Sequence record: NZ_CP041325.1 | From: a plasmid | DNA length: 64,000 bases | Reading direction: 5' to 3' (one strand) | Shown: one piece after another, positions 1 to 64,000 of the stretch | Position numbering within the stretch: the first letter of the stretch is position 1 | How the letters are laid out: every line of letters starts with the position of its first letter | The notes under the pieces: model-generated | What the model saw: only the letters and a program-made list of their open reading frames with translations | Databases searched by the model: none | What the model was told of the DNA's origin: nothing | Position numbers and translations under genes: made by a program

Positions 1-482
1 CAAAGACGAATTTCTCTCCATACTTCTCTTCAAAATAATCTCTCGCTTCTTCATGGCTTTTGAATATTGGCAATTCGGCTTCTTCCTGTCTATTAATCCC
101 CTGCATTTTCATCATTTTTTCACCCCTCAAAATTTGAGTTTATTTTATAAATTGATTCGAAGATACGGCCACTTCATTGAGCAGTTTTCCTGTTCTACTA
201 CTATTTTATCTCAATTGTTAAATCAAATCACTCTCAGATTGTAAGTGTGCAATTTTTCGCACTTACGAAAGAGGATACCGATTAACGCAGGTCTTCTCTC
301 TTTTGAATTCAACCAACTTCTGAGAAGCCTCATCTGTAAACTTAAAAAATAATTTAAATTTCAAAAAATCAGATATTTTAATTGCATTTCTCATAAATTC
401 GTCATATAGTTTCACAAAGGAAACATTCTATCTTAAAGGAAACTTGTTGAGGGTCTTCCAGACTGAAAAGGAGGAATGTATC

Positions 483-1765
483 ATGTTAGAGGTGAAAGCC
501 AAACCGGTGGAGTCCGAGTACAAATCGTTCGAGGAAATCACCGCTTACCGGAGGCAGCATCACAAAGTACTGGTTTTTCTTGGACCTGCTTTCATTGCCG
601 GCGTCGCTTACATCGATCCGGGGAATTTTGCCACGAACATCACGGCGGGTTCGAAATACGGCTATCTCTTGCTGTGGGTCGTACTGGTATCCAATTTAAT
701 GGCCATTCTTATTCAATCTTTATCAGCTAAACTAGGCATTGCTACCGGATTGAATCTTCCGGAAGTGTCGCGGGAAAATCTGCCCAAACCGGTATCTTTC
801 GGTCTATGGATTCAAGGCGAACTGGTCGTCATGGCAACTGATCTGGCCGAATTTATCGGAGCGGCTTTGGGGTTATATCTCTTGTTTGGCATTCCGTTGT
901 TTCCAGCAGCATTGATCGCTGCTGTCGGTTCTTTGCCATTCTGGAGTTGCAGCGAAGAGGGGTGCGCCAGCTGGAAGCCGGGATTGCGGGAATGGTACTG
1001 ATTGTGGTCCTCGCTTTTGGGCTGCAGATGGTTTTTGCGCAGCCGGAACCGTCTTCGATTTTCAAGGGGCTGTTCACACCTCAATTCCAAGGCGTGGATA
1101 GTGTCATGTTGGCCGCCGGTATCCTCGGGGCCACTGTTATGCCGCATGCTATCTACCTGCATTCCGCTCTAACGCAAAAACGCGTCATCGGGAAAACGGA
1201 AATCGAACGGAAACAGATTTTCCGCTATGAATTTTTTGATGTGTTGATTGCCATGATCATTGCAGGCGCAGTAAACGCCAGTATGCTGATTGTTGCGGCT
1301 TCCCTTTTCTTCGGCAATGGCCTGCTCGTTGAAGACTTGGATGTAGCTTTCACTCAATTTGGCGAGATCATCGGCCCGTTTTCCGCCATCTTGTTTGGGG
1401 TTGCCTTGCTGGCGTCCGGATTGGCGAGTTCTTCCGTTGGGACAAAAACCGGCGACATCATCATGCAGGGGTATATCAAACGCCGAATCCCGCTTTATGT
1501 GAGAAGAGCCATTACGATGATTCCGCCGCTGGCCATTATCGCGTTGGGCGTCAATCCGACAGCTGCGCTGGTGTTAAGCCAAGTCATCCTGTCTTTCGGC
1601 ATCCCGTTCGCCTTGGTTCCCCTGATCATTTTCACCAGTAACCGAAAAATCATGGGTAGCTTGGTGAACCATTGGCTAACAAAGTTCCTTGCTTGGGCCA
1701 TTGCCTCAGTCATCATTGTCTTGAATCTGTTCCTGCTGTACCAAACGCTCCAGGTGCTATTTTAA
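483..1765 (+). CDS. mntH: Nramp-family divalent metal (Mn2+/Fe2+) transporter MntH; one frameshift near 950-1000 splits it into ORFs 444..1001 and 947..1765
   Basis: Translation shows Nramp hallmarks (GPAFIAGVAYIDPGNFATNI..., MPHAIYLHS). RBS AAAGGAGG precedes ATG 483. The two ORFs are contiguous in adjacent frames. Confidence 0.8.
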
Positions 1766-1995
1766 GAAGAACTTCCGTTACTAGAAGCAAAAGAGTAATC
1801 CTTTGTCATCCTTTGTATGGGGAAGGAATTTTCATCAATATGCCATAAAGATGAATTGATTTTAAACAAACCTGTACTACAGTTAAACTTGGGTATGTCC
1901 TGTATCAGTTTGCAAAGCTTTTGCTGGTATCTCTTCTGATGCAGTTGCCTTGATGAATGTTTCAATAGTTCATCATGAAAAGAGGAGGTAACAAC

Positions 1996-2217
1996 ATGAC
2001 GGGGAAAGAAAAAACGACCAAAAGGATTGGTCTTCTACTATTGGGTTTCTCTTTTATAGCGGAGCCCTACTCATTTGGTCCATATACGATTTCATAGCAG
2101 CGGATCAGATTGGCTGGCAAATGCCCATTCTCTTTATTGGATTGGCACTTTTTCTCTGGTTGAAGGTATACAAGCATCAAAAGAGCGTGAAGGCGTCTCT
2201 GGCAGCCAGACATTAAA
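1996..2217 (+). CDS. small membrane protein (about 73 aa) with one internal frameshift
   Basis: RBS AGAGGAGG then ATG 1996. Hydrophobic translation MTGKEKTTKRIGLLLLGFSFIA.., continuing after a -1 shift as LLIWSIYDFIAADQIGWQMPILFIGLALFLWL. Followed by a terminator. Confidence 0.35.
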
Positions 2218-2232
2218 GAATATGGATTCAAT

Positions 2233-2272
2233 AAAAAGCGCTTCACACTCGAAAATGTGAAGCGCTTTTGCA
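2233..2272. terminator. bidirectional rho-independent terminator between convergent genes
   Basis: Stem AAGCGCTTCACA / TGTGAAGCGCTT with 9-nt loop, flanked by A-run and T-run. Confidence 0.55.
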
Positions 2273-2283
2273 TATTCTTATGA

Positions 2284-2820
2284 TTAAATAGGTTTGATCT
2301 GTTCCATGTAGCTTTGGATGTCTTCTTCCGACATTTCCCCGGTGATGATCTTTTCGATGTTGCCTTCTGCATTCACCAGAAGTGTCGTCGGCAGCGGGAT
2401 GATGTTATAAGCTTCCATGACACTCTTGTTCTTATCAATGACAATCGGGAACGTCAAATCACGCTGTTCGGCATATTGCTTCACTTCAAAATCCGATTGC
2501 GCGATGTTGACGGCCAAAATCTGGACCCCCTGGTCCTTGTAGACCTGGTACTGCCTTTCCATCAGCGGAAATTCCTTTTCGCACGGTTTGCACCACGTTC
2601 CCCAGAAATTGACGAATACCCCCTGCCCTTTATAGTCAGACAGCTGATGCTCTTCCCCGTTCAAATCCGTCAACTTAAAATCCGGTGCCGGATCTCCCAC
2701 CTGGAGCACTTCCCGGTTCTCTTTGGTGGCATTGTTGTAGAGTGTAAACCCGATTGCCCCGGCGAGAACCAGCAAGATGGCGGTTCTCATGAAAAAGCGG
2801 TTCTTCTTCTTTGTCGCCAA
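2284..2820 (-). CDS. resA: TlpA/ResA-like membrane-anchored thiol-disulfide oxidoreductase (thioredoxin fold, WCKPC active site)
   Basis: N-terminal TM anchor, WCKPCEKEFP motif, thioredoxin-like length; lies next to ccdA. Confidence 0.75.
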   Translation of the reverse strand: MATKKKNRFFMRTAILLVLAGAIGFTLYNNATKENREVLQVGDPAPDFKLTDLNGEEHQLSDYKGQGVFVNFWGTWCKPCEKEFPLMERQYQVYKDQGVQILAVNIAQSDFEVKQYAEQRDLTFPIVIDKNKSVMEAYNIIPLPTTLLVNAEGNIEKIITGEMSEEDIQSYMEQIKPI

Positions 2821-2923
2821 GCCACATTCCTCCCTTTCTTTTCATCTATTCCCTCTGTACGGTCAGAATCCTGTGAATCCGCCCGTGAACTGCGACAGGT
2901 ATGCGATGACATTCGTCATCATA

Positions 2924-3573
2924 TCAAAATACAGCATGACGCCCATGAGGACCATCAAGCCCCCGCCAATCGACATGAACTGGGCACTCCGTTTTTTTCA
3001 GGAAGGTCATCTTCTCGATGAAGAACGACATCAAGAGGAACGGAATCGCAAAGCCCAAAACATAAAACAGCATATACAAGAGCCCTCGGCTCGGATCGGC
3101 GATGCCCATCGCCATGACCGCAGCGAGGATAGGGCCGGTGCACGGCGTCCATCCGGCGGCGAAACCCAGTCCGATTACCACGGAGCCCGTATAGCCCGAA
3201 GGCCGCTTCTGAAAATGGACTTTCTTATCCGAAAGCAGGAAATCGAATTTCAGGACGCCGGTCAGCACCAAGCCGAAAAACACCATCAAGATGGCGCCCA
3301 GCTGGCGCAGCAGGTCGGCGTTCTCAAAAAAGAAAAGCACCGATAAACGAAGTTGATAAGCCAAGCGCCAGAAAAATGATGGAAAATCCGAATAAAAACA
3401 GCACGGTATGAATCAGCGCACTCTTTTTTCATCGCGCCTTTCCCCGTTTTCAGCTCATTGACCGAGACACCTGTGATGTAGGACAAAAAAGCCGGATACA
3501 GTGGAAGCGCGCAAGGCGACAGGAACGATAACAGCCCGGCGCCGAACGCCAGCACTAAACTTACTTCTGCCAT
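2924..3573 (-). CDS. ccdA: cytochrome c-type biogenesis protein CcdA (DsbD-family), broken by at least two frameshifts
   Basis: N-terminal [35 protein letters not shown]. Later [15 protein letters not shown] (second conserved Cys). Homopolymer runs at about 3420 and about 2990 shift the frame. Confidence 0.7.
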
Positions 3574-3636
3574 AGAAAGAACTCCTTTTGAATGACGCTC
3601 ATTTATTTACGTCATCCTATTGTAGAATACGGTATA

Positions 3637-4077
3637 TTAATTGTTTTTTTTCTTCACAATCAACAGCACCATCGCAATCGTAATCATCAGAAAAGCAATG
3701 AGCGCAAGGAACGGAATGGTGATGAACCCCAGCCAGTTGATGTACTCCGCGCTGCAGGGAACCCCACTCACACAGGGACGGATGCCGCCGAATCCTGGAA
3801 TTTTCTGTTCCATGTAGTGCATGGCCGAGATGCTGCCGCCGATAAGGGTCAACGGCAGGACGTAACGGGCAATCTTCCAATCGTTCTGGAATGTTGCGAT
3901 CCCTAAAATCACTACGAGGGGATACATGAAGATTCGTTGGAACCAGCACAGGTCACATGGAATGAAGCCTTTGATTTCACTGAAGTACAGGCTGCCGAGC
4001 GTTGCCAATAATGAAACGAACCAGGCTCCATAAAGCCAAAAACCACTCTTGTCAGATTGCTTGTGGGTCTCTTCCAT
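3637..4077 (-). CDS. bdbC: disulfide bond formation protein B (BdbC/DsbB family)
   Basis: Four-TM protein with the CDLCWFQR and PCVSGVPC cysteine pairs typical of Bacillus BdbC. Confidence 0.8.
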   Translation of the reverse strand: MEETHKQSDKSGFWLYGAWFVSLLATLGSLYFSEIKGFIPCDLCWFQRIFMYPLVVILGIATFQNDWKIARYVLPLTLIGGSISAMHYMEQKIPGFGGIRPCVSGVPCSAEYINWLGFITIPFLALIAFLMITIAMVLLIVKKKNN

Positions 4078-4760
4078 CAGTTTGCCTCCGCTAATGCTTC
4101 ATCGATGAGCGCTTTGATGGCGTCGTAATCAAACGGATCTTCCAGAGTCTGGCCATTGACGACGATTGTTGGCGTCATCGACACGTCGTGCTCCTCTACC
4201 AACGCCTTGTCCGCTTCCACTTTATCCATCGTCTCTTGCTTTTCCATGTCCGCTTTCAGCTTTTCTGGATCAATGGCTGGGAATTGAGAAGCCACTTCCA
4301 AGGTTTTTTCCGGCGTCAGCCAAGCCCCATCGTGATTTTCAGTCGGCTGTTCCGCAAATAAGGCTTTGTGGAAATCCCAGTAGGATTCCGGGTTTTGTTC
4401 ATAGACCGCTTCGGCTGCCAATGAGCCCACAACCGATTCATTGCCGTGGAACAGGACATTGATATAGGCGAATTTCACATCGCCCGTGTCGACATAGTCT
4501 GCCACCAGCTGCGGGTACACCATTTCTCCCCACGCTTTACAAGAAGGGCACTTGAAGTCCCCGAATTCCACGATTGTGACTGGTGCATCGCTTTCGCCAA
4601 GCGTCGGTTGGCCCGTGATGTCCACTTTTGCGGTTTCCACGGACGAGGCACTTTGCTGGTTCGTCAAGACCACGATGGCTGCGAGAACCGCGACTGCTGC
4701 CAATGTCAGGATTACCGCTAGCTTCATCCCCGATTGTTTCTTCTTATTTTTCTGATTCAT
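4077..4760 (-). CDS. bdbD: DsbA-like thiol-disulfide oxidoreductase BdbD (CPSC active site)
   Basis: Signal/TM anchor, FKCPSCK motif, thioredoxin/DsbA fold length. Translationally coupled to bdbC. Confidence 0.8.
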   Translation of the reverse strand: MNQKNKKKQSGMKLAVILTLAAVAVLAAIVVLTNQQSASSVETAKVDITGQPTLGESDAPVTIVEFGDFKCPSCKAWGEMVYPQLVADYVDTGDVKFAYINVLFHGNESVVGSLAAEAVYEQNPESYWDFHKALFAEQPTENHDGAWLTPEKTLEVASQFPAIDPEKLKADMEKQETMDKVEADKALVEEHDVSMTPTIVVNGQTLEDPFDYDAIKALIDEALAEAN

Positions 4761-4791
4761 AAAATCCCTCTTTTCTATGGTGATCTATTGA

Positions 4792-5883
4792 TTAAATGCT
4801 TGTCATCAATCCCAAGTACATCGCTAAGACACAACATAAACTCATGACTAGCGAAACGCGTGCCGGCATCTTTTGCTTGAAGCAATACACAACCAGGAAG
4901 CCGAACACGGCTGCCACGAGTAAAAATAACATACTTAACAGATTAAACCCGAACTGCAAGGTCATGGCCGAATCGATACTTCCGGAATAGAAATAATCGA
5001 AGATTTTCGAGGGGCCACTGCTCCGTAAATAGGTCTCAATGGAATGGGGCGGCTCCTGCTGCCCCAAAACCCCCGTCGCAATGAAAATCAGCAGCAAGAT
5101 AACACTTTCCGCCTTTGCCCAAGGCAGCGGGTTGATGTTGCTGCCGCGCTGCAGTTTCCGTCGGATCCAAACCCCGTTGATGAGAGCAAAGAGCAGAACC
5201 GGCAGAACCATTAAATGCTTCAGCAACAACGCTTGCCCATAAGGCATCATCCACGTTTCCTGATATTCCGTCAGTTCGACGGCCAGGGTCATGATGAAGA
5301 GGCCGGAAACGATCACCACCGCCAAACAGCTCAGGGCTACTGGCGTGTACCACTTCAAGAAGGGCAGCCAGTTCTGCTGGGACGTGGAAAACCAGCTGAC
5401 GACCAGCAACAGGCCGACCCAGACCGTGACAGCCGCAAAATGAAGGGTATGGAAAACCAGCCCGCTCCAATCGGTCAGAGAAGCGGAATGGCTCGCCCAG
5501 CCTAAGGCGACCAGCAGAACTGCCGTGAATGCCAGAGCTGCCGCAATGAAGGCCTTTCGCTCCAATACAGGAATTACAGAAACAAATAGATAGAAAAAGA
5601 GCGATACGATAATGGTCAATGTCCAGGCTTTCCCTACTGCAAATTCTCCGATCACGTTCCGAATCGTCAGCAGCAACCCAATGTCTTCATATAAAAACAG
5701 GATCACGCGAACTACGGGTGCAGCAGACAACAGGACGATCCCCAGAATCGACACCTGCAGCACCCGTTTGGATAGCTTCAGCGGCGGCTTCAGATGAGGC
5801 GGAACCAAATGGATGAGCAACGTTCCGATTAGTAGTGAAAAACAAAGATAAAGCAACGCTTCCGTTACGTATACCGCAATCAT
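4792..5883 (-). CDS. copD: copper resistance protein CopD-family integral membrane protein
   Basis: 363-aa polytopic membrane protein immediately downstream of copC, translationally coupled by an ATGA overlap at 5883/5884. Corresponds to the YcnJ C-terminal region, present here as a separate gene. Confidence 0.7.
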   Translation of the reverse strand: MIAVYVTEALLYLCFSLLIGTLLIHLVPPHLKPPLKLSKRVLQVSILGIVLLSAAPVVRVILFLYEDIGLLLTIRNVIGEFAVGKAWTLTIIVSLFFYLFVSVIPVLERKAFIAAALAFTAVLLVALGWASHSASLTDWSGLVFHTLHFAAVTVWVGLLLVVSWFSTSQQNWLPFLKWYTPVALSCLAVVIVSGLFIMTLAVELTEYQETWMMPYGQALLLKHLMVLPVLLFALINGVWIRRKLQRGSNINPLPWAKAESVILLLIFIATGVLGQQEPPHSIETYLRSSGPSKIFDYFYSGSIDSAMTLQFGFNLLSMLFLLVAAVFGFLVVYCFKQKMPARVSLVMSLCCVLAMYLGLMTSI

Positions 5884-6414
5884 CTAGTTCGCCCTTCTCT
5901 TCGCCGTCCAGATTAAAGTACCGGCCGCCACCACGATTAGTGCCATGAGTACCAGCACTAAGGTGTATGAGGATCCCGCTTCTTCTTCTGGTTCTGCCTG
6001 CACTTCCTGCACTGTCTGTGTCGGCTCTTCTGTCACTTTTGGAACATCCGGCACTGCTGTTTCCGCTCCCGTTTTTAAAGTGAACGCATAGGCGCCTTCA
6101 ATGGGATGGCCATCTGCCCCGATAATATTCCAGTTGACTGTGTATTCTCCATCTGCCATTGCAGCCCCGAGCGTCCCAACCATTGTGTCGTTCTCGACTG
6201 AGACTCCGAGTGGAATTTCCACTCCCTCAGCATCTTTTACGGTGAAGGAGCTGGCTTTCTCTAACTCGGTATTGAATGCCAGCACCATTTCCTGCAGCTC
6301 TTCGGTCACAACCTCCCCTTCAGCGGGTGTGCTGCTTTCGAGTCCAGTATGAGCAAAAGCGCTTGGTCCAGACAGAAAGAAGACCAATAACGTCAATGCG
6401 ATAATCTTTTTCAT
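5884..6414 (-). CDS. copC: CopC-family periplasmic/extracytoplasmic copper-binding protein
   Basis: Signal peptide, then the mature N-terminus HTGLESSTPA (the His-first Cu site typical of CopC). Size and cupredoxin-like beta-rich sequence. C-terminal TM anchor. Confidence 0.75.
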   Translation of the reverse strand: MKKIIALTLLVFFLSGPSAFAHTGLESSTPAEGEVVTEELQEMVLAFNTELEKASSFTVKDAEGVEIPLGVSVENDTMVGTLGAAMADGEYTVNWNIIGADGHPIEGAYAFTLKTGAETAVPDVPKVTEEPTQTVQEVQAEPEEEAGSSYTLVLVLMALIVVAAGTLIWTAKRRAN

Positions 6415-6542
6415 GATTTTGCCTCCTTATGCTTAGAAGAAAAGATGTACTATTTAAGTTCGAAGGAGCCTTTCGGTTGTTCACTCCCTGTTCATTCTAA
6501 CAAGCAAGCTCAAACATTAAAACAACCATTTGAATATATAAT

Positions 6543-6594
6543 TGACAATTCAGCGAAAAATTTATACACTTACATTAATCAAACGTTCGTTTGA
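6543..6594 (+). promoter_or_regulatory. sigmaA-type promoter (TTGACA-16-TACACT) followed by an ArsR/CadC-type operator TCAAACG-TT-CGTTTGA
   Basis: -35 at 6543-6548, -10 at 6565-6570, perfect 7-bp inverted repeat at 6579-6594. Matches the TCAAA-N6-TTTGA core of the pI258 cad operator. Confidence 0.55.
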
Positions 6595-6650
6595 ATGTTT
6601 AATTATCAGACGGCTAATAGATAGTGCTGGTATCCACAAAGGAGTTGGTG

Positions 6651-7268
6651 ATGCTGATAGCCACGATTTTCACAGCGGTTGTCGCTTATGTTGCGACAAG
6701 CATTGATTACGTCATTATTTTGCTGATCCTTTTTTCGCAGACGTTGAAAAAAGGCCAATTAAGATCCATTGTCATTGGACAATATTTAGGAACTACCATC
6801 TTAGTGGGCGTCAGTCTGTTGGCTGCCTACGGCCTGACACTTGTCCCTCCTCATTGGGTCGGCTTGCTGGGCCTCATTCCCATCTACCTGGGCATCCGGG
6901 TCTGGAAACGAGAAGAAGAAGAGGAAGACGAAGAGAATCTTTTGTCCCGCTTGTCTTCAGGAAAGCCGAACCGTTTGTTTATCACCGTGACAGTCATTAC
7001 CTTGGCAGCTGGCGGCGATAACATCGGCGTGTACATACCGTATTTCTCAACCCTGAATCCAAGTGAGACCGTCGTGATGCTGGTCGTCTTCACCATTTTG
7101 GTCGCTGTCTTGTGTTACCTCAGTTACCGTTTGGCATCCATTAAAACAATCTCGGAAACGATCGAGAAATGGGAGCATTGGATTGTCCCCATTGTCTTTA
7201 TTGGACTCGGCATCTTGATTATGATGGAGAACGGAACCTTCCGTTTCCTTTGGGAATTGGTGAGTTAA
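6651..7268 (+). CDS. cadD: CadD-family cadmium resistance transporter
   Basis: CadD-like membrane protein (LIATIFTAVVAYVATSIDYVIILLILF...). RBS AAAGGAG 7 nt upstream of ATG 6651. Confidence 0.8.
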   Translation: MLIATIFTAVVAYVATSIDYVIILLILFSQTLKKGQLRSIVIGQYLGTTILVGVSLLAAYGLTLVPPHWVGLLGLIPIYLGIRVWKREEEEEDEENLLSRLSSGKPNRLFITVTVITLAAGGDNIGVYIPYFSTLNPSETVVMLVVFTILVAVLCYLSYRLASIKTISETIEKWEHWIVPIVFIGLGILIMMENGTFRFLWELVS

Positions 7269-7344
7269 GGTAATTTCCAAAGCTTTGAATGACTAGAGGA
7301 AAGTGAACTGCTGGAAGAACGAAACGAAAAAGGAGTGAAAGAAA

Positions 7345-7710
7345 TTGGCAAAAGATATTTGTGATGTGGTCTGTATAGATGAAGAAAAGGTGGAACGAGT
7401 CCAGCAACAATTGGCGGAACAGAATCCATTGGAAGTGGCGAAAATCTTCAAGGCGTTGTCGGATGATACGCGTATCAAGATTGCCTATGCCTTATCGCTG
7501 GAAGACAAACTTTGTGTGTGCGACGTGGCGAATATCATCGGCTCTTCCACCGCAACCGCCTCCTACCACCTGCGCTTGTTGAAGAATATGGGACTCGCGA
7601 AATACCGCAAGGAAGGCAAATTGGTCTACTACTCGCTGGATGACGCACATGTAAAGCACTTGGTGCAAGTGGCCTTCCTTCAACAGAAAGAGGGTGTCAC
7701 GGTTGGTTGA
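7345..7710 (+). CDS. cadC: ArsR/SmtB-family metal-sensing repressor (CadC-like)
   Basis: Metal-sensing Cys pair (CDVVCIDEE) at the N-terminus, [27 protein letters not shown] (alpha3/alpha5 sites). TTG start with RBS AAAAAGGAG. Sits upstream of cadA. Confidence 0.75.
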
Positions 7711-10143
7711 AAAAACAAAGGAAACCGAAGACAAAACCGTTTACCGGGTTGAAGGCTTCTCGTGTGCGAACTGCGCGGGGAAATTCGAAAAGAACGTCAA
7801 GCAGATTCCTGGAGTCCAGGATGCGAAAGTGAACTTCGGAGCTTCCAAAATTGCGGTTTACGGCGCAGCGACGGTCGAGGAATTGGAAAAAGCCGGTGCC
7901 TTTGAGAACTTGAAAGTGGCACCGGAAAAACCGAAACGCCAACCGGTTCCCGAAATGAAGGTGGCAGTCGAAGACAAAAGTGTTTACCGGGTCGAGGGCT
8001 TTTCGTGCGCGAACTGCGCCGGGAAATTCGAGAAGAATGTGAAGCAGATTCCGGGCGTCCAGGATGCCAAAGTGAATTTCGGTGCATCTAAAATTTCTGT
8101 TTACGGAGCAGCGACCATCGATGAACTGGAGAAAGCCGGTGCCTTTGAAAACCTGAAGGTGGCGCCTGAAATCACCGGACGTCCAGCTATCCCGAATACC
8201 GGAACCGAAAAAGCGCCAGAACGAACAGAGAAGAAAGTGCCGTTCTACCAAAAGCATAGTGTCCTGCTCTACTCCGCCCTGCTGATCGTCTTCGGGTACG
8301 TTTCCCAATCGGTGAACGGAGAAGAAAACTTACTGACGTCCCTCCTGTTTGTGGCAGCCATTGCCATTGGCGGGTACTCGCTCTTCAAGGTCGGGTTGCA
8401 GAACTTGGTACGTCTGGATTTCGACATGAAGACCCTCATGACCGTCGCGGTCATCGGGGCAGCCTTTATCGGCGAATGGGCGGAAGCGTCCATCGTGGTC
8501 ATCCTCTTTGCGATCAGTGAAGCACTGGAACGCTATTCGATGGACCGGGCCCGGCAATCCATCCGTTCGTTGATGGACATTGCGCCGAAAGAGGCACTGG
8601 TCCGGCGGAATGGCCAGGAACTTCTAATCTCGGTGGACGACATTGTGGTGGGCGACACCATGATTGTCAGACCCGGCCAGAAGATTGCAATGGATGGCAC
8701 GGTGACTAACGGCTATTCGGCGGTCAATCAGGCAGCAATTACCGGTGAATCCGTGCCGGTTGCCAAGACCGTGAACGATGACGTCTTCGCCGGCACGCTG
8801 AACGAAGAAGGCTTGCTGGAAGTCCAAATCACCAAACTGGTCGAAGACACGACCATCGCAAAAATCATTCATCTGGTCGAGGGAAGCGCAGGGCGAACGC
8901 GCCCCATCACAGGCATTTGTCGACAAGTTCGCGAAATACTACACACCGATCATCATGGCAGTAGCTGCACTCGTGGCCATTGTTCCGCCTCTTCTGTTTG
9001 ATGCCAGCTGGGAAACCTGGGTTTATCAAGGATTAGCTGTTTTAGTGGTAGGTTGTCCGTGTGCGTTGGTTATTTCGACACCGATTTCAATCGTATCGGC
9101 CATCGGGAACGCAGCGAAAAAAGGCGTGCTAATCAAAGGCGGCGTCTACTTGGAGGAAATGGGTGCACTGAAGGCCATCGCGTTTGATAAGACCGGTACC
9201 CTGACTAAAGGAGTTCCGGTTGTAACGGATTTTGAAGTTATAAACAAACAAATAAACGAAAAAGAGCTGCTTTCCATCGTGACAGCGCTGGAGTACCGCT
9301 CGCAGCATCCCCTTGCCTCCGCCATCATGAAAAAAAGCGGACGAGGAAAATATCCCTTATACCTCTGTCTTAGTCGAAGAGTTCTCTTCCATCACCGGCA
9401 AAGGAATTAAAGGAACTGTCGAAGGAATTACGTACTACATCGGCAGCCCGACCCTCTTTACCGAGTTGGGCGCCGCAAGTACGGATAAGAACTTGGAACA
9501 AAATGTCACAGCTCTTCAAAATCAGGGCAAGACGGCCATGATCATCGGAACGGAACAAAACATCCTGGCGGTCATCGCCGTGGCCGATGAAGTCCGGGAC
9601 TCCAGCAAGGAAGTCATCCAGAAGCTGCACGACATGGGCATCAAGAAGACGATCATGCTGACGGGCGACAACAAAGCGACCGGTCAGGCCATCGGCCGAA
9701 AGGTCGGTGTCACGGAAATCCAGGCCGAGCTGATGCCGGAAGACAAATTGAATGTCATCAAACGCTTACGGGCCGAGTACGGCAAGGTGGCGATGATTGG
9801 AGACGGCGTGAACGACGCGCCGGCACTCGCCGCTTCTACCGTCGGGATTGCCATGGGCGGTGCTGGAACCGATACGGCTTTGGAAACGGCAGATGTCGCT
9901 TTGATGGGCGACGATTTGAGCAAGCTGCCATTCACGGTGAAACTCAGCCGGAAATCCCTGAATATCATCAAAGCGAACATTACGTTCGCCATCGGCATCA
10001 AAGTGATTGCGCTGCTGTTGGTCATTCCGGGCTGGCTGACCCTGTGGATCGCCATCATGTCGGATATGGGTGCTACTCTCCTGGTCGCCCTCAACAGTTT
10101 ACGGCTGATGCGCGTAAAGAATAAAGAAACAGCGTGCACCTGA
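7694..10143 (+). CDS. cadA: Cd2+/Zn2+-exporting P1B-type ATPase CadA with two N-terminal HMA domains; at least two frameshifts (about 8885 and about 9340)
   Basis: Two [15 protein letters not shown] repeats, CPC motif ([13 protein letters not shown]), DKTGTLT phosphorylation site, [10 protein letters not shown] hinge. Three consecutive ORFs in shifting frames are contiguous. Confidence 0.85.
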
Positions 10144-10171
10144 AAAGATGCACGCTGTTTTTGCATTTCTA

Positions 10172-11588
10172 TTAGAAGAAATTCATCGGGTTTACGGCGT
10201 TTGAACGAGCTCCGTTCCACGAGCCGATGTGTACTTCAAAGTGAAGGTGAGGCCCGGTCGAACGGCCTGTACTGCCGACCAGTCCAACCGTTTGACCTTG
10301 TGAAATTGCTTGGCCAGCTGAGACTTTAATGGCACTCATATGAGCGTAAACTGTCGCATAGGATTGACCATTGATGGAATGCGTCAAGATGACGACATTT
10401 CCGTAGCCGCCCATTGCTCCTGCATAAGAAACATAACCAGAGGCTGCTGCAGAAATTGGCGTGCCGGTTACATTGGCAATATCTTGGCCAAGATGCGATT
10501 CTGCCCCTGCTCCAATATCACGTCCACCAAATCCAGATGAATAACGACCAGATACGGGACGGATAAACATCGCGTTTGATGAAGGCGCCGCTACAGCTTC
10601 TTTCGGAGCACTTACAGCTGCACGTTCAACTTTTGGCGTGCTCACAGATTCTGCCTTAGCAGAAGAAGCCTTGGCACTTCTGGCAGCTTCCGCTTCACGG
10701 GCTGCTTGAGCGCGCGCTTCTTCTCTTGCTGCTGCTTCTGCCCGCGCTTCTGCGGCAGCTTTCTCAGCGGCTAGTTTCCGTTGACGTTCTTCTTCCGCTT
10801 TTCTCGCAATTTCAGCCAAGCGGGCCTGTTCGTTGGCGATTTGTTGCTCCAAATCCGCACTAATTTCGATGACTTCGTTGCGTTGATTTTCCAAGCTGCC
10901 TTTTTCTGCCGCTAAGCGTTGCTGTTCCGCTTCCAGATTCTGAACCAATCCAGCCTGTTCTTTCTTCTGACCATCTAAGGAAGCTTTTAACCCGACAAGT
11001 TCCGAACGACGTGATTCCTGTTCGGCCAGTTTGGTTTCCACTTGCGCTTTTTGCTCGGCCAATAATTCTTTGTCGGCCGCCTGGTCGCGCATGATTTCCC
11101 GGTCTGCTTCAATCAATGTATTGACAGCCGAGAACCGGTCAATGAAATCGATAAAGCTATTGGCTCCAAGCAAGACGTCAACGTAATCCACGGAACCGCC
11201 ACTTAACTGAATGGCACGCGCACGTTCTTCCAAGAGATCTTCACGTTCGGCAATTTTTCGTTCCAGTTCTTCAATCGATTTTTCTCAATTCATCGATTTC
11301 GACTTTTGTCTGATCGATTTGAGCTTGAACATTGTTGATTTTGGCTTGGGTATCATTGATTTGGGTATTCAGATCCGCTATTTTCGCCGCCAGCTGTTCC
11401 AGCTTGGAAGCGTTTTGATTGATCTGCCCAGCTTTTTCATTGATGCCGGAATTCAATTCACTTTGCTGCTGTTGTGCTTCTTGCTGTTTTTGTTCCAATT
11501 CGCTTAATTTATCCGCATTCGCTGTTGGCACTAAAATTGACAAGGCCAAGACAGTGGATAAACCGGTTACCATCCATTTCGAAATCAA
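10172..11588 (-). CDS. secreted coiled-coil peptidoglycan DD-endopeptidase (M23/LytM family); one frameshift near 11240-11280
   Basis: Signal peptide, then a long Q/A/E-rich coiled coil, then a C-terminal M23 domain (HLGQDI..., GNVVILTH, HLHFEVH). Confidence 0.75.
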
Positions 11589-11953
11589 GTACTTGTTCCC
11601 CTTCCAGAATCTTTCTACTGTTTTGCTATGTATTAGTTGGATTAAGCTCCAAGTCGATTGCTCGGTGAAGCTAAAAATTTGTCTAGGTTATGTGATTCTA
11701 CATTTTGTCGAATTATGTTTCCTTAAAAAATCCGACTTGCTTAGTATACCAGCTAAACATTTAGTTCCTGTTACATTTATATTTCATTTTATTCTAGCAA
11801 CGAAATATTTGTGTTTTAATTTTACAATTCCGATTGCTCTACTAATACGCTTTTTATTAAGGTTACCTACTTAATTTCTTTTACCCAGAAGATGACTGGA
11901 AGGAAAAATAAGGAGCATGCAGAAATTAAAAACTGACAGGGGGGCAGAGTGTA

Positions 11954-12577
11954 TTGAATAACTACTGGAATAAAATCATTTATAAATTATGGTCCCCGGT
12001 CTACGATATATTCTTCAACGCGGGGCCCTTTCTGGCTGCACGGAAAAACGTGTTCCATGGAATAACCATCAATCATCAACAACAAGTTTTGGTGGTCGGT
12101 GTCGGAACGGGAGCTGATTTAGAACTGTTGGATCTGGATGGAATGGAGATTACCGCCATAGACTACTCGGAAGATATGCTCAATCAAGCCCGAAAGAAGT
12201 TTAAAGACTCCTCCATTCAATTCATAGAAATGGATGCCCAACAAATGACATTCGCTGACAACCAATTTGATGTGGTCATCGGAAGTTTGATTCTTTCCGT
12301 GGTTCCCCATGCAGAAGATTGTTTTAAGGAAATGGAAAGAGTGTTGAAGCCTGGTGGAGAAATACTGCTCTTTGATAAGTTCCTTCCTAGAGAAAAAAAG
12401 CTCTCACTTCCTAAAAAAATGATTCGACCCGCCATTAAATTATTAGGAACCGATATTGGCTTAGACTTTGATAGATTGGTCGAAAATAATAATGGAACCT
12501 TACTTGTTAAAGAAGATGTCCCGGTCCTGTTCAATGGAATGTATAGAAAGATTGTTCTCAGCAAACAACGTATTTAA
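11954..12577 (+). CDS. class I SAM-dependent methyltransferase
   Basis: Motif I VLVVGVGTGADL, followed by the D-x-S/E acidic loop and the LKPGG motif. Confidence 0.7.
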   Translation: MNNYWNKIIYKLWSPVYDIFFNAGPFLAARKNVFHGITINHQQQVLVVGVGTGADLELLDLDGMEITAIDYSEDMLNQARKKFKDSSIQFIEMDAQQMTFADNQFDVVIGSLILSVVPHAEDCFKEMERVLKPGGEILLFDKFLPREKKLSLPKKMIRPAIKLLGTDIGLDFDRLVENNNGTLLVKEDVPVLFNGMYRKIVLSKQRI

Positions 12578-12684
12578 GGGGTTCATAAAAATATACTTAC
12601 CTATATTATATGGAAGGTATTTAATCTATCTTGATAAGGACGGACTATCAACCGTGTTAAGTTAGAATTTATACAGGACTTAGC

Positions 12685-12743
12685 TTGACATTCCTTCACA
12701 TTCTTCCTTATAATCAATATATGAACATATGCTCATATATTGA
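12685..12743 (+). promoter_or_regulatory. sigmaA promoter (TTGACA-18-TATAAT) with an overlapping ArsR/CzrA-type operator (11-bp inverted repeat TCAATATATGA...TCATATATTGA)
   Basis: -35 at 12685-12690, -10 at 12709-12714, perfect inverted-repeat arms at 12714-12724 and 12733-12743. Confidence 0.55.
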
Positions 12744-12781
12744 TATTTGTTTTATCCATTCTATTGGAGGTGTCTACCAAC

Positions 12782-13116
12782 ATGACGCAGGAGTTTGAAA
12801 AAGAAGTAGGTTATATGGAAAACGAACATCCGTTGGATGAAGAAACCCTTTTGTCGTCTCTCAAACATTCAAGGCATTGAGCGATCCGACCCGTATCCGT
12901 ATCTTGAATTTGCTTTGTTCCGCGGAACACTCGGTGAACGAATTGGCTGAACGATTGGATTTGGGCCAGTCTACCGTGTCGCACCAATTGCGTTTTTTGA
13001 AGCAGTTGCGACTGGTGAAATACAGAAGAGCTGGGACCACTTTATACTATTCAAAAGACGACGACCACATCATGAACCTGTTGAAACAAGCCATTGAGCA
13101 CGCTGCGCATCATTGA
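12782..13116 (+). CDS. czrA: ArsR/SmtB-family Zn/Co-responsive repressor (CzrA-like); one frameshift at about 12855 (C/T homopolymers)
   Basis: The N-terminal part [23 protein letters not shown] joins ...[16 protein letters not shown]...[20 protein letters not shown]...HAAHH after a 1-nt shift. The C-terminal His-rich alpha5 metal site is typical of CzrA. Confidence 0.7.
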
Positions 13117-13189
13117 GAACAAAATTGGAAAATGTCTAAAAGCATGAATGGCTTTATAAGGAAGAATAATTTTGAAAGGAGGAGTTGAA

Positions 13190-14153
13190 ATGGCACATGA
13201 TCACAATCATGACCACACGCACGGAGCAAACAAAAAGGTGCTGTTCATTTCTTTTTTAATCATTACAAGTTACATGATTATCGAGGCCATCGGAGGTTTT
13301 TCTCACCAATAGTTTGGCGCTTTTAGCGGATGCCGGCCATATGCTGAGCGATTCCATTTCACTGGCGATTGCCCTCATTGCCTTCAAACTGGCTGAAAAA
13401 GTGGCGAACTACAGCAAAACCTATGGCTACAAACGGTTTGAAATTATCGCCGCGGTCATCAACGGTGCCACATTGATTGGCGTGGCCCTTTATATCTTTT
13501 ATGAAGCCATTGACCGGTTTGCTAACCCACCAGAAGTAGCAACGACCGGCATGCTCATTATCAGCGTCTTTGGATTACTGGTTAACATCCTGGTCGCTTG
13601 GATTATGATGCGCGGTGGAGATACAGAAGATAACTTGAATATGCGTGGAGCGTATTTGCATGTACTGAGTGACATGCTGGGATCAATCGGCGCCATTGCG
13701 GCCGCCTTGCTCATCATGTTTTTTGGCTGGGGATGGGCGGATCCCGCAGCAAGTGTAATCGTGGCAGTCCTCGTCCTACGAAGCGGGTACTATGTAACGA
13801 AGGCTTCTCTTCATGTGCTAATGGAGGGAACGCCTCAAAACATTGATGTAGAGGACGTCCTACAGACCATTAAAAAGACAGAGGGAATCCAAGGTGTTCA
13901 CGATTTGCACATTTGGTCGATCACCAGTGGACTCAATGCCTTGTCGTGCCATGCGGTTGTAAATGATCAGCTCACCATCGCTGAGAGTGAAAGTATGCTG
14001 CACCGGATTGAACACGATTTGACGCATAAAGGAATTACGCATGTCACAATCCAGCTGGAAACCAGTGCCCATGAACATGATGAGTCCATTCTTTGTACGG
14101 CAAAAATGAACCTTCACACGATCATCACCATTAGGATGAACAGTTGTAGTTAA
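13190..14153 (+). CDS. czcD: cation diffusion facilitator (Zn/Co/Cd efflux) CzcD; one frameshift at about 13296 (extra T in a T-run)
   Basis: His-rich N-terminus MAHDHNHDHTHG; CDF signature LLADAGHMLSD / HVLSDMLGS; cytoplasmic C-terminal domain. Confidence 0.8.
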
Positions 14154-14394
14154 ATCTTTATAGTTTTGTGATGCAAGAAATTCATTTTTTCGTTTGGTAA
14201 GTAATTTAATATATTTCATAGTTGATTGTCTGTTACTTTTCTTTTGAAAGTTAGACTTCAATAAAAATTAAAATGTGAAAAAAAGAGAAGAAGGTCAACC
14301 GGCCTCTTCTCTTTCTTAAATCTATTGTCTCTTTTCAGCTACCGTTGTTAAAAAGGGTATATTCTGGAGCGGCAGTCAAAAAACAGGCTTTCCT

Positions 14395-14688
14395 TTAATT
14401 TTTCCATAATCCAATCATGCCTCTTCGGCGATAAATCACCTTTTCACGTTCGAGAACCTCGAGTATTTTAACAAGCATATAAGAAGGAATACTTAAATCA
14501 AAAGCTATCTCTTTGACTGTCTTAACCAAAACTCCATCTGCCGTAGAATTCTTCAGGAAGTATTTCGTAAATCTCTCCCCATTTTTGATGATTTCCTTGC
14601 TTTCTTCAGCCAAACAATTCCGTGCCTCCTCTACCATTCTTGGCTCTATAGACAACTTCGTGTGCTCGTATCGATATTTCGAAAACAT
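14395..14688 (-). CDS. hypothetical small protein, possible winged-helix DNA-binding domain at the C-terminus
   Basis: 97-aa ORF with an ATG start; C-terminal DLSIPSYMLVKILEVLEREKVIYRRRG resembles a recognition-helix/wing region. No family assignment possible by eye. Confidence 0.4.
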   Translation of the reverse strand: MFSKYRYEHTKLSIEPRMVEEARNCLAEESKEIIKNGERFTKYFLKNSTADGVLVKTVKEIAFDLSIPSYMLVKILEVLEREKVIYRRRGMIGLWKN

Positions 14689-15113
14689 TTAGAAACCTCC
14701 TCTCCTCCTTGAATCGCACAAATCATCAAAAGGTAAAATTTTTAAGGAGCTTGGCTTAGTTCCAGAAGGATAATTTTCTTATGTAAGATAACAGACCGAC
14801 TATTTTAAGCTTTAATTCAGCAACTTGAGCACAAGCATAGGTATAAAAGGTTTTCTATGATTATCTAGTTAATATTCTATCGGTTGAACGTTTTGAAAAT
14901 CTATCTTCTCTAAATTATACAATGAGTATTTAGTTGAGAGTATAGTAATTAAAGTGTTCGTAGAATCACGCTGACGTAAAAAAACTTCACGAGAAGCTCT
15001 TTTTCTGCCAATATTCTGATGGTACGTAAACGTACTTTTAGAGAAAACATAGAAAAAGCGCCTAAAATGAATTCTCTTAGGCGCTTCTTCTATAAATGAA
15101 TTTTTATCTTTCC

Positions 15114-15308
15114 TCACTCGAAGACTGCACGGCCAACTGAAAATTTTCGTAGCTCTCCGGTCCAAACTTTTCCGGATCCCCCCTGGAAAAAGGTTGCCAG
15201 CATGAAATCCCGTGCGCAATCGACGTCACATTCCTGTGAGTTCATAACAAGGGATAAATAAGAACGGAAATAGTCGGGCTGCAAACACCCTCCGTGATTT
15301 ATGGTCAT
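15114..15308 (-). CDS. hypothetical Cys-containing small protein (64 aa) immediately downstream of the flavin oxidoreductase
   Basis: Good RBS (AAAGGAGCGG, 7 nt before ATG 15308). Translation MTINHGGCLQPDYFRSYLSLVMNSQECDVDCARDF..; same-strand operon position. Confidence 0.3.
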   Translation of the reverse strand: MTINHGGCLQPDYFRSYLSLVMNSQECDVDCARDFMLATFFQGGSGKVWTGELRKFSVGRAVFE

Positions 15309-15322
15309 CTTTCACCGCTCCT

Positions 15323-16682
15323 TTAGCAGCAGCCTGAACTACCAGCTGCAACCGGTTGTGTGCCGTTCGGTGAAAGGTTGACGCTGCAGACACCGGTTTC
15401 CGGCAGATCCAATTCCACGTTCTGGGCGGCCTCGAAATCTCCCGTGAGGTACGCCACGACGGAACGGACCTGTTCATATCCGGTGGCCATCAGGAACGTT
15501 GGCGCCCGGCCGTAGCTCTTCATGCCGACGATGTAGAAATTCTTTTCGGGCTGCCGCAGTTCCCGTTCGCCGTGCGGGCGGACTGTGCCGCAGCTGTGAA
15601 GGTTCGGGTCAATCAGCGGCGCCAGTGCATCCACACTTTCGGTGGCCGGATCGATGCTGAGGCGCACTTCGCGCAGGAATGAAAAGTCCGGTTGACTGCC
15701 AGTATTGACGATCACTTCATCGAATCCCTCAATCGAATGGTTCGCTTCCTTCCATTCCCCTTCCAGCGTCAACGTTTCCCCGTTTCGGTTCACGTCATAA
15801 ATCCGATAAGGTGTGTACACGTCCACTTGGCCTGAATCCACCAGCTGATGAATCCGGGAACCCAGTTCGCCCCGTGCTTGAAGCGCATCGTTCGCTTCTC
15901 CGCCATAAGCGTCTTCCACGTTGTTCTTGCGCAGAATCCACGTGATTTTCGAATCGGGCAGTTCGGCCAGTTCCAGGATGGTATTGATGGCGGAATGGCC
16001 GCCGCCTACCACCGCAATCTGCTTTCCGGTGAACCGTTCACGATCCTTTCCTTGAACATCCGGGATGCCGTAATAGATGTGCTGACTCAGCTTCTCTTCG
16101 TTTTTTCGTCGTTATGCCGCCGGCACTCAACGAGTTCGGCTGTCCCCAAGTTCCCGTAGCGTCGATGATGGCTTTCGCTTCGATGCGCTGGGTCGTTTCT
16201 CCGTTTTCTTCTAGATAAAGGACAAACGGCAGATTTCCCCGGCCAGCGGTCTTCATTTTGTCTTGGCCTTTTCGGCTGATGCCCAGTACCCGGGTATGGA
16301 GCTGGATAAAGGGCTGAATGGCTGGCAGCTCTGCCAGTTTCATCAAATACTGGTCGACCAACTCCTTGCCTGTCGGCAGCTCTTCGTCCGAAGGCGCTTC
16401 CCACCCCGATTGTTCCAACAATTCCCGGGCGACTTTGTCGATGTTGTACTGCCAAGGGGAAAACAGGCGAACGTGTCCCCACTGCGATACGTGATGGCCG
16501 ATGGAGGTCCCTGCTTCGAGCACCCGGAACTTCTCTCCGGCTTTCGCCAGATGCGCGGCCGTGGCCAATCCAACCGGACCGGCCCCAATGATGACAATCG
16601 GCAACGCATTCGTTTCTTTTTTCGGTAAGTCAAACTGGATGGGAAATGCCTTCGGTGAACAACAAGCTGCTTGCGTGTTCAT
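15323..16682 (-). CDS. NAD(P)/FAD-dependent oxidoreductase, flavin-monooxygenase/CzcO-like (two Rossmann GxGxxG motifs); one frameshift near 16040
   Basis: GAGPVGLATAAHLA (FAD site), FSPWQYN, second dinucleotide motif VVGGGHSAI. RBS GGAGGAAG before ATG 16682. Two contiguous ORFs in adjacent frames. Confidence 0.7.
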
Positions 16683-16714
16683 ATAACTTCCTCCTTTGGT
16701 CGTTCTATAATAAA

Positions 16715-16732
16715 ACTTGATTTTTGCAAGTA
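16715..16732. promoter_or_regulatory. MarR-type operator, near-palindrome ACTTGA-TTTT-TGCAAGT in the marR/oxidoreductase intergenic region
   Basis: Near-identical to the perfect palindrome at 17226-17244 on the other side of marR. Confidence 0.5.
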
Positions 16733-16747
16733 TTAATTCCGTTCATT

Positions 16748-17194
16748 TAAAACATGGGCTTGCAACAGACCGTTGACTTGGCCATGGCTTGGTTCAGCAA
16801 CTGCATCGATTGCAAGACAATTTCGCGTTCGAATTCATTCAAGTGCGAGAAAATCTCGTCCAGATGCGTCTCGATGCCTTCTTGGATCACCGTGGCCGCG
16901 AATTTCCCTTCGGTTGTCAGTTGCAGGACATAGATGCGTTTATCGAGCTTCCGACGGTGACTTCGTCACCAGGTTCATTTTAATAAGCGTCTGGATCTGG
17001 CGGCTGAACGTGGACAAATCGGTTGCCAGGGCGTCTGCTACTTCCTGCATCGAAGGCGTTTGCCGTTTGTCGATTTCGTACAGTATGTGGCTTTGCACCA
17101 AGCTGATTTCCATGTCTCCGACCATGCAGCAGTTCTTATTCAACAATCCGAACCGCTTAACCATGCTTTGAAACAATTCTCGTTTGTTTTCCAT
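16748..17194 (-). CDS. MarR-family transcriptional regulator; one frameshift near 16950
   Basis: MENKRELFQSMVKRFGLLNKNCCMVGDMEISLVQSHILYEI..PSMQEVADALATDLSTFSRQIQTLIKMNLVTK (winged HTH), continuing after a shift to ...LQSMQLLNQAMAKSTVCCKPMF. Confidence 0.7.
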
Positions 17195-17225
17195 GTTCAA
17201 CACCTCATCCATAGCATACAAATAA

Positions 17226-17244
17226 TACTTGCATTTTGCAAGTA
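17226..17244. promoter_or_regulatory. perfect palindrome TACTTGCA-TTT-TGCAAGTA in the marR/GNAT divergent promoter region (MarR operator)
   Basis: 8-bp perfect inverted-repeat arms with a 3-bp spacer; a second copy lies at 16715-16732. Confidence 0.55.
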
Positions 17245-17293
17245 TTTTCTCTATCCTTTTAAATACAACAAGGAAATTGAGAGGAGTTGGACT

Positions 17294-17776
17294 ATGCACC
17301 GCATCATCCGAACATTCGAAACAGCGGATTGGCCAGCCGTGAAACGGATTTACGAAGCCGGACTGGCCACCGGTTTGGCTTCGTTTGAAACTGAAGCACC
17401 TTCTTATGAAAAGTGGGCCGACCAAACCGATTCAGCGTGTCGTTTGGTACTGGAAGAAGGGCAACAAATCATTGGCTGGTGTAAAGTGTCGGCTGTTTCA
17501 AGCCGCCAAGTATACAAAGGGGTCGGAGAAGTCAGTGTCTACGTTGATCCGGCCCACAAAGGCAAAGGAATCGGAATGGCCTTATTGCAGGCATTAATCT
17601 GCGCTTCCGAAGCACAAGGCTTTTGGACATTACAAGCCAGCATCTTTCCAGAGAATCACGCCAGCTTGCAGCTCCATCTGAAGAACGGTTTTCGGAAGTC
17701 GGCCGCCGGGAACGCATCGGCCAACGCGCTGGCGTATGGCGAGACACGATTCTCCTGGAAAGAAGAAGCCAAGTGA
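17294..17776 (+). CDS. GNAT-family N-acetyltransferase (phosphinothricin/amino-acid acetyltransferase-like)
   Basis: Typical GNAT core (VYVDPAHKGKGIGMALLQAL), about 160 aa. Divergent from marR. Confidence 0.75.
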   Translation: MHRIIRTFETADWPAVKRIYEAGLATGLASFETEAPSYEKWADQTDSACRLVLEEGQQIIGWCKVSAVSSRQVYKGVGEVSVYVDPAHKGKGIGMALLQALICASEAQGFWTLQASIFPENHASLQLHLKNGFRKSAAGNASANALAYGETRFSWKEEAK

Positions 17777-17822
17777 ATGGATGGGCATAAAAAAAAGAGC
17801 TCACCCATGAGCTCTTTTTCAT

Positions 17823-18101
17823 CTAGCACCCGGTTGGTGCGCCAATCATGACCAGACCGGCTTGTTCTCCCTGTTCCTCGAAATCCAAGGTCAGGTTGTC
17901 TGCGATTTCTTTTGCTTCCGGGGCAACCGCCATCCGGATGCCGTTAACGTCCAGTACATCGTCTTTCGCTTCCGGCGCATCCAGCGACATGCCGATCTGC
18001 GGTCCACAGCAGCCAGCGACGGCGTGAATCCGCAGCCCTTCCGCTTTTTGCTCGTCCAGGATGGACTGGATGTATTGTTTGGCTTCATTGGTGATCATCA
18101 T
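17823..18101 (-). CDS. HesB/IscA-like small protein (ArsI-like accessory gene of Bacillus ars clusters)
   Basis: 92 aa, MMITNEAKQYIQSIL... with conserved Cys (GCCGP and the C-terminal GAPTGC). HesB-like genes are reported at the end of Bacillus sp. CDB3-type ars operons (recalled from memory). Confidence 0.45.
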   Translation of the reverse strand: MMITNEAKQYIQSILDEQKAEGLRIHAVAGCCGPQIGMSLDAPEAKDDVLDVNGIRMAVAPEAKEIADNLTLDFEEQGEQAGLVMIGAPTGC

Positions 18102-18150
18102 GGGTAAAATCTCTCCTTTTGGGTTTACGTTTTATTTATTCTAGCACTCT

Positions 18151-18579
18151 TCAGGCATCGGGGAAAATCCGCTGAAGGGACTCTTTCAACGCCGGTTTCA
18201 CGTTGATTTTCTGGCGGGCGGACGTGGCCTGGGCTTCCGCTTCTGCGATGCTGTCCGCCTTACCAAGGGATAACAGTGTGCCGATGGCCACCGTGCCGGT
18301 GCGATTGCTGCCGCCTGCGCAGTGGAAATAGATTTTTTTGCCGTCGTTGTAGGCGTCGACTACTTGATCGATCGCTTTCTTGACCGATTCATCCTGCTGG
18401 TCGTTGGAATCGTCCACAATGGGGCTGTGGACCCGGAGGTATTCGTACTCGCCTTCGGTCACTTCTGCACGCAAATCTACCACTAGGTCAATCTGTTCCG
18501 TGTCGACTGCGTCTTTGGCATCCGCTGCGCCGCCAATAAAAATGCGGTCCTTGACCAATTCCTGATAATTTTTGCTCAT
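18151..18579 (-). CDS. dual-specificity/tyrosine protein phosphatase-family protein (HCxxGxxRT P-loop); ArsP-like accessory gene
   Basis: HCAGGSNRTG catalytic loop; about 140 aa. Immediately downstream of arsA. Confidence 0.7.
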   Translation of the reverse strand: MSKNYQELVKDRIFIGGAADAKDAVDTEQIDLVVDLRAEVTEGEYEYLRVHSPIVDDSNDQQDESVKKAIDQVVDAYNDGKKIYFHCAGGSNRTGTVAIGTLLSLGKADSIAEAEAQATSARQKINVKPALKESLQRIFPDA

Positions 18580-18645
18580 GGTGTTTCCGCCTTCCGTGTT
18601 TTTGTCCTGTCATTTTGAAAATGAGGATTTCTTTGCCGGTCACCC

Positions 18646-20419
18646 TTACAAGATAAATTCTTTCAATTGGGTATAGCCGATTTTTTCCTCCTGCAACCAA
18701 GGGATTACGGCGCACTTGGCAGCCAGCTCTTCGTTCACTTTCGTGATCCATTTCTTCTCGGAACTCGCCCGGCCGCGCAAAACCGGGTCCGTCGTTTCCG
18801 TGGCGTACAAGCTTTGGTTGATGACCCACCATTTCGGCGCAATCTGCGCGCGCTTCAAGTCCTCTTGCAGCCGTGCCGCTTCGAGTACAGGCGTTGCTTC
18901 TGCCAGCGTCACGATGACCACACCGGTTTTCTTGTGGATTGCGCAAACGCGGCAACAGCTTCTTCACGTTCTCCGGCACGTCCCCGGTCGAACGGCTCAT
19001 TTCCTTGTGATACGCTTCCGTCGAATCCAACAGCAACAGTGTATGGCCGGTCGGGGCCGTATCGATGACGACAATTTCGTTCTCCGATTTCTCCACCACC
19101 GCCGCAAACGCTTGGAACAAGGCGATTTCTTCTGTACACGGCGATTCCAGGTCTTCCTGCAGGTAGGCCAACTCTTCGTCGCTCAGGCCGTTCCCGGCAT
19201 TCGCAAGAACCGTCTGTTTGTAGCGTTCGACTTCAATTTGGGGATTGATGCTGCTGATGGACAGATTATCTCGTGTTTCGCTGCCTGCAAAGGTATAGGC
19301 CAGATGGGCCGCCAGATCGGTGGTGGTCAAATGGACGCGATGCCCTTTTTCAGACAAGCCCACCGCAATGGCTGATGCAATCGACGTTTTGCCGCCGCCG
19401 CCTTTGCCCATCGTGAAGATGACCCGGGTATTTTTTTCCGAGAAATCTTCAATCACTTGGTTCAAGCCCGGAAGGGCCAGCGCTTCTTCGGTTGTGTCTT
19501 CCACTTCGAATGTCGTCATGGCATACGAGCTGAACAGGTGACGCAAGTTCTCCACGCCCGTCAGGGAATACGAAACGAACGGCAGCGCATACGTCATGAC
19601 CTGTTTCAAGGCTTCCGGTGTTTCCTGCAACGCTTGTCGCTGGCGGCTGTAGAACGCGGTCGAAACCGCATCTTCCGGCTGATGTGTCTGCAAGAGACCA
19701 TTCACGATCAGCAATTGGTTCCGAATGCCGATTTCCTTCAGTTCGCCTGATGCCCGGTCAGCTTCCAACAACGATGAATTGTCGGAACGCGCAATCAATA
19801 ACAACGTCGTCTTTTCCCGGTCGGAAAGCGAAGCGACCGCTTTGGCGTACATCTCTTTCTTGCCTTCCAATCCCGCCAGTGGCCCCAAACACGAAGCGCC
19901 ATGCGTACTTTCCTCCAGGAAGCCACTCCAAGCCGTCGGCAACTGCAACAGCCGTAACGTATGACCGGTCGGTGCCGTATCGAACAGGACATGATCAAAC
20001 TGGTCCAAGATGGTTTCATCCGCCAACAGATGCGAGAATTCGTCAAAGGCGGCGATTTCTACCGTACAGGCACCGGACAATTGCTCTTCCATGGTCGCGA
20101 GTACTGCATCCGGCAACTTGCCACGGTACGGGCCAACCACGTTTTCCTTGTAAGCGCGCGCTGATTCTTCCGGATCGATGTTGCACGCAGAGAGATTCGG
20201 AACACCCGGAATCGCCATCGGCTCATTCGTCAGGGCCACTTCCAGCACGTCCTGCAGATTGGAAGCCGGGTCGGTGCTGACCAGCAGCACACTTTTCCCT
20301 TGATCAGCCAAAGCGACCGCCGTGGCACAAGCCGTCGAGGTCTTGCCAACCCCGCCTTTTCCGGTGAAAAACAGGAACGGCGTCAGTGGCATGTTTTTTG
20401 GATTGAATAGCGAATACAT
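18646..20419 (-). CDS. arsA: arsenite-transporting ATPase ArsA (two-domain); one frameshift near 18950
   Basis: Two P-loops (FTGKGGVGKTSTACA... and TMGKGGGGKTSIASA), DTAPTGH signature motifs in both halves. The C-terminal 91-aa ORF 18646..18921 continues the protein. Confidence 0.85.
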
Positions 20420-20432
20420 AGAATGTGCTCCT

Positions 20433-20792
20433 TTACTTGCCAAAATTGACGGACACGCGTACCCGTGGCTTTTCCTGCAAGTCAGCTGGCGTGGTGTCGA
20501 ACCACTCCGCCAACTCTTCGTTGGTTGGATATGCCGCCACTTTTACGATTTCCCCATCGACCAGGACCACCGGAAGGGCTTCCGGTCCTTTTTCTACCAA
20601 TACTTGGTTGACGATTTCATTTTCAACAAAGGCACCGGGGTCACTCGTCAGGTTATAACGCGCAATCGTGAAGCCTTTCTTTTCAAGGGAATAGACTGCT
20701 GACGCGATTCTGGTTAAGTCCGGGTCTACCACGGGACCGCAGACACCGGTGGAACAGCACATCGCCGGATCGTAAATTTCGACTTTTTTCAT
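20433..20792 (-). CDS. arsD: arsenical resistance metallochaperone/repressor ArsD
   Basis: MKKVEIYDPAMCCSTGVCG (the Cys12-Cys13-Cys18 motif), about 120 aa; upstream of arsA. Confidence 0.8.
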   Translation of the reverse strand: MKKVEIYDPAMCCSTGVCGPVVDPDLTRIASAVYSLEKKGFTIARYNLTSDPGAFVENEIVNQVLVEKGPEALPVVLVDGEIVKVAAYPTNEELAEWFDTTPADLQEKPRVRVSVNFGK

Positions 20793-20877
20793 GATGGTTT
20801 CTCCTCCATTACGAGATTAGAATAGACGCATGTAGCACTGAGAAAGAAAGCCGTGATACCCGATCACGGCTCTTTGA

Positions 20878-21297
20878 TTACTTGCCTGTTTCTGCGAATT
20901 CTCGGATACGGGCACCGATTTCATCACGGACGTTCTGGAAGACCGCCCATTTCTCCTCATCGGTTCCTTCCGCTTTCGCCGGATCTACAAATCCCCACTG
21001 ATCGCGCTTCACGTGAGGCGGCGTCATCGGGCATTTGTCCGCGGCATCGCCACATAATGTCACGACAAAGTCTGCATTGTTCAGAATGTCCAGGTCAATA
21101 ATGTCTGAAGTCTGATTCGAAATGTCGATATCCACTTCGTTCATCGCTTTTACCGCATTCGGGTTCAGCCCGTGTGCTTCGATGCCAGCGCTCAATACCT
21201 GCCACTCGTCTCCAAGGATTTCTTTCCCCCACCCTTCCGCCATTTGGCTGCGGCATGAGTTTCCTGTGCAGAGGAAATACAATGTTTTTTTCGTCAT
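20878..21297 (-). CDS. arsC: thioredoxin-coupled arsenate reductase ArsC (LMW-PTP family)
   Basis: CTGNSCRS P-loop and downstream Cys (VVTLCGD...KCP) as in Bacillus/Staphylococcus ArsC. Confidence 0.85.
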
Positions 21298-21330
21298 AAT
21301 GATAAACTCCTTTTGGATAAATAGATTTTT

Positions 21331-22629
21331 TTAGAGAATCAATAACCACAAATACAATCCGATGAGGGTTGCGAGAAGCGTCGGAATCGTCAAGATGATG
21401 CCGACCTTGAAATACGTTCCCCATGAGATTTTCACCCCTTTTAAGGATAGGACGTGCAGCCACAATAGCGTAGCGAGCGACCCGATTGGGGTGATTTTCG
21501 GACCCAAATCCGATCCGATGATGTTCGCATAAATGAGTGCTTCCCGGATGGTTCCGGTTGTCTGCGTCTCAGATATAGCGAGCGCATTGATCATCACCGT
21601 CGGCATGTTGTTCATCACCGACGACAGGATAGCCGCAATGAAGCCCATCGAAATCGTGGCGACAAACAAGCCTTGCTCCGCCGCCACCTGAATGACATCT
21701 GCCAACACGCCAGTCAAGCCGACATTCCGCAGTCCGTAGACCACGACGTACATGCCGAGTGAGAAGAAGACGATGTTCCACGGCGCGCCGCGTAAAATGA
21801 TGCGCGTCCGGACCGCTGGGCTTTTTTGTGCCATCAATAAAAAGAAGATGGCAATGATGCCGGCCACGATGGAGACTGGGACCCCCAAAAAGTCACTGGA
21901 GAAATACCCGATCAGCAACGCCGCCAAGACAAACCACGACAGGCGGAACATCTTGTGGTCCTTGATGGCGTCGTTCGGCTTTTTCAAATTCGCCACTTCG
22001 TAGTTTTTTTGGAATGTCTTTCCGGAAAAACAAATACAGCACCAAAATACTGGCCACTAACGCAAACAGGTTCGGGACAATCATCCGGGAGGCGTATTCC
22101 GCAAACCCGATGCCGAAAAAAGTCGGCCGAGACGATGTTCACTAAGTTACTGACAACTAACGGCAACGAGGTCGTATCCGCAATAAACCCGCTGGCCATG
22201 ATGAACGGAAAAATCATCTTTTCCGAGAAATTCAAATTCCGGACCATCGCCAAGACGATTGGCGTCAAAATTAAGGCTGCCCCATCGTTCGCAAACAACG
22301 CCGCCACAAAGGCACCGAGTATGCTGACAAAGACAAACATGCGCAAGCCGTTCCCTTTGGCGATTCGCGCCATGTGAAGCGCTGCCCATTCGAAGAAGCC
22401 GATTTCGTCCAAAAATCAATGAAATGATGATGATGGCGATAAAGGCCAGTGTGGCATTCCACACAATTCCAAATACATCTGCTACATCTTGAAAATCAAC
22501 GACTCCAACCAACAAAGCAAGTACTGCCCCGCCAATAGCCGACCAGCCAATCGATAGATTGCGTGGCTGCCAGATGACGAGTACCAGGGTGAGGAGGAAG
22601 ATGACCGATGCTAAAATTCCTTGTACCAT
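21331..22629 (-). CDS. arsB: arsenite efflux pump ArsB (ArsB/NhaD permease family); two frameshifts (about 21990 and about 22400)
   Basis: Three contiguous ORFs spanning 433 codons of a polytopic membrane protein with ArsB-like segments ([22 protein letters not shown]..., [19 protein letters not shown]). Confidence 0.8.
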
Positions 22630-22642
22630 TTAGTTCCCTCCA

Positions 22643-23005
22643 TTATTCACAACTGATTCGCAGTCCTTGTTTCTCCAATTCCTTCATTCGCTCATCCTGA
22701 CTCGGAATAACCTCCAGAATATGCAAGACCATGTCGTACAGTTCGCTGTTTTTGTTCAATGAATAGAAAATCCATTGGCCTTTCCGGTTTTCTTTCACCA
22801 ATCCGACATCGCGGAGTTTCCGCAAATGCTGGCTGATGGCTGACTGGCTGATGTTGAAGATGGCCACAAATTCGCAGACGCAGCACTCGTTCTTCTCCAA
22901 GAGCTTCATCATCGCAAGCCGCGTCTTGTCTCCAAGTAATTTAAGGACAATACTGGCTTTCTCGATTTCAATTTCCTTCGCTTTCACTTCCATCTGTTTT
23001 TTCAC
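22643..23005 (-). CDS. arsR: ArsR-family arsenic-responsive repressor
   Basis: HTH with the metal-binding CVCE motif (ECCVCEFVAIFNISQSAISQHLRKL). Confidence 0.8.
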   Translation of the reverse strand: MKKQMEVKAKEIEIEKASIVLKLLGDKTRLAMMKLLEKNECCVCEFVAIFNISQSAISQHLRKLRDVGLVKENRKGQWIFYSLNKNSELYDMVLHILEVIPSQDERMKELEKQGLRISCE

Positions 23006-23164
23006 CTCATTCTACGGGTTGTATCGTTTTTCGATTAAGTAGGATTTCTTTCGTTACCTGTTTGTAATCCAATAACAGCATATCAGCATATACTTATATG
23101 TTCAAGTCTCTATTTGTAATTGTGTTTCATCCTTTCACTGACAATATGATTACGGGAATAAAAA

Positions 23165-23202
23165 AAGAAAGACGGAGGATTAAGCAGCCGTCTTTCTTTT
23201 TG
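23165..23202. terminator. rho-independent terminator downstream of the BASS permease gene (minus-strand orientation)
   Basis: Stem GAAAGACGG / CCGTCTTTC, 12-nt loop; followed by a U-run on the minus strand. Confidence 0.5.
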
Positions 23203-23213
23203 TATATTTACTA

Positions 23214-24164
23214 TTAAGCTGTTTTTCTTTTAAGGAGCAATAGTTGAGATGCGATGGCCAATATAGGCAATTCAATCAGCGGGCCAATGACCAAGGCTAA
23301 CGCAATCAACGGCTGATCCGGAAAAGCGATGACCGCAATGGCCAACGAAACGGGCGAATTGCGGGCGATAATCGTCAGGCTTAAGCTCACCGTATCTTCA
23401 TAGGAAAATTTCAGCGCTTTTCCCACCGATTGCGCCCCGATAAAGTTGATGCCAAAGAACAGCAAAACCGGCAGCAGCAAGATGGAAATGACTTCAAGGT
23501 TGTCGAGCAGGTACTTCCCTTGCGAAGCAAACATCGCCAGGATCGCCAGGGACAAAAAGAAAATCTGTGCCGTAGCGAAAAAAGGCACGAGTTTCTCATT
23601 CAAGAAGGCCCCCCTCTTCCGCAAGGCATAGCGCGTCACATGCGCCAGGGTGAATGGAATGACCAGCACCAGGACAATGCTTTCACCGATGGTCGCCAAC
23701 GGGATCGGTTCAATTGTGCCGGCGAAAATGAATAGGTAGACCGGCAGCAGCACGACCTGCAGAATCAAATTAATCGGCAAAACGGACGTGGACAAGGGGA
23801 CATTCCCTTTGGCAATGGACGTGAACATCAAGTACCAGTCGGTACAAGGCGTCACCATCAGCATGATAAACCCAATCCACAAGGCTGGATGGTCCGCAAG
23901 GAAAACTGCCCCCAGTCCCCATGCCACCAAAGGCGTCCAGACAAAATTGATAAGGATGCTGGCATTCAAGAACTTGCGATTTTTAAAAGCATTTTTCAAG
24001 TGCTGCAAGGGAATGTTGAGAAAGAGTCCATAGAGCATCAGCAACAAAAATGGCACGATGAAAGATCCAGCGTGTTGTTCAAAAAAGGGGATTTGACCGA
24101 ATAAAAGACCAATCCCCACTGCGGTTAAAATAATGACGGTTTGAAATTTCTCGAATGTGTTCAT
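23214..24164 (-). CDS. bile acid:sodium symporter (BASS) family permease, Acr3-related; possibly a metalloid/metal transporter
   Basis: 316-aa, about 9-10 TM; the N-terminus resembles the Acr3/BASS fold. Sits between the ars and mer operons. Confidence 0.5.
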   Translation of the reverse strand: MNTFEKFQTVIILTAVGIGLLFGQIPFFEQHAGSFIVPFLLLMLYGLFLNIPLQHLKNAFKNRKFLNASILINFVWTPLVAWGLGAVFLADHPALWIGFIMLMVTPCTDWYLMFTSIAKGNVPLSTSVLPINLILQVVLLPVYLFIFAGTIEPIPLATIGESIVLVLVIPFTLAHVTRYALRKRGAFLNEKLVPFFATAQIFFLSLAILAMFASQGKYLLDNLEVISILLLPVLLFFGINFIGAQSVGKALKFSYEDTVSLSLTIIARNSPVSLAIAVIAFPDQPLIALALVIGPLIELPILAIASQLLLLKRKTA

Positions 24165-24603
24165 GATGACACTCCTTGTATAATAGAGAGAAAGTGCGCG
24201 CGACCGACTCTTCTCTATTAGGATAACGGAAGTGGCATTCGATTACTTTGTTAATCTTGACTTTGAATCCGAACGGAGGAAAAAATCTTAAAAAGCCATC
24301 AGTGGGAAGCAATTTCCAGCCATGACCATAGCTATCACGGGGAATTCTGTTACGCCCTCTCCACTACCAAAATATACTCTGGCCTTCTAGCCCTTCCCTT
24401 ACCCACAACTCCCAAAATGTAGAAGATTTTTTCCAGGGGAGAAGAGACCGCTGGTTTCCGTTAAGCAAATTGGCCACCAGCACAAGTGCTTCATCGAAGC
24501 GATCGGTGTCAGTGGAATTCCGTCAGTTGCGGCTGCGTCACCTGCCGCAAAAACAAACGGATTATGTGGAGTTTTGGTAAATCTCCAATGAATCTCTCCC
24601 TTT

Positions 24604-26244
24604 TTAACCGGCGCAGCAAGACAGTTGGGAAACATCCTTGTCGAACGTTAGCGCAGCCAGTTTCATCCCTTCCGCCATGGTCAGATACGGCGCGAGGGTT
24701 TCGTTAAGGTTTTCAATCGTCAATCCGAACTTCACAGCAAGTGTTACCGCATAGATAACATCCCCAGCATTTTCCGCTACGATATGCCCGCCCAGCAGCT
24801 GGCGTGTTTTTGCGTCCGCCACCAGTTTGAATACCCCAGTCGTTTCCCGGTTCACTTGCGCTCGCGGAACAGCCTCCAATGGCAGGACGGAAGTAATGAC
24901 GTCATAGCCGTTTTCTTTCGCCTGTTGCTCCGACAAACCAACCGTGGCAACCGCCGGTGCTGTAAACGTTACGCCCGGCACGACGGCTAAATCCAGTTTT
25001 TCACTCCGTCCACCGACCGCATTTCCTGCTGCCACTCGCCCTTGATAAGCCGCCACATAAACAAACTGGGGACCGAGCGTCACATCGCCCGCTGCATAGA
25101 TCCGTTCATTGGTGGTCTTGGCATAGTCATCAATCCGAATTTCCCCAAAGCGCCCTGTTTCAACACCCGCCGCCTGCAGATTCAAGCTTTCCGTATTGGG
25201 CTTTCGGCCAGCTGCAATCAGCAATTGATCGGATTCGATGATCCGCTTCTGGCCATCCACCTCGACATAAACTTTTTTCACCTCTCCGACCTGTTCAATC
25301 CGCTCATAAGAGGCACCGGTCACTAACCGAATGCCTTGCTCGGTCAACGCTTTCGTGAGGGCTTCCGAGATTTCCGGATCATATTCCTTAAACAAACGCG
25401 AACTTCTTTGCATCAGCGTGACTTCGGATCCGAGGTGGTGAAATAGCTGACCCAATTCCACACCAGTATAGCCGGAACCGATGACCGTCAAGCGTTTCGG
25501 CACTTTCTTTAGCTCCAATAAAGCTGTGCTGGTCAAGTAATCCACTTCTTCCAGTCCGGAAATGACTGGCACAGCAGGAGCCGCCCCCGTTGCAATCAGA
25601 AATCGTTTGGCAGATAGCTTCATGCCATCCACTTCAATGGTATGTTCATCTATAAACCTGGCTTCCCCTTTGATCAACTCAAAACCGTAGTCATCAATCA
25701 AATCGACATATTTCTTGTTCCGGAGATCCGTCACCAATTCCTCTTTCTGTTTGACCAGCTGAGCCAAATCCACTTCATCCGCAGAGGTGTGCAGTCCGAT
25801 AAACGGGTTATTCCTGGCCAAGTGATTGATTTCTCCCGCCCGCAACAAGGTTTTGGAAGGAACACAGCCAATGTTCACACAGGTACCGCCTACCGTTCCC
25901 CGTTCAATCATCGCCACTTTTGCCCCATGTTTCACAGCTTCGATGGCGGAAGAAAAGGCAGCTCCCCCCGAACCGATGATGATGTAGTCATACTCACCTT
26001 CTTCATCCGGGTGGGGTGCTTCTGGGGTTTGGACTTCTTCCGCTTCCCCCGGCTGATACTTGGCTTCAGCAATTGCTTTTTTTGCCGTTTCAACTGCCAT
26101 GTCTTCCGGCAGTGCAAACACGGCTTTTCCTTTTAGGAAGTCCGCTTGAATCTCTTTTGCGCCAATTCCGTCGAGCGCGACTGCAATGTGTTCTTCGCAT
26201 CCTGCGCAAGTCATCCCTTGAACATCTATTCGATAATTTTTCAT
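24604..26244 (-). CDS. merA: mercuric reductase MerA with one N-terminal HMA (NmerA) domain
   Basis: GMTCAGC HMA motif, FAD site [10 protein letters not shown], redox-active [14 protein letters not shown]-terminal vicinal Cys (SCCAG). Confidence 0.9.
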
Positions 26245-26247
26245 GTT

Positions 26248-26649
26248 CTACTCCTCCTCCATCAATACATCAATTATCGGGCATTCATGCAGTTCTTTTT
26301 CATTTGGACACCGGTCTTTCAACTCGCTCAGCATCCGTTCCGCACGCTTTAGATCCTCAATCTGCTTTCGGACTTCCACTTCTTTTTTGGAAACAAAATC
26401 GAACATATCTTCACAGCGTACATCGTCTTTGTCGACCACCCCTAACAACTTGTAAATCTCATTTAACGAAAATCCCAGTTCCTGCAGTCGCCGGATAAAT
26501 CCTACTCGTTTGACCGTTTCCTCTGAATAAATCCGATACCCCGAATTATTCCGGATCGGTTCTTGTAATAGCTCTTTTCGTTCATAGTATCGAATGGTTT
26601 CCTTATTCACTTCACATAGGGTTGCAAGTTCACTGATTCGATAGCTCAA
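26248..26649 (-). CDS. merR: Hg(II)-responsive MerR-family regulator
   Basis: N-terminal HTH (YRISELATLCEVNKETIRYYE); three conserved Cys (CEDMFD, CPNEKELHEC) at the positions of the MerR Hg-binding cysteines. TTG start. Confidence 0.85.
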   Translation of the reverse strand: MSYRISELATLCEVNKETIRYYERKELLQEPIRNNSGYRIYSEETVKRVGFIRRLQELGFSLNEIYKLLGVVDKDDVRCEDMFDFVSKKEVEVRKQIEDLKRAERMLSELKDRCPNEKELHECPIIDVLMEEE

Positions 26650-26659
26650 TTTTCTTCAC

Positions 26660-26705
26660 CTCTGAAAAGTATAAACCATGTACTTAGGTACATGGTCAAA
26701 CATCT
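26660..26705 (-). promoter_or_regulatory. mer promoter with a MerR operator: TTGACC -(19-20 bp containing the perfect palindrome ACCATGTAC-TTAG-GTACATGGT)- TATACT
   Basis: Palindrome at 26676-26697. On the minus strand the -35 TTGACC and the -10 TATACT/TTATAC flank it with the long spacer typical of MerR promoters. Confidence 0.7.
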
Positions 26706-26785
26706 ACACTTCAATACTTTCTTTCTATATATAAAATTTCAAGTTACTAAAACTAGATTTAAAATAGTCGTTTATTAAAATAAAG

Positions 26786-26813
26786 CGTTCGTAAAAGTAC
26801 ACTTTTACGAACG
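26786..26813. terminator. hairpin terminator (12-bp stem CGTTCGTAAAAG, 4-nt loop) insulating the mer promoter
   Basis: Perfect stem flanked by A-run (plus strand) and T-run (minus strand). Confidence 0.5.
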
Positions 26814-26877
26814 AAAAAAAGTAACGGCGCTACTATCTCTTTAATTTACTGAAGAAAATCTATTGGTTGAAATTAAA

Positions 26878-26906
26878 AGACTCTCCACTTTGGGGAGAGT
26901 CTTTGA
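26878..26906. terminator. hairpin terminator AGACTCTCC-N7-GGAGAGTCT followed by a T-run
   Basis: 9-bp perfect stem, then TTTG. Confidence 0.45.
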
Positions 26907-27119
26907 AATTTCACTTTGCTTTGAGAACTTTATCAATTTCTTGTTCCAATATTTCTAGTTCCTTTACTCTTTCGTTTAACTGCTTCTCAAACTGAATCCC
27001 TACATACATCTTTTTCTTCATCTTTTTTGAGGTGATTGATTTTTTCTTGAATGGTTTTCACGATACTCATAGCAGATAGCTCCTTTTTATTTATTTTTGG
27101 AACTAGATGAAAACTACGT

Positions 27120-27485
27120 TTAATTACCCCAAAAGCGAAGTTTCATTGTCTGCAATACAGCATTGTTGGTTTCATCACCATAACTGAAATCCAAGCTAAC
27201 CTCATTGCCGCTAAACAAACTGAGTCCGACTTCTACTAGTTTTCGGGTAGATCCGGTCAATCCTTCATGTGTGGGGATCAGCTTTTCTTTGTTCTCGCTG
27301 TAGTCCGTCAATAAAGCCAATGGACCTCCTCCCGAATGAATCTCCGCTTTATCTATCAATCTATAGATATCTGGAATACTGGCAATATAAAGGTTCGCCC
27401 GGTATTGAGGGTCCGTCCCCTTTCTTTCGAAAAAGGTGACAAGACTGGAGAAATTGGCTTCGTGTTCATCGTCCATGAAATACAT
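27120..27485 (-). CDS. hypothetical protein (121 aa); a C-terminal fragment of a paralog occurs at 36564-36665
   Basis: Clean ORF. The C-terminal 31 aa are about 60% identical to the translated fragment at 36564..36665 (+). Confidence 0.45.
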   Translation of the reverse strand: MYFMDDEHEANFSSLVTFFERKGTDPQYRANLYIASIPDIYRLIDKAEIHSGGGPLALLTDYSENKEKLIPTHEGLTGSTRKLVEVGLSLFSGNEVSLDFSYGDETNNAVLQTMKLRFWGN

Positions 27486-27831
27486 ATAATTTCCTTTCTG
27501 TATTCAAGGTCACGCAAGTAGCATAGAGAAAAGGGTTTTGTCTTCCAGTAGGTATTCTGGAGGCAAACAAATTTGAATGCGAGCGGGAAACCAGGGGGTT
27601 CCCACTCACTTATTCAAATCCTTCTTTTTGACAGTCTGCTAGCAAGATTCATCACCTAAAACACTCTGCATTATAATCTTTATTATATAGTAAGATGACC
27701 TCCTGTTGACTCTAATAAATTGAGTTAGCTGTTGCTAAAGTTTACGGCTCTTTTTTTATAAAAGTGGCGGGCCTTTTTGTTTTTTTTCATAAAGAGCCGG
27801 TTTTTCGATACGGTATATCCAATTCTGTTTT

Positions 27832-28102
27832 TTACTGATGTAGCTCCTTTTTCCAGTTTTCGAGTTTTAACAAGACCTTCTCCAAATAGGCACAATTGTA
27901 ACGTTGTTGATTTAGCTCTTGAAGAGTCCTGATTTGTATTTTAGTATCTCTTGGGGAATGGGATTTACTTAGTGATTTTTCACATTCTAAGGATTCGATT
28001 TTCAACTTCGTTTCTCGAATGTTCTTCTGTAAAGTTTCTTTTGCTAATAAAAGAATCGTCTTTCTCAATTCATTAGGTGTTTCAAATGTATTTCCCACCA
28101 TA
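27832..28102 (-). CDS. hypothetical protein (about 90 aa, start MVGNTFETPNEL...)
   Basis: Strong RBS AGGAGG 5 nt before ATG 28102. Downstream of radC in the same orientation. Confidence 0.4.
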
Positions 28103-28121
28103 AAACCTCCTGTTTTTGAGT

Positions 28122-28153
28122 AATCAAGCAAGGGGCACGCCCCTTGCTTGATT
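28122..28153. terminator. GC-cored perfect hairpin (14-bp stem AATCAAGCAAGGGG, loop CACG) between radC and the next gene
   Basis: Lies 5 nt after the radC stop and about 15 nt before the RBS of the downstream gene. No strong U-run on the minus strand, so it may be an attenuator or processing site rather than a full terminator. Confidence 0.4.
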
Positions 28154-28158
28154 CAGTT

Positions 28159-28610
28159 TTAGAAATAGCCTTTTTCCTTCAAGGAAATACCCTTTTCATT
28201 TCCCACAATGACGTGGTCGAGCAAATCAATCCCGAGTATCTTTCCGCATTCATCAAGGCGTTTGAAACTTCGATATCCTCCATACTCGGCGCAGGGTCAA
28301 ATGAAGGATGGTTATGAGCTACAATAATGCTTTTTCCGTTATTCAAAATGGCACTTTTGAAGACTTCTCGCGGTGCTACAATGGAAGCGTTAATGGCGCC
28401 GATATGGCATCGATGGACAGCTACCACTTTATTCTTGGTATTCAAGACGAGTACGAGAAACACTTCTCTATCTTCATCACCTATCAACTGGCGTACAGCT
28501 TCCATCACTTTTTTCGGACTGCTGCACGTGACCTCTTTCATGAATTCGTACTTTTCCTCAACCTCTAATACCTCTTGTTTAATTCTGATGACCTCGATTA
28601 ATTTTTCCAT
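28159..28610 (-). CDS. radC: RadC-like JAB/MPN-domain protein (UPF0758); one frameshift near 28250 (missing G)
   Basis: HNHPS metal-binding motif and the C-terminal ...[15 protein letters not shown]... recovered after a -1 shift. Common cargo of Firmicutes conjugative elements. Confidence 0.75.
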
Positions 28611-29362
28611 TTGCCATTTCTCCTTTGAACTTGATTTTTGTTTTTGGTTTCCGAAGCAATTCTCTTCCCAAAGGGGGAAGATTTTTCCCTTTTGGTAAGG
28701 AGAACGGAAGACTCGCATAAAAAAGCCGTCAGTAGAACGTGAAATATCGGAACGCAGTGAGAATATGTCGCGAAAGTCTATTGACGGCTTTTTAAGGCAC
28801 TTCGGCCAAAAACAGTTTGGTGCAGGTTTCCGGACTGTTTATGGCTTAGTGCCTTTGCGGTGTCTTATAGTTCGGATGCCAAAAGGAAAAATCGTATTTC
28901 AAAGGCAAAGCTTGCTTTGCATTCCGTTCGGATCTGATTCTTTTGCTTTTTTCTTTCCCATTGTCGTGGGACCGTGAAGAACGCGACAGGAACCTAGAAG
29001 CTGTTGTCCGTTTGCTGCTTACATATTTTTGTAAGGAGCGAAGGGGTTACAGCTTCTGGTTATCGGCGGGTTTAGGTCACAGCGAGATGCACGAAATTGT
29101 TAGTCAGCGTTTTGGGCTGACTTACAAATTCGTAGCAGACCTTTAGGCAATCCCAGTACGTATTTTGCTTGTGTCATTGACTCACTCTATTTTTGCCTTC
29201 CTGGCTTGCTTGCAAAGCTAGCATAAGAAATTAGGCGAACCTTTCAAGATAAGAAGTAAATGCTCAGCGTACGTAGAAAAAGAAAAAAAGACAACCGATT
29301 CGGCTGCCTTTTTTCTTTCATTTATTATGGGAATTATATCTCTGCGATTGAAGAATCAAAGT

Positions 29363-29701
29363 TTAACGATACAGCTCCACTTTTGCTGGTTTTCTCCGAG
29401 TATGTTTCGTCTTGTTCATATAATTGGTCCGCAGCAGTCGGTGAAGGGGATCTTGTGGTCGGCTTTGGATGGTGTGGGAGACAAAGGCAGTATCAATAGG
29501 AAGTAGTTTCTCGGCTGCCCTTTCTTCATTTATTTGATCCGTCACTTTTTGAATACTGCCGGTATAGGCATATGCTTTAATGATTTGTTGGTGCAGAGTG
29601 GTCGTTTCGTAGGTTTCAGCAAGGTGAACATACTTCTGGAGAAAATCAATCTCTTCTTTTGCACGGCTGATGGTCGGTAAATGTTTCATCACAATCTCCA
29701 A
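29363..29701 (-). CDS. hypothetical protein (112 aa)
   Basis: Clean ORF upstream of ardC-like on the same strand; no recognisable motif. Confidence 0.35.
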   Translation of the reverse strand: MEIVMKHLPTISRAKEEIDFLQKYVHLAETYETTTLHQQIIKAYAYTGSIQKVTDQINEERAAEKLLPIDTAFVSHTIQSRPQDPLHRLLRTNYMNKTKHTRRKPAKVELYR

Positions 29702-29833
29702 TTCTTAAATAAGTTTTCTTTAGTATAGCTGATTCCCATTAAAAGGAATATAAGTGTTTGGAATTTTTCTTTCTTTTAAGAATGGAAAAACAAGAAGTGA
29801 AATGGCCGAAGCCGTCACTCCTTGTTTTTTAGG

Positions 29834-31463
29834 TTATCGTTCCAGTTCTTGTTCTTTATCCTTCGTCTTTTCAGCAACATTCAATTGCTTGAAAGCAGCC
29901 TTCACTTCTTTCGTTTGGGAATGGTCAGGATTCAATCGGTCGATGTGCTGCTGCAGTTCGCCTTTTGTCTGGATCCGTGGATTTTTCACCAATTGCCAGC
30001 CGATGGTGATGCTGTGCTTGTAATCCGCTTTCATGTTCTTTTCCTTCAGAATATGGCCAATGCGTGCGTTCAAATGCTTTGCATTGAGCTGCTGCAGGTG
30101 CTGCGTTTCTTTAACGGCGGTCTTGCTTAGGAAGCGGTCGGTGTTCAATGACTGGGCCAATGCCACTTTCATGATGAATTGCTGGCCTTCCGCTTTCTTA
30201 TGGAAGGTCCGCTGCGTACTCTCCCCGCCTTCAGACGTCACTGCATAAGTTCCATTTTCCAATTTCGTCACCTTCAAGAAATCTTCCGCCTTCTTGTATT
30301 CCTGCACCAGCTGTCCTTTATTCTCCAGAATGTTTAATACCGCATATCGTTCCTGCAGGTCGCTTAAAGGCAAAAATCCGATTAGTATTGGTGCGGAGGA
30401 AGAATTGACTGTCGCGTTCGTTTTGCTCAACTTTGGCAAAGACGACAAGGCCATTTTTAGCATCCAACAGCTGCAGGGTCGGCTGATCAGCTAGGGGAAT
30501 CTGCAATTTCGCCTCCACTTCTTCTTTGATCCGTTCCGGATTGATGGATTGATAAAATTCGTTGATTTTCTCGCTTTGAAGCGAATTAAAGTGCTCAATA
30601 GTCGATTGTGAGATGTCTTGCACTTCTTTGATGGCCTGCTTGGCGAGATTCAGGTCTTGAGCCCACGTGGCGATATAGCCGGTAGAAGAAAGATCCGTAT
30701 CAAAACCGTAATACTGGGAAACGATATAAGCGGCACACTCTGCCTGAGCTTCTTTATGGCCTCTCGGCAAGTCTTTCATATCGTTTTCCTTATGATGCAG
30801 CTGGCTGTGTGCGTACTCATGGATAAGTACCCGGAATTTCTGTTCAGCCGTCTTTGATACGGCGGTATTGATGACGATTTTCTCATCGTTCCGGTTGTAG
30901 TAGCCCCCGTACGACTCGCTTTGGTGCGCTTCTTCCCGGATGACCAAAGAATTGGAAGGATGAGCATTGGTCTGTTCAATAAAGCGGTTGTACAGCTCGG
31001 TCAAGGATTCCGGTGATTTCAACTCTTCTTGAATGAAATCTCTAACATTCGGAATGTCTTTGCCTTCGGTCTGGGAAACATCGAATACTTTCCCCATGAC
31101 AAAACCGCTGATGCTCTGGCGAATCTCCGATTGCGGATCGCCGTTTTCGTCTTTCAGTATTTCACCGGTCTGTTCATTGATTTTCTGAACTTCGACTTTC
31201 TTGAACGATGGAACCAGGATGTCGATGCCCTTCTCCCCTTTATTGACTTGTCTCCCCAGTGCTTGCCACTGTTTGAATCCGCGGACCATGGTCGCTTCAG
31301 GTCGTTGCATGGCAATCAAGAGAGCATTATTGAAGGAATATTGATGGCCGCTTGCCATCACATTCAGCATGTCCTGGAACCGGTTGTTTCGGAACAGCTC
31401 CTCCAGATTCTTCTCCAGTCGGGCATTGATTTCTGTCAGATCCAGCTTAGTCGACATAGTCAA
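29834..31463 (-). CDS. ardC: ArdC-like antirestriction protein: N-terminal ssDNA-binding (DUF1738-like) domain plus C-terminal zincin metallopeptidase (HEYAHS); one frameshift near 30400
   Basis: N-terminus ...LEKNLEELFRNNRFQDMLNVMASGHQYSFNNALLI...; HExxH motif VLIHEYAHSQLHH. The two ORFs are contiguous. Confidence 0.65.
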
Positions 31464-31671
31464 TCACATCCTTTCTGATGTACCAGGCCTCATAAAGGGG
31501 TTCAGGTTGCCCGTTGATTCGGACCGGTGTGTAACAGGTGATGGTGTAGTCCCGGATATCTTCTTCCAGGTCCAGGATTCCTTCGTATGTAAGTGCCTCA
31601 AACGGCACCGGATCATAAAAACTCAAGATCCGTTTATCACTTGCGATGATGTCGCTGATGGTCACAAGCAT
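31447..31671 (-). CDS. hypothetical small protein (74 aa) between the T4CP and ardC
   Basis: RBS AAAGGGGAG before ATG 31671; overlaps the ardC start by 17 nt (operon-like). Confidence 0.45.
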   Translation of the reverse strand: MLVTISDIIASDKRILSFYDPVPFEALTYEGILDLEEDIRDYTITCYTPVRINGQPEPLYEAWYIRKDVIDYVD

Positions 31672-31692
31672 CCGTGCTTCTCCCCTTTCTGC

Positions 31693-33663
31693 TTATAGAA
31701 GCGTCCGTAAGTCTTCTGCTTCTTTTTCTTTCAGTCGGTCTTCAATGGTTGGTTCCGGCGTTTCCTCTTCTACGGGCCATTCTTCTTCAAATTCATCAAA
31801 TCCCAAATCAAAGAGCTCCGACTGATCAATCTCCTCTTCGATGATTCGGGTACCGCCGGAAGCTGCGGGTGGCGTTAAATCTGGCAATTCTTCCGGCTCC
31901 TCTGCAAACTGCACAGCTCCCAAGCTCTTGGGTTCTGGAGAAGGTGCCGGCTGCTTTCCTTGGAACTGTTCCACGTAATTTCCGAAAACTTCTGATTGCC
32001 ACGCTTTCTGCAGCTTCATCGGGTGAAGGCCGCTGACAAATAGGTAACAGTCGTTTCGGGAAATGCTGGCCAAGTCCCCTTCTGGAATCAAGGAACGTTT
32101 GACATATTGTTCCGACTGACTCCGGCTGGCGCTTGATTTGCCGCTCATGAAGCCGCCGCTTTGGCTTGAAGAGCCGGTCTGGATTTTCGCGGTGGTTTCC
32201 CCGGCAAGCTGCGAGAAGTACTTGATGGTTTCCATGTCTTTGCTTCGCAGGTACAACAACGTATCATGGTTGGACAAAATCGAGCGGGCCATTTCTTTTC
32301 CGTAAATGGATTCAATCTGGCCATTGTCCTGCACAATGGTATTCATCGATAAGCCAAGTCCCCGGCAGGTAGCAAGGACCCTTCCGTACTTCTCGATTTT
32401 TCCGATGTTCGCAAATTCATCCAACAAGAAGATGGTCGGGATTTTTAGTTTCCCTTTGTTTTCATCCGCCATCCTATAGAACTGGGAAATCAACTGATCA
32501 AAGAACACCGAAGTCAACGCAGTGAAGGGATTCTCGTCCATCGGCAGCTTCACATATAGTATGCTTTTCTGCTTCTGGAATTCCCGGAAATTGAAATCGC
32601 TTTTACGCGTCATGTCGCTGATTTTCTTCAACGTAAAAATGCTGACCTGTGAAGCGAAGGATGATGTAACACTCGCTCTCGTGTTGCCGCCAAGCGTCGT
32701 CAATCCTTTCAGCAGTTCGTAAGCTGGATGCCCTTTTCCGAGCTCCTCATCCACCCATTCTCGGAAGGTTTCTTCATCAGGTGCCACCTTTTCATTAAAG
32801 ACATCCAACACATCCTGCATGCTGGCACCCGGAATTTCCGTCTTGCAGTAAACGATCAAGCCGGCGAGCATCTTCTGTGCCCGTTCCATGAAGAAATCCT
32901 CTTTCCCGTCTTTCGTCGAGTTCTTCGCAATGGTCACCGATACACTTTGGGCATCCTGATCATCGAATACATAATCAAGCAGGTTGTAGCCGTCTTGGTT
33001 GAAATTAATAAAGTCAATTTGAAAGACCTGATAGCCTTGCTCTCGCTTGATTGCGGCTGTCTGGTCGAAGAGTTCCCCCTTTGGATCGGTGACAATCAAC
33101 GTTTCCTCTTTGTTATTGAGCAGGTTTGGAATGACAAAGGACTGGCCTTTCCCACTACCACTGGATCCGACAATGTAGACGTTCCGGTTGTCGATTTCGG
33201 TTGACCGAGGAATGACAAGTACTTGTTTCTTTTCCGGTACACGGCCCACAATCAATCCGTTTTCCAAAGCACTTAAGGTCTTTTCCGGTTGAGAAGGATA
33301 AAACTTATTCTGCTTCGAAAAGTGTTTCGCATTGATTACTTCATGCGGTTGGGTGAAACGTGCCGACCCGTGAACACCGAAGTCATGCGCATCTTCGTAT
33401 CTTTCTTCAAATAATCGTATTTTTGATAGGAACCATCCGAGGAAGACAACACTCAGCACTCCGACCAACAGCTGCGTCTGACGGTCCGCTTGTTCCGTGA
33501 TAAAAGATAAGGTGCCGGATACATCCAGAAGGATGGCATTCAAGTCCCCTTTCTCGTTGATGAAACGTAGAAACCCCGTCAGCACATAGCCGACCAATAA
33601 AGAAAGGAGGACGGCAATGCCGATTTTTACTCCCGCCCCTTTTTGCAGTTTCTTTTTCGCCAT
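31693..33663 (-). CDS. type IV secretion coupling protein (VirD4/TraG/TraD family T4CP)
   Basis: Two N-terminal TM helices, Walker A VGSSGSGKGQS, Walker B IFLLDEFAN, acidic C-terminal tail. 656 aa. Confidence 0.85.
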   Translation of the reverse strand: MAKKKLQKGAGVKIGIAVLLSLLVGYVLTGFLRFINEKGDLNAILLDVSGTLSFITEQADRQTQLLVGVLSVVFLGWFLSKIRLFEERYEDAHDFGVHGSARFTQPHEVINAKHFSKQNKFYPSQPEKTLSALENGLIVGRVPEKKQVLVIPRSTEIDNRNVYIVGSSGSGKGQSFVIPNLLNNKEETLIVTDPKGELFDQTAAIKREQGYQVFQIDFINFNQDGYNLLDYVFDDQDAQSVSVTIAKNSTKDGKEDFFMERAQKMLAGLIVYCKTEIPGASMQDVLDVFNEKVAPDEETFREWVDEELGKGHPAYELLKGLTTLGGNTRASVTSSFASQVSIFTLKKISDMTRKSDFNFREFQKQKSILYVKLPMDENPFTALTSVFFDQLISQFYRMADENKGKLKIPTIFLLDEFANIGKIEKYGRVLATCRGLGLSMNTIVQDNGQIESIYGKEMARSILSNHDTLLYLRSKDMETIKYFSQLAGETTAKIQTGSSSQSGGFMSGKSSASRSQSEQYVKRSLIPEGDLASISRNDCYLFVSGLHPMKLQKAWQSEVFGNYVEQFQGKQPAPSPEPKSLGAVQFAEEPEELPDLTPPAASGGTRIIEEEIDQSELFDLGFDEFEEEWPVEEETPEPTIEDRLKEKEAEDLRTLL

Positions 33664-33692
33664 GTTTGTTCACACCTCTCTTTTTCGATTTT

Positions 33693-35760
33693 CTACAGCT
33701 CGATTTCCAGACCCAGGTGACGCCGCATTCGGGTATTCCGTCCTTTGCGGTTCAGCTTTGAAAGTTCCCCTGGATCTTTTTCATAACTGTTTGGATGTGC
33801 GGCCTGCCGGACCAAATTATCCAGTAATTCCGTACTTGCCTGGCCGCTCGGAAAATGTCCGGTTTGTTGCTGGTCGATAGTCAAGCGCTGATAGAATGAG
33901 CCGCTTTGCTGATTTCGATAATTTACAAAAGAAGCATGGCGTTTTCTCCTGTTCTTTCAAAGCGGCATGTAAACACACTTTGAAAGAAGGTTCTTTCTGG
34001 AAAGCCGCTTCTTTTGCGAAATGCTTTAATAAATCGGCTTTCATTTCAAGCGGCAGCGCCTCCGTTTTTTCGCAGCAAACGCTCTTTTGCATGAGGGAAT
34101 TTTTCCCGGGCAAGATCGTTCAACTGTTTATCGAAATGCATCGCTTTTTTCTTGATATCGCTCCACCAGCTTCTGCGCTGTATTGAGCTTCACCGATGTC
34201 TCATAAAGGGCGTCCAGGTCTTTGCCAACCTTCAGCAACTTTTTCTTTTTCATTTCCTAATTTGTTTCGGACGAGTGACTGAATCCGGATGCTGTCACTT
34301 ACCTTCTCCGCTTGGCTGCATACCTTTTTCAGTTCGTGCAGCTGCAATCGATGATTCATTTCATGAGACGGTGGAACCCGGTGCCATTCTCCGTTTTTCA
34401 TCGCTTCAAGGAGTTCCGCTTTGAAGTCGGCAGTCCGATCATTGTATCCATAGCGGTCTTCGATATCCGGATACAGTTCATTGAACGCATTGTGCACTAT
34501 TAAGCTCTGTACCCGGAAGCTTCGTTCCAAATGAGCGGTGACGGTTTTATTGGTTTGCTTTTTCTTTTTCCGCCGCTTCGGCAAGCTTTTCAAACGTCTC
34601 TAAACGTTCAGTAAAGACGGTTAAGAAACCTTTGACGGGAAATCCTTGGTCTTTCACAGTGGCAACGTTTCGGTTCTGGTAAGCGCTGTGAGTTGCGTTC
34701 AAAATGGCGTGCATGACGTCAGTTTTCACTTGCTTAGGTTCCAACGTGCGCTCTTCCCAGCGATAGAGTCCTTCCAGCTGTTTATGAACTGCCTGGAACG
34801 TCACATTCTCCTTTTAAGCGGCCCTCCATAAAGCGCATGCTCTTTTGATAATCCGTGTCCAGATGCTGAGTTACTTCCACAGAATGGCGATGAAGAATGG
34901 ACTGAACATCAACTGATTTCTGCTTTTCCGTAAGGAAGGAAATCTTCTGATTGAGCTGTTTGATTTCGGCGTTGGTCTTCCGGATTTCCTGGTTCAATTG
35001 GTGGTAAAAGGTCTTCGCTTCCAGTCCTTTTTTTCTCCATTCGTTTGACATACTGGTATTCGTTTCGTTCCAATCGGACTTCCGGTATCCGGTCCAGCCC
35101 CTGCTCTTCAAAGGAAAGCGCAGAAACGGTTTTCTTGATGCCGTGTTCCTTAAAAGTCTGGTTGATGGCTTCGGCATAATCGAGCCGCCATTGGACGAGG
35201 GTTTCCCGTTCATTCCAATTTGTCGAAGAAACCGTTTGGAAAACTTTTTCACCAGTATCGTTTCGGAGGATCTCACCGTCTTGGTCGTATTCATATTGGC
35301 GGACTTTCTTGTTCCCCCAGCTGCCGTCTTCATTGAACGGACGGACAGTCAACAAAATATGCGCATGGGGATTATGTGCTTTGTCCCGGTGAATGGAGAC
35401 ATCCGCTACCATGCCGGCATCGACAAATTCATTTTGAACGAACCGCTGAACAAGTTTGTGCTGCTGATCCGCGGTCAATTCAATTGGCAAAGCGATAAGC
35501 ACTTCACGGGCCAACTGAGCATTCCAGGCTTTCTCTACCTTTTCCACTTCGTTCCACAGTTTTTCACGGTTGAGTGTCCATTCAGGTGCATGGTCAGGCT
35601 TGAGGATGAAAGAGACCGGAGCCACTTCCCTCTTCCGGAAGCTTTTCATCTCTTCGTCCCTCTCGGAATACAGCTCTTCTCCGCTCCGGTAACTGGCACT
35701 GGCCACAGCGGATTGATTTTTTTTGCTGATGATGTTGGCTTGCAGTCGGAAATAGCTCAC
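33693..35760 (-). CDS. MobA/MobL-family (MOBQ-type) conjugative relaxase; interrupted by at least 5 frameshifts (true pseudogene or read errors)
   Basis: N-terminus MSYFRLQANIISKKNQSAVASASYRSGEEL (catalytic Tyr region), HNPHAHILL 3-His motif. Six overlapping ORFs tile about 686 codons. GTG start with RBS AGAGGTGAG. Confidence 0.8.
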
Positions 35761-35854
35761 GTTCTCTCACCTCTTTTTTTTCTTCTCTGTTTGCTTCTTC
35801 TGTTTTAAAACATCCGAAGGCGACAATAAAAGACCGGAGGTTCTTTTTCCCAGG

Positions 35855-35869
35855 CACCACGAAGTGGTG
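35855..35869. promoter_or_regulatory. candidate oriT element: perfect inverted repeat CACCAC-GAA-GTGGTG in the relaxase/DUF3847 divergent intergenic region
   Basis: Position (immediately upstream of the relaxase gene) and perfect 6-bp inverted repeat. The nic site cannot be identified by eye. Confidence 0.3.
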
Positions 35870-35990
35870 TATAACTGGGCACTCTCCCTTTGGGTTCGGA
35901 TTTATTATAGCATAATATTTCCTTTTTTCTCTAGATTTATTTTACTTATATGTTAAAATATTTATATATAAATAAAAAAGAGGTGAAAAC

Positions 35991-36224
35991 ATGGTAGACA
36001 ATATTGAAAAGATCACAAGCATTGAAGAACAGATCGAGAAGTTGAAAGAGAAACGAAAACTCCTCGAACAGCAAATGCAAAAGAACATTGGTGCAGAGGT
36101 ATTGAGATGTTGGAATGTGGAATCTGAACAGGATGCAATGGAGTGGATTCAAAGATTAGCGGCTCAAGTAAACGGAAAAGAAGAACTTGCTGAAGAGTGG
36201 AATGGCCATGAACAGCAATCGTGA
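35991..36224 (+). CDS. small coiled-coil protein, DUF3847-like relaxosome accessory protein
   Basis: Divergent from a MobA/MobL relaxase, as DUF3847 genes usually are. Coiled-coil (IEKITSIEEQIEKLKEKRKLLEQQ). Confidence 0.5.
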   Translation: MVDNIEKITSIEEQIEKLKEKRKLLEQQMQKNIGAEVLRCWNVESEQDAMEWIQRLAAQVNGKEELAEEWNGHEQQS

Positions 36225-36450
36225 TACCCTGGCCAAGTCGGAGGAACTGAAACAGCAAATCAGTGGCCTTCAGAAAAGAAAGAAGCAGCTTCAAAATGAA
36301 GCGAAACGACGGACCAGTTGGGAAGAGCGGAAAGCACGAACGAAACGGCTGATTGAGACAGGAGCCCTAGCGGAGAAATATTTTGGCATGGAGAAGTTCT
36401 CGTTGGAAGAAAGAGAAAAAAGTGTTCCAGACTTTTTCTGCTTTTATTAA
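36208..36450 (+). CDS. DUF3847-like small protein (second copy)
   Basis: LAKSEELKQQISGLQKRKKQLQNEAKRRTSWEERKARTKRLIETGALAEKYFG matches the DUF3847 pattern (coiled coil plus ERKARTxRLIExGA). Confidence 0.55.
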   Translation: MNSNRDTLAKSEELKQQISGLQKRKKQLQNEAKRRTSWEERKARTKRLIETGALAEKYFGMEKFSLEEREKSVPDFFCFY

Positions 36451-36532
36451 AAAGTAAGTTGAGGTCCAAGGAGTAAGTGAGATATTAATTTAGGGTTAGT
36501 TGCATTGCGTATCAATATAATCAAAGAAAAAA

Positions 36533-36562
36533 GACTTAGAGCTATCTGCTCTAAGCCTTTTT
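36533..36562 (+). terminator. rho-independent terminator after the DUF3847 genes
   Basis: Stem CTTAGAGC / GCTCTAAG, loop TATCT, followed by CCTTTTT. Confidence 0.55.
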
Positions 36563-36563
36563 C

Positions 36564-36665
36564 AGCTTGTTTAATGGCAATGAAGTAAGCGTAAATTATA
36601 CTTATGGCGAAGAAACTAACCATGCTGTTTTGCAAGCAATGAAAATTCGGTATTTAGGAGAGTAA
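36564..36665 (+). pseudogene. orphan 3' fragment homologous to the C-terminus of the 27120..27485 gene
   Basis: Translated FNGNEVSVNYTYGEETNHAVLQAMKIRYLGE* vs FSGNEVSLDFSYGDETNNAVLQTMKLRFWGN* (19/31 identical). No start codon or RBS. Confidence 0.5.
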
Positions 36666-36900
36666 AATTGAATAGGTACTAAAGTATAAATCAAAGGGAG
36701 TTTTAAATTATTAATATCATTGAAGACGTTCAGAATAAAATCGACCAACTTAAAAAAGATAAAGAAAAAATGTATGCTGGTGCTCAATTTGAGAATCAAT
36801 TAAACGGAAAAGTTAAGGGATTAGAGATTTTGGAACAGGAAATTGATAAAGTTCTTCAGCATAAAGAAAAATAATTTTTCGTTTATAAGGAGGAATTTCA

Positions 36901-37203
36901 TTGAAAGAAATACAATCTAATTTCATCGTAAAAGGCTATAAAAATGGAAATTGCTATTACATCGTAAAAACTGATGATGTTGCTTACAATGTTTATCAGC
37001 AAACCGATCCCGATGAAAATTTTACGGTGAAAGATTACAAATCTGTTCTACCAAGTCTTAAGTCATTACCAGATGAAGAAATGATCGTTTCTATGCCGAA
37101 AGAAGACTGCACAGCGTTTTTGATGCTTAATCACATAGATATACAAAAAATGAACTTGTTCCGAATTGGTTTGAAAGAAGAAGAAATTCTTGTAAATTCA
37201 TAA
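36901..37203 (+). CDS. hypothetical protein (100 aa)
   Basis: Clean ORF; TTG start with RBS AAGGAGG upstream. Confidence 0.4.
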   Translation: MKEIQSNFIVKGYKNGNCYYIVKTDDVAYNVYQQTDPDENFTVKDYKSVLPSLKSLPDEEMIVSMPKEDCTAFLMLNHIDIQKMNLFRIGLKEEEILVNS

Positions 37204-37333
37204 ACATCAAAAGCTTTCCCAATAACGGGAAGATCTTTTTTATTGCAGTTAAAAGAAGAGATTCAACTCTTAAGCAAAATCTGAAAAAGAGTGATACCAA
37301 TAATCAGAAAGTTAAAGAAAAAGGAGACTCTCT

Positions 37334-37606
37334 ATGAAAAGTACAGGCATTGTAAGAAAGTTAGACCAACTAGGAAGAATCGTTATTCCGAAAGAACTTA
37401 GAAAAGTGTTAGATATAAATGAACGTGACCCTCTCGAAATATTCATTAATGAGGAATTAATCGTATTAAAGAAATACTACGTAAAAAACGCCTGCATCGT
37501 TACAGGAGAAATTTCAGATGAAAATAAAGAATACGCTCCTGGACTCATTTTAAGTCCTAGAGGTGCTGAAATGGTTCTTAATATGCTAATGCAAGAAACG
37601 AAGTAA
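37334..37606 (+). CDS. AbrB/SpoVT-family transcriptional regulator (swapped-hairpin N-domain), paralog of 55479..55730
   Basis: TGIVRKLDQLGRIVIPKELRKVLDI matches the AbrB-N signature. RBS AAAAGGAG. Confidence 0.7.
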   Translation: MKSTGIVRKLDQLGRIVIPKELRKVLDINERDPLEIFINEELIVLKKYYVKNACIVTGEISDENKEYAPGLILSPRGAEMVLNMLMQETK

Positions 37607-37993
37607 AAATATAAATCGTTGCGGCCCTATACCTTGTTGACGGTGTAGTTTTTTTTCTGTAATACTTTAAGTAATTTTCTATTTAAAAATAATAGACAAA
37701 AAGAAAATACACGCCATTAACGGCGAGCATCTTCTTTTATATTCGCTTCTAATTATTTTATTTTTTTTAAAAGGATTTGAGAAAATCTAATATTTTAAAT
37801 ACAGAGGTTCTTGATTAGCTTTAGAATTGTTTATTTTATTCTTTAAAACTGCCAATAAACTTATGATATGTAACCCTATATCCTTTTGAAATTCAAGCTT
37901 TAAAGCCTTATAGAACAACGTTTTGAATGTATCTTTTCTCTAATGAAACCATTACAGTATGATTTTCTGGTGAAATCAATGGAATCAAGGAAC

Positions 37994-38027
37994 TGAATGT
38001 AACTTAATTTAGATTAAGTTACATTCA
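37994..38027. repeat. palindrome copy 1: TGAATGTAACTTAAT-TTAG-ATTAAGTTACATTCA
   Basis: Perfect 15-bp arms. Copies 2 and 3 are at 38661-38698 and 39489-39522. Confidence 0.8.
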
Positions 38028-38040
38028 AATTTTATGTGAA

Positions 38041-38620
38041 TCACTCTACAACCAGATGGAAACGCTCAGTCTCTTGCAGAAAGTCTTCCCTGGTAAGCTG
38101 TTGGCCTGAAATATTTTGCCGATAAGAAGTGATAGTCCCGTCATGCGTGACAATATAGATTTTCTTGCGTTGAAAGCTCCGGCAAAAATCAATGAAATCT
38201 TCGATCAGTAGGTTAAATTCATTATCAGGTAGAACATTAATGCCTGTTGACCATAACGAAGAAGCAAGATTTGGGACAGGAACAAAAGAAGGGAATTCAT
38301 CTTGAACTCTTTCTAAATCAAGCAATTCATCACATGGCAATGTTTTTGCAGCCAATCGTGTAGGGGAATATACGGGGCGCTGCCAATGGATGCACCACTT
38401 TATTGCACTCTATGTTTTCACTCCAGATCGAGGCGGTTTGGAGGGTTCTTAAAGTTGGACTAACAATTAAAATGTCTTCCCGAGTTAACGGAAGAGTGGA
38501 TTTTAAATTTTCCGCCTGCAGCCTCCCTTGTACGGTTAACGAAGGATGACCCAATTGCAAACTTTCCGGTAAATTCGTTGTATGTTCGCCTTGTCCATGA
38601 CGAATAAAAATCAATTCCAC
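38041..38620 (-). CDS. histidine phosphatase-family protein (phosphoglycerate mutase-like, RHG motif); one frameshift near 38340
   Basis: N-terminus MELIFIRHGQGEHTTN (the catalytic RHG motif). Two contiguous ORFs. Confidence 0.6.
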
Positions 38621-38660
38621 TTTTCTTCCCCCCTAGTAACGACTCTTTTATTTAATTGAA

Positions 38661-38698
38661 ACTGAATGTAACTTAATTCACAATAAGTTACATTCAGT
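38661..38698. repeat. palindrome copy 2: ACTGAATGTAACTTA-N9-TAAGTTACATTCAGT
   Basis: Same 14-15-bp arm sequence as copy 1 with a different spacer. Confidence 0.8.
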
Positions 38699-38709
38699 TA
38701 AAGATTTTT

Positions 38710-39438
38710 TCAAGTCAGATGTTGATTGCCATGAAAAATGTTTAGAATGAAATCTTTTTCCGGGACTGCTAGCCTTTCATAGCCTGCTAAAAAATCTTGA
38801 TTATTGTAACGCACTTCTTCCAATTCGACCTTGAGATCGTCAGTCGTTATCGAAATTGTGGCGTATCTCGCAAAGGGCTTGTCGTGACATCCAAGCGATC
38901 CGGGGTTTAAATATATTCTGCTTTCTGATGAAAAAAAGTGCACGGGATGATGATGGCCGAAGCTTATTAAATCAAATGGAGAATCCCTATAAATATCATG
39001 AAGTTTTTTGGCAGAAGGCTCAGTGTCAATGGCTATAAATTGCTTCTCGGCATCCAAATGATAATGGGTAAACAAGAGTTTCTTACCTTCGTACTCCACA
39101 ATTAATTCTTTCGGTAATTCGACGATGTAGGGAATAAATTTTTTATCTAGACGATTTGCTAGCCATTCATGATGAATTTTTTCCCCACCTTGGCTAACAC
39201 TTTCTTTCCCTTCTAAAATCGCTATGATTTCTTCTTCATGGTTTCCCATCACAAAAGATATATCATTTCTAGAAAAAAGAATTTCAAGAACTTCATTTGT
39301 TTCATAACCAATTCCAACCATATCCCCTATACAGTAAATATGATTTATTTCGGGATTTTGATCTATTTCATTCAATACCGCGAGCAAAGCAGCACTATTC
39401 CCATGTACATCTGTAATTACAGCGATTTTTGTACTCAT
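38710..39438 (-). CDS. calcineurin-like metallophosphoesterase (YfcE/MPP family)
   Basis: Metal-ligand motifs DVHGN, GDMVG, GNHE, and a downstream His cluster (FGHHHPVHF). Confidence 0.75.
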   Translation of the reverse strand: MSTKIAVITDVHGNSAALLAVLNEIDQNPEINHIYCIGDMVGIGYETNEVLEILFSRNDISFVMGNHEEEIIAILEGKESVSQGGEKIHHEWLANRLDKKFIPYIVELPKELIVEYEGKKLLFTHYHLDAEKQFIAIDTEPSAKKLHDIYRDSPFDLISFGHHHPVHFFSSESRIYLNPGSLGCHDKPFARYATISITTDDLKVELEEVRYNNQDFLAGYERLAVPEKDFILNIFHGNQHLT

Positions 39439-39488
39439 GAAATCATCCTCCGTTTCCTTCCATTTCTTCTCAGAGTTTCATTGATTTT

Positions 39489-39522
39489 TGAATGTAACTT
39501 ATCTGCACATAAGTTACATTCA
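39489..39522. repeat. palindrome copy 3: TGAATGTAACTTAT-CTGCAC-ATAAGTTACATTCA
   Basis: Same arms as copies 1 and 2; about 50 nt upstream of the phosphoesterase start. Confidence 0.8.
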
Positions 39523-39692
39523 AATCCTAGTCTTCGCCCCAAAACTTCTACTTGGAATTTACCGGCCCTTTTTTCAATTCGTCCAGGTCGGTTTGCAGCT
39601 GATGAAACATAGCCAATAGCTGTTTTTATCGTTCCTGGCTCTTTTCTTTTGTTCTTTTGAAGTCTTTTACTACTGCTCAGATAAATTAGAGC

Positions 39693-40094
39693 TTAGCAGG
39701 ATTTTATGGACTGTAGAGCACGAATAGCACTTGTTGCATGCTCTCCCCAATGCATTTTAAGACCGAATTTCCAGTGCCATACCGCTTCTAGTTCATGACC
39801 GTGCTCATATAAAATTAACCCTTTCTTAATCTCGCTGTATATATCTGTAATATCGTCCTCAAGACAACCTTTTACCGGTGTTGTATCGCAATAAGGATTG
39901 AATATCTCCAGGTATACGTTATAGCTTTTAAATTCTACTTTTGGCAGCGGAAACTTCAAATCGATTGAATGTTCTTCTTTAGGTTCTACTTCTGGTAGCT
40001 CTAGTGCTTTTGCGTATAGTTGAGAAAGGCTTTTTAAAAGTTTGCTCAAATTCTCCTTCTCTTCAAAAAGAAATGTGTGAATCGATAAAGTCAC
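39693..40094 (-). CDS. hypothetical protein (133 aa), possibly DUF5063-like
   Basis: Clean ORF; C-terminal WHWKFG...HWGEHA motif. Domain assignment is from memory only. Confidence 0.4.
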   Translation of the reverse strand: MTLSIHTFLFEEKENLSKLLKSLSQLYAKALELPEVEPKEEHSIDLKFPLPKVEFKSYNVYLEIFNPYCDTTPVKGCLEDDITDIYSEIKKGLILYEHGHELEAVWHWKFGLKMHWGEHATSAIRALQSIKSC

Positions 40095-40235
40095 AATAAG
40101 TCGTAGCAGTAGTTACAAATGCTCTCACTTCTTTACTTCGCATCCCCTACTCCCCTTTCTTTCAAAAAGACGGCAGTTCTTTTTTAATCGATATTTAATC
40201 TCCTATCACGAATACCTTTCTCATGTTTATTAATT

Positions 40236-40414
40236 CATTGTAAGAAATAATCCCCTACTGCTCCTTTTTTTAATTCAATGATGAGCCAATCTTCTACTGT
40301 ATTTAGCTGTAAAAGAGATAAATGTTCTTCCGCTTCCTCTTTGTTGTGAAACAACTTTTCCTCGTTTTCTTCCATCAAAACAACACCGTTGGAAGATCTA
40401 ATTATGTAACGCAT
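40236..40414 (-). CDS. possible small protein (about 59 aa, MRYIIRSSNGVVLMEENEEKLFHNKEEAEEHLSLLQ...)
   Basis: Strong RBS AAAGGGGGGAAGG 4 nt before the ATG. Below the ORF-track length cutoff. Confidence 0.3.
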
Positions 40415-40563
40415 ACCTTCCCCCCTTTAGATTGTCTTATCTTAATGAATAAGTCTTAAAAGCAGTAATGGGCTTTAGGGTAATTATGTATTTGAATGAC
40501 AATCAAACTCTATAATCTTTAGCCCCTAAACTTGTAAACATGATTTAAAAACTATTTTACATT

Positions 40564-40619
40564 CGCATGCAAGTATGCGCATATACTAGCATGCATGCAT
40601 ACGCATATGCTTGCATGCG
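40564..40619. repeat. ATGC-box array A: about 7 tandem 8-bp units (NNNNATGC)
   Basis: ATGC/ATAC boxes recur with 8-bp phasing (GCATGCAAGTATGCGCATATACTAGCATGCATGCATACGCATATGCTTGCATGC). Confidence 0.8.
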
Positions 40620-40669
40620 AAAAATAAAAAGTTTGCTGATTTAAATTATTGAAAAATACCCTATCAGAA

Positions 40670-40706
40670 GTAGAAATATCTACCTTACAAAGGTGGATAT
40701 TTCTAC
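40670..40706. repeat. inverted repeat GTAGAAATATCTACC-N7-GGTGGATATTTCTAC (copy 1 of 2)
   Basis: 15-bp arms, one mismatch; a second copy is at 41349-41385. Both lie about 50 nt after an ATGC array. Confidence 0.7.
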
Positions 40707-41233
40707 TTTTCTTGAATTTGTTTGTAATAAGAAACAAGCAAAAGGAATTCAAACTTTATTAGCTTAAACCGAAAATTTATTTGAAGTAGGGTATGTAACG
40801 GTTATTTTGTATTTGAGATTTGTTTAATGGTTATTTCTTCTTCCACCGTCAATACAAAAAGTAATTGAACTTTCAACGACATTATCCTTTTGCTATAGAA
40901 AATGAAAATCCCAAATAAAGAAGATGAAGCACATTTAATAGCTATTACAAATGAATTTTTTTCTCCTTTAAATATAAGCAACTTTATTACTCGAGCTCAA
41001 CACTTACTGTTTATCTTTAAGATCACTTTAAACATATTCCCTTATATGTATTGGAATTCCTGCGTTACTATATTCCCTCCGCGATGTTTAGTATGAAAAT
41101 CAAAATCGCTTATTCTTTTTAACCTGCGAGTACAAATAATCAGCTGTAATGAAAAATTTTGCTATTGCAATTCCAATAAAACAGTAACTCTTGTCCTCCT
41201 CTCCTTTTAAAAGAGAAGACGAATCTTACTTTT

Positions 41234-41306
41234 TGTATACGTGTATACATGTATGCGTGCATGCACATATGCAAGCATGCACGTATGCGCGCATACGAAT
41301 AAAGCA
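41234..41306. repeat. ATGC-box array B (about 9 units)
   Basis: Same 8-bp phased YATGC boxes. Confidence 0.8.
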
Positions 41307-41348
41307 AAAATGATAGTATGTTCTAGAATACTCATCCAATAGCATAAG

Positions 41349-41385
41349 TAGAAATATTCACCTTTGTGAGGTAGATATTTCTACT
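41349..41385. repeat. inverted repeat GTAGAAATATTCACC-N7-GGTAGATATTTCTAC (copy 2 of 2)
   Basis: Near-identical to 40670-40706. Confidence 0.7.
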
Positions 41386-41544
41386 TGCTGCAACTCTCAA
41401 CAGGATAAGTAACGTATATAAAATTCTGGATGATTCTTCAAAGATGTATAGAAGAGAAGACGCTGTTATAAACAGAAGTGAATACTTGGCTGGTTAACAA
41501 CTGCTACTGGCAGCTATACTTTAATCAATTGAAATTTTCACTAG

Positions 41545-41608
41545 TCATATACAAGTATGCGCATATGCTAGCATGCGTGCATGCACGTATACATATATGC
41601 AAATATAC
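41545..41608. repeat. ATGC-box array C (about 8 units)
   Basis: Same motif family, about 290 nt upstream of parA. Confidence 0.8.
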
Positions 41609-41899
41609 TACTAAACAATAGTATTTGAGAAAGGACAATCACCCTTTATATTAATGATATTAAAGATGCTAGCTTATTTAGGGGATGACTCATGTTTAAG
41701 TGCGTGGAATTTAAAGAATCGATAGAGTGGTTAACTCTTGAGGATTATGAATTTTAATTAAGTAAATAAATGCAATATAGTTGTATGAAAATTTCCTAAA
41801 ATTGTTTGAACAAAGTTTTCCACAATGATATACTTGCATATGTTAGCATAAAACATTTTATGACAATTAAAATACATAATGAGATGGGGGAACAAGAAG

Positions 41900-42730
41900 A
41901 TGAAAAAGAACGACAGAGCGACCGTAGTGACGTTCGGTAATTTTAAAGGCGGCACAGGCAAGACGACCAACAGTACGATGATTGCATATGCTTTATCGGG
42001 TATGGGGTATAGAGTCTTACTGAGTGACCAAGACCCACAAGCGAATGCAACAAGCTTGTATCTGAAGACAAAGTCGGAAATCTCAGATGAAGTCGTAAGC
42101 TTCAATAAAACATTGATGACGGCCATCCAGGAAGAAAACCTCGAACAAATCGTTACGGAAATTAAAGAGAACTTGTATTTGCTTCCAAGCTTCAGCGATT
42201 TTGCTTTATATCCGAAATTATTAGAGAAGAAGTTCGTCAACGAAGTGGATCGTGTCCAATACTTTTCCAAATTGATTGAACCGTTAAAGGAAGATTTCGA
42301 TTTTATTTTCATCGATGTTCCTCCAACGATCTCAATTATCACGGATTCAGCACTATATGCTTCTGATTTTGTGGTGGTGGTTCTGCAAACGCAGGAACGG
42401 AGTCTACAAGGGGCAGAAGTATTTACTAAGTATCTCCAATCACTTATTGACGATTACAGTGCTGATTTAGACATTATCGGGATCCTCCCGGTATTGCTTA
42501 AGAACGGGGCAGCAGTTGATTTAGCAACTTTGGAAAATGCGAAAGAGATTTTCGGCGAAGAAAACATGTTTAATATCGTGGTAAAAAATATGGAGCGCTT
42601 GAAGCGTTTTGACATGACAGGCATCACAGATGATGACATGCATGATAGACGCGTGCATGAGAGCTATAAAGCAATTGCTGCGGAATTCATCTCAAGATTG
42701 AATGCTGAACTTGAAAGGGTGAGCCAGTAA
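41900..42730 (+). CDS. parA: type Ib ParA/ParF-family partition ATPase (small, no N-terminal HTH)
   Basis: Deviant Walker A FGNFKGGTGKTT, about 277 aa; followed by a small RHH gene. Confidence 0.85.
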   Translation: MKKNDRATVVTFGNFKGGTGKTTNSTMIAYALSGMGYRVLLSDQDPQANATSLYLKTKSEISDEVVSFNKTLMTAIQEENLEQIVTEIKENLYLLPSFSDFALYPKLLEKKFVNEVDRVQYFSKLIEPLKEDFDFIFIDVPPTISIITDSALYASDFVVVVLQTQERSLQGAEVFTKYLQSLIDDYSADLDIIGILPVLLKNGAAVDLATLENAKEIFGEENMFNIVVKNMERLKRFDMTGITDDDMHDRRVHESYKAIAAEFISRLNAELERVSQ

Positions 42731-42908
42731 ATGAGCAATCTATTAAACAAGAATAGCAAAAGAAGTTGTTGGAGCGCGGCCCGCAGATTTCCCCTGCCAA
42801 TACCTTTAAAATTGAAGATGTGAAACCTGCTGCAGAAGAAGCCCGCCCCCAAGAGATTGAAAAGAAAAAAAGAAAAAAACGCCAGAAAAGAAAGTTACGA
42901 GTGTACGC

Positions 42909-43340
42909 GTGAAGAAATCAACCCGTGATCGATTAAATGCTTTGGTAAGTTTAAACAAGGCAGAAAACATCGATGAAATGATCGAAATTATGATTGATGA
43001 GTATTTTTCGGTTCATGTGACAAAAGATGAAAAAAAGCAGTTCGACATAGTCATGGATTTATACAAATCGAAAAAAGTAAATGAAAGTCCTTGGTTCCTG
43101 AATAGAACTGAGGATTTTTTAATTGGATTAAAAACGGCATGCAAGCATGCACATATGCTCGTATGCACGTATGCTGACATGTACATATGCGCATATATCC
43201 GTATGCAAGCATGCACATATGCAAATATACGCATATGCAAGCATGCACATATGCTCATATGCATGTATATGAAAGAAGGAAATATATTTAATCGTTTGAA
43301 ACGTTGTCATATCAAGCTTCTTGTAAAATTAAGAAAATAG
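42909..43340 (+). CDS. ribbon-helix-helix (ParG/CopG-like) centromere-binding protein candidate; the real 3' end is uncertain because the frame reads through repeat array D
   Basis: GTG start. KKSTRDRLNALVSLNKAENIDEMIEIMIDEYF is a beta-strand plus two helices, i.e. an RHH fold. An upstream ORF (from ATG 42731) may be an N-terminal tail fused by frameshifts. The ORF continues as Cys/His/Tyr-rich translation of the ATGC repeats (likely artefactual). Confidence 0.4.
   Translation: MKKSTRDRLNALVSLNKAENIDEMIEIMIDEYFSVHVTKDEKKQFDIVMDLYKSKKVNESPWFLNRTEDFLIGLKTACKHAHMLVCTYADMYICAYIRMQACTYANIRICKHAHMLICMYMKEGNIFNRLKRCHIKLLVKLRK
43137..43272. repeat. ATGC-box array D (about 17 units), immediately downstream of the partition genes
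   Basis: ATGC at strict 8-bp intervals (GCATGCAAGCATGCACATATGCTCGTATGCACGTATGC...). The subunit TATGCAAGCATGCACATATGC recurs three times. Confidence 0.85.
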
Positions 43341-43360
43341 GAATTGCTTTTACCTAAAAA

Positions 43361-43468
43361 TATGCACATATGCAAGCATGCGCATATACCTGCATGCACA
43401 TATGCACGCATACGCACATGCGAGTATGCAGATATGCTGATATATGCGTATGCAAGCATGCACATATG
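43361..43468. repeat. ATGC-box array E (about 13 units)
   Basis: Same 8-bp periodic motif; separated from array D by about 90 nt. Confidence 0.85.
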
Positions 43469-43721
43469 CTGGCATGCGGGTTTATAAAGCGCCCCGAAAC
43501 CCTATTGTATCAACGTTTTTTCTCTTCTATACTTTAAAACTAACTAGGAAAAGGTTCAGTTTTAGGGAGGGGGGAGACAGTGGTGGAAGTGAAAAGAGTA
43601 CTGGAATCGATTTTGCATGATGGTATTTCGATGTATAAAAAGATCGGCTCTGCTGCACCGCTGCCGCAGCTTTTAAAAGCACAAAAAACCTCCCTAAAAA
43701 AGTAAACAAGGGGCAATCTGC

Positions 43722-45093
43722 TTGGTCAGATCCAAAGAGCACTTATCGACCTCAGAAGGAGTTCGCGGCTATATTGTCACTTCCATGGAAACTCTCTTGG
43801 AGGATTCTTTTGGCATTTCTCACTGGAATCCTAATGTAGCGAACTACTTAAGGTATTCTGATAAAAAAAGACGGCACATCAAGGGATTGGAAGAGAAGAA
43901 CCTGCAACAAATCAACACCTTCGTCGTTGACATTGATTCCAAAAAGCAGCCCTATACAGAAATCCTGACTGCCGCCCTTGATCACAGCATCGGCATACCC
44001 ACTTTAGTCTTGGAAACACCAAAAGGTTTTCAGGCTTATTTTGTGTTGGAGAAACCGTTGTTCATCAGCAATCAAAACGATTATCGCGGTTTGAAAGTGG
44101 CTAAACGCATTTCAGAAAACATCAAACGCAGCTTGGCGGAAGTTTTGCAGGGAGTGGACATCTCCTGCAACGACTTCGGCTTTTTCCGCATGCCTCAAAA
44201 AAGACAACATCCGCTGGTTCTCAGAAGAAATGGTCTACGACTTCGGCAGTTTGATTGCTTGGTCCAAACGCCAGGATGATAACCGGGGTCGCGGGTTATT
44301 TGTGGTGCCTGGAAAAGAAGCGCCGCAGGATCCGACACAGTCCGAATGGTTCCGGGAATTGTTGGCGACTCGTCACGTAAAAGGGGGCGAGGGGCAGATT
44401 GGCCGGGACAATCTGATGTACACGATTGCCTTAGCCTGTTTTAGTGCCGGGAAGGGGAGAGGGGAGGCTCTCGACTTACTTGATGAATACAATTCAGGAC
44501 TTCATGCACCGATGCGTCATAACGAGGTGGAGAAAATCGTCAGAAGCGCATATAAAGGACGTTTCAAAGGCGCACATCAGGAATACATCCGTGAACTATT
44601 GGAAAGCTGGACGAACAAGAAGGATCTGGTCATCGAAAATTCTTTTGGTGGCTGGTACAAGTTCAAGAAAGAACGGAAGGACCGGAAGCGAAGCCATTAT
44701 GAAGAATGGGAAGAGGATCTGCTTGCCTATATCCAACAGGCCACTAGTTTGGAGCAACCAGTAAAATGGACCACACAGAAAGCAATCTGTGAAGAACTCG
44801 GAATGGCCAAAAGCACGTTCAACGAAGTGATCCGCAAATCCAATCGGATTCTGATCAAACGAAAAGGAAAAGGCTGCAGAGCACAGACCGGATTGACATC
44901 GGTGGCTGTGCTTCTTCAGTGTGCCCTTGCTTACAATCAAACACATCGTGCAGCATACTACGAAACGATCCGCTTGATGAACACAGAGCATGAAAACCAG
45001 GAAGCACTGCGAGAGCTTGATAACCTCCTGGACCTACACGCATTTGAAGTAAAACAGCAAAGGATGAATGGTAAAATTTTCAATTCTTCCTAA
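43722..45093 (+). CDS. rep: plasmid replication initiator with primase-like/PriCT-type domains; one frameshift near 44215
   Basis: N-terminal region GIPTLVLETPKGFQAYFVL (replicase/primase-like core). C-terminal region with a winged-helix-like segment. The two ORFs overlap 44230-44279 in adjacent frames. Confidence 0.55.
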
Positions 45094-45231
45094 TGGTCCA
45101 GTCTGCCAATACATATCTGAATACATGCTTCTGTTTTTGTGCTGGCTATATTGGGTTTATCCATCGATCACTCTTTTGTATTTTGGAGAATAAAAAAAGC
45201 ATCCCTTTTGGAGAAAGGATACTTAGAAGGA

Positions 45232-45555
45232 CTATTTATCTTGATTTTCGTCATAAGGGCCGAATCGCTCATACATTTTGTGAAGCTGCTGTTCTTGAAA
45301 GTCTTCTTTGAAGGCGCGAAGAAATACTTCGGTGGGATTGACCTCAAGGACATTGCAATAGTGGATGATCCAGCCAAGTGAGAAGTTTTGTTTTCCTCGT
45401 TCCACTAAGGAAACAGTGGCCGGGTTCAGCTTGGATTTTTCTTCGATTTCTTGCAGGGTCATCTTTTTTTCTTTTCGAATGGATTTCATGGCGGATCCGA
45501 TTTTTTGATATATATCAAGTTGTTCATTGGGAGTCATATGTAAAGGTCCTTTCAA
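45232..45555 (-). CDS. XRE-family helix-turn-helix transcriptional regulator
   Basis: MTLQEIEEKSKLNPATVSLVERGKQNFSLGWIIHYCNVLEV is a canonical Cro/C1-type HTH. Confidence 0.7.
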   Translation of the reverse strand: MKGPLHMTPNEQLDIYQKIGSAMKSIRKEKKMTLQEIEEKSKLNPATVSLVERGKQNFSLGWIIHYCNVLEVNPTEVFLRAFKEDFQEQQLHKMYERFGPYDENQDK

Positions 45556-45631
45556 ATTTATCAGTACCCATTTTAAGAAGTTAATGCTATACTGAAGCCA
45601 TTATTTTTAGATATATATAAAAAATCTCTAC

Positions 45632-45676
45632 AAACTCTGTTATTGGTAGTTTGGCGACCGTCCATAACAGAGTTTC
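45632..45676. promoter_or_regulatory. 12-bp perfect inverted repeat AAACTCTGTTAT-N21-ATAACAGAGTTT in the XRE/repA_N divergent intergenic region (candidate operator)
   Basis: Perfect arms at 45632-45643 and 45665-45676. Confidence 0.45.
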
Positions 45677-45837
45677 CACGTAGAGAAATTTCAAGGGAAT
45701 AATTGTTAGCCTGATTATAGCATGAAACGGGCAAATATGAACAGATGAATGCGGGAATTCTAAGGTTTCCCCTGTCTGCAACCTCCTTTGAAGTTTCTCT
45801 AAAACTGATGTGAGAAATTGTGAAAGGGGCTTTATGC

Positions 45838-46773
45838 ATGGCGAAGAAATACAACGTACAAGAAGAGGCTGCAGAGCGGTTTTACCGTCTGCCAAAAGTG
45901 TTTTTCATCAGTGAGCGTTATAAAAAAATCAGCAATGATGCAAAGATTGCCTTTGCAATTCTTCAGGACCGGTTGGAGTTATCGATTCGAAACCACTGGT
46001 TTGATGAAGAGGGGAATATCTTTTTCCTTTATGGGAATCATCAACTTGGAGAAATACTGAACTGCAGCAAACCGACGGTCATCAAAATCAAAAAAGAACT
46101 TCATACTGCGGAGTTGCTGGAAGAAAAACGGATGGGTCTTTCACAGCCGAATCGGCTCTATTTACTCAAACCGGTGGCGGATCGGTCTGATGTTGAGGCT
46201 TTGATGAACCCCGAAAATGAGTCTGAAATCCTTGGTCCCCAACAGAAGTTAAAATCTTTTACTTCTGGAAATCAAAATTCTTTACTTCAAGAAGTTAAAA
46301 ATTTTAATACGAATGATACTGAACTTAACAAGACTGATTTAAATGATACTGAAGATAAGATCAATCAAACAATCAGCAAACTGGACCTGCCAGAGGTATT
46401 AATACAGGTCCTGATCAAAAACAAAAAGCGATTGATGGATGACCGGATTCAAGTAAGGGATATAGCGAATCATTATCATGCTCATCAGGGACTGTTAAAT
46501 CTCTATCAATATGCGGACGCTTTGCAATATTCGCTGGAACGGACCCCAGGGCGCATTAAGAGCATCACTGCCCGATTGACAAAAGCCGTAGAAGACAAGA
46601 AAAAGTGGCTGACAAGCCATGAAAGTGCAGTCAGCACGCCTGTGAGAGAAGAACTAGTTCCGGATTGGCTGCATAAATCTGAAACTGAAGAGCTTGAACA
46701 ATTGAATAAAGAGGCGATGGAAGCTGAAAAGGCTGAATTGCTAAGGAAGTTGGAGATGCGGAAGTCACTCTGA
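45838..46773 (+). CDS. repA: RepA_N-family replication initiator (Firmicutes theta-plasmid type)
   Basis: N-terminal ...YRLPKVFF...KISNDAKIAFAILQDRLELS...GNIFFLYGNHQLGEILNCSKPTVIKIKKELHTAELL matches the RepA_N winged-helix domain pattern; variable C-terminal domain. Confidence 0.6.
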   Translation: MAKKYNVQEEAAERFYRLPKVFFISERYKKISNDAKIAFAILQDRLELSIRNHWFDEEGNIFFLYGNHQLGEILNCSKPTVIKIKKELHTAELLEEKRMGLSQPNRLYLLKPVADRSDVEALMNPENESEILGPQQKLKSFTSGNQNSLLQEVKNFNTNDTELNKTDLNDTEDKINQTISKLDLPEVLIQVLIKNKKRLMDDRIQVRDIANHYHAHQGLLNLYQYADALQYSLERTPGRIKSITARLTKAVEDKKKWLTSHESAVSTPVREELVPDWLHKSETEELEQLNKEAMEAEKAELLRKLEMRKSL

Positions 46774-46786
46774 CTTCCTTTTTTTA
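46755..46786 (+). terminator. rho-independent terminator after repA_N
   Basis: Stem GGAAGTCA-CTCT-GACTTCC, followed by TTTTTTTATTT. Confidence 0.6.
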
Positions 46787-46979
46787 TTTATATCTAAAAA
46801 TCTTCTCTTAAAACATTCAGAATTCGAGATTCCTTCATCTGGTAATTAAGTAACGATACGATGAAATAAAGAACTTTTTTAACTTTTAAAAAAGTAAATA
46901 ATACCCATAATTTTTTACTGAATTTTCATTGCCAAAAATATGGCAACTGTAGTAGGGTTGAGTCAAATAAAAGAAGGAG

Positions 46980-47213
46980 GTGGAGAATTTGTTTGAACGA
47001 ATAAATGGATTTCTTAATACAGTCTTTAGCGACATGCAGTCCACATTCATCACCGTCTTTATGATTGGTCTCTTAATCTGTGCCATCGGCGTATGGGCAG
47101 GGGATGAGCAATCGTCACCTAGATTTAAGAGAGGGTTGGTATTAAGTGTTTTGGGTCTTGTAGTCTTCATACTTGCAAAGCCAATTATTGAATACGTACA
47201 AATCAATCTGTAA
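46980..47213 (+). CDS. small two-TM membrane protein, first gene of the T4SS operon (possible pilin-like/VirB2-type or TrbC-like component)
   Basis: RBS AAGGAGG; two hydrophobic helices; operon position. Confidence 0.4.
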   Translation: MENLFERINGFLNTVFSDMQSTFITVFMIGLLICAIGVWAGDEQSSPRFKRGLVLSVLGLVVFILAKPIIEYVQINL

Positions 47214-47241
47214 GACAGAACGAGAAAGTATGTGATAGCGG

Positions 47242-48277
47242 ATGCGTTTAGATTCCTATACCGAACGCCAGGAGCGTTTGCGTGAGCGCGGGAAGGTGGA
47301 ACTTCCACTCAATATCGATACGAAAAAAGTACTTGTATGGCAATATCTCTTTCCAGGATGTCTTCATTGTTTCGCCATTCTTGGTGTTTGGGGCCATCAT
47401 CTCTTATTTTCTGTACAAAGCAGGGCATCTTAATCAGCAATTGTTATTGATTTCCTTTATTCCGGCGATGATTGTTACGGTATTTCAGTTAAACAAGCAC
47501 CCCATCCGGAAGAATTTATCGCTTCTGCAGTACAAAGTGATTTGGAAGCTGCGGGCTAAGCGGCGGAATAAGGAATTTCATTACGCGAAAGGAGCATTGC
47601 CGATGAGCCGGAAAGAAGGCGATACCCGGACGGAGCTGGGACTGGCGAATATTGCGAATGGCTGCCTGGAATCGACAGACCGGAAGCTCATCAAGGTATT
47701 GGAAGTCTCCTCAGTGAATTTGTCGTTGATGAATGAACTGGCAAAGAGAATGTGCTTTCAGCCTATCAGTCTTTTATCAACGACACCGGTGAGAAACAGA
47801 TCCAGTTGATGCAGGTAGCCCAGCCAATCAATCTCACAAACTACTTGATGTGGTTTAACGAACAGGTAGACCAGAACTCGTCCTATGCCAAACGGGTGCT
47901 GAAGCAAGGCTATTCCAACCAGATTGAACGGATTCAGAAGTCGAAGAACATGGTGACCCGGAAACGGTATTTGGTGATTTCCAAACCGATGACCCAATCG
48001 CCGAAAAGATTACATGAAGCTCGAGACGACGGCCAATATCTTGAAAGCGAAACTCGAACAGATGCTGTCGGGCTACGAGAAACTGGACGTTAAGATTTTG
48101 GAGAACGATGAATTGCTGAAGTTTTACTACGCTTGCATCGATTTCGAGAATGCACAGGCCCAAGGTGAAAACATTGTGCACAAGACCAATGCGAAGCTCG
48201 ATGTGGTAGTCGGAAAAAATACGGCCAAAGCGTTAGTGGACCAGTATAAAACACTGCTTAATGAACGATTTGAATAA
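47242..48277 (+). CDS. T4SS membrane protein with a PrgI/TcpE-like (VirB3-analogue) N-terminal two-TM hairpin and a cytoplasmic C-domain; at least 2-3 frameshifts
   Basis: Hydrophobic hairpin FIVSPFLVFGAIISYFLYK...LLLISFIPAMIVTVF directly upstream of VirB4, as in Gram-positive T4SS. Four ORFs tile about 345 codons. Confidence 0.45.
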
Positions 48278-48289
48278 GGAGGTGGCGTC

Positions 48290-50168
48290 ATGCAATGGAT
48301 GAGCAGCCTGTTTCGTGCCAAACCGAAAGAAGAACCGACATTTGAAGAGACGGTGTTCAGCATGAATGAAACGTTGCTGACGGCGATTGCGCCGGATAAC
48401 CTAACGGAATACGATTCGTCGGTGCGCATCGGGGCCAACTATACCCGGACGCTGTTGATAGTCGATTACGATCCGATTCAGGACCAGAACAAAATCCAGC
48501 AAGTGACGGAGCTTCCGGAAAACGTCTCGATTGTGAACTACCTGCAGGAATACAACATCGGCGAGGTCCGGTCGCAGCTCGTTAAAAGCATCAAGCAAAA
48601 CCGGATGAAGATGAATACCCGATTTGCGGATGAACAGACGATCATCGATTCAGAAGGCCAGATTGAAAGTGCGTCGGAAATGCTGCGCAATCTCTCATAC
48701 CGGAACGATAAGATTTTCCTGTTTCATACCTTGATTCACCCCTGGTAGCCAGTTCGCAGGACGAACTGGACCAATTGACGACCACCGTCAAAAGCAAGTT
48801 TTCGAAAATCGGCATCATCCATAACCCGACAGACCGGGCAGTGGACGCCTTCCGTTCATTCCTTCCCCTCAATCAGAACAAAGTGGAGGAACTGACATAC
48901 AAAATGACCAACTCGGAAGCGATTTCGTATTTCTTCCCTTTCCATGAAAATGAAATGTTCTCGCAGACCGGATTGATCAAAGGGCGCAATATGACAACCG
49001 GCAATGTGGTCATCGTCGATGATACGACCTTGCTCAACCGGCATGAATTCGTCATCGGCATTTCCGGAATCGGGAAATCGACGTACTTGTTTGCCAACAT
49101 GACGAACAAGCATATGCTGGGCCGGAAAATCATTACCGTAGATCCGAAAGGGGAATTCGGCCGGAATTACGCGGACCTTGGCGGTGCCTGGGTCAAATTC
49201 CAGCTAAAAGGCGGAAATCGGATCAACCCGATGGATTTGCCGAAAATCAGTGAGAAGGTGCAGCGGGAAGAGGCCGAGCTCGGCAATATCCTGCTGACGA
49301 AAATCTCTAATCTCTTGGTCATGTTCAAGCTGATGTACAACTCCATGAATGAATTGCAGGAAGATATTCTGAGCCGGTATATCCAAAAAGTCTACGAAGA
49401 AAAAAGGCATCGATGAAACTACGGACATCAACCAACTGACGGCGAACGATTATCCGGTTCTTGAAGATCTGTACCGATTGATTGAACGCGATAAAAAAGA
49501 CGATCCGCCTTTGTACGAGCGTATCCGCGATTTTCACACGACTCTTGAAACATATGTATACGGCATCTACTCGGAGCTCTTTAACGGCGCCACAAACGTG
49601 AATATCGCCAATGAATTGGTTTGTTATGACCTAAAAGAGATGAGCAACAACGAAAAAATTCAGCGGATTCTTTTTTTACAACATTTTATCTCACACGACT
49701 TACGAAATTATGAGCGGGGACCGGGAACCCAGCGAAATTTTCATTGATGAAGCGCACGTCATCGCCGATCCGAAAGTGCCGAAAGCGATGGAGTTCATCT
49801 ATTTCATGATGAAAGTGCTCCGGTCGTTCAACTGCGGCATTACAACGGCATCCCAATCAGTGGAGGATTTCCTGTCCGCCCGCGATGAGAACCGGAACTA
49901 CGGGAAAGCGATCATCACCCAGTCGGTGCAACGCCTGTACTTACCGATGAGTGAGGAAGAACTGAAGTACCTGGAAGAGGAACTGGGCAACACGTTCTCA
50001 AAAGAGGAACGATCCACGTTGATTCTGAAGGACGGAAAGAAGAAAAGAGCAGGCCGGCAAAGGCATCTTCTATACCGGTTCCAAGAAAATTAAGTTAGAA
50101 GTGCAGCTGAATGAAGTGACCGAAAAGCTGTGGTTTGAGCAGAAGAGCATTAACGATATCACCATTTG
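48290..50168 (+). CDS. virB4: VirB4-family T4SS ATPase (TrsE/PrgJ/TcpF-like); at least 3 frameshifts
   Basis: Walker [10 protein letters not shown], Walker B IFIDEAH, and the motif AIITQS conserved in CagE/TrbE/VirB4. Fragments 48290..48748, 48775..49416, 49478..49747 and 49710..50168 are contiguous. Confidence 0.85.
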
Positions 50169-50183
50169 AAAAGGGATGAGGGT

Positions 50184-51254
50184 ATGAATCCGAAAGAAGC
50201 AGCCAAAACACTGGGGTCCATATTGGTCTCGAAGCTCCTGTTTAGCCCCTTAGGGTTGATTGCAGTGGGAATTGGGCTTCTTCTGATTGCTGTTCCGGTG
50301 TTCATGTCCATGACGAGCAAAAGTGAGGATTTCAATATTGAAGACCCTAACAGCAACTTAGATGCACTCTCCAGCTCATCAGGAGGCGCTTACTGTGCAC
50401 CGGACGGCGAAATAGACCAAGACCTTTGGGATGAACAGTTCGCTTCTGCAGGTGTTTTCAGTGGGATGGGAGATGTATTCTTGGAAGTGGCAGCGCACCA
50501 AGGAATTGACCCGGTGCTGATGGCCGCCATTGCCCTGCATGAAACCGGGCATGGAACTTCTTCGGCAGTAGTGGAAAAGAAGAACCCCGGAGGATTGATG
50601 GGGAAAAACGGGCTCATGGTCTTTGGGACACTCGAAGAGGGCCTCGCTTCCATGGGCAAGACGCTCCACAATCGGATTATTAAAGACGGCTTGGTCACGA
50701 TTGCCGATTTAGGTTCAGTATATGCACCGATAGGAGCTAGTAACGATCCGACGAACCTGAACAGTCATTGGGTTCCGAACGTAACCAAAGTTGTTAGCTC
50801 GTTAGGTGGATTGACGATGAACTGTGCCACATCAACTGGAGAATTTGCCAAACCGGTCCCGAATGTCGCGGTCAATTCGAATTTTGGGGTCCGCGTGCAC
50901 CCGGTAACCGGAAAGATTTCAAGACACGAAGGCGTGGATCTGGAGTGTACACAGCCGGAACTGATTTATTCCGCGAAAGAAGGCCGTGTGGTCTTTGCAG
51001 AATATCCGTCTAATGGGCTCAATACCTATGGAAATGTCGTCGTCATTGAGCATGAGAATAAGTTGTTCAGCTTGTATGCGCATCTCAGCAAAATTGATGT
51101 GAAAGTAGGGCAGGAAGTCAGCCAGCTTCAGCCGGTTGGCCAGTGCGGAACCACAGGCCGCTCAACTGGAGATCATCTGCATTTTGAAATCCATACCGGC
51201 AAACTGTTCGGTAAACGGGTAAATCCGATGCCTTATTTGGAAAAAGGAGCTTGA
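50184..51254 (+). CDS. T4SS-associated bifunctional cell-wall hydrolase (CwlT/TcpG-like): TM anchor plus lysozyme-like/lytic transglycosylase domain plus M23 peptidase
   Basis: N-terminal TM helix, muramidase-like region (ALHETGHGTSS), C-terminal M23 motifs (HEGVDL, GNVVVIEH, HLHFEIH). Confidence 0.85.
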   Translation: MNPKEAAKTLGSILVSKLLFSPLGLIAVGIGLLLIAVPVFMSMTSKSEDFNIEDPNSNLDALSSSSGGAYCAPDGEIDQDLWDEQFASAGVFSGMGDVFLEVAAHQGIDPVLMAAIALHETGHGTSSAVVEKKNPGGLMGKNGLMVFGTLEEGLASMGKTLHNRIIKDGLVTIADLGSVYAPIGASNDPTNLNSHWVPNVTKVVSSLGGLTMNCATSTGEFAKPVPNVAVNSNFGVRVHPVTGKISRHEGVDLECTQPELIYSAKEGRVVFAEYPSNGLNTYGNVVVIEHENKLFSLYAHLSKIDVKVGQEVSQLQPVGQCGTTGRSTGDHLHFEIHTGKLFGKRVNPMPYLEKGA

Positions 51255-51270
51255 GATAAAGAAAGGAGAG

Positions 51271-51828
51271 ATGAGGATGCAACGGCTGGATCTTCGAATC
51301 ATCCTGCTTGGAATAGCGATTTTAATCTTAGCCATTGTCAGTTTTAACTTATACCTGTCTTCAAATGAAACAAAGGAAGAGAATAAAGAGCTGAAAGAGG
51401 AAGTAGAACGGTTAAAAACGGTGCAATCAATGGAACAGGCCATCTATACCCGGACTGAAGAGTTTCTCCGGGCGACTTTAGAAGGCGGTTCAATTGAATT
51501 CTTCTCCGATTCATTCAGAGAAGAGGCGGAGCAGCAGCTTGAGCAGGATGAAGAGTTGCATGATGGGAGCCGAAGCCAGATGGAGAACTTCGAAATCTTT
51601 AATATCTCCGTCCGGCAAATGGACGAGGCATACCAAGTCTATGCCATCTATAAAGTCAGCTTAACGGGAATCGAAGGGGAACTTGAAAATCCAGGTCAGC
51701 AACCGCTCCTGTACCTGACCTCCAGAATCAAATGGATTGAAGAAGAAGGGGAGTGGCGCGTGGATGCACACGAACTGGAAACCCTCGCGTCCGGTGAAGA
51801 AGTCGAAGAGGCGATTTCGAACGGATAA
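51271..51828 (+). CDS. membrane-anchored T4SS protein, possibly VirB8-like (TM plus coiled coil plus compact C-domain)
   Basis: N-terminal TM, Glu/Lys-rich coiled coil, about 90-aa C-terminal globular segment. Assignment is by position and architecture only. Confidence 0.35.
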   Translation: MRMQRLDLRIILLGIAILILAIVSFNLYLSSNETKEENKELKEEVERLKTVQSMEQAIYTRTEEFLRATLEGGSIEFFSDSFREEAEQQLEQDEELHDGSRSQMENFEIFNISVRQMDEAYQVYAIYKVSLTGIEGELENPGQQPLLYLTSRIKWIEEEGEWRVDAHELETLASGEEVEEAISNG

Positions 51829-51848
51829 AACGGAAGGGACGTGCTGAG

Positions 51849-52103
51849 ATGAAAGATACACTGAGTCGAATGGCTGCCTTTCAACAAGCCGTTCAAAAGC
51901 GGATGGAACGATTGATTGATCGCTTAGCTCGTAATGCAATCGCCCAAGAGGAACGGAAATACGAATTGCTTTATGGCAAACCGCTTAGTGAGCAAGAAAA
52001 GATGGATATTAAAAAAGGTGTGGTTCTCCGGTTATCGATGTTTTTGCTAGTACCTTTACTTATTATAGTTCTAACCCTTATGAATAGAGGGATGATGTCA
52101 TGA
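51849..52103 (+). CDS. small membrane protein (84 aa, C-terminal TM)
   Basis: Overlaps the next gene by 4 nt (ATGA); hydrophobic C-terminus. Confidence 0.4.
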   Translation: MKDTLSRMAAFQQAVQKRMERLIDRLARNAIAQEERKYELLYGKPLSEQEKMDIKKGVVLRLSMFLLVPLLIIVLTLMNRGMMS

Positions 52104-53125
52104 AAAGATGGATGAACCTATTAACTGTCTTATTGATATTAGTATTATCGATGCCCATTCAGGTATTCGGGGAAGAGGGCGACTTCATGGATGAAACTAT
52201 TACAGAATACAGCAAAACAGAAGGAGTAAAAGAACAAAGCATTAAAAACGCAGAGTCGTATATGAAGAATGTTTTATATCTTGAAAAATACAATTATGAA
52301 ACTAATCAATTCGATTGTAAGTGGCATGAAATTGGATGTCATACAAATAGTTTTCTATTCACTACAGTCAGTGGCTTTGTATATGGAGCGATTGATAGCT
52401 TCAGTAAATTTCAATTAGATGAAAGCTTTATTACTGAAAATCCTGTCTACGAGGGGTATATGCTAAATTTCAAATCTCTCGCTTGGACAATTGCAGCCAT
52501 CTTTATTCTGTGGCAGACACTTAAAATCGTCATTCTATATAGTGGAAATGGCGAAGAGGGAATGAATTCCCTTTACGACAAGTTGGTGGCTACTGTAACT
52601 GGCGGCATTTTATTAGGTATCTATGGACAGTTTTTCGATTGGATTCTCGAATTAACTCATCTGTTAACTGAAACAATGCTTACATCTCCCGTAACTCATT
52701 ACGATATCATGCAAGTCATGGCAATAAATTCTGTAGGCTATGGATTAATACTGATGGTTGTGGTTTCTGCGATACTATTCGTATTCTTCCTGTCAGTTCT
52801 ATATCGTACAGTGCTCTTCGTTATCCTGTATATAACTGGAGTTATTGCTATCCCGACTATAGTGAACGATCAATATAATTTCTTTAATCTTTGGTTAAAA
52901 ACTGTAGTAAGTAATATTTTGACTCTTACAATTCAATTGCTCTGTTTTGTGCTTGGAATAAAGACATTAGTAAACCTTCAAGGCGGAAATATGATTATCG
53001 GAATGATTTTCTTTATCGTGGGTCTATCAATCCCAACATTATTAAACCAATTTGGAGCGTCAACCGGTTCTGCAAAAGCCGTTGGTTCATCTATAAAATA
53101 CGTTGCGCGGTATGCTCGACGATAA
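52100..53125 (+). CDS. VirB6-like polytopic T4SS channel protein (ConG/TcpH-like)
   Basis: Signal peptide, extracellular domain with four Cys, then 5-6 TM helices. Position after VirB4 and the hydrolase. Confidence 0.5.
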   Translation: MKRWMNLLTVLLILVLSMPIQVFGEEGDFMDETITEYSKTEGVKEQSIKNAESYMKNVLYLEKYNYETNQFDCKWHEIGCHTNSFLFTTVSGFVYGAIDSFSKFQLDESFITENPVYEGYMLNFKSLAWTIAAIFILWQTLKIVILYSGNGEEGMNSLYDKLVATVTGGILLGIYGQFFDWILELTHLLTETMLTSPVTHYDIMQVMAINSVGYGLILMVVVSAILFVFFLSVLYRTVLFVILYITGVIAIPTIVNDQYNFFNLWLKTVVSNILTLTIQLLCFVLGIKTLVNLQGGNMIIGMIFFIVGLSIPTLLNQFGASTGSAKAVGSSIKYVARYARR

Positions 53126-53139
53126 TAGGAGTGGTTATA

Positions 53140-53885
53140 TGAAGAAATGGTTATTAATATCGTTACTCTTGATATTGGGAGTCTTTTTAGCATCTTGTAA
53201 TTCTAATAATGAGGAAATTGGGGAGGCAGAATCTGAAGAAAAGAAACCTTTTACAAACTCAGATATTGAAAAAACTAACGAGATGATAGATTTTTTAAAT
53301 GAAAAGATGAGAGAGTTTGAGAATAAAGCTAATAATGCAATTGAAAGTGGACAGATTAAAATTGGTGATAATGAGCGATTAATAGAGGAGATACAAGGCT
53401 TAGGACAAGAAAGTGTAATTCAGCCATTTTTAGAAAAGTACCCAAATAGCTTAATTTCAAAAAATGAAGAAGATAGTTCTATCCCGATTACAGTCGAGCC
53501 CACTAGTAGCGAATCATGTACTTTAGGAAATTGCACTTATGAAAAAATCAATGTTATTGAAGTTGATTTTGATACAGATAAAAGTAAGGAATATCATTCT
53601 AGAAATTTCAAAATCACTCAACTGATTTTTTGATAATGTAAAAACTTTATCAAAGGTTGAAGGGGAAATTGAAGAAGGAGAACTACGCTTTGTCAAAACT
53701 AAAGATAATAATTTAGTTATAACCTCTATTCCTAATATTCAGCTGCAAACGTTATATATTGATGAAATGGATAGCGAATATGAATCTATAGCAACCGATG
53801 TGCCAGAAAGTGAAGTAGAAGCCGAACAAGCTGAATACAAAAAGGAAGTAGAGGAAACGCTAGCGAAGTTCCCGAAACTTCAATA
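53140..53885 (+). CDS. lipoprotein (lipobox LASC); one frameshift near 53625 in a T-run
   Basis: MKKWLLISLLLILGVFLASCNSNN is a type II signal peptide. Translation continues in the adjacent frame to 53885. Confidence 0.5.
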
Positions 53886-53904
53886 ATCCTTGTAAGAAAG
53901 GGGC

Positions 53905-55465
53905 ATGTTGCAGATGGTGATTCGCACGATTGCTAATAAGGTCGGAACGATTGAAGTAAATGGCAATTCATTTTATTTTCTTCAGCCACTCTCTACCTTC
54001 AACACGGATCAAATGGAACGGATCCAACAGGCTTATGAACGGCGGATGGCTTCCTTAAAAGAAGAAACGCATTATTTAGTCGCAAAAAGCCTGACATTCC
54101 AGTCAGGGCAGGTTCAATTCGAATATGATTTGAGCGGATTAAAGGCTTATGATTACTTGAAGTCCCTTTATTTCGAAGATAAGCTACCTTACTACTTGTC
54201 ATTGGTACGTATTGCGCAAAATATGGAGGTCAACGTCCTTTGGCAAAAGGAAAACTTTGTGGTGGATGTGGAAGAGCAAGTACTTAAAGCGGCAGTTCTG
54301 GAAAACGAAGAGTTGAAACTGTATGACTCAAAAGACCGGGTAACTGCTGTCAAAGAATTGATTATCGTGTCGCTGACCAGTTTGAATCAAGTATTGGGGC
54401 GGCCGAAAAGAAGCGATTTTTTCGAACAGGATGAAGAAGTGATCCGTTTTGCTGAAATGGTCTATCTCCGTCTATCTACATTAGAGGAATTAGAATCTTT
54501 TATTTCTCAGGTCCACGTTGAAATTCAGGAACGGAAGCGGTTAGAAGAAGAGGAACGTGAAAAACTTATAGCCAATAATAAACACTTTGCTTTTACAAGT
54601 CTAAAACTTAACAAGAAACTTAATTCTCCAGGTAAAGATAAGGAGCATCTTCCTTACTTACAAGGCAAGCAAAAGAATAAGGGAAATAAAGCAGCTACTT
54701 CTAAGGAGAGCAATATCCGCTTCCTAGCGGGCGTTGGGGGTATATTGATTGTCGCAGTTCTCTTGAATGTCCTCTTAACCAATGCAAATGAAAATGCAGA
54801 AGCTAAAGATGCTGGGAAAGAAGAAGTGAAACAGGAGATAAACCTTGAAGAGACATACCGTCAAGGCCTGCTAGGAGATGAAACAACGGTCATTAAAACC
54901 CTGGAAACCGTAGGGTATGATTCTTTAAAAAAAGAAGAAAAAAGAAGTCTTAGAGGTATTGTATGTGAGAAATAGGGAATACAATAAAGCGCTGGAAAAA
55001 AATCCGGAGCTGGCGGGTGAAATTGCTGCTAAACTGGTTAAGAGCAAGGACATCAAACAACTGGAGGAAGTTCGTGCTTCTTTACCTGAACCCAACCCTA
55101 TTGTGGATTTTGACTTGGCAGCAGCGACACACGATTGGCAAACCGTCATTGATTTACGGAACCAGATTGAATTAACGGGTGCTCACATGACTACCGTTGT
55201 GACAGCTTTTATCCGGACCGGTGATTTGAAGACAGCTAAAGGATTTGTGGAAGAGAAAGCTGCCGGCGATAAAAAGTTACTAAACCGGGTACTTGAAGCT
55301 GAGAAAAAGCAAAATGAACTCGCTGCGTTGAAAGTGGAAAAAGCAGAGAAACAAAAAGTGATTGATAAAGATACCGATAAGAAGAAGATAAAAGCGGCTC
55401 AAGATCGGATTAAAGCGATTGATAAGCAGATGAAGGCATTAACGGAAGAAATGAAAAACGGCTAA
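53905..55465 (+). CDS. membrane-anchored protein with an EssB/YukC-like (type VII secretion pseudokinase-fold) N-domain, single TM, Lys-rich extracellular tail; one frameshift near 54950
   Basis: By-eye similarity to S. aureus EssB blocks (QVQFEYDLSG vs SFQIHYDIND; KLPYYLSLVRIAQN vs KLRYLLNIKNLEEV). TM helix IRFLAGVGGILIVAVLLNVLL at about residue 280; KAEKQK-rich C-terminus. Confidence 0.45.
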
Positions 55466-55478
55466 GGGGGGCTGGAAT

Positions 55479-55730
55479 GTGCATACCAAGAGAATCAACA
55501 GTTTAGGGCGTATCGTCATTCCAAAAGAAATTCTGGAAGTTTTTCAATTAAGTGAAGGGGATTCTGTAGATATCATGCATAACGAGACTCAAATCATTAT
55601 TGAGCCCCACAAAAAGCGGTATCTATGCGCAGTAACGGGTAAGATTGCAAGTGAAGCTATCCAAATCGGAGAAGCGTGGATTAGTAAAGAAGGCATGAAA
55701 AAAATTGTAGAGTATATGAGCATGGAATGA
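55479..55730 (+). CDS. AbrB/SpoVT/MazE-type regulator, paralog of 37334..37606
   Basis: INSLGRIVIPKEILEVFQL swapped-hairpin motif; shares the C-terminal C-x-VTGxI motif with the 37334 gene. Confidence 0.65.
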   Translation: MHTKRINSLGRIVIPKEILEVFQLSEGDSVDIMHNETQIIIEPHKKRYLCAVTGKIASEAIQIGEAWISKEGMKKIVEYMSME

Positions 55731-55896
55731 AAAGACAGTCGGGTTTCAATTAACCTGACTGTCTTTTATATTTGTCCAATTACTCCAAGAAAGCGTTTCT
55801 CTTTTCATTGTCCTTCTTTATTTTTACTTTAATTGACTCTTTATCAATCGAATCACAATTTCTGCATCACTCGGGTATTTCAACGGCAGCTCCTTT

Positions 55897-55989
55897 TTAA
55901 TTAGTCTCTTCAACGTTTAATTCACTATCAAATGCAACCTTGCATTTGATGGTGAGCACACAGCAAAAGTAAAATATGCATAACTGCAT
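55897..55989 (-). CDS. candidate 30-aa signalling pro-peptide gene immediately downstream of the RNPP regulator (MQLCIFYFCCVLTIKCKVAFDSELNVEETN)
   Basis: RBS GGAGGAA 1 nt before ATG 55989 (very close spacing). Hydrophobic N-half, polar C-half; PapR/NprX-like genomic position. Contains the palindrome TCAAATGCAA-CC-TTGCATTTGA (55928-55949). Confidence 0.3.
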   Translation of the reverse strand: MQLCIFYFCCVLTIKCKVAFDSELNVEETN

Positions 55990-56055
55990 ATTCCTCCTTT
56001 ATTTATTCTGATAGTTTAATAGCTATAAGTTATTGCTAATGGAGAAACCAATAAA

Positions 56056-56943
56056 TTAATTTGTTGTACTTCCTAAGAGGTAATGCGACTTGTTCTCTAG
56101 CAAAATATTTGTGTATACCTCTAAATCAAGCATCTCAAAAAAGAATTGTGCTTTCTGATAAGAAGCTGAAATTTCTGCGGCGGAAAAGTCCAGTTTTTCT
56201 AATAAAGCGCCTTTTTGGTAGTAGAATTGGCCGAGCAAAGACATATTTGCACCTTCGACTGAAAGGCGGATGCCTTGGTCGGTGTAATGAAGGGAGGACG
56301 TATAGTCTTTCTTCAAATAAAGCAATTTTCCAAAGTTATAAATCACTTTTATTTTAAGATTGTTTGCTTCGGTAGTATCCAGCTTTTCGTTTAATATACT
56401 TTGATAAAGTTCACCACTTTCCTTAAAGTGGTTGTTTTCGGCGTAAAGGTTCGCAATCGTATTTTTGATATGGAGATCCAGCAGATTATCCGTACCCAGC
56501 ATTTTCTTTCGTATTAACAGGAGAAGTTCGGTTCTGCAATTATTGGCATCAAGACGGCCTAAATAATAAGCAGCTGTGTAGTTATGCCATAGAAGAAATT
56601 TCTTTGTTTCGGGATGTTGAGCAATCTCTTGAAGCAGCAACTCTTCTGTGTAATGAAAAAGTTCTTTATGATTTTTGCTGGAGGACAGCGCCCATACTTT
56701 ATTCTTAATGGCTTTGATTTCTTCGGCTTGTTCATGAGCCAGGATTTCAAAGAAATAATTGATGGGAATCTGAAGCTGATTGGCAATTAAATAAAGGAGA
56801 TCCAAACTCGGAAAAAATTCACCTGCTTCAATTCGGCTAATTTCGGATTGGCTGCACATGCCTTCAGCTAGTTGATGTTGCGTGAGCTTTTTTGCTTTGC
56901 GAAGCTTTTTTATTTCCAGTCCCAGCTTTTGTTTATCGAGCAT
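56056..56943 (-). CDS. RNPP-family (Rgg/PlcR/NprR-like) quorum-sensing regulator: N-terminal XRE HTH plus TPR-like peptide-binding domain
   Basis: HTH LTQHQLAEGMCSQSEISRIEAGE; about 230-aa helical-repeat C-domain. 295 aa. Confidence 0.75.
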   Translation of the reverse strand: MLDKQKLGLEIKKLRKAKKLTQHQLAEGMCSQSEISRIEAGEFFPSLDLLYLIANQLQIPINYFFEILAHEQAEEIKAIKNKVWALSSSKNHKELFHYTEELLLQEIAQHPETKKFLLWHNYTAAYYLGRLDANNCRTELLLLIRKKMLGTDNLLDLHIKNTIANLYAENNHFKESGELYQSILNEKLDTTEANNLKIKVIYNFGKLLYLKKDYTSSLHYTDQGIRLSVEGANMSLLGQFYYQKGALLEKLDFSAAEISASYQKAQFFFEMLDLEVYTNILLENKSHYLLGSTTN

Positions 56944-57140
56944 ATAAACACCTTCAAATTCTATAAATTCTCTTATAATCTTATAAATAGGGTGGATAAA
57001 ATTTACTTTTATGTATTAAGTAAATCAAATATAACAGGTTTGATAAAGGTCCAGGCTATCAAAATTGCTTCAGCAGGATTTTCTTCGGTTTGCTGCCTAG
57101 TTAAATTTGAATGACTGAAAAGTTTAAGGGATGAGGTTGG

Positions 57141-59202
57141 ATGGTGCTATACAATAATTTATTTCTATTTTATTTAAAACAAGTGATTAAAAATCCCTTA
57201 TATATCGGAACGTTGCTTTTTATGGTATTCATGTTGCTCGTACGTATTCTTATTCGAGTCAATGAACCGTTTGATTATTGGAATTACGGGAGTCTGGTAG
57301 GCGAGATGATGATCGTTATACAAGCAGCCATGTTATTGATAATTGTCTACTTCTATAAATTATTTTCAGATGAATTCCGATTTGGAGCCGCTAAACTCTT
57401 TCCGGGATTTTTCAAAGTTACTTTGCTAAAGATATCTACTTTATTGACTGTTCATTCTTTCGTATTGGCCTTTTTTGTCGGCAGCCAAATTCTTCTAGTG
57501 ACGACTTACTTTCATTTATCCGATATCCCTTTTTCAAGTTTCTATAACCAAACCGCGATATACATAATTGTCTATTGGTATTTGCCTTTAGTGCTTGCTT
57601 TTACAATTGGTATTCTTGCAGCGCTTCTGTTTGGAAAAAATAAGATGGCGCTAGTTTTCATGATTCTGTTGTGGATTGCAGTTGGACCGATGAATACGAC
57701 GTTTTTCTCTCAATTATTTCAGCAATATTCATTCACTGATATAGAGAGTCTCTTTTATATCGGGCCATTAAGCAACGAAACACCTTTTAATGATTTAATT
57801 GGATATAACGTGACTCTTTCGGCTTTTTTTCAAGGTTCTTTTCTGGATTTTTTCGCTTCTCGGATTAGTTGTGTTGGTTCTAATGAAAACAGCACGTGCA
57901 GTGCGGGAAAAAGGCATCTTATTGGCCCTGGTTCTCCTCTTGGTAATCTGTAATGGGTTGATTTTCCCTTATATATTCACCGATGGAAAAGCCGCATTCA
58001 ATTTTGCTGACCAAGAGTCGGAGATCCTATTTTATAAAAACGGCCCCAAAAAGATTTCGTTCACACAAACGCAATATGAAGTTAAAGCCTATGACATTCG
58101 TTTGAAAACAGAAGGGCAAATACGCATTGAAACTGAACTCGCCCTTGCTAATATCCAAACGGGAATTTTGGGTTTCGTCTTCTACCATAACTTCGATTTG
58201 GAGAAAATTATAGATGAACAAGGCAAATCTCTTCCCTTTATCCAACAAGGGGATTTCCTGATGGTGCAGCGAGCATCTGAATTGCCGGAAGAGAAGCTCA
58301 CATTTACCTACAAGCTGAACGACTCAACTTTGTTGCCTGTTAGTGAAAAGTATTTGTTTCTGCCTAACTCAGTTAGCTGGCTTCCCACAAAAGCAAATCA
58401 CGCACCTTTCGCTTTTAACCAGATCATCGAAGAAGGGGTAAATATCTCCTCTGTTCAAGGCGAAGAAGCGGTTCAATATGCCTTAACTGTTGAAGGGGAT
58501 CTCCCCATTTATACGAATTTGCCTTCTAGCGGAAAAAACTTCTACAGCGGAGAAGTAGTGGGAGGAGTCACTCTGCTCGCAGGTATGCTGATTGAAAGGG
58601 AAATAGGCGGTAAAACGATTGTATATCCGAACTCTTGGCCAGATCCTTCAAAGGATTGGAAGGCCTATGAAGAAGTTCTGACCAACGTACATGCCGAGCT
58701 TAATGAAATGTTTGGGCTTAAGAAGCCACTACCTGATCAGATTATCTTTTTAAGTTTTAAGAGGGATGCTTATACGAGCTACCAAAGCACAAACCATCTG
58801 CTCTATATCAGCGGTTCCCATTTCAGCCTCAGTTCTCAGCTGAATGAGATTCCAAGTATCTATATAAACGCTTATTTGTGGAACTCTATACAAGGCAATT
58901 TACTAGACCTGGAACAAGTCCTTGTATTCAATGAACTGCTTGCCGGATACCTTCACGGAGAAATAGACATTAACTCGCCGATTTCCTATACAGTCAATGG
59001 AATACCGCTGTATTTGGGATTTGAGAAGAACGATAAGGAAACCCAGGAAATCATTAGTCAGTTCTATAAAGAATTTTATGATTTGGAAAAAGAGGAGCAA
59101 AGAGCCTTTCTTGTTGTATGGTACAAAAAGATGAATCAGTTAACAGAAGGTTGGCCAGAAGCAAAACAGCTCTTGAAGGAGTTTGAGGAGGGCAGAATAT
59201 GA
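57141..59202 (+). CDS. large polytopic membrane protein (about 687 aa) with a big extracytoplasmic domain, putative ABC-transporter permease/accessory component; one frameshift near 57850
   Basis: About 6 N-terminal TM helices, a roughly 400-aa soluble domain. Stop overlaps the start of the ABC ATPase (ATGA at 59199). Confidence 0.5.
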
Positions 59203-60066
59203 TTCGAATTGAGAACCTGAGTAAGCGTATAAAAAAATATCATATCTTGTCTGAAGTGTCGCTGGACATTGAAGGCATATACGGATTGATTGGTCCAAAC
59301 GGGGCAGGAAAGACAACGTTGATGAAAATATTAGCCAGTTTAACTTCGATGAATGCAGGAAACATCCAGATGGACGGGAACAACATGGTGAAAGGGAAGT
59401 ACGTTAAACAAAACATGCTGGTTGGCTATTTGCCGCAGGATTTTATGGTATATCCGAATATCCCTTTAGAAGAAGCATTAGACCATATTGCCATGCTTCA
59501 AGGATTGATGAACAAACACGAACGAAAAATAAAAGTGGGCCAAGTGATTAAAGAAGTAAATCTCCAAGGACACGAGCATAAGAAAATGATTGAATTGTCC
59601 GGCGGTATGAGAAAGCGGGTAGGGATAGCACAGTTATTACTTGGCAATCCCTCCATCTTAATCTTTGACGAACCGACAGCAGGATTGGATATTGAAGAAC
59701 GAATCCGATTTCGTAATCTGCTTCGACATTTAGGGGAAGAGCGAACCATCATCATCTCTTCACATATTGTTGAGGATATTGAATTTTTAAGTACAAAGAT
59801 TGGCGTCTTGAAAAACGGGCGTGTTTTTGTTTGAGGGTTCTCCTGCAGAACTAAAGGCATTGGCCAAAGGCTCCGTTTGGGAGTATCGAATAAGAATGGA
59901 AGAGCTGGATGACATGGTTAGATACAAAAAGGTGGTGCAAGTGACGGAAGAGAATGAAGGCTTTACAGTCCGTGTTTTTTCTCAAGAGAAGGAAGAAGGG
60001 GCTGAGCTTGTCAAAGCTAAGTTAGTTGATGGATATCTTGCTGCAGTTGCTGGTGGATCTGGATGA
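59199..60066 (+). CDS. ABC transporter ATP-binding protein; one frameshift at about 59825 (T-run)
   Basis: Walker A GPNGAGKTT, signature LSGGMRKRVGIA, Walker B ILIFDEPTAGLD, H-loop SSHIVED. Confidence 0.85.
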
Positions 60067-60708
60067 AGGATTTTGCTGAAAGCCTCTACCTTTCTTTTCT
60101 ATTTGATCGAAAAACAATGGGCGTCACCTTTTTTGTTCCCGTTTTTATATTCAGCATTGTCTTACTGCTCATTCTTGTTGTCCCAAAAAATACGGCCGAT
60201 AGCTACAATAATGTAATTTTGATACAGGGTGGGTTTATTCCATTTTCTTGTTGGTGGCTTATGTATCGGCTTAGTGAGATATATGAAGAAGGTGCACAAG
60301 AAACGTTAGCACCTTATTACAGCAAAAGCTTTATGGTGGATTTTTTACGCTATTACGTGTTGAATACTTTAGCCACTTGTTTGTTGAGTGCTGCACTCGT
60401 CATGAGGCATGGAATTGAGGCATTGCCACTGGTCAACTTTATTCATTTCTTTTTACTACTCTTATTTTTTTATGTGGTTAGGCTCATTTCTGATTGTGCT
60501 TATCAAAAATATTGAAATAGCGCTCACAATCGTGCTCATCTTTACGGTTTTGGAAGTGGCTACATTAGGGGAATACATGCCTTGGCCGCATATCTTTTTG
60601 TTTGAATACCCGGTTTGGGACCCTGTCTTAGCTAGTAAGTTTACCGTTTTATCAATTGCTATTCTTATCTTGGTTATCATTACAATAATCTTTTTAAAAA
60701 GAATCTAA
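60063..60708 (+). CDS. ABC-2-type transporter permease; one frameshift at about 60470 (T-run)
   Basis: Six hydrophobic helices; overlaps the ATPase stop (ATGA). Confidence 0.55.
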
Positions 60709-60947
60709 TGTAGAACGATTAATGATTCAATCGAATAGACATATACTTTAACTTTTGAATTCATCTAAAGGTACTTAAGGAGTTTTTAACAAGTAGTGTA
60801 TGTTCGTCCATAGATAGATTTTATAGGTTCTAATGATTAGTGAAAAATTGATTCGAGATGAATAAATAACATATTCAAAAAGAGATGGAGAATCGTTAAA
60901 TTCCCCATCTCTTTTTATAAAGATTTTACGTTAGTATTTAAATTCTT

Positions 60948-62531
60948 CTATTGAATATTGACGCTTTCTCTTTCGCTTAATAAACCGCCTGCTGCTTTCG
61001 CTCGAATCTTCGTCGCATTCCCTGGAAGGTAGGAGAGGGGAACCTCTTCTAGATCAACTAGAACCAGTTGTTCTGGATCGGCTCCTGCCTCAATTGCTTG
61101 CTGAAAAGCAAGTTGTTTAGCCAATTCCAATGTTTTCTCGCGTCCGAGCTCATCGGTGTTAAAGATTTTTTCGATTTCTCCGCTTACTTGTGAAATGGCA
61201 GAACCGATGGCATTTGCAACGCCTGAATTTTTCGGTTTAATGACTTCGGATGCACCTTTCAACTGATCAGAGAAGAGAATGCTGCCTCCACCGACAAGGA
61301 TAACCGGCACAGGTTCAGAACTTGTCTTCATCTTATCGATGGTCTCTTCAGCCATTTCCACCATCTTAGCGTAGATTCTTCCGACGAGTTCTTGGTTTAA
61401 ATGTGCGACCAGATCGGGATTTCCAAGTTGGGCTTTTCCTGTTGCCACCGCAATGTCGGTAGTTGTTAATGTATCACCGCCAAAGACGAGTCCTTTTTCA
61501 ATCAGACGGTAGCCGACGCTTTCGGGCCCAATCTGGAACGATTCATCTTCATTGACCGTGATGATCGTTCCGCCCCCAAGTCCGATTGAAGCGATATCCG
61601 GCATACGGAAATTCGTCCGGACACCACCGATTTCAACTGCCAGGGAAGATTGGCGAGGGAAAGACCCGACAAGGACTCCGACATCGGTTGTCGTTCCGCC
61701 GACATCCACGACCAGTGCATCGGGGTGATCCGTCAGGTAAGCCGCTCCACGCAAGCTGTTGGTCGGTCCACAGGCAATCGTCAATATCGGGTATTTCACT
61801 GTGTATTCAACTGACATCAGTGTCCCATCGTTCTGTCCAAAGAATACATCGGCATGGATGCCTTCTTTTTCAAGCGCTTTGACGAAGCCGTCTGCTGTAG
61901 AACGGGCGACGTCTACAATCGCAGCGTTTAAAATCGTTGCATTTTCCCGCTCAAGCAAACCGACACTGCCGATTTCACTGGAAAGAGAAATGACGGTCTC
62001 CTCACCCATAACTTCTTTAATAATGGCAGCGGCACGCAATTCATGGTCGACCGATACTGGTGAAAAGACAGAAGTGATGGCAATTGAGTCAACTTTACCT
62101 TTTAATTCTTCAGCGATACGACGGATTTCCTGTTCATCAAGTGCGGTGATTTCACGGCCATCGAATTCATTTCCTCCACGCACGATATAAATATGCTTCC
62201 CAAGAATCGCTTTCAGGTCGTCCGGAACGCCAACAAGCGGTTTGATGGCCATTGTTGCCGGTGCGCCAATCCGGATTGCAGCGACTTTATTGAGTCGTTT
62301 TCGCTCGACAATTGCATTCGTACAATGAGTTGTGCCAAGCATCGCATAACGAAATTGCTCTGTTGGTACACCGGAAGCTGCCACCACTTTATTTAATGCT
62401 TCGTAAATTCCGGAACTGACATCCTCTGTCGTGGTTGCCTTTACTTCAGAAATCACATTGTATGATTCATCCAGAACGACGGCATCTGTATGTGTTCCGC
62501 CGACATCGATTCCAATACGGTAATTTGCCAT
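60948..62531 (-). CDS. hydantoinase/oxoprolinase-family protein (HyuA-like, N-terminal hydantoinase domain; ASKHA fold)
   Basis: N-terminus MANYRIGIDVGGTHTDAVVL (ASKHA phosphate-1 motif) and a second DVGGTTTD motif. 527 aa. Confidence 0.75.
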   Translation of the reverse strand: MANYRIGIDVGGTHTDAVVLDESYNVISEVKATTTEDVSSGIYEALNKVVAASGVPTEQFRYAMLGTTHCTNAIVERKRLNKVAAIRIGAPATMAIKPLVGVPDDLKAILGKHIYIVRGGNEFDGREITALDEQEIRRIAEELKGKVDSIAITSVFSPVSVDHELRAAAIIKEVMGEETVISLSSEIGSVGLLERENATILNAAIVDVARSTADGFVKALEKEGIHADVFFGQNDGTLMSVEYTVKYPILTIACGPTNSLRGAAYLTDHPDALVVDVGGTTTDVGVLVGSFPRQSSLAVEIGGVRTNFRMPDIASIGLGGGTIITVNEDESFQIGPESVGYRLIEKGLVFGGDTLTTTDIAVATGKAQLGNPDLVAHLNQELVGRIYAKMVEMAEETIDKMKTSSEPVPVILVGGGSILFSDQLKGASEVIKPKNSGVANAIGSAISQVSGEIEKIFNTDELGREKTLELAKQLAFQQAIEAGADPEQLVLVDLEEVPLSYLPGNATKIRAKAAGGLLSERESVNIQ

Positions 62532-62532
62532 C

Positions 62533-63627
62533 TTAAACTTCCTCCTTTACAAGCACTAATTCTTCAACTGGCTGGTATGGCGCGCTGTATCCAAAATATT
62601 CAGGGCCTGCGACCTCAATGCCTTTTGGTGTGCGCCATTTCGGATCGCACGGCATACCGATAACGAGGCAGCGTGCGCCATAACGAAGGCCTTCGGTCGT
62701 AATCGGCATACCGGTTTCTGCATCAAGCACAGCAATCAAATCTGGCGTTACACATACGACTTGGCCGTCCACTTCCGCGAGCAAGTGCTCGTTTTGGAAA
62801 TGAAGTTTGCAGGTCTTTCCAGTATTTGAACCGATGCCTTCGATTGAAGCGGTTCCTTTTGCAAAACCATCCTGCGTTTTTCGATCGATGTCTGTTACTT
62901 TTCCTTGGAACAGCTGATGGCCGTTCGTCAATTCAAGAATTTCATCAATTGGATGTTTGCTATTCTTTAATGCTGTCCGGATTCTGGCACCGATTTTCTC
63001 TTCAAGCGACAGGATGTGATGGATTGAAGATTTTTTCATTGTCTTTCCATCCATTTGATAGATGGCATTCATGACAGAACCGCCCATCTCGATCGTTGCT
63101 TTCCGCGCAATGCGTTCAGCCCACACACTGTCAATGGTATTGAGCAGTAAGCTATTGCCTTTTTCATCAGATATGACCATCGGAGTAGCAGAAACACCTT
63201 CCAAGTGGAAAGTAACCATCTGAAGTTCCGGGAAAGCCCGTCCCATACCATCTGCATCAATCACCGGAAGCCCAAGTCTTGCAGCTAGCGCGAGTGGCAG
63301 CATTGAGTTCACACCGCCTGCTTCAATTGGCATGGTAGCGTAAATTTTTTTGCCAAGGTACTCCTCAAGCGCTTTAAACGCAGCTACAGCTTCATCACCA
63401 TTTGGAATTTTTTCAACCATGACAGTCGGCGCACCCATCATCGCGGAAGGAACAACCAAGGCATCATCCGGTACTTCCTCAGGATCGAGTAGACGGATGG
63501 GGCCGTATTCTTCGACAGCCTGCAGGGCCATCAATTTCCCGATATACGGATCACCTCCACCCCCAGTACCAAGAAGTGCTGCACCGATTGCGATATTTTC
63601 AATTTCTTCTTTCCCAATTAATCTCAT
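62533..63627 (-). CDS. DUF917-family protein (commonly paired with hydantoinase A-like genes)
   Basis: N-terminal GAALLGTGGGGDPY motif; 364 aa. Adjacent to and co-oriented with the hydantoinase-like gene. Confidence 0.6.
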   Translation of the reverse strand: MRLIGKEEIENIAIGAALLGTGGGGDPYIGKLMALQAVEEYGPIRLLDPEEVPDDALVVPSAMMGAPTVMVEKIPNGDEAVAAFKALEEYLGKKIYATMPIEAGGVNSMLPLALAARLGLPVIDADGMGRAFPELQMVTFHLEGVSATPMVISDEKGNSLLLNTIDSVWAERIARKATIEMGGSVMNAIYQMDGKTMKKSSIHHILSLEEKIGARIRTALKNSKHPIDEILELTNGHQLFQGKVTDIDRKTQDGFAKGTASIEGIGSNTGKTCKLHFQNEHLLAEVDGQVVCVTPDLIAVLDAETGMPITTEGLRYGARCLVIGMPCDPKWRTPKGIEVAGPEYFGYSAPYQPVEELVLVKEEV

Positions 63628-64000
63628 TGAATGTTCCTCCCTTGTTTAGCTACTAAAGCTGGTTGCTTAGATTCTTGGAATGCTTTGCTGACAATCAGTT
63701 GAAGTCCGAAGGCAATCAGGAACGCGTCAAATCCTGAAGCTCCCGTCAGATTAAAGAGACCAAATCCGGTCGGGGCAGGGGTCGTCATAAAGGCGATCAA
63801 AGCTGATAGAACCCAGATTGACATGCCCAAGACGTTGACGTTTTTTTGCCGGTCCACTTGTTCGAATGTGTAATTTTTTCGATTTAGCAGGTAATCTGCC
63901 ACGTAGATACCGCCAATCGGAGGGATCAGAACACTCAAAAACGATAAGAATGGAATGAAATGTTCATAGATTCCACCGACAGCCATTCCTGTGCCAATGA
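63624..64000 (-). CDS. NCS1-family (purine-cytosine/hydantoin) permease, C-terminal part only (gene continues beyond the window)
   Basis: Minus-strand ORF running to the window edge with hydrophobic helices; overlaps the DUF917 start (operon). Confidence 0.55.
   Translation of the reverse strand, partial: IGTGMAVGGIYEHFIPFLSFLSVLIPPIGGIYVADYLLNRKNYTFEQVDRQKNVNVLGMSIWVLSALIAFMTTPAPTGFGLFNLTGASGFDAFLIAFGLQLIVSKAFQESKQPALVAKQGRNIQ

Follow-up and report, generated by a model that had tools for sequence, protein, structure and literature searches.

Ordered 34-bp palindromes of Planococcus as candidate heterospecific recombination sites for gene-cassette exchange

Why should three copies of one palindrome flank and separate a metallophosphoesterase gene and a histidine phosphatase gene on a plasmid? 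The locus lies in a 64,000-nucleotide stretch of plasmid sequence record NZ_CP041325.1 (hereafter the window), and the initial annotation, made from the sequence alone, took the palindromes for protein-binding operators or for a cassette or MITE-like delimiter. All three were indeed found where it had placed them (Table 1; the middle one extends maximally over 38660-38699), they bracket the gene pair, and the 64 kb contain no further full copy. The 13-mer arm, allowing up to two mismatches, matches the window 8 times against 1.7 expected, and 8 or more matches were seen in 0 of 100 shuffles. The spacers had been described as variable, of 4, 9 and 6 nt; these figures arose because chance extra complementarity was counted, and in all three copies exactly 8 nt separate conserved 13-nt arms. 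The arms, TGAATGTAACTTA and TAAGTTACATTCA, are exact in 3 of 3 copies, giving 13 + 8 + 13 = 34 bp, as in loxP. On the plus strand the three spacers read ATTTAGAT, ATTCACAA and TCTGCACA.

Table 1. Features of the palindrome array and its surroundings in the window
Feature	Position	Strand	Basis and remarks
MerR-like gene 3'-end remnant (family F4)	39530..39673	-	tblastn, F4 residues 138-185, 65% identity
Palindrome copy 3, class B, first array site	39489..39522	-	exact arms; TGAATGTAACTTA-TGTGCAGA-TAAGTTACATTCA; core GTGCAG
Slot 1 cargo (B to A), calcineurin-like metallophosphoesterase, 242 aa	38710..39438	-	Pfam Metallophos_2, E 8e-20
Palindrome copy 2, class A	38663..38696	-	exact arms; spacer TTGTGAAT, core TGTGAA
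Slot 2 cargo (A to D), histidine phosphatase (branch 1) gene, frameshifted	38041..38620	-	two overlapping ORFs; Pfam His_Phos_1
Palindrome copy 1, class D, terminal	37994..38027	-	exact arms; spacer ATCTAAAT, core TCTAAA; followed by array-end leader
Array-end leader, conserved, downstream of D site	37842..37993	-	identity to other array ends
Extra arm-like half-site in leader	37924..37936		TGAATGTATCTTT on the plus strand
Second, weaker half-site in leader	about 37865..37876		
AbrB-like gene	37334..37606		

Read on the minus strand, the segment forms an array: a remnant of a MerR-like gene, site B, the metallophosphoesterase gene, site A, the frameshifted histidine phosphatase gene, site D and a leader. 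The three sites point the same way, and their spacers (TGTGCAGA, TTGTGAAT and ATCTAAAT) follow the order of classes found in related arrays. Both flanks are likewise those of the family, with a MerR-like 3' end before the B site and the leader after the D site. The MerR-like F4 gene is the normal predecessor of a B site, and blastn aligns positions 39486-39645 with the F4 3' end plus B site of more than 10 loci at 84-89% identity; the remnant itself contains no intact ORF. At the opposite end, the D site and leader (about 180 bp) are 80-87% identical to array ends in more than 15 loci, and the first 80 bp of the leader also match the region between the D site and a recombinase gene in small plasmids. 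One or two extra arm-like half-sites, directly oriented, lie downstream of terminal D sites, as they do in this leader. Of the class A copy, a stretch of 33-35 bp that includes the spacer is 100% identical in five Planococcus plasmids. No homologue of the 187-aa recombinase described below was found in the window (tblastn at 1e-3; best hmmsearch E-value 0.17). The array of the window is thus a truncated, recombinase-less copy, like many chromosomal arrays.

The initial annotation had suggested that the palindrome might travel with the two enzyme genes. This is not the case: the palindrome is a generic element of the genus, and none of 208 related loci has a homologue of either enzyme; DUF5063 alone recurs among these loci, in 2 of them. 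The metallophosphoesterase has weak YfcE/ApaH-like matches in NCBIfam. The His_Phos_1 match covers only the N-terminal part of the second gene, which has a frameshift near 38330-38355, with the RHG motif in one frame and THDG in another, and is probably a pseudogene. A defence or counter-defence role, also suggested, found no support, PADLOC having given no match for either protein. Both enzymes are best read as incidental cargo. The AbrB-like gene noticed nearby is real, but the proposed tie between its product and the palindromes failed, since the gene lies outside the conserved module and has a homologue in 0 of the 208 related loci (tblastn); it is best regarded as unrelated to the array.

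A search with the exact arms recovered at least 120 genome stretches, from chromosomes and plasmids, nearly all of Planococcus or Planomicrobium. An 8-nt spacer is present in 207 of 208 exact sites, and a relaxed scan yielded 379 sites in about 0.9 Mb around the exact matches. Flank logos show conservation over the 34 bp only, so that neither a MITE or longer repeat unit nor the MITE-like delimiter of the initial annotation is a suitable description. Its inference of selection on the arms, in contrast, was supported: conservation is sequence-specific, arm changes within the genus being one-sided in 260 cases and compensated in 21, with the proviso that arm conservation within Planococcus appears inflated because the primary sites were collected by their exact arms. 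The reservation that the palindrome might be a generic REP-like or terminator element proved half right, as the sites (the PAL family) are genus-wide and independent of these genes, but form an ordered family resembling recombination sites rather than REPs or terminators.

The sites are polar, the spacer reading W-T-N-N-N-A-A-T in one orientation. Neighbouring sites within 3 kb share their orientation in 100 cases and oppose each other in 5; site orientation follows gene direction in 98 cases against 18, and the median distance from a stop codon to the site downstream of it is 43 bp. The 13-8-13 architecture is that of a tyrosine-recombinase core site, with classes set by the central 6 bp of the asymmetric spacer, and these classes succeed one another in the order B (GTGCAG), A (TGTGAA), C (TAGCAA), D. 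Class B opens arrays, and a MerR-like gene 3' end stands directly upstream of 22 of 85 B sites, that of the window included. The transitions counted were B to A (67), A to C (38), A to D (30), C to D (34) and A to B (2); class A is preceded by class B in 67 of 79 cases. The order is the same on contigs of at least 100 kb and on smaller ones. Neighbours with identical cores were never seen (0 of 220; 39.8 ± 5.1 expected, minimum 22 in 5000 shuffles).

The DNA between the sites is highly variable: 67 B-to-A slots held 50 distinct cargo clusters. Alignments between genomes end no more than 25 bp from a site centre in 1078 of 6497 cases, and 40 of 50 locus pairs with a common cargo have neither flank in common beyond the bounding sites. 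Loci L079 and L107, for example, are 89% identical up to the D-site edge and unrelated in the C-to-D slot, after which identity resumes at the C-site edge and runs at 96% as far as the edge of the A site. Such breaks of homology at site edges, together with the lack of a U-tract on the gene strand, bear out the earlier view that the palindromes delimit cassettes and are not simple terminators. Slot fidelity is only partial, 72 of 111 cargo families being found in their majority slot type; strict same-class exchange, thus, cannot be the sole route, and our reading leaves room for exchange between slots of different class.

A candidate enzyme is encoded at the end of intact arrays on small plasmids. 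On small Rep_3 plasmids the array spans from the MerR-like gene to a gene for a 187-aa Phage_integrase-family protein, which occurs in 26 loci, all on small contigs; the complete 6.8-kb plasmid NZ_CP025127.1 carries MerR, B, C, D, integrase, Rep and MobV in one circle, its 187-aa recombinase being WP_101189111.1. The Pfam match (E 1.6e-21) covers residues 31-175 of 187, with no recognisable N-terminal core-binding domain, and the catalytic-type residues R47, K71, H135, R138, H161 and Y170 are invariant. The nearest solved structures are XerA catalytic domains. A tyrosine recombinase with catalytic-type residues is genetically linked to the sites in related loci, though not in the window: in most loci the terminal D site lies about 205 bp upstream of the recombinase start, or about 390-470 bp where a small ORF intervenes. 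Most chromosomal arrays, like that of the window, lack the gene, so that action in trans must be assumed.

The association of site and enzyme extends beyond the genus. In 80 metagenomic loci that encode recombinase homologues (56-91% identity), a 13-8-13 site precedes the gene by about 100-120 bp in many of the lineages. These sites have a conserved outer TGAATGTA, and the inner bases of the two arms vary jointly from lineage to lineage; arm covariation scores 0.284 against 0.083 for shuffles, a value reached in 0 of 500 of them. No site of this type was found upstream of distant homologues (41-47% identity) in Enterococcus, Paenibacillus and Carnobacterium. The upstream site could be merely the operator of the recombinase; the palindromes are, nevertheless, most likely the core recombination sites of this small plasmid-borne enzyme.

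We put the probability at roughly 0.6 that the palindromes are heterospecific, lox-like recombination sites permitting cassette exchange, with the window holding a truncated copy of a widespread multi-slot array. The recombinase would bind and cut the sites, and recombination would require identity of the spacer cores. Neighbouring sites, differing in their 6-bp cores and standing in the fixed order B, A, C, D, would not recombine with each other, and an array would be stable. Recombination could take place between sites of one class that lie on two replicons, and two such events, or the formation of a cointegrate followed by its resolution, would swap the DNA between them, amounting to a natural recombinase-mediated cassette exchange with heterospecific sites. 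We infer this pathway since exchange between same-class sites would explain why sites and their order are conserved and the cargo is hypervariable. The array of the window probably came from a small plasmid or island and was taken up by the large conjugative metal-resistance plasmid, where it now stands without a recombinase. More tentatively, and with somewhat less than even confidence, we propose that the family constitutes a previously undescribed gene-cassette system of Planococcaceae, in the role of integrons for Gram-positive bacteria. Its lox-like sites, with ordered spacers incompatible with one another, would form numbered slots, and the minimal 187-aa recombinase of ubiquitous small Rep_3 plasmids would swap the cargo of these slots between plasmids and chromosomal islands.

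The shuffling could also come about passively, the palindromes being REP-like repeats between which ordinary homologous recombination operates, with no dedicated recombinase. RecA acting on identical 34-mers would likewise put breakpoints at the sites, most arrays have no recombinase gene nearby, and, as only sites of one class are identical over all 34 bp, a preference for the same class would be automatic. This explanation is unlikely, however, because it accounts neither for the 13-8-13 geometry in 207 of 208 sites nor for strict polarity and direct orientation, the total lack of identical neighbours, and the conserved location before the gene of a tyrosine recombinase with whose lineage the arms co-vary. 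Moreover, RecA usually needs homology at least about as long as 34 bp, or longer, to recombine efficiently. An IS200/RAYT-like gene had no tblastn match in the 208 loci, a weak test made with a single IS200 TnpA probe. Operators for a DNA-binding regulator that silences the cargo or coordinates its expression (the MerR-like protein, an autorepressing recombinase or the AbrB-like protein) would fit the fixed, dimer-like geometry, the selection within the genus on sequence and not on pairing, and the MerR-like HTH gene directly upstream of many B sites; at one Carnobacterium homologue, the recombinase promoter has a palindrome of another kind overlapping its -10 box. We consider this quite improbable, given that the sites follow so closely on stop codons and do not leave enough space for a promoter ahead of the next gene, and that operators alone leave the ordered spacer classes, the absence of identical neighbours and the breakpoints at site edges unexplained. 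For AbrB in particular, the gene lies outside the conserved module and is absent from the other loci.

A hairpin role could take two forms. If the sites were folded single strands recombined during conjugation or replication, in the manner of attC rather than of double-stranded lox, one would expect perfect palindromes forming stable hairpins (-18 to -20.6 kcal/mol here), a position at the 3' ends of cassettes, arrays on mobilisable and conjugative plasmids, and arm changes that keep pairing across lineages, all of which are seen. Single-strand attC recombination, however, needs no spacer identity and so does not predict a fixed class order or a ban on identical neighbours; within the genus it is arm sequence and not pairing that is conserved, extrahelical bases and imperfect R/L boxes are absent, and the 187-aa recombinase is not IntI, the Pfam model aligning continuously with nothing inserted at the IntI-specific segment. 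We regard an attC-like mode as very unlikely. Transcription terminators or mRNA-stabilising hairpins of the preceding genes would be in keeping with stable RNA hairpins 14-60 bp after stop codons whose polarity follows gene direction. Yet on the coding (minus) strand no T-run, and hence no U-tract, follows the stem, terminator-like calls are only antisense, and the stems are AT-rich, with 3-4 GC pairs in place of a GC-rich stem. No Rfam family, attC models included if in the library, matches the sites, and one 26-nt sequence shared over hundreds of unrelated genes in many species, with ordered spacer classes, is not expected of terminators; intrinsic terminators were rejected, and this whole class of explanation has very little probability.

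Other kinds of site were also considered. The palindromes do not stand beside mob genes, and their number far exceeds one per plasmid, which rejects an oriT for the MobV relaxase, and an origin in phage was rejected for want of a match in a viral contig collection. They are not chromosomal dif/Xer sites, since dif-like 28-mers (ACTTCCGATAA-N6-...) present in three Planococcaceae loci differ from them. The 9-mer ATGTAAACT is common to the Bacillus-type arm and the XerD arm of the B. subtilis dif sequence; we treat this overlap as coincidental, because with respect to the site centre the 9-mer points in opposite directions in the two. A point against our preferred reading comes from one Bacillus-type locus (L204), in which adjacent sites share one and the same spacer.

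We found no published description of the element in searches on the arm sequence, Planococcus plasmids, Gram-positive dif modules and natural heterospecific exchange, and the family seems to be a so far undescribed counterpart, in Gram-positive bacteria, of integrons and of the dif modules of Acinetobacter. If the mechanism holds, it would be a third independent route by which site-specific recombination yields exchangeable gene modules, and the first in Bacillota (Firmicutes), where no complete integrons were found (PMC4889954). For the locus that raised the question, cassette sites would mean that two phosphatase genes can sit between identical palindromes without any functional tie. Recognition of the sites allows accessory modules to be delimited at once in the annotation of Planococcus genomes, and a very small recombinase with a co-varying family of 34-bp sites could supply orthogonal recombination tools.

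Among known systems, integrons share with these arrays mostly small, mostly co-oriented and hypervariable accessory genes on plasmids and chromosomes, a palindromic site after each gene, and a tyrosine recombinase gene at one array end. However, attC sites are imperfect palindromes of 57-141 bp, conserved in structure and not in sequence and recombined single-stranded, whereas PAL sites are perfect 34-bp palindromes, conserved in sequence, with ordered classes; IntI, of about 320 aa, has an extra domain and is encoded promoter-proximally by attI, whereas the 187-aa recombinase is distal. The dif modules described as unique to Acinetobacter are bounded by pdif sites, 28 bp long (11-6-11), which have a XerC arm and a different XerD arm and resemble chromosomal dif (PMC13141974). 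These modules, too, lie on small Rep_3 plasmids (Rep_3/OrfX for pdif) with a conserved backbone and discrete accessory modules, have short sites of two arms and a spacer between modules that recur in different contexts, and carry toxin-antitoxin and miscellaneous genes. They differ in that pdif uses host XerC/XerD and alternates in orientation to give C and D modules, whereas PAL sites are directly oriented, have two identical arms (13-8-13, 34 bp in all), keep their spacer classes in fixed succession, go with a plasmid-encoded 187-aa recombinase, and occur in arrays on chromosomes too.

REP/RAYT elements are likewise short, genus-specific palindromes present in many copies at gene 3' ends; REPs, however, are imperfect, single or in inverted pairs, scattered genome-wide and served by a Y1 (IS200-like) transposase, whereas PAL sites are perfect, polar and in ordered direct arrays. 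Archaeal XerA works at a site whose two arms are nearly identical; the enzyme, however, has about 290 aa and a core-binding domain, its one site is chromosomal (11-6-11), and it is not associated with cassette arrays. The half-sites next to terminal D sites resemble the accessory repeats that adjoin the TnpI core site (TnpI/IRS of Tn4430); TnpI, in contrast, has about 284 aa, resolves transposon cointegrates and has no cassette arrays. The closest parallel in form is loxP, with 13-bp inverted repeats around an asymmetric 8-bp spacer, 34 bp in all, and a 6-bp crossover region. The loxP sequence is not similar to that of PAL sites, and Cre is a 343-aa, two-domain phage enzyme that serves circularisation and dimer resolution through one natural site; natural ordered arrays of several sites are not known for it. 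The architecture of the sites is nevertheless identical, PAL classes varying in the central 6 bp with spacer positions 1 and 8 free, and the logic of the arrays is that of recombinase-mediated cassette exchange between engineered heterospecific lox sites with incompatible spacers, of which the ordered spacers of Planococcus, if our reading is true, would be the natural counterpart.

Three perfect palindromes are present in the window, as the initial annotation had stated, but its spacers of 4, 9 and 6 nt resulted from chance extra pairing. The conserved arm is the 13-nt TGAATGTAACTTA, and exactly 8 nt separate the arms in all three copies, which makes the element a 34-bp unit of constant 13-8-13 geometry. 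Counting up to two mismatches, the window contains 8 matches to the 13-nt arm against 1.7 expected (0 of 100 shuffles reached 8), and no fourth full copy was found in the 64 kb, even by a relaxed scan. Below, sites are assigned to classes A–D by the central 6 bp of the spacer (the core), and the DNA between two neighbouring sites is called a slot.

Features of the window and of related loci (L-numbers; positions within the locus)
Feature	Location	Strand	Remarks
D site	37994-38027	minus-strand reading	perfect palindrome, spacer ATCTAAAT
A site	38663-38696	minus-strand reading	perfect palindrome, spacer TTGTGAAT
B site	39489-39522	minus-strand reading	perfect palindrome, spacer TGTGCAGA
Array-end leader, ~150 bp	37842-37993	minus	half-site at 37924-37936
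His_Phos_1 gene	38041-38620	minus	frameshifted; between A and D sites
Metallophos_2 phosphoesterase gene	38710-39438	minus	between B and A sites
MerR-like gene, 3′-end remnant	39530-39673	minus	65% protein, 84-89% DNA identity to many loci
DUF5063 gene	39693-40094	minus	directly upstream of the MerR-like remnant
ATGCATGCATACGCATATGC-type repeats	40543-40621, 41229-41307, 41549-41611		three clusters
47-nt repeat	40662-40708, 41340-41386		palindrome inside
ParA-type ATPase gene	41879-42730		just downstream of the repeat region
Metal-resistance/transfer genes	7694-9001, 18488-20443, 24604-26244, 31693-33663, 34909-35760, 44230-45093
205-aa serine recombinase gene	L051 5938-6555; L078 3319-3936; L003 7844-8461		and two further loci
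dif-like 28-mer	L108 4723-4750; L047 6321-6348; L099 4999-5026
14-10-14 palindrome	L128 2926-2963		Carnobacterium pCAR50

When the region was compared with plasmids by megablast, the palindrome alone was matched: five Planococcus plasmids have it, 100% identical along 33-35 bp, in unrelated gene contexts. This result, together with the lack of homology of the two enzyme genes to other loci, speaks against the earlier proposal of a module specific to these enzymes. A scan for exact arms, using one genome per species, matched at least 120 stretches; among the matches listed, almost all came from Planococcus, Planomicrobium or Metaplanococcus, on megabase contigs and 5-15-kb plasmid-like contigs alike. 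The spacer was 8 nt in 207 of 208 exact-arm sites, and allowing arm mismatches gave 379 sites in ~0.9 Mb. Conservation is confined to the 34 bp and does not extend into the flanks, which rules out a MITE or a longer repeat. A literature search that included the arm sequences found no description of the element; behind the window palindromes there is an array system that is structured, genus-wide and, apparently, hitherto undescribed.

The sites are intergenic, lying a median of 43 bp past a stop codon among small, mostly uncharacterised accessory genes. Their spacer is asymmetric, reading W-T-N-N-N-A-A-T in one orientation. Neighbouring sites no more than 3 kb apart have the same orientation in 100 cases and the opposite one in 5, and polarity matches the direction of flanking co-oriented genes (98 versus 18). 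Three cores predominate, A (TGTGAA, 89 sites), B (GTGCAG, 86 sites) and C (TAGCAA, 51 sites), while D is a diverse group; spacer positions 1 and 8 vary inside one class. The order along arrays is fixed as B, A, (C), D, with 67 transitions from B to A, 38 from A to C, 30 from A to D and 34 from C to D, versus 2 from A to B. It is equal on contigs of at least 100 kb and on small contigs, and in L131, an independent metagenomic locus, the sites follow one another as B, A, C and D, with the recombinase gene described below after them. Identical cores were never found in neighbouring sites (0 of 220; 39.8±5.1 would be expected, and none of 5000 shuffles gave fewer than 22). In L204, a locus of a Bacillus-type lineage, the Bacillus-type palindrome occurs at 4819, 5315 and 12204 with one and the same spacer, TTGAATAA, and two of these sites are neighbours, so the different-core rule may not be valid outside Planococcaceae.

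What lies between sites is hypervariable: 50 distinct cargo clusters occupy the 67 B-to-A slots. When all loci were aligned with one another, 1078 of the 6497 alignment ends fell within 25 bp of a site centre, concentrated at the outer arm edges. Among 50 locus pairs with common cargo, 40 share neither flank outside the bounding sites and none shares both, and pairs with exactly one common flank carry unrelated cargo in 80 of 89 cases. The plainest example is given by L079 and L107, loci of two species, which are 89% identical as far as the D-site edge, have no similarity in the C-to-D slot (354 versus 634 bp), and are again 96% identical from the C-site edge across the next slot to the A-site edge, beyond which they are unrelated. 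These coincidences of alignment ends and cargo swaps with site edges bear out the cassette-delimiter reading that the initial annotation had offered. Fidelity of cargo protein families to slot type is partial (72 of 111).

A gene for a serine recombinase of the resolvase/invertase type was seen no more than a few kb from arrays in five loci. Dif-like 28-mers (ACTTCCGATAA-N6-xATATGTxAACx) lie 1-4 kb from arrays in three genomes, with 4-6 mismatches to the B. subtilis dif sequence. Since, in addition, array matches in two complete chromosomes (L006 and L028) are at ~50% of chromosome length, arrays in chromosomes possibly concentrate around the replication terminus.

Clustering of all ORFs in the loci revealed the same 187-aa protein in 26 of them, all small contigs. 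It is a tyrosine recombinase of the Phage_integrase family (E 1.6e-21) with invariant catalytic-type residues; among solved structures, XerA catalytic domains come nearest to it, and no N-terminal core-binding domain is recognisable in it. The layout of these plasmids is constant: a MerR-like gene, a B site 5-22 bp past its stop codon, cargo slots and sites, a D site, a conserved leader, the recombinase gene and Rep_3, often with a MobV relaxase. The leader is ~205 bp long, or ~390-470 bp with an intervening small ORF, and contains one or two additional, directly oriented half-sites that resemble the arm. The same arrangement is present as a closed circle in NZ_CP025127.1, a complete plasmid of 6.8 kb. 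The 13.6-kb contig CANLRI010000012.1 (L109 and L011) carries two Rep_3 genes, two genes for the 187-aa recombinase and D sites with the same spacer, ATTAGGAT; it resembles a cointegrate in which two small plasmids have fused at sites of one class, or is possibly an assembly artefact.

The recombinase family is common on Bacillota plasmids (2657 PLSDB records). Homologues from the Bacillus cereus group (57% identity) have a 13-8-13 palindrome of their own, also 34 bp long, ~100 bp upstream of the gene, and among 80 metagenomic loci whose homologues are 56-91% identical a site lies 100-120 bp upstream in many lineages, always with an 8-nt spacer and with consistent polarity. The outer TGAATGTA is kept in these metagenomic sites, and the inner bases vary by lineage in both arms together. 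Across 22 such sites, double-sided changes occur at arm positions 9-11, and the covariation score was 0.284 versus 0.083 in shuffles, none of 500 being as high. More distant homologues (41-47% identity) had no 13-8-13 site of this type. Outside the Planococcus lineage one site per locus is usual, as would be expected of a plasmid resolution site or an operator; the arrays, thus, look like a Planococcaceae-specific expansion. In Carnobacterium pCAR50 a different, 14-10-14 palindrome lies 29 bp upstream of the start of a recombinase homologue (41% identity), and the TATAAT box inside its spacer suggests autoregulation at the promoter in that lineage.

The best-supported reading, which we hold with moderate confidence, takes the palindromes to be core recombination sites of the small tyrosine recombinase. 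Neighbouring sites, having different 6-bp cores, would be incompatible with each other and the array stable, while same-class sites on separate replicons could recombine; the slot between them would be swapped by two such events, or by a cointegrate that forms and is then resolved. This model explains why the geometry is lox-like, why sites are polar and directly oriented, why classes come in a fixed order without identical neighbours, and why the cargo is hypervariable and homology breaks at the edges of sites. We infer that the 187-aa recombinase binds and cleaves the palindromes, that core identity is required, and that the enzyme acts in trans on chromosomal arrays. The simple exchange model is incomplete, because slot fidelity is partial and identical spacers are repeated in L204.

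Homologous recombination between passive repeats would also place breakpoints at the sites, but leaves their geometry, polarity, class order and recombinase-linked co-variation unexplained. Operators would fit the dimer-like geometry and the predominance, within the genus, of arm changes on one side (260 versus 21), but agree neither with the position past stop codons nor with the breakpoint pattern; the AbrB-like gene, earlier put forward as a candidate regulator, is outside the conserved module. A single-strand, attC-like mechanism is conceivable, but does not predict ordered classes. A terminator or RNA hairpin is unlikely despite the stable stems, as the coding strand has no U-tract and no RNA family matched at the sites.

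Read on the minus strand, the window array consists of the MerR-like remnant, B, the metallophosphoesterase gene, A, the histidine phosphatase gene, D and the leader. Its homology to other loci covers the backbone pieces and sites and excludes the two enzyme genes, and the whole 64-kb window lacks a gene for a homologue of the recombinase. The 1.8-kb segment is, therefore, a truncated two-slot array without recombinase, carrying private cargo inside a large plasmid. A frameshift at 38330-38355 divides the histidine phosphatase gene into two overlapping ORFs, with the RHG motif in one frame and THDG in the other, probably reflecting a pseudogene or a sequencing error; the conceptually repaired product matches Pfam His_Phos_1 over its N-terminal 70 residues only. 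The DUF5063 gene has homologues (66-67% identity) in two palindrome-rich loci, L082 and L092, and may thus be former cassette cargo.

The window belongs to a Planococcus-type metal-resistance plasmid, conjugative or mobilisable, with 77-80% identity to Planococcus plasmids in parts. It encodes a P-type ATPase with HMA domains, ArsA and a MerA-like reductase with an HMA domain, as well as a type IV coupling protein, a MobA/MobL relaxase and a PriCT primase. Since repeats adjoin the ParA-type ATPase gene, just upstream, region 40543-41611 may be a centromere or iteron region; sub-threshold Rfam matches there (plastid psbA 3′UTR, miRNAs) look like chance.

We rate the palindrome arrays among gene modules built by site-specific recombination. 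Their sites equal loxP in architecture (13-8-13, 34 bp), whereas the associated recombinase is not Cre-like. The arrays fall outside the definition of an integron; in Firmicutes, no complete integrons were found (PMC4889954). Among known systems, the nearest is that of the pdif sites and dif modules of Acinetobacter Rep_3/OrfX plasmids, in which modules are bounded by XerC/XerD sites and rearrange at identical-spacer sites via cointegrates, and which is said to be unique to Acinetobacter (PMC13141974). Unlike pdif sites, which are 28 bp long, the Planococcus sites measure 34 bp and lack separate XerC and XerD arms, nor do they alternate in orientation as the sites of dif modules do.

Follow-up and report, generated by a model that had tools for sequence, protein, structure and literature searches.

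Phased repeat arrays around a ParA-DUF5388 operon as candidate centromere and operator sites of a plasmid-segregation cassette

Introduction

What purpose could be served by five arrays of short direct repeats, all of them gathered around one small operon of a plasmid? The question arises from a 64,000-nucleotide stretch of the plasmid record NZ_CP041325.1 (hereafter the window), in which a previous sequence-only reading noticed ATGC boxes with an 8-bp period that flank a partition module (the genes for a small Walker-type ParA and for a DNA-binding protein). The arrays were read there as a centromere, possibly with a second role as operators or iterons. Our comparative analysis partly upholds this view: arrays A to E are most likely the centromere and operator sites of a plasmid-segregation cassette. 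The locus is in itself an ordinary plasmid maintenance region, and ParA-DUF5388 cassettes have a wide distribution among plasmids of Bacillota, resistance plasmids of Enterococcus and Listeria among them.

Results

Five arrays of a palindromic hexamer

The arrays are real. They comprise 7 (A, 40565-40622), 8 (B, 41235-41300), 8 (C, 41547-41612), 17 (D, 43137-43274) and 15 units (E, 43360-43481), all in a single orientation on the plus strand and in strict 8-bp register. About 150 bp separate array A, in the promoter region of a small minus-strand gene, from the start of that gene, and the parA promoter follows array C by about 190 bp. Array D starts 57 bp past the DUF5388 stop, and array E, which begins 85 bp after D, leaves 27 bp to the −35 of the putative rep promoter. 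Array E runs 13 bp further (to 43481) than the sequence-only reading had it, and the inventory of that reading overlooked a two-box site at 41828-41841. Between 40500 and 43500, autocorrelation counts 26, 24, 20, 17 and 15 pairs of ATGC starts at lags of 8, 16, 24, 32 and 40, and 0-2 pairs at any other lag; outside that region, lag 8 yields a single pair. Phased runs of at least 7 boxes occur within the 64 kb at these five sites alone, while the longest run in 30 dinucleotide-preserving shuffles reached 5 boxes at most. Tandem Repeats Finder also called arrays of period 8, 16 or 32 at the same sites.

The repeat had been described as a tetramer with a 4-bp spacer, a description that has to be replaced. 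Among the 55 units, all read on one strand, the core is ATGC in 40, ATAC in 11, ATAT in 3 and ATGT in 1. Once the two bases 5′ of each core are counted in, every unit (55/55) fits RYATRY, and therefore the repeat unit is a degenerate palindromic hexamer followed by a 2-bp spacer. The A and T of the box are invariant in 55/55 units, the remaining two positions carry about 0.2-0.4 bits, and the spacers vary. Purines and pyrimidines alternate at 84-94% of the array steps versus 45% in the window, and near-perfect alternating tracts measure 120-136 bp.

A megablast search of region 40400-43600 against PLSDB gave no match, and distant blastn with 40420-41800 matched only a 50-bp hairpin. An RNA element was considered and rejected, as the Rfam scan of 39500-47000 gave nothing but sub-threshold chance matches (mir-297/466-type on the alternating CA/TG sequence, and a plastid hairpin). 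Elsewhere in the window, the RYATRY pairs at 12717-12740 are part of a palindromic operator that has no relation to the arrays, and a pair at 23078-23101 is no more than chance would give.

The par operon and its promoter

The parA gene (41900-42730, plus strand) encodes a 276-aa Walker-type ATPase (KGGTGKT; Pfam AAA_31, 4.5e-39; CbiA, 3.2e-15) whose Walker A motif is deviant and which lacks an N-terminal DNA-binding (helix-turn-helix) domain, features by which it is classed as type Ib-like. It is 88% identical to the ParA of Listeria innocua pLIS35 and about 60% identical to ParAs of Enterococcus plasmids. Its promoter (41806-41834, plus strand; TTGAAC, a 17-nt spacer and a TG-extended TATACT) is kept across 7 aligned loci. 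The overlooked two-box site (ATATAC-tt-GCATAT, plus strand) overlaps the −10 and is a candidate operator. In 7/7 aligned loci, the two boxes at this position match the array box of the plasmid that carries them, for example two copies of GTATAC in L001, two of TCTACAAA in L002 and TCTACATGTAGA in L003 (related loci are given here by L numbers), and in pTEF1 GTAGTAAG flanks the TATACT on both sides. Because these promoter-proximal boxes co-vary with the array box, an operator role is indicated for them, and the earlier suggestion that the arrays also act as operators gains weight.

The RepC-like DUF5388 gene (42733-43080, plus strand), which would encode the candidate centromere-binding protein, starts 3 bp beyond the parA stop. 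Three-frame translation finds it spread over three frames, with its stop codon lost, and a repaired product would have about 116 aa. PF17363 is matched with 28.3 and 27.4 bits, above its gathering threshold of 26.1, and whole homologues measure 114-118 aa, the best of them being 94% identical to the window protein. Every difference from the gene of L006, the closest relative, is one of poly-A length, so that the frame breaks are likely sequencing errors; if they were real mutations, the partition system would be dead in this plasmid. The RHH protein had previously been assigned to an open reading frame from 42909, an artefact that reads into array D because of the poly-A length differences. 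The downstream rep gene (43580-45093, plus strand), for a replication protein with a primase C-terminal domain (Pfam PriCT_1, 2.1e-12), is likewise found in three frames by tblastn with the intact 503-aa Rep of L009, both breaks falling at A6 runs. The assembly thus clearly appears to carry homopolymer errors.

A probable ribbon-helix-helix protein from profile comparison

In the DUF5388 protein, an N-terminal tail that is conserved and disordered precedes a predicted ribbon-helix-helix (RHH) with a third helix at the C-terminal end. The basic tail (MSNLLNKNSKKKLLERGPQI), with K11 and R16 invariant, is conserved although its pLDDT is low, and AlphaFold2 places helices at 62-75, 80-95 and 98-113. 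A fold search with the AlphaFold2 monomer gave no significant match, and a 19-sequence profile found MazE7 alone (E=0.8) in the PDB. RHH matches appear only with 83 sequences, when the top five PDB matches are all RHH proteins: Reg576 (6gyg, E=3.1e-5, spanning the strand and helices H1, H2 and H3), omega (1irq, E=0.018; 2bnw, E=0.044), MazE7 and MazE4. The hhalign comparison with omega reaches 61% probability and pairs TSVRV with the omega strand TVRV. The RHH assignment, already proposed in the sequence-only reading, thus holds at profile level.

A shared layout with differing boxes

We examined 24 related loci from Planococcus, Listeria, Exiguobacterium and Enterococcus, 23 of them with enough flank. 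Arrays in 8-bp phase surround parA-DUF5388 in all of these 23, each locus with its own box, and the DUF5388 gene is translationally coupled to the ParA ATPase gene in every locus examined. Had relatives kept parA/DUF5388 and lost the arrays, a centromere role would have been doubtful; no such locus occurs among the 23. The family pattern is one upstream array (4-13 boxes) and two downstream ones (16-18 and then 11-16 boxes). The five arrays of the window are therefore less odd than the sequence-only reading held: its count was right, C is the counterpart of the conserved upstream array, D and E follow the norm, and just A and B go beyond it, B being extra with respect to most relatives. Array A corresponds by position to the array that adjoins a small gene in relatives. 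In L006, the start of array D is unchanged and its boxes are conserved while the spacers vary. Listeria pLIS35 keeps all three arrays with no PriCT_1 rep following, and L005 has arrays with no replication gene annotated in the stretch compared. Short-read contigs end within arrays of this type.

The class of box follows a motif in the protein β-strand: S/T-V-R-V-K/R-K/R goes with RYATRY, T-V-R-V-S-V/T with GTAGA, S-I-K-V-D-T with AATACTTG, and T-I-R-I-Q-K with TAGTARRR. Within this correspondence, a β-strand residue parting ATGC-rich from TATAY-rich plasmids was looked for and none was found.

The small gene next to array A (40235-40414, minus strand) encodes a conserved 59-aa protein with a weak Pfam match to DUF3906 (E=0.04). 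Relatives carry it divergently beside parA, the two genes being separated by an array, and tblastn places its minus-strand homologues directly ahead of the upstream array in L014, L015, L016, L017, L018, L023 and L009. On the other side of the operon, a string CTATTGTR...TATACT after the second downstream array is also present in L001, L007 and L009. Its equivalent in the window (43505-43533, plus strand; TTGTAT, a 17-nt spacer and TATACT) is a putative rep promoter by conservation; a consensus promoter scan made no call at this site.

Relation to known partition systems

The nearest known system is that of pAD1, with which we compared the cassette through the sequence of pTEF1, a pAD1-like plasmid (iad, traA, Fst) that carries repB and a 123-aa DUF5388 RepC. 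This RepC also matches PF17363 and aligns with the window family over 96 columns (hhalign 94%, E=1e-7). Both plasmids encode a small ParA and, in an overlapping gene, a DUF5388 protein of about 115-125 aa; both have direct 8-bp repeat arrays on either side of the operon, between the operon and a replication gene, and boxes at the parA/repB promoter. They differ in that pTEF1 uses TAGTARRR instead of the palindromic hexamer RYATRY, and bears its big arrays (13+12 iterons, with 3 further after repC) between the divergent repA (RepA_N) and repB, whereas those of the window lie downstream of the operon, ahead of a PriCT_1 rep. The proteins are about 21% identical, and the hosts are Planococcaceae-like here and Enterococcus there. 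The RepB-RepC system of pAD1, from Enterococcus faecalis, is said to have been described by Weaver in 1993, and the RepB/RepC/iteron set reportedly acts as an active partition system (Francia et al. 2007, J Bacteriol 189:8546). Stability roles of repB and repC are cited in the literature; a search of the papers available to us for DUF5388 and for TAGTARRR found nothing. In terms of sequence, the cassette thus joins the known pAD1 RepB/RepC-iteron partition family as a new member with its own DNA word. The specificity, proposed earlier to be a previously uncharacterised one, is not unique: ATGC-type boxes occur in six further sequenced loci. The pAD1-type family itself has already been characterised.

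By analogy, the cassette would work like ParG/parH and omega, while standing outside both families. Plasmid pSM19035 has 7-bp heptad arrays (parS1-3) at the promoters P-delta, P-omega and P-copS, which double as operators and centromeres, and its omega protein is both repressor and centromere-binding protein. The delta-omega pair resembles our cassette in its Walker ParA, its RHH protein (the fold that profiles predict for DUF5388) with a disordered N-terminal tail and an alignable T-V-R-V strand, and its several contiguous arrays of short repeats near promoters. The heptad (WATCACW) is, however, non-palindromic, as opposed to the 8-bp period and other sequence found here; omega lacks the third helix, its gene is not placed beside delta in the same way, and the homology is weak (E=0.018; hhalign 61%). 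TP228 also combines a type Ib ParA and an RHH protein (again a predicted fold in our cassette) with a centromere of short boxes every 8 bp, and has a separate operator at the promoter. Its unit is an ACTC tetramer with a 4-bp spacer instead of a hexamer with 2 bp, and its lineage is Gram-negative. The likeness to ParG/parH put forward in the sequence-only reading is reduced to a functional analogy, with no Pfam ParG match and hhalign values of 1-9% over helix B only (the ParG query being approximate).

In the PrgP-PrgO-cenE system of pCF10/pGENT, a ParA and a small site-specific dimer are again flanked by repeat blocks, two of them with a spacer in between as in D-gap-E. The pCF10 repeats differ in being TATA-rich with a 9-bp period, and PrgO showed no PF17363 match and hhalign values of 1-19%. 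The closest solved structure by sequence is Reg576 of the Bacillus pumilus plasmid p576 (PDB 6gyg), which has an RHH core and a third helix, and neither a ParA partner nor a long N-terminal tail. Its sole role is to regulate the transcription of establishment genes, for which it binds paired 7-bp TTATCCC motifs 9 bp apart, and its third helix is implicated in dimer-dimer cooperativity on direct-repeat sites (PMC6294495).

Discussion

The observations above make it quite probable that a type Ib partition cassette, of the pAD1 RepB/RepC kind, has the arrays as its cis sites. The DUF5388 protein would form an RHH dimer with an additional C-terminal helix, one dimer taking each RYATRY palindrome with a two-stranded β-sheet (T-S-V-R-V-K-K) that enters the major groove around the invariant AT step as its centre. 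With an 8-bp spacing, dimers may cover the array in a cooperative fashion and wrap its DNA, in the manner of omega on 7-bp heptads and of ParG on boxes spaced by 8 bp. The main partition complex would assemble on D and E, with 32 boxes and an 85-bp gap, between the par operon and rep. The N-terminal tail would meet nucleoid-bound ParA-ATP and stimulate its ATPase activity, so that plasmid copies separate. The same protein may autoregulate the operon through the boxes on the parA −10, array C probably helping. From their positions, arrays A and E could in addition tune the promoters of the small divergent gene and of rep, respectively.

Three other explanations have to be weighed against this one. 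The arrays could be iterons or origin elements for a neighbouring Rep (PriCT_1 or RepA_N), governing initiation or copy number, an option also raised in the sequence-only reading. D and E do lie directly upstream of rep, with E stopping 27 bp short of its −35, but arrays accompany ParA-DUF5388 regardless of replicon type: pTEF1 is a RepA_N replicon with arrays beside its DUF5388 operon, and L005 and pLIS35 carry theirs with no annotated replication gene in the stretch compared and no PriCT_1 rep following, respectively. The box class also follows the DUF5388 β-strand, and the parA promoter itself carries two boxes. Origins are found downstream of rep in the pAMbeta1 family and inside repA in RepA_N replicons, and a 23-bp repeat within the RepA_N gene of the window (46244-46300) is consistent with an origin within repA. 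We found no evidence for Rep iterons, and this possibility looks highly improbable. A somewhat better case, still a poor one, can be made for DUF5388 as a transcriptional repressor only, where the arrays would be the operators of three genes (parA, rep and the small one) and have no centromere role. Boxes over the parA −10, arrays near three promoters and the purely regulatory nature of Reg576, the best solved relative, all speak in its favour. Runs of 15-17 contiguous boxes, however, far exceed the needs of repression, for which Reg576 uses two sites, and the translational coupling to a ParA ATPase in every locus examined also speaks against it. Moreover, the homologous pAD1 set reportedly performs active partition, and omega does both jobs.

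The remaining explanation, that the arrays are non-functional purine-pyrimidine microsatellite DNA or an assembly artefact, could draw on their strong alternation, on the homopolymer errors of this assembly, and on the short-read contigs that break inside such arrays. Against it stand the strict 8-bp phase, the A and T kept in 55/55 units while the spacers vary, and the same positions and conserved box numbers in many independent assemblies and genera. The comparative data effectively refute this reading, to which we would give next to no chance, and the sequence-only reading was right in treating the arrays as genuine.

The partition reading gives a Pfam family of unknown function, DUF5388, a possible role as the RHH plus third-helix centromere-binding protein of ParA cassettes. 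The layout that emerges is a conserved one: a single array ahead of the operon, a pair of boxes as operator over the parA −10, and two arrays behind the operon with about 17 and 15 boxes. The different protein/box pairs (RYATRY, GTAGA, AATACTTG and TAGTARRR) offer a natural series for the evolution of RHH-strand specificity and for plasmid incompatibility.

A more ambitious and rather unlikely proposal is that DUF5388 proteins are omega-like master regulators, with DNA structure as part of recognition, and A and B as sites of cross-talk or incompatibility. If this were true, a single RHH protein would couple segregation (D/E), its own synthesis (the operator and C), rep (E) and the small gene (A), and the alternating tracts would lend the centromere an unusual DNA structure, sensitive to supercoiling and forming part of its recognition. 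Arrays A and B, together with nearby GTAGA-N4-TCTAC palindromes, would then mark cross-talk or incompatibility between two Planococcus par systems.

These palindromes are found in two hairpins. Hairpin 1 (40666-40710) carries two GTAGA-N4-TCTAC motifs, is terminator-like on the plus strand, and shows 92% identity to a hairpin located after another par operon in Planococcus plasmids, an operon whose 53-bp repeats bear GTAGA-N4-TCTAC too; hairpin 1 might be bound by a further protein. A ParB of the L012 type (156 aa), which would fit the GTAGA palindromes, is not encoded in the window. Hairpin 2 (41345-41387) is an inverted copy of hairpin 1 with matching motifs. In L012 itself, tblastn places the small-gene homologue after the hairpin, and in L019 there is likewise a second array upstream, next to a GTAGATATTTCTAC palindrome.

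The repeat arrays and their box

Five arrays of phased repeats lie around the parA-DUF5388 cassette, all in a single (+) orientation: array A (40565-40622, 7 units), array B (41235-41300, 8 units), array C (41547-41612, 8 units), array D (43137-43274, 17 units) and array E (43360-43481, 15 units, which ends 13 bp past the limit given by an earlier, sequence-only reading). Their units keep an uninterrupted 8-bp register, with ATGC at 40 of the 4-base starts and one-base variants at the rest (ATAC 11, ATAT 3, ATGT 1). The phasing described by that reading was confirmed by the autocorrelation of ATGC starts between 40500 and 43500, which counted 26, 24, 20, 17 and 15 pairs for lags of 8, 16, 24, 32 and 40, against 0-2 at all other lags; the rest of the window (61 kb) holds a single lag-8 pair. 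No run of seven or more phased boxes was found outside A-E in the whole window, 30 dinucleotide shuffles gave no phased run longer than five, and Tandem Repeats Finder independently reported arrays of period 8, 16 and 32 at the same region.

The repeated word had been taken for an ATGC tetramer with 4-bp spacers. It is in fact a degenerate palindromic hexamer followed by a 2-bp spacer, since RYATRY fits 55 of the 55 units once the two bases before ATGC are added, with A and T invariant and the other two positions nearly uninformative (GCATGC, ATATGC, GTATGC, GTATAC and other variants occur). Purines and pyrimidines alternate at 84-94% of the dinucleotide steps in A-E, compared with 45% window-wide, and this alternation partly reaches into the spacers; such tracts, 120-136 bp long, might be unusually flexible or prone to non-B DNA structure.

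Genes and promoter of the cassette

The parA gene (41900-42730) encodes a 276-aa Walker-type ATPase (Pfam AAA_31, 4.5e-39) with no N-terminal DNA-binding domain. Its promoter, TTGAAC-17-TGaTATACT, lies at 41806-41834, and a sixth site of two boxes (ATATAC-tt-GCATAT, 41828-41841) overlaps the -10. The small protein encoded downstream matches Pfam DUF5388 (PF17363). Its gene, previously assigned to an ORF at 42909-43340, starts instead at 42733 (MSNLLNKNSK) and continues in a second and then a third frame (...TPEKKVTSVRVKKSTRDRLNAL...), running into array D only because the stop codon is out of frame. Intact homologues of the repaired protein have 114-118 aa and up to 94% identity over 98% of the length.

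With respect to L006, the closest contig, the disruptive differences in the DUF5388 gene are all poly-A lengths (A4 vs A5, A7gA7 vs A6gA6, A6 vs A5), and the PriCT_1 replication gene (rep) is likewise found in three frames, broken at two A6 runs, which makes assembly errors, apparently systematic, at homopolymers the most likely explanation; a true pseudogenisation is possible. At least five frame breaks affect the two genes (42758, 42860-42880, 43071-43076, ~43695 and ~44197), all within poly-A runs that differ in length from those of close relatives. Histidine-phosphatase-like ORFs at 38041-38620 appear split as well.

A predicted ribbon-helix-helix fold for DUF5388

AlphaFold2 modelled the first 55 residues of the protein with low confidence, followed by an extended segment and helices at 62-75, 80-95 and 98-113. 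The N-terminal tail is conserved and basic, with K11, R16, P22 and F26 invariant. Structure searches with the monomer model gave no informative match, and a shallow sequence profile against the PDB retrieved MazE7 alone (E=0.8). A deep profile, built from 83 diverse DUF5388 members drawn from 1.8 billion representatives, gave five top PDB matches, all of them ribbon-helix-helix (RHH) proteins: Reg576 (6gyg, E=3.1e-5), covering the strand and helices H1, H2 and H3, the omega repressor (1irq, E=0.018; 2bnw, E=0.044), and the antitoxins MazE7 and MazE4. The RHH assignment of the earlier reading is thus supported at the profile level. In hhalign comparisons, omega was aligned with 61% probability, placing TSVRV on the omega TVRV strand, and no relatedness to PrgO or to ParG could be detected, so that membership in the ParG family finds no backing. 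Reg576 is an RHH protein with a third helix, for which dimer-dimer cooperativity on directly repeated sites has been proposed (PMC6294495).

Related loci and the pAD1 family

Bacillota plasmids carry many homologues of this ParA, led by that of Listeria innocua pLIS35 (88%), with those of Planococcus and Exiguobacterium (71-77%) and Enterococcus (~60%) next. Arrays missing from relatives that keep parA and the RHH gene would have spoken against the earlier reading; we found the opposite, 8-bp-phased arrays around the operon in 23 of the 24 parA-DUF5388 loci examined, the lone exception (L022) being a contig of 1.5 kb that has hardly any flanking sequence. The layout is constant in the RYATRY subgroup: one upstream array of 4-13 boxes and, downstream, a pair of arrays ~85 bp apart with 16-18 and 11-16 boxes, after which come a conserved promoter-like string and rep. 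Arrays C, D and E of the window match this layout, whereas A and B are extra. This conserved three-array architecture is a useful by-product of the analysis, as is a putative function and fold for DUF5388.

Boxes rich in ATGC occur in six other loci (Planococcus sp. S3-L1, P. donghaensis, Planococcus sp. 4-30, an uncultured Planococcus, a Streptomyces-labelled contig and L006), and the Planococcus sp. S3-L1 contig is collinear with window positions 41798-47993 at ~71-75% identity. The Streptomyces-labelled contig (NZ_JBEYXK010000209.1, 3.2 kb, Streptomyces sp. NPDC046876) has a DUF5388 gene of Planococcus type (80% identity) along with ATGC arrays, and is probably a contamination or a mislabelled contig. 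Other plasmids have GTATAY (pLIS35), GTAGAT/ATCTAC (P. maritimus, Exiguobacterium) or AATACTTG (E. faecalis pEFS108_4). The DUF5388 beta-strand and the class of box vary together: S/T-V-R-V-K/R-K/R goes with RYATRY, T-V-R-V-S-V/T with GTAGA, S-I-K-V-D-T with AATACTTG, and T-I-R-I-Q-K with TAGTARRR.

This last box is that of pTEF1, a pAD1-like plasmid from E. faecalis V583 (iad, traA, Fst), where a RepA_N repA is divergent from repB (ParA) and repC, a 123-aa DUF5388 protein that hhalign relates to the window family with 94% probability (E=1e-7). The repA-repB gap contains 13+12 RTAGTARR units, in which TAGTARRR recurs with an 8-bp period; two further boxes lie either side of the TATACT -10, and three more units follow repC. 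Weaver and colleagues in 1993 and Francia and colleagues in 2007 reportedly found that RepB and RepC stabilise pAD1, that its 25 iterons form a centromere-like site, that RepC binds the iterons by itself, and that RepB requires RepC and ATP. The stability roles of repB and repC are cited in other papers, and the order iterons-parA-small ORF-iterons-rep has been described for pXO2, pAW63, pBT9727, pBMB165 and Listeria plasmids.

By sequence comparison, the window locus is a predicted ParA/RHH centromere, and the earlier identification as such would hold. It is a new member of a family, pAD1 RepB/RepC-iteron, that had been characterised before. The claim of a new centromere specificity needs correction: the box differs from that of pAD1, but the family was known and the ATGC-rich box recurs in the six other loci. 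The distinguishing box is RYATRY, rich in ATGC and common to several sequenced Planococcus plasmids.

Proposed mechanism and alternatives

The strongest computational arguments for a DUF5388 protein that would read the arrays and autoregulate are these: the box class follows the strand, the pair of boxes overlapping the parA -10 varies in step with the array box of each plasmid among the loci compared, and the closest relative has kept the boxes while the spacers differ. In the mechanism that we favour with good confidence, RHH dimers of DUF5388 would occupy each RYATRY hexamer, coating the arrays cooperatively; D and E would jointly form the partition complex, analogous to the two-block centromere of the cenE/PrgO system; the basic N-terminal tail would activate ParA; and repression of parA would come from the operator boxes, probably together with array C. 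A wider, omega-like regulatory role is plausible, because array A lies beside a conserved 59-aa gene and 27 bp separate the end of array E from the rep -35.

A DUF5388 protein acting on these sites as a repressor only, with no part in partition, seems improbable to us. Still less credit is given to the arrays as iterons for Rep, since they accompany DUF5388 across replicon types and their box co-varies with the DUF5388 strand. That such regularly phased repeats are junk or an artefact is scarcely conceivable.

Arrays A and B and other sites

Array A adjoins the divergent 59-aa gene (40235-40414, minus strand), which neighbours parA in at least eight related loci with a RYATRY array in the shared intergenic region; in relatives, the single upstream array sits between this gene and parA. 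Mutually inverted hairpins, each made of two GTAGA-N4-TCTAC motifs, follow A and B at 44-45 bp (40666-40710 and 41345-41387). A hairpin of 92% identity occurs in three Planococcus plasmids, 3' of a different par operon that encodes a ParA and a 156-aa protein. In Planococcus sp. 4-30 (L019), too, a second upstream array is present, with a GTAGA-type palindrome alongside. We read the A-hairpin-B-hairpin segment as a modular rearrangement or duplication of an intergenic region that was ancestrally ordered "small gene - array - parA".

Palindromes of the GTAGA-N4-TCTAC type lie at 2506-2548 in L012, a locus with the different par operon, and at 1566-1613 in L019. Upstream of that operon, ~14 tandem 53-bp repeats carry GTAGATATTTCTAC, with a GTAGA-N4-TCTAC core (L012, 373-1102). 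Its 156-aa protein (L012, 2039-2509), which is not encoded in the window, ends in ...SIKLPNDLHTKIG...TDRQKKQIEYM, resembling the DUF5388 strand and the KDEKKQF motif, and has no Pfam match; it is possibly a very divergent DUF5388 relative that would use the 53-bp repeats.

Two replication genes, of PriCT_1 and RepA_N type, are present in the window and in the collinear Planococcus sp. S3-L1 contig. In RepA_N replicons such as pAD1 the origin is inside the RepA_N gene, and that of the window (45820-46773) contains 2.5 copies of a 23-bp repeat at 46244-46300. At 23078-23101 (minus strand), ATATGC-tg-ATATGC covers the -10 of a promoter-like site (TTGAAC-17-TATGCT) resembling that of parA; this may be a further operator for the DUF5388 protein, though a two-box match is within chance expectation. 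A consensus promoter (TTGACA-17-TATAAT) followed by a 30-bp palindrome, TCAATATATGAACATATGCTCATATATTGA, occupies 12686-12750, ahead of a gene whose start is at 12783, and looks like the operator of a different repressor, perhaps of the metal-sensor type, unrelated to the arrays.

Follow-up and report, generated by a model that had tools for sequence, protein, structure and literature searches.

PlcR of the Bacillus cereus group (PDB 2qfc, 3u3w and 4fsc) combines a helix-turn-helix (HTH) domain with TPR repeats. DNA binding and transcriptional activation in the PlcR-PapR system depend on the peptide, which Opp takes back into the cell. In B. cereus, plcR and papR follow one another in that order on one strand, and plcR has a box of its own through which it is autoregulated. 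The consensus of this box, a 16-bp palindromic operator (TATGNAN4TNCATA), and its tolerance to change have been described (PMC2464732). The residues of PlcR that contact the glutamate of PapR are K89, Q237 and Y275 (PMC6568020). Other RRNPPA receptors are found beside transfer genes on conjugative elements, as in PrgX/PrgQ (pCF10) and Rap/Phr (pLS20 and ICEBs1), and the general RRNPPA fold and an XRE-type HTH are also present in the Rgg/SHP and ComR/XIP systems of streptococci. Receptors may occur without a linked signal gene, and LuxR 'solos' are a conceptual analogue of such receptors. RapB of B. subtilis has no linked propeptide gene and uses PhrC from another locus (PMC9765709).

Here we analysed a window of 64,000 nt (64 kb) from the ~158 kb conjugative plasmid NZ_CP041325.1 of Planococcus glaciei, and compared a regulator locus in it with homologous loci. 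L032 (99.3% identical) and L033 (identical save for two indels) are independent assemblies of the same plasmid. L002 is the chromosomal paralogous locus of P. glaciei, and L029 belongs to a syntenic conjugative plasmid. The features of the locus are summarized in Table 1. We propose that the locus is quite probably a PlcR-type quorum-sensing module that lost its signal gene, and that its regulator most likely acts as a PlcR receptor in the orphan state.

Table 1. Features at the regulator locus, with positions in the 64-kb window
Feature	Position	Strand	Evidence or remarks
AbrB/MazE/SpoVT-domain protein, 83 aa	55479-55730	+	Pfam MazE_antitoxin 1.3e-10; NCBIfam AbrB domain 8.2e-10
Intrinsic terminator, bidirectional	55730-55767		16-bp stem followed by a T-run; homologous hairpin in L002
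Degenerate 3′ remnant of lipoprotein-like gene	55824-55950	-	Pairwise alignment with L002
30-codon ORF, not considered a gene	55897-55989	-	Chimera of PlcR box, junction sequence and pseudogene remnant
Perfect palindrome ATCAAATGCAA-cc-TTGCATTTGAT (11-2-11)	55927-55950		Unique in the window
PlcR box TATGCATAACTGCATA, putative operator of the regulator	55975-55990		No other perfect match to TATGNAN4TNCATA in the window
Relic papR promoter and leader	55991-56055	+	-10-like TATAAG, 56024-56029; RBS GGAGAAA, 56041-56047
PlcR-family (RNPP) regulator, 295 aa, XRE-type HTH and TPR-like peptide-binding domain	56056-56943	-	Pfam, phmmer, AF2
Promoter/operator-like block upstream of regulator	56993-57033	-	TTGATT-17-TAAATT; overlapping inverted repeat ATTTACTT-N9-AAGTAAAT
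Divergent three-gene ABC cluster	57141-60708	+	tblastn with intact L001 proteins
ABC cluster membrane protein, 686 aa	57141-59202	+	
ABC ATPase, 287 aa	59199-60066	+	ABC_tran 2.9e-29
ABC cluster membrane protein, 219 aa	60063-60708	+	

The preliminary description had called the regulator an "Rgg/PlcR-type" RNPP protein with the HTH and TPR architecture of cytoplasmic peptide receptors. The receptor architecture is borne out by Pfam (HTH_3, 1.4e-12, residues 11-64; RNPP_C, 8.6e-78, residues 80-289), phmmer and fold matches, which agree. B. thuringiensis PlcR (2qfc) was matched over residues 4-284 with an E value of 3e-63 by phmmer, and the PlcR match in the profile search reached 7.5e-91; the full-length identity to PlcR is about 40-45%. 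The AF2 model is all-helical (pLDDT 91). When this model was compared with PDB structures by Foldseek, the best five matches were PlcR chains (38-41% identity, TM 0.70-0.86), whereas ComR, Rgg and PrgX ranked below them at 14-19% identity. For PrgX, the identity was 14-17% and the TM about 0.45-0.5. Rgg-type structures match only the HTH and first helices (approximately residues 4-106, E 4e-3 to 4e-8), and the Rgg and ComR matches have E values of 1e-2 to 4e-8 at 15-19% identity, against 1e-63 to 1e-91 for PlcR. Membership of the Rgg/SHP group was rejected: the matches are HTH-limited, the fold identity is 15-17%, and the small ORFs beside the regulator show no conservation, with no conserved SHP-like one among them. 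Unlike the Rap systems, the regulator has no Rap domain. Judged by sequence and model, the regulator is a full-length PlcR homologue, specifically PlcR-type and not Rgg, and only the PlcR half of the earlier label can be kept.

N203 of the regulator aligns with PlcR N201, which we take to be the conserved RNPP asparagine. Furthermore, K90, Q239 and Y277 align with PlcR K89, Q237 and Y275, so that the PapR-glutamate-binding residues are shared. The 295-codon ORF is intact, and three assemblies give the same protein sequence. Purifying selection on the regulator is strong: its dN/dS is 0.10 at a dS of 0.53 relative to the chromosomal paralogue, which also has no full papR, although this ratio is averaged over the whole branch and a very recent loss of function would not show in it. 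Because purifying selection acts on the regulator and the residues for PapR glutamate are kept, it is probably still functional as an orphan receptor.

The operator of the B. cereus system is common to both systems. One perfect 16-bp match to TATGNAN4TNCATA was found in the window, where 0.06 is expected, and it sits 66 bp past the regulator stop codon. Of 28 homologous loci of ~8.9 kb each, 23 contain one perfect box, and the window box lines up with the one that precedes papR in L029, L006, L005 and L002. The stricter B. cereus core, ATGhAwwwwTdCAT, does not fit the window box because its centre is TAAC, with one non-A/T base. In B. cereus, an equivalent change of the centre dropped the activity of the plcA promoter to a few percent (PMC2464732). 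Therefore, by analogy, the window box may be weakened.

The arrangement of the genes differs from that in B. cereus. In the clade of the window, papR is convergent to plcR and the box is upstream of papR, with none upstream of plcR; moreover, the gene in the window is carried by a conjugative plasmid in a Planococcus (Planococcaceae) host and has no papR. In six related locus types, a papR-like gene of 46-59 aa, with a Sec-type signal peptide and (E/D)LP(F/Y)Ex at or near the C-terminus, lies convergently between the regulator stop and the PlcR box. The C-termini are ...FPNTELPFEN (L005), ...FPNTELPYEH (L006), ...DIKLPFEF (L007), ...ETDLPFEY (L008), ...ESDLPFEH plus seven further residues (L023), ...PNTDLPFES (L029) and ...DTELPFEN (L030), an xLPFEx motif like the ADLPFEF of PapR, and in each of these loci the gene converges on the regulator. 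The papR-like gene is divergent from the regulator in L018-20 and L022 and lies 3.3 kb from it in L009. No terminator was detected between the convergent receptor and peptide genes of the relatives, an arrangement that loosely recalls prgX/prgQ counter-transcription.

In the nearest relatives, the box is followed at ~32 nt by a TATAAG -10 element that drives the convergent papR-like gene. We aligned the window with L029, L006, L005 and L002. In the relatives, the box, TATAAG and RBS are followed by a papR-like gene of 52-57 aa, or by a 21-codon stump in the case of L002. In the window, the box, TATAAG and RBS are kept and the papR coding sequence is absent: the regulator stop (56056-58) comes directly after the relic RBS. 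Thus, as read from this alignment, the papR coding sequence is deleted in the window and its promoter and RBS are left. Neither an LPFE-type ORF nor a significant PapR-HMM match was found in six frames of the 64-kb window. A PapR-profile search of 5.8 billion proteins returned no P. glaciei member, in a word-seeded search that is insensitive for such short peptides. A papR-type gene may sit elsewhere on the ~158-kb plasmid or on the chromosome, outside the scanned 64 kb; in Bhargavaea, it is 3.3 kb away from plcR.

The AbrB-like gene and the end of the T4SS/conjugation operon were correctly placed beside the regulator in the preliminary description. The AbrB/MazE-like gene is the final gene of the plus-strand conjugation operon, and near-identical AbrB genes occupy the equivalent position in L006, L029 and L032. 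It is part of the plasmid backbone and not of the PlcR module. The terminator that follows serves both the plus-strand conjugation/AbrB operon and the minus-strand transcript of the regulator. The gene order in L029 (TrbL, a 248-aa protein, a 516-aa protein, AbrB, papR, convergent plcR and ABC) matches that of the window. Gating of conjugation by peptide signalling, which had been suggested from this location, is unsupported because neither the surroundings of the conjugation operon nor the intergenic region between regulator and ABC cluster contain a PlcR box. No PlcR box, with perfect or relaxed core, was found upstream of the conjugation operon in the 64-kb window; the near-matches (43202, 43234 and 43449) are part of a tandem array with 8/16/32-bp periods, which starts within a DUF5388 ORF downstream of parA and is read as a centromere or iteron array. 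In this respect the locus differs from pCF10, pLS20 and ICEBs1. Indirect control of conjugation by the module may be possible.

The divergent three-gene ABC cluster is present as reported, but the proposed role as a peptide exporter is not called for. With their Sec-type signal peptides, PapR-type propeptides do not require an ABC exporter of their own. The cluster is a conserved neighbour. In the window, each ABC gene is frameshift-split at a T-run (57824, about 59821 and 60465). Because a public 686-aa protein of the same plasmid (P0039) matches both fragments (99.6-100%) and all of the frameshifts are at T-runs, at least the frameshift in the 686-aa gene is a homopolymer error of the window sequence, and the other two probably are as well. 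The intergenic region between regulator and ABC cluster (56944-57140) has no PlcR box. The promoter/operator-like block in this region is near-invariant in an alignment of the window, L002, L006 and L029, and its flanks diverge.

How, then, might the orphan regulator work? A receptor without an adjacent signal gene implies a response to a peptide encoded elsewhere. We propose that an xLPFEx-type peptide, encoded on another replicon, on the 94 kb of the plasmid outside the window or by neighbouring Planococcus cells or plasmids, would be imported and activate the regulator, which would go on to bind the PlcR box in the manner of PlcR. The surviving papR promoter could transcribe, in cis, only RNA antisense to the 3′ end of the regulator gene; the real target genes, if any, would be outside this region. 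RapB-type receptors are likewise intact and maintained without an adjacent cognate signal gene. However, the window regulator is a PlcR-type transcription factor of another RRNPPA subfamily and not a Rap phosphatase, and its putative orphan state is read from a visible deletion scar in the sequence.

Other explanations of the locus were weighed against this one. The 30-codon ORF had been put forward as the cognate peptide gene. Its product would be a PapR/NprX-like propeptide that is exported (possibly via the ABC cluster) and re-imported, and that gates conjugation. The ORF and an RBS-like stretch (GGAGGAA) are there, the product has a hydrophobic N-terminus, and the ORF lies downstream of the regulator on the same strand, like papR in B. 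cereus. However, its ATG (55987-55989) falls within the PlcR box and the purine-rich GGAGG ends just 3 nt before this ATG. The first six residues (M-x-LCIF) recur in relatives solely because they translate the box, and the ORFs then diverge (14, 19, 25 and 30 aa). The 3′ half is an in-frame, stop-interrupted remnant of a 103-aa lipoprotein-like gene, which is intact downstream of the PlcR box in L002 (5113-5424). The remnant carries an in-frame stop and a frameshift and is roughly 65-75% identical to L002 over ~215 bp including the terminator; ~240 bp of L002, with the promoter and 5′ part of this gene, are missing from the window. Moreover, L032 and L033 have T5 at ~55964 where the window has T4; this extra T changes the frame and gives a 20-aa ORF with another C-terminus (MQLCIFYFLLCAHHQMQGCI), so that the ORF is unstable between assemblies of the same plasmid. 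The product has no LPFE-type motif, and the true propeptide gene of the relatives is on the opposite strand. We therefore reject the 30-codon ORF as a peptide gene; a model built on it is highly improbable and already largely refuted. The palindrome within the ORF, reported at 55928-55949, is real and its extent is in fact 11-2-11. About 0.4 palindromes with arms of at least 11 are expected from block shuffles, and one is seen in the window. It is conserved in L032 and L033 and absent in all other loci compared. Our best guess is that the palindrome may serve as an additional PlcR-box-like site of lower strength: it fits the relaxed core ATGhAnnnnTdCAT, it matches the L008 box (ATGCAAnnTTGCAT) over its inner 14 nt, and its centre is 44 bp from that of the PlcR box. 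Alternatively, its only role might be that of an RNA hairpin by which the regulator transcript is terminated or stabilised. It is ~105 nt downstream of the regulator stop on the same strand, and its RNA is predicted to fold more stably than shuffled sequence (-19.9 kcal/mol over 76 nt, z -2.67). This function is improbable, however, given the A/T-rich stem, a terminator scan that did not flag the palindrome, no T-tract after it, the strong canonical bidirectional terminator 160 nt further on and the fit to the relaxed PlcR-box core.

Two further explanations accept a PlcR-type regulator and differ in what it does now. The locus could be a decaying relic, in which papR and a neighbouring target were lost and the regulator, left with neither signal nor target, has no current function and is turning into a pseudogene. 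The deleted papR, the degenerate box-adjacent gene on the other side, a box-centre substitution with a strongly deleterious effect in B. cereus and the lack of a second perfect PlcR box in the 64-kb window are consistent with decay. We consider it rather unlikely, because the ORF is intact with all peptide-contact residues kept, three assemblies encode the same protein, strong conservation extends to the promoter/operator block upstream, and the low dN/dS covers the time since the split from a paralogue that is itself without full papR. Alternatively, the regulator might be peptide-independent, or respond to another ligand, and mainly control the divergent ABC operon via the intergenic inverted repeat. 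The regulator is paired with the ABC cluster in the window, L001-3, L006 and L029, and the repeat, in the conserved ~40 bp block, overlaps promoter-like hexamers between the two. However, this repeat is unlike the PlcR box that accompanies the subfamily in most loci, the close relatives L005 and L030 have other divergent neighbours, and the pocket residues specific for PapR glutamate are kept. Thus, control of the ABC operon as the main role seems improbable.

Within the orphan-receptor explanation, the signal may come from other plasmids. It is conceivable, though we hold it rather doubtful, that the regulator is a maintained PlcR 'solo' that eavesdrops on xLPFEx peptides of related Planococcus plasmids or hosts (for example, the L029-type peptide encoded at the same position) and regulates plasmid functions, with the box and the palindrome as a dual operator. 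If so, a foreign signal would act on the ABC system, on the regulator's own gene through antisense RNA from the relic papR promoter or, indirectly, on transfer or exclusion. This would be an interception of signals between plasmids, which has not been described for the PlcR subfamily.

The preliminary description had labelled the regulator Rgg/PlcR-type and had proposed a structure model as a check. The protein matched RNPP_C (8.6e-78) and HTH_3 in Pfam. Among solved structures, its sole strong match was B. thuringiensis PlcR, over the full length (3e-63 for the sequence alone, 7.5e-91 for a profile of 20 sequences); similarity to Rgg and ComR was confined to the HTH and the first helices. In the structural comparison, the best five fold matches of the AlphaFold model (pLDDT 91) were all PlcR chains (38-41% identity, TM 0.70-0.86), and ComR, Rgg and PrgX ranked behind them with 14-19% identity. 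Furthermore, PlcR K89, Q237 and Y275, which are reported to make specific contacts to the PapR7 glutamate (PMC6568020), have K90, Q239 and Y277 as counterparts in the regulator, and the conserved Asn is retained as N203. Therefore, the regulator is a member of the PlcR subfamily, and the Rgg half of the label has to be dropped.

The consensus of the PlcR box is TATGNAN4TNCATA (PMC2464732). This consensus was found once in the 64-kb window (0.06 expected). Homologous loci (~8.9 kb each) were collected from genomes and metagenomes; a scan of genome contigs with alignment A1 yielded 22 loci, and a single-protein query yielded none. A perfect box was present in 23 of the 28 loci, and nearly all of these 23 carry exactly one. 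The box in the window fails the stricter core ATGhAwwwwTdCAT, which was defined by mutagenesis in B. cereus (PMC2464732), by one non-A/T base at the centre. The positions of these and other features are listed in the table.

Features of the regulator locus and of repeats elsewhere in the window
Feature	Position	Strand	Remark
parA	41879-42730		
DUF5388 ORF	42909-43340		
Tandem array	43139-43477		Probably partition centromere or iteron array
Palindrome family	37994-38027, 38660-38699, 39487-39524		Looks like a repeated operator
AbrB/MazE-like gene	55479-55730	plus	Final gene of conjugation operon
Bidirectional terminator	55730-55767		Directly after AbrB/MazE-like gene
42-aa ORF	55772-55900	plus	Rejected
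30-aa ORF	55897-55989	minus	Judged to be no gene; ATG at 55987-55989
Palindrome, 11-2-11	55927-55950		
PlcR box	55975-55990		
-10-like element	56024-56029		TATAAG
Relic RBS	56041-56047		GGAGAAA
Regulator gene	56056-56943	minus	PlcR subfamily
98-aa ORF	56061-56357		Antisense to regulator 3' end; rejected as gene
Conserved upstream block	56993-57033		Candidate operator

The features listed in the preliminary description are all present where it had placed them. However, the 30-aa ORF, which it had proposed as a candidate peptide gene with a GGAGGAA RBS, has a start codon that is part of the PlcR box, and the supposed RBS is the purine-rich flank of this box, with the ATG only 3 nt past the end of GGAGG. 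An M-(Q/H/Y)-LCIF start recurs at the box in the ORF of every locus because the box itself is translated; beyond this prefix, the box-started ORFs (14, 19, 25 or 30 codons) are unrelated in sequence. L002, the paralogous locus on the P. glaciei chromosome, has a lipoprotein-like gene of 103 aa, and codons ~15 to 30 of the window's ORF match its C-terminal part in the same frame. As compared with L002, ~240 bp of this gene and its promoter are absent from the window, and a stop cuts the remnant at the site of a His. Moreover, two independent assemblies of the same plasmid (L032 and L033) have TTTTT instead of TTTT at ~55964, and their reading at the box is MQLCIFYFLLCAHHQMQGCI, a 20-aa sequence with a C-terminus unlike that of the window's ORF. 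Judged from these sequence comparisons, the 30-aa ORF is no gene. Thus, an SD-like stretch and an ATG beside an RNPP gene can be simply the operator of the regulator, and a plausible-looking annotation is corrected. In L002, the lipoprotein-like gene is intact (5113-5424; 3' of the PlcR box, on the regulator's strand) and encodes a LLLSGC lipobox; the protein matched no Pfam or NCBIfam family and is a candidate PlcR-regulated surface protein. Only the broken 3' end of such a gene survives in the window.

Other small ORFs were considered and rejected. The 17-aa alternative frame MHILLLLCAHHQMQGCI is not conserved. The 42-aa ORF has a signal-peptide-like N-terminus and gave the second-best match to the PapR HMM (E 0.57); it lacks an RBS, is antisense to the lipoprotein remnant, has a stop-broken counterpart in L002 and shows no homology to the spacers of L029, a syntenic conjugative plasmid, or L006, a metagenomic plasmid fragment. 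The 98-aa ORF follows the relic RBS; because papR-bearing loci show a comparable antisense ORF, we ascribe it to constraint on the regulator coding sequence.

The palindrome reported within the 30-aa ORF exists and is slightly longer than described: it is 11-2-11. It is unique in the window, exceeds chance expectation and sits at the 5' edge of what remains of the lipoprotein gene. It is kept in L032 and L033 and missing from all other loci. It matches the relaxed PlcR core ATGhAnnnnTdCAT, which occurs 5 times in the window, the box included, against 0.8 expected, and it has ATGCAAnnTTGCAT in common with a bona fide box, that of L008 (Planococcus sp. CAU13). For B. cereus PlcR, its AGGT centre would be an unfavourable one (PMC2464732). 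As RNA, the palindrome folds into a hairpin, but no T-tract follows, and the terminator scan did not flag it. We would rank a possible second weak operator above a terminator.

If the 30-aa ORF is not the peptide gene, where is papR? In seven loci (L005 from P. kocurii, L006, L007 from P. beigongshangi, L008, L023 from Bacillus sp. AFS015802, L029 and L030), an ORF of 46-59 aa, preceded by a good RBS and encoding a Sec-type signal peptide, lies between the regulator stop and the PlcR box, on the opposite strand and convergent to the regulator. The sequences at or near the C-terminus (...TELPFEN, ...TELPYEH, ...KLPFEF, ...TDLPFEY and ...TDLPFES; in L023, ...SDLPFEH followed by seven further residues) are the PapR signature, which is ADLPFEF in B. 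cereus (PMC6568020). In the more distant loci L018-20 and L022, the papR-like gene is divergent and upstream of the regulator; in Bhargavaea, it is 3.3 kb off the regulator, behind a box. A box ~3.3 kb from the plcR homologue was observed in Bhargavaea and Edaphobacillus (L009; similarly L010-L012 and L014-L017). L009 (490-600, minus, and 660-675) is the sole such locus that was read closely. Here, a PapR-like gene of 36 aa (…TFTELPFEMLS) follows the box, and two genes of unknown function (290 aa and 767 aa) separate it from the plcR homologue; such a split PlcR-PapR arrangement, if so, would escape adjacency-based detectors.

The gene order of L029 is that of the window: TrbL, 248 aa, 516 aa, AbrB, papR, convergent plcR and ABC. 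In a five-way alignment of the window with L029, L006, L005 and L002, the window keeps the box, the -10-like element and the RBS. The regulator stop codon lies six bases past this relic RBS; therefore, nothing of the papR coding sequence is left. In L002, whose regulator is 89% identical to that of the window, papR is cut to its first 21 codons. No ORF with an LPFE-type C-terminal motif was found in any frame of the window, the PapR HMM had no significant match over the window (best E 0.26), and a PapR-profile search of 5.8 billion proteins gave 10 matches, none from P. glaciei. Where papR is present in L029 (5923-7058), L006 (4001-5151) and L005 (4001-5120), the convergent papR and plcR stops overlap or abut, and no terminator was detected between them. 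Therefore, PlcR-activated papR transcription should read antisense into plcR, a possible built-in negative feedback.

Both P. glaciei loci are without a complete papR, and between their regulators dS is 0.53 and dN/dS is 0.10. The regulator protein is identical in three assemblies. Furthermore, a block of ~40 bp upstream of the regulator is almost invariant in the window, L002, L006 and L029, while its flanks diverge. These results argue for a maintained function of the regulator, which would hence be an orphan receptor. The block contains an inverted repeat, ATTTACTT-N9-AAGTAAAT, which overlaps a promoter-like pair, TTGATT-17-TAAATT; this block may serve as an operator between the divergent plcR and ABC genes and bears no relation to the PlcR box.

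The regulator is 100% identical to a protein annotated on a P. glaciei plasmid contig of 157.8 kb. The window encodes genes for plasmid maintenance (ParA, a DUF5388 partner and RepA_N) and, on the plus strand, a conjugation operon (VirB4/TraG-like fragments, an M23 cell-wall hydrolase and TrbL). The preliminary description had suggested a peptide-controlled switch of conjugation. This was not borne out: there is neither a perfect nor a relaxed PlcR box upstream of the conjugation operon. Three near-boxes at 43.2-43.5 kb were considered as regulator sites before the conjugation genes and rejected, as they are units of a tandem array. This dense array of ATGC-rich units (periods 8, 16 and 32 bp; consensus ATGCACAT / ATGCAAGCATGCACATATGC...) begins inside the DUF5388 ORF, downstream of parA, reaches to just before the next plus-strand genes and holds three TATGCAAGCATGCACA copies, one mismatch off the PlcR box. 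Three copies of a long perfect palindrome family, TGAATGTAACTTA-N(4-8)-TAAGTTACATTCA, were observed in intergenic gaps among minus-strand genes that encode a metallophosphoesterase, a DUF5063 protein and a 104-aa ORF. In PLSDB, megablast of 52000-61000 matched solely the TrbL region of a P. maritimus plasmid; in Rfam, the sole match for 55000-61000 was to a miRNA model, below threshold, on the terminator hairpin.

The ABC transporter had been proposed to export the peptide. PapR-type propeptides are exported by the Sec pathway (PMC2464732; PMC9765709); therefore, an exporter is not required. Four loci share the linkage of ABC genes to the regulator; L005 and L030 lack it. No PlcR box, perfect or relaxed, lies between the regulator and the ABC genes. 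The ATPase belongs to the ABC-2/DrrA/GldA-like group, with every family match under its cut-off, and neither membrane protein matched a Pfam or NCBIfam family. In the window, each of the three ABC genes is split by a frameshift at a T-run. A public 686-aa protein of this plasmid matches both fragments of the first gene at 99.6-100%. The sole differences between the window and two other assemblies of the plasmid are homopolymer indels of one base, and two of these break conjugation genes that are intact elsewhere. Therefore, the frameshifts are probably sequence errors and the genes no pseudogenes. Homopolymer runs differ by one base from other assemblies or public proteins of this plasmid at 53626, 54938, 55466, 55964, 57824, ~59821 and 60465; as a result, two conjugation genes (248 aa and 516 aa) and the three ABC genes are split, and the small ORF is changed. 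Because this pattern is typical of an unpolished long-read assembly, caution is advised with other split ORFs, such as the VirB4-like pieces at 47-50 kb.

The regulator thus clearly belongs to the known PlcR family and has that family's known operator. Two large RRNPP(A) surveys do not mention Planococcus, and our literature search found no paper linking Planococcus with PlcR. What is unusual is that the locus sits on a plasmid in the Planococcaceae, that papR is convergent in its relatives, and that papR was lost but the receptor kept. Should the orphan receptor be active, it would offer a tractable example of eavesdropping on signals between plasmids; should it be inactive, the locus is no more than an ordinary representative of a known family. 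PlcR-PapR-type systems with a canonical box and LPFE-type peptides reach beyond the Bacillus cereus group to Planococcaceae and their conjugative plasmids, where papR is arranged convergently to the regulator and the signal gene can vanish with the receptor still under selection.
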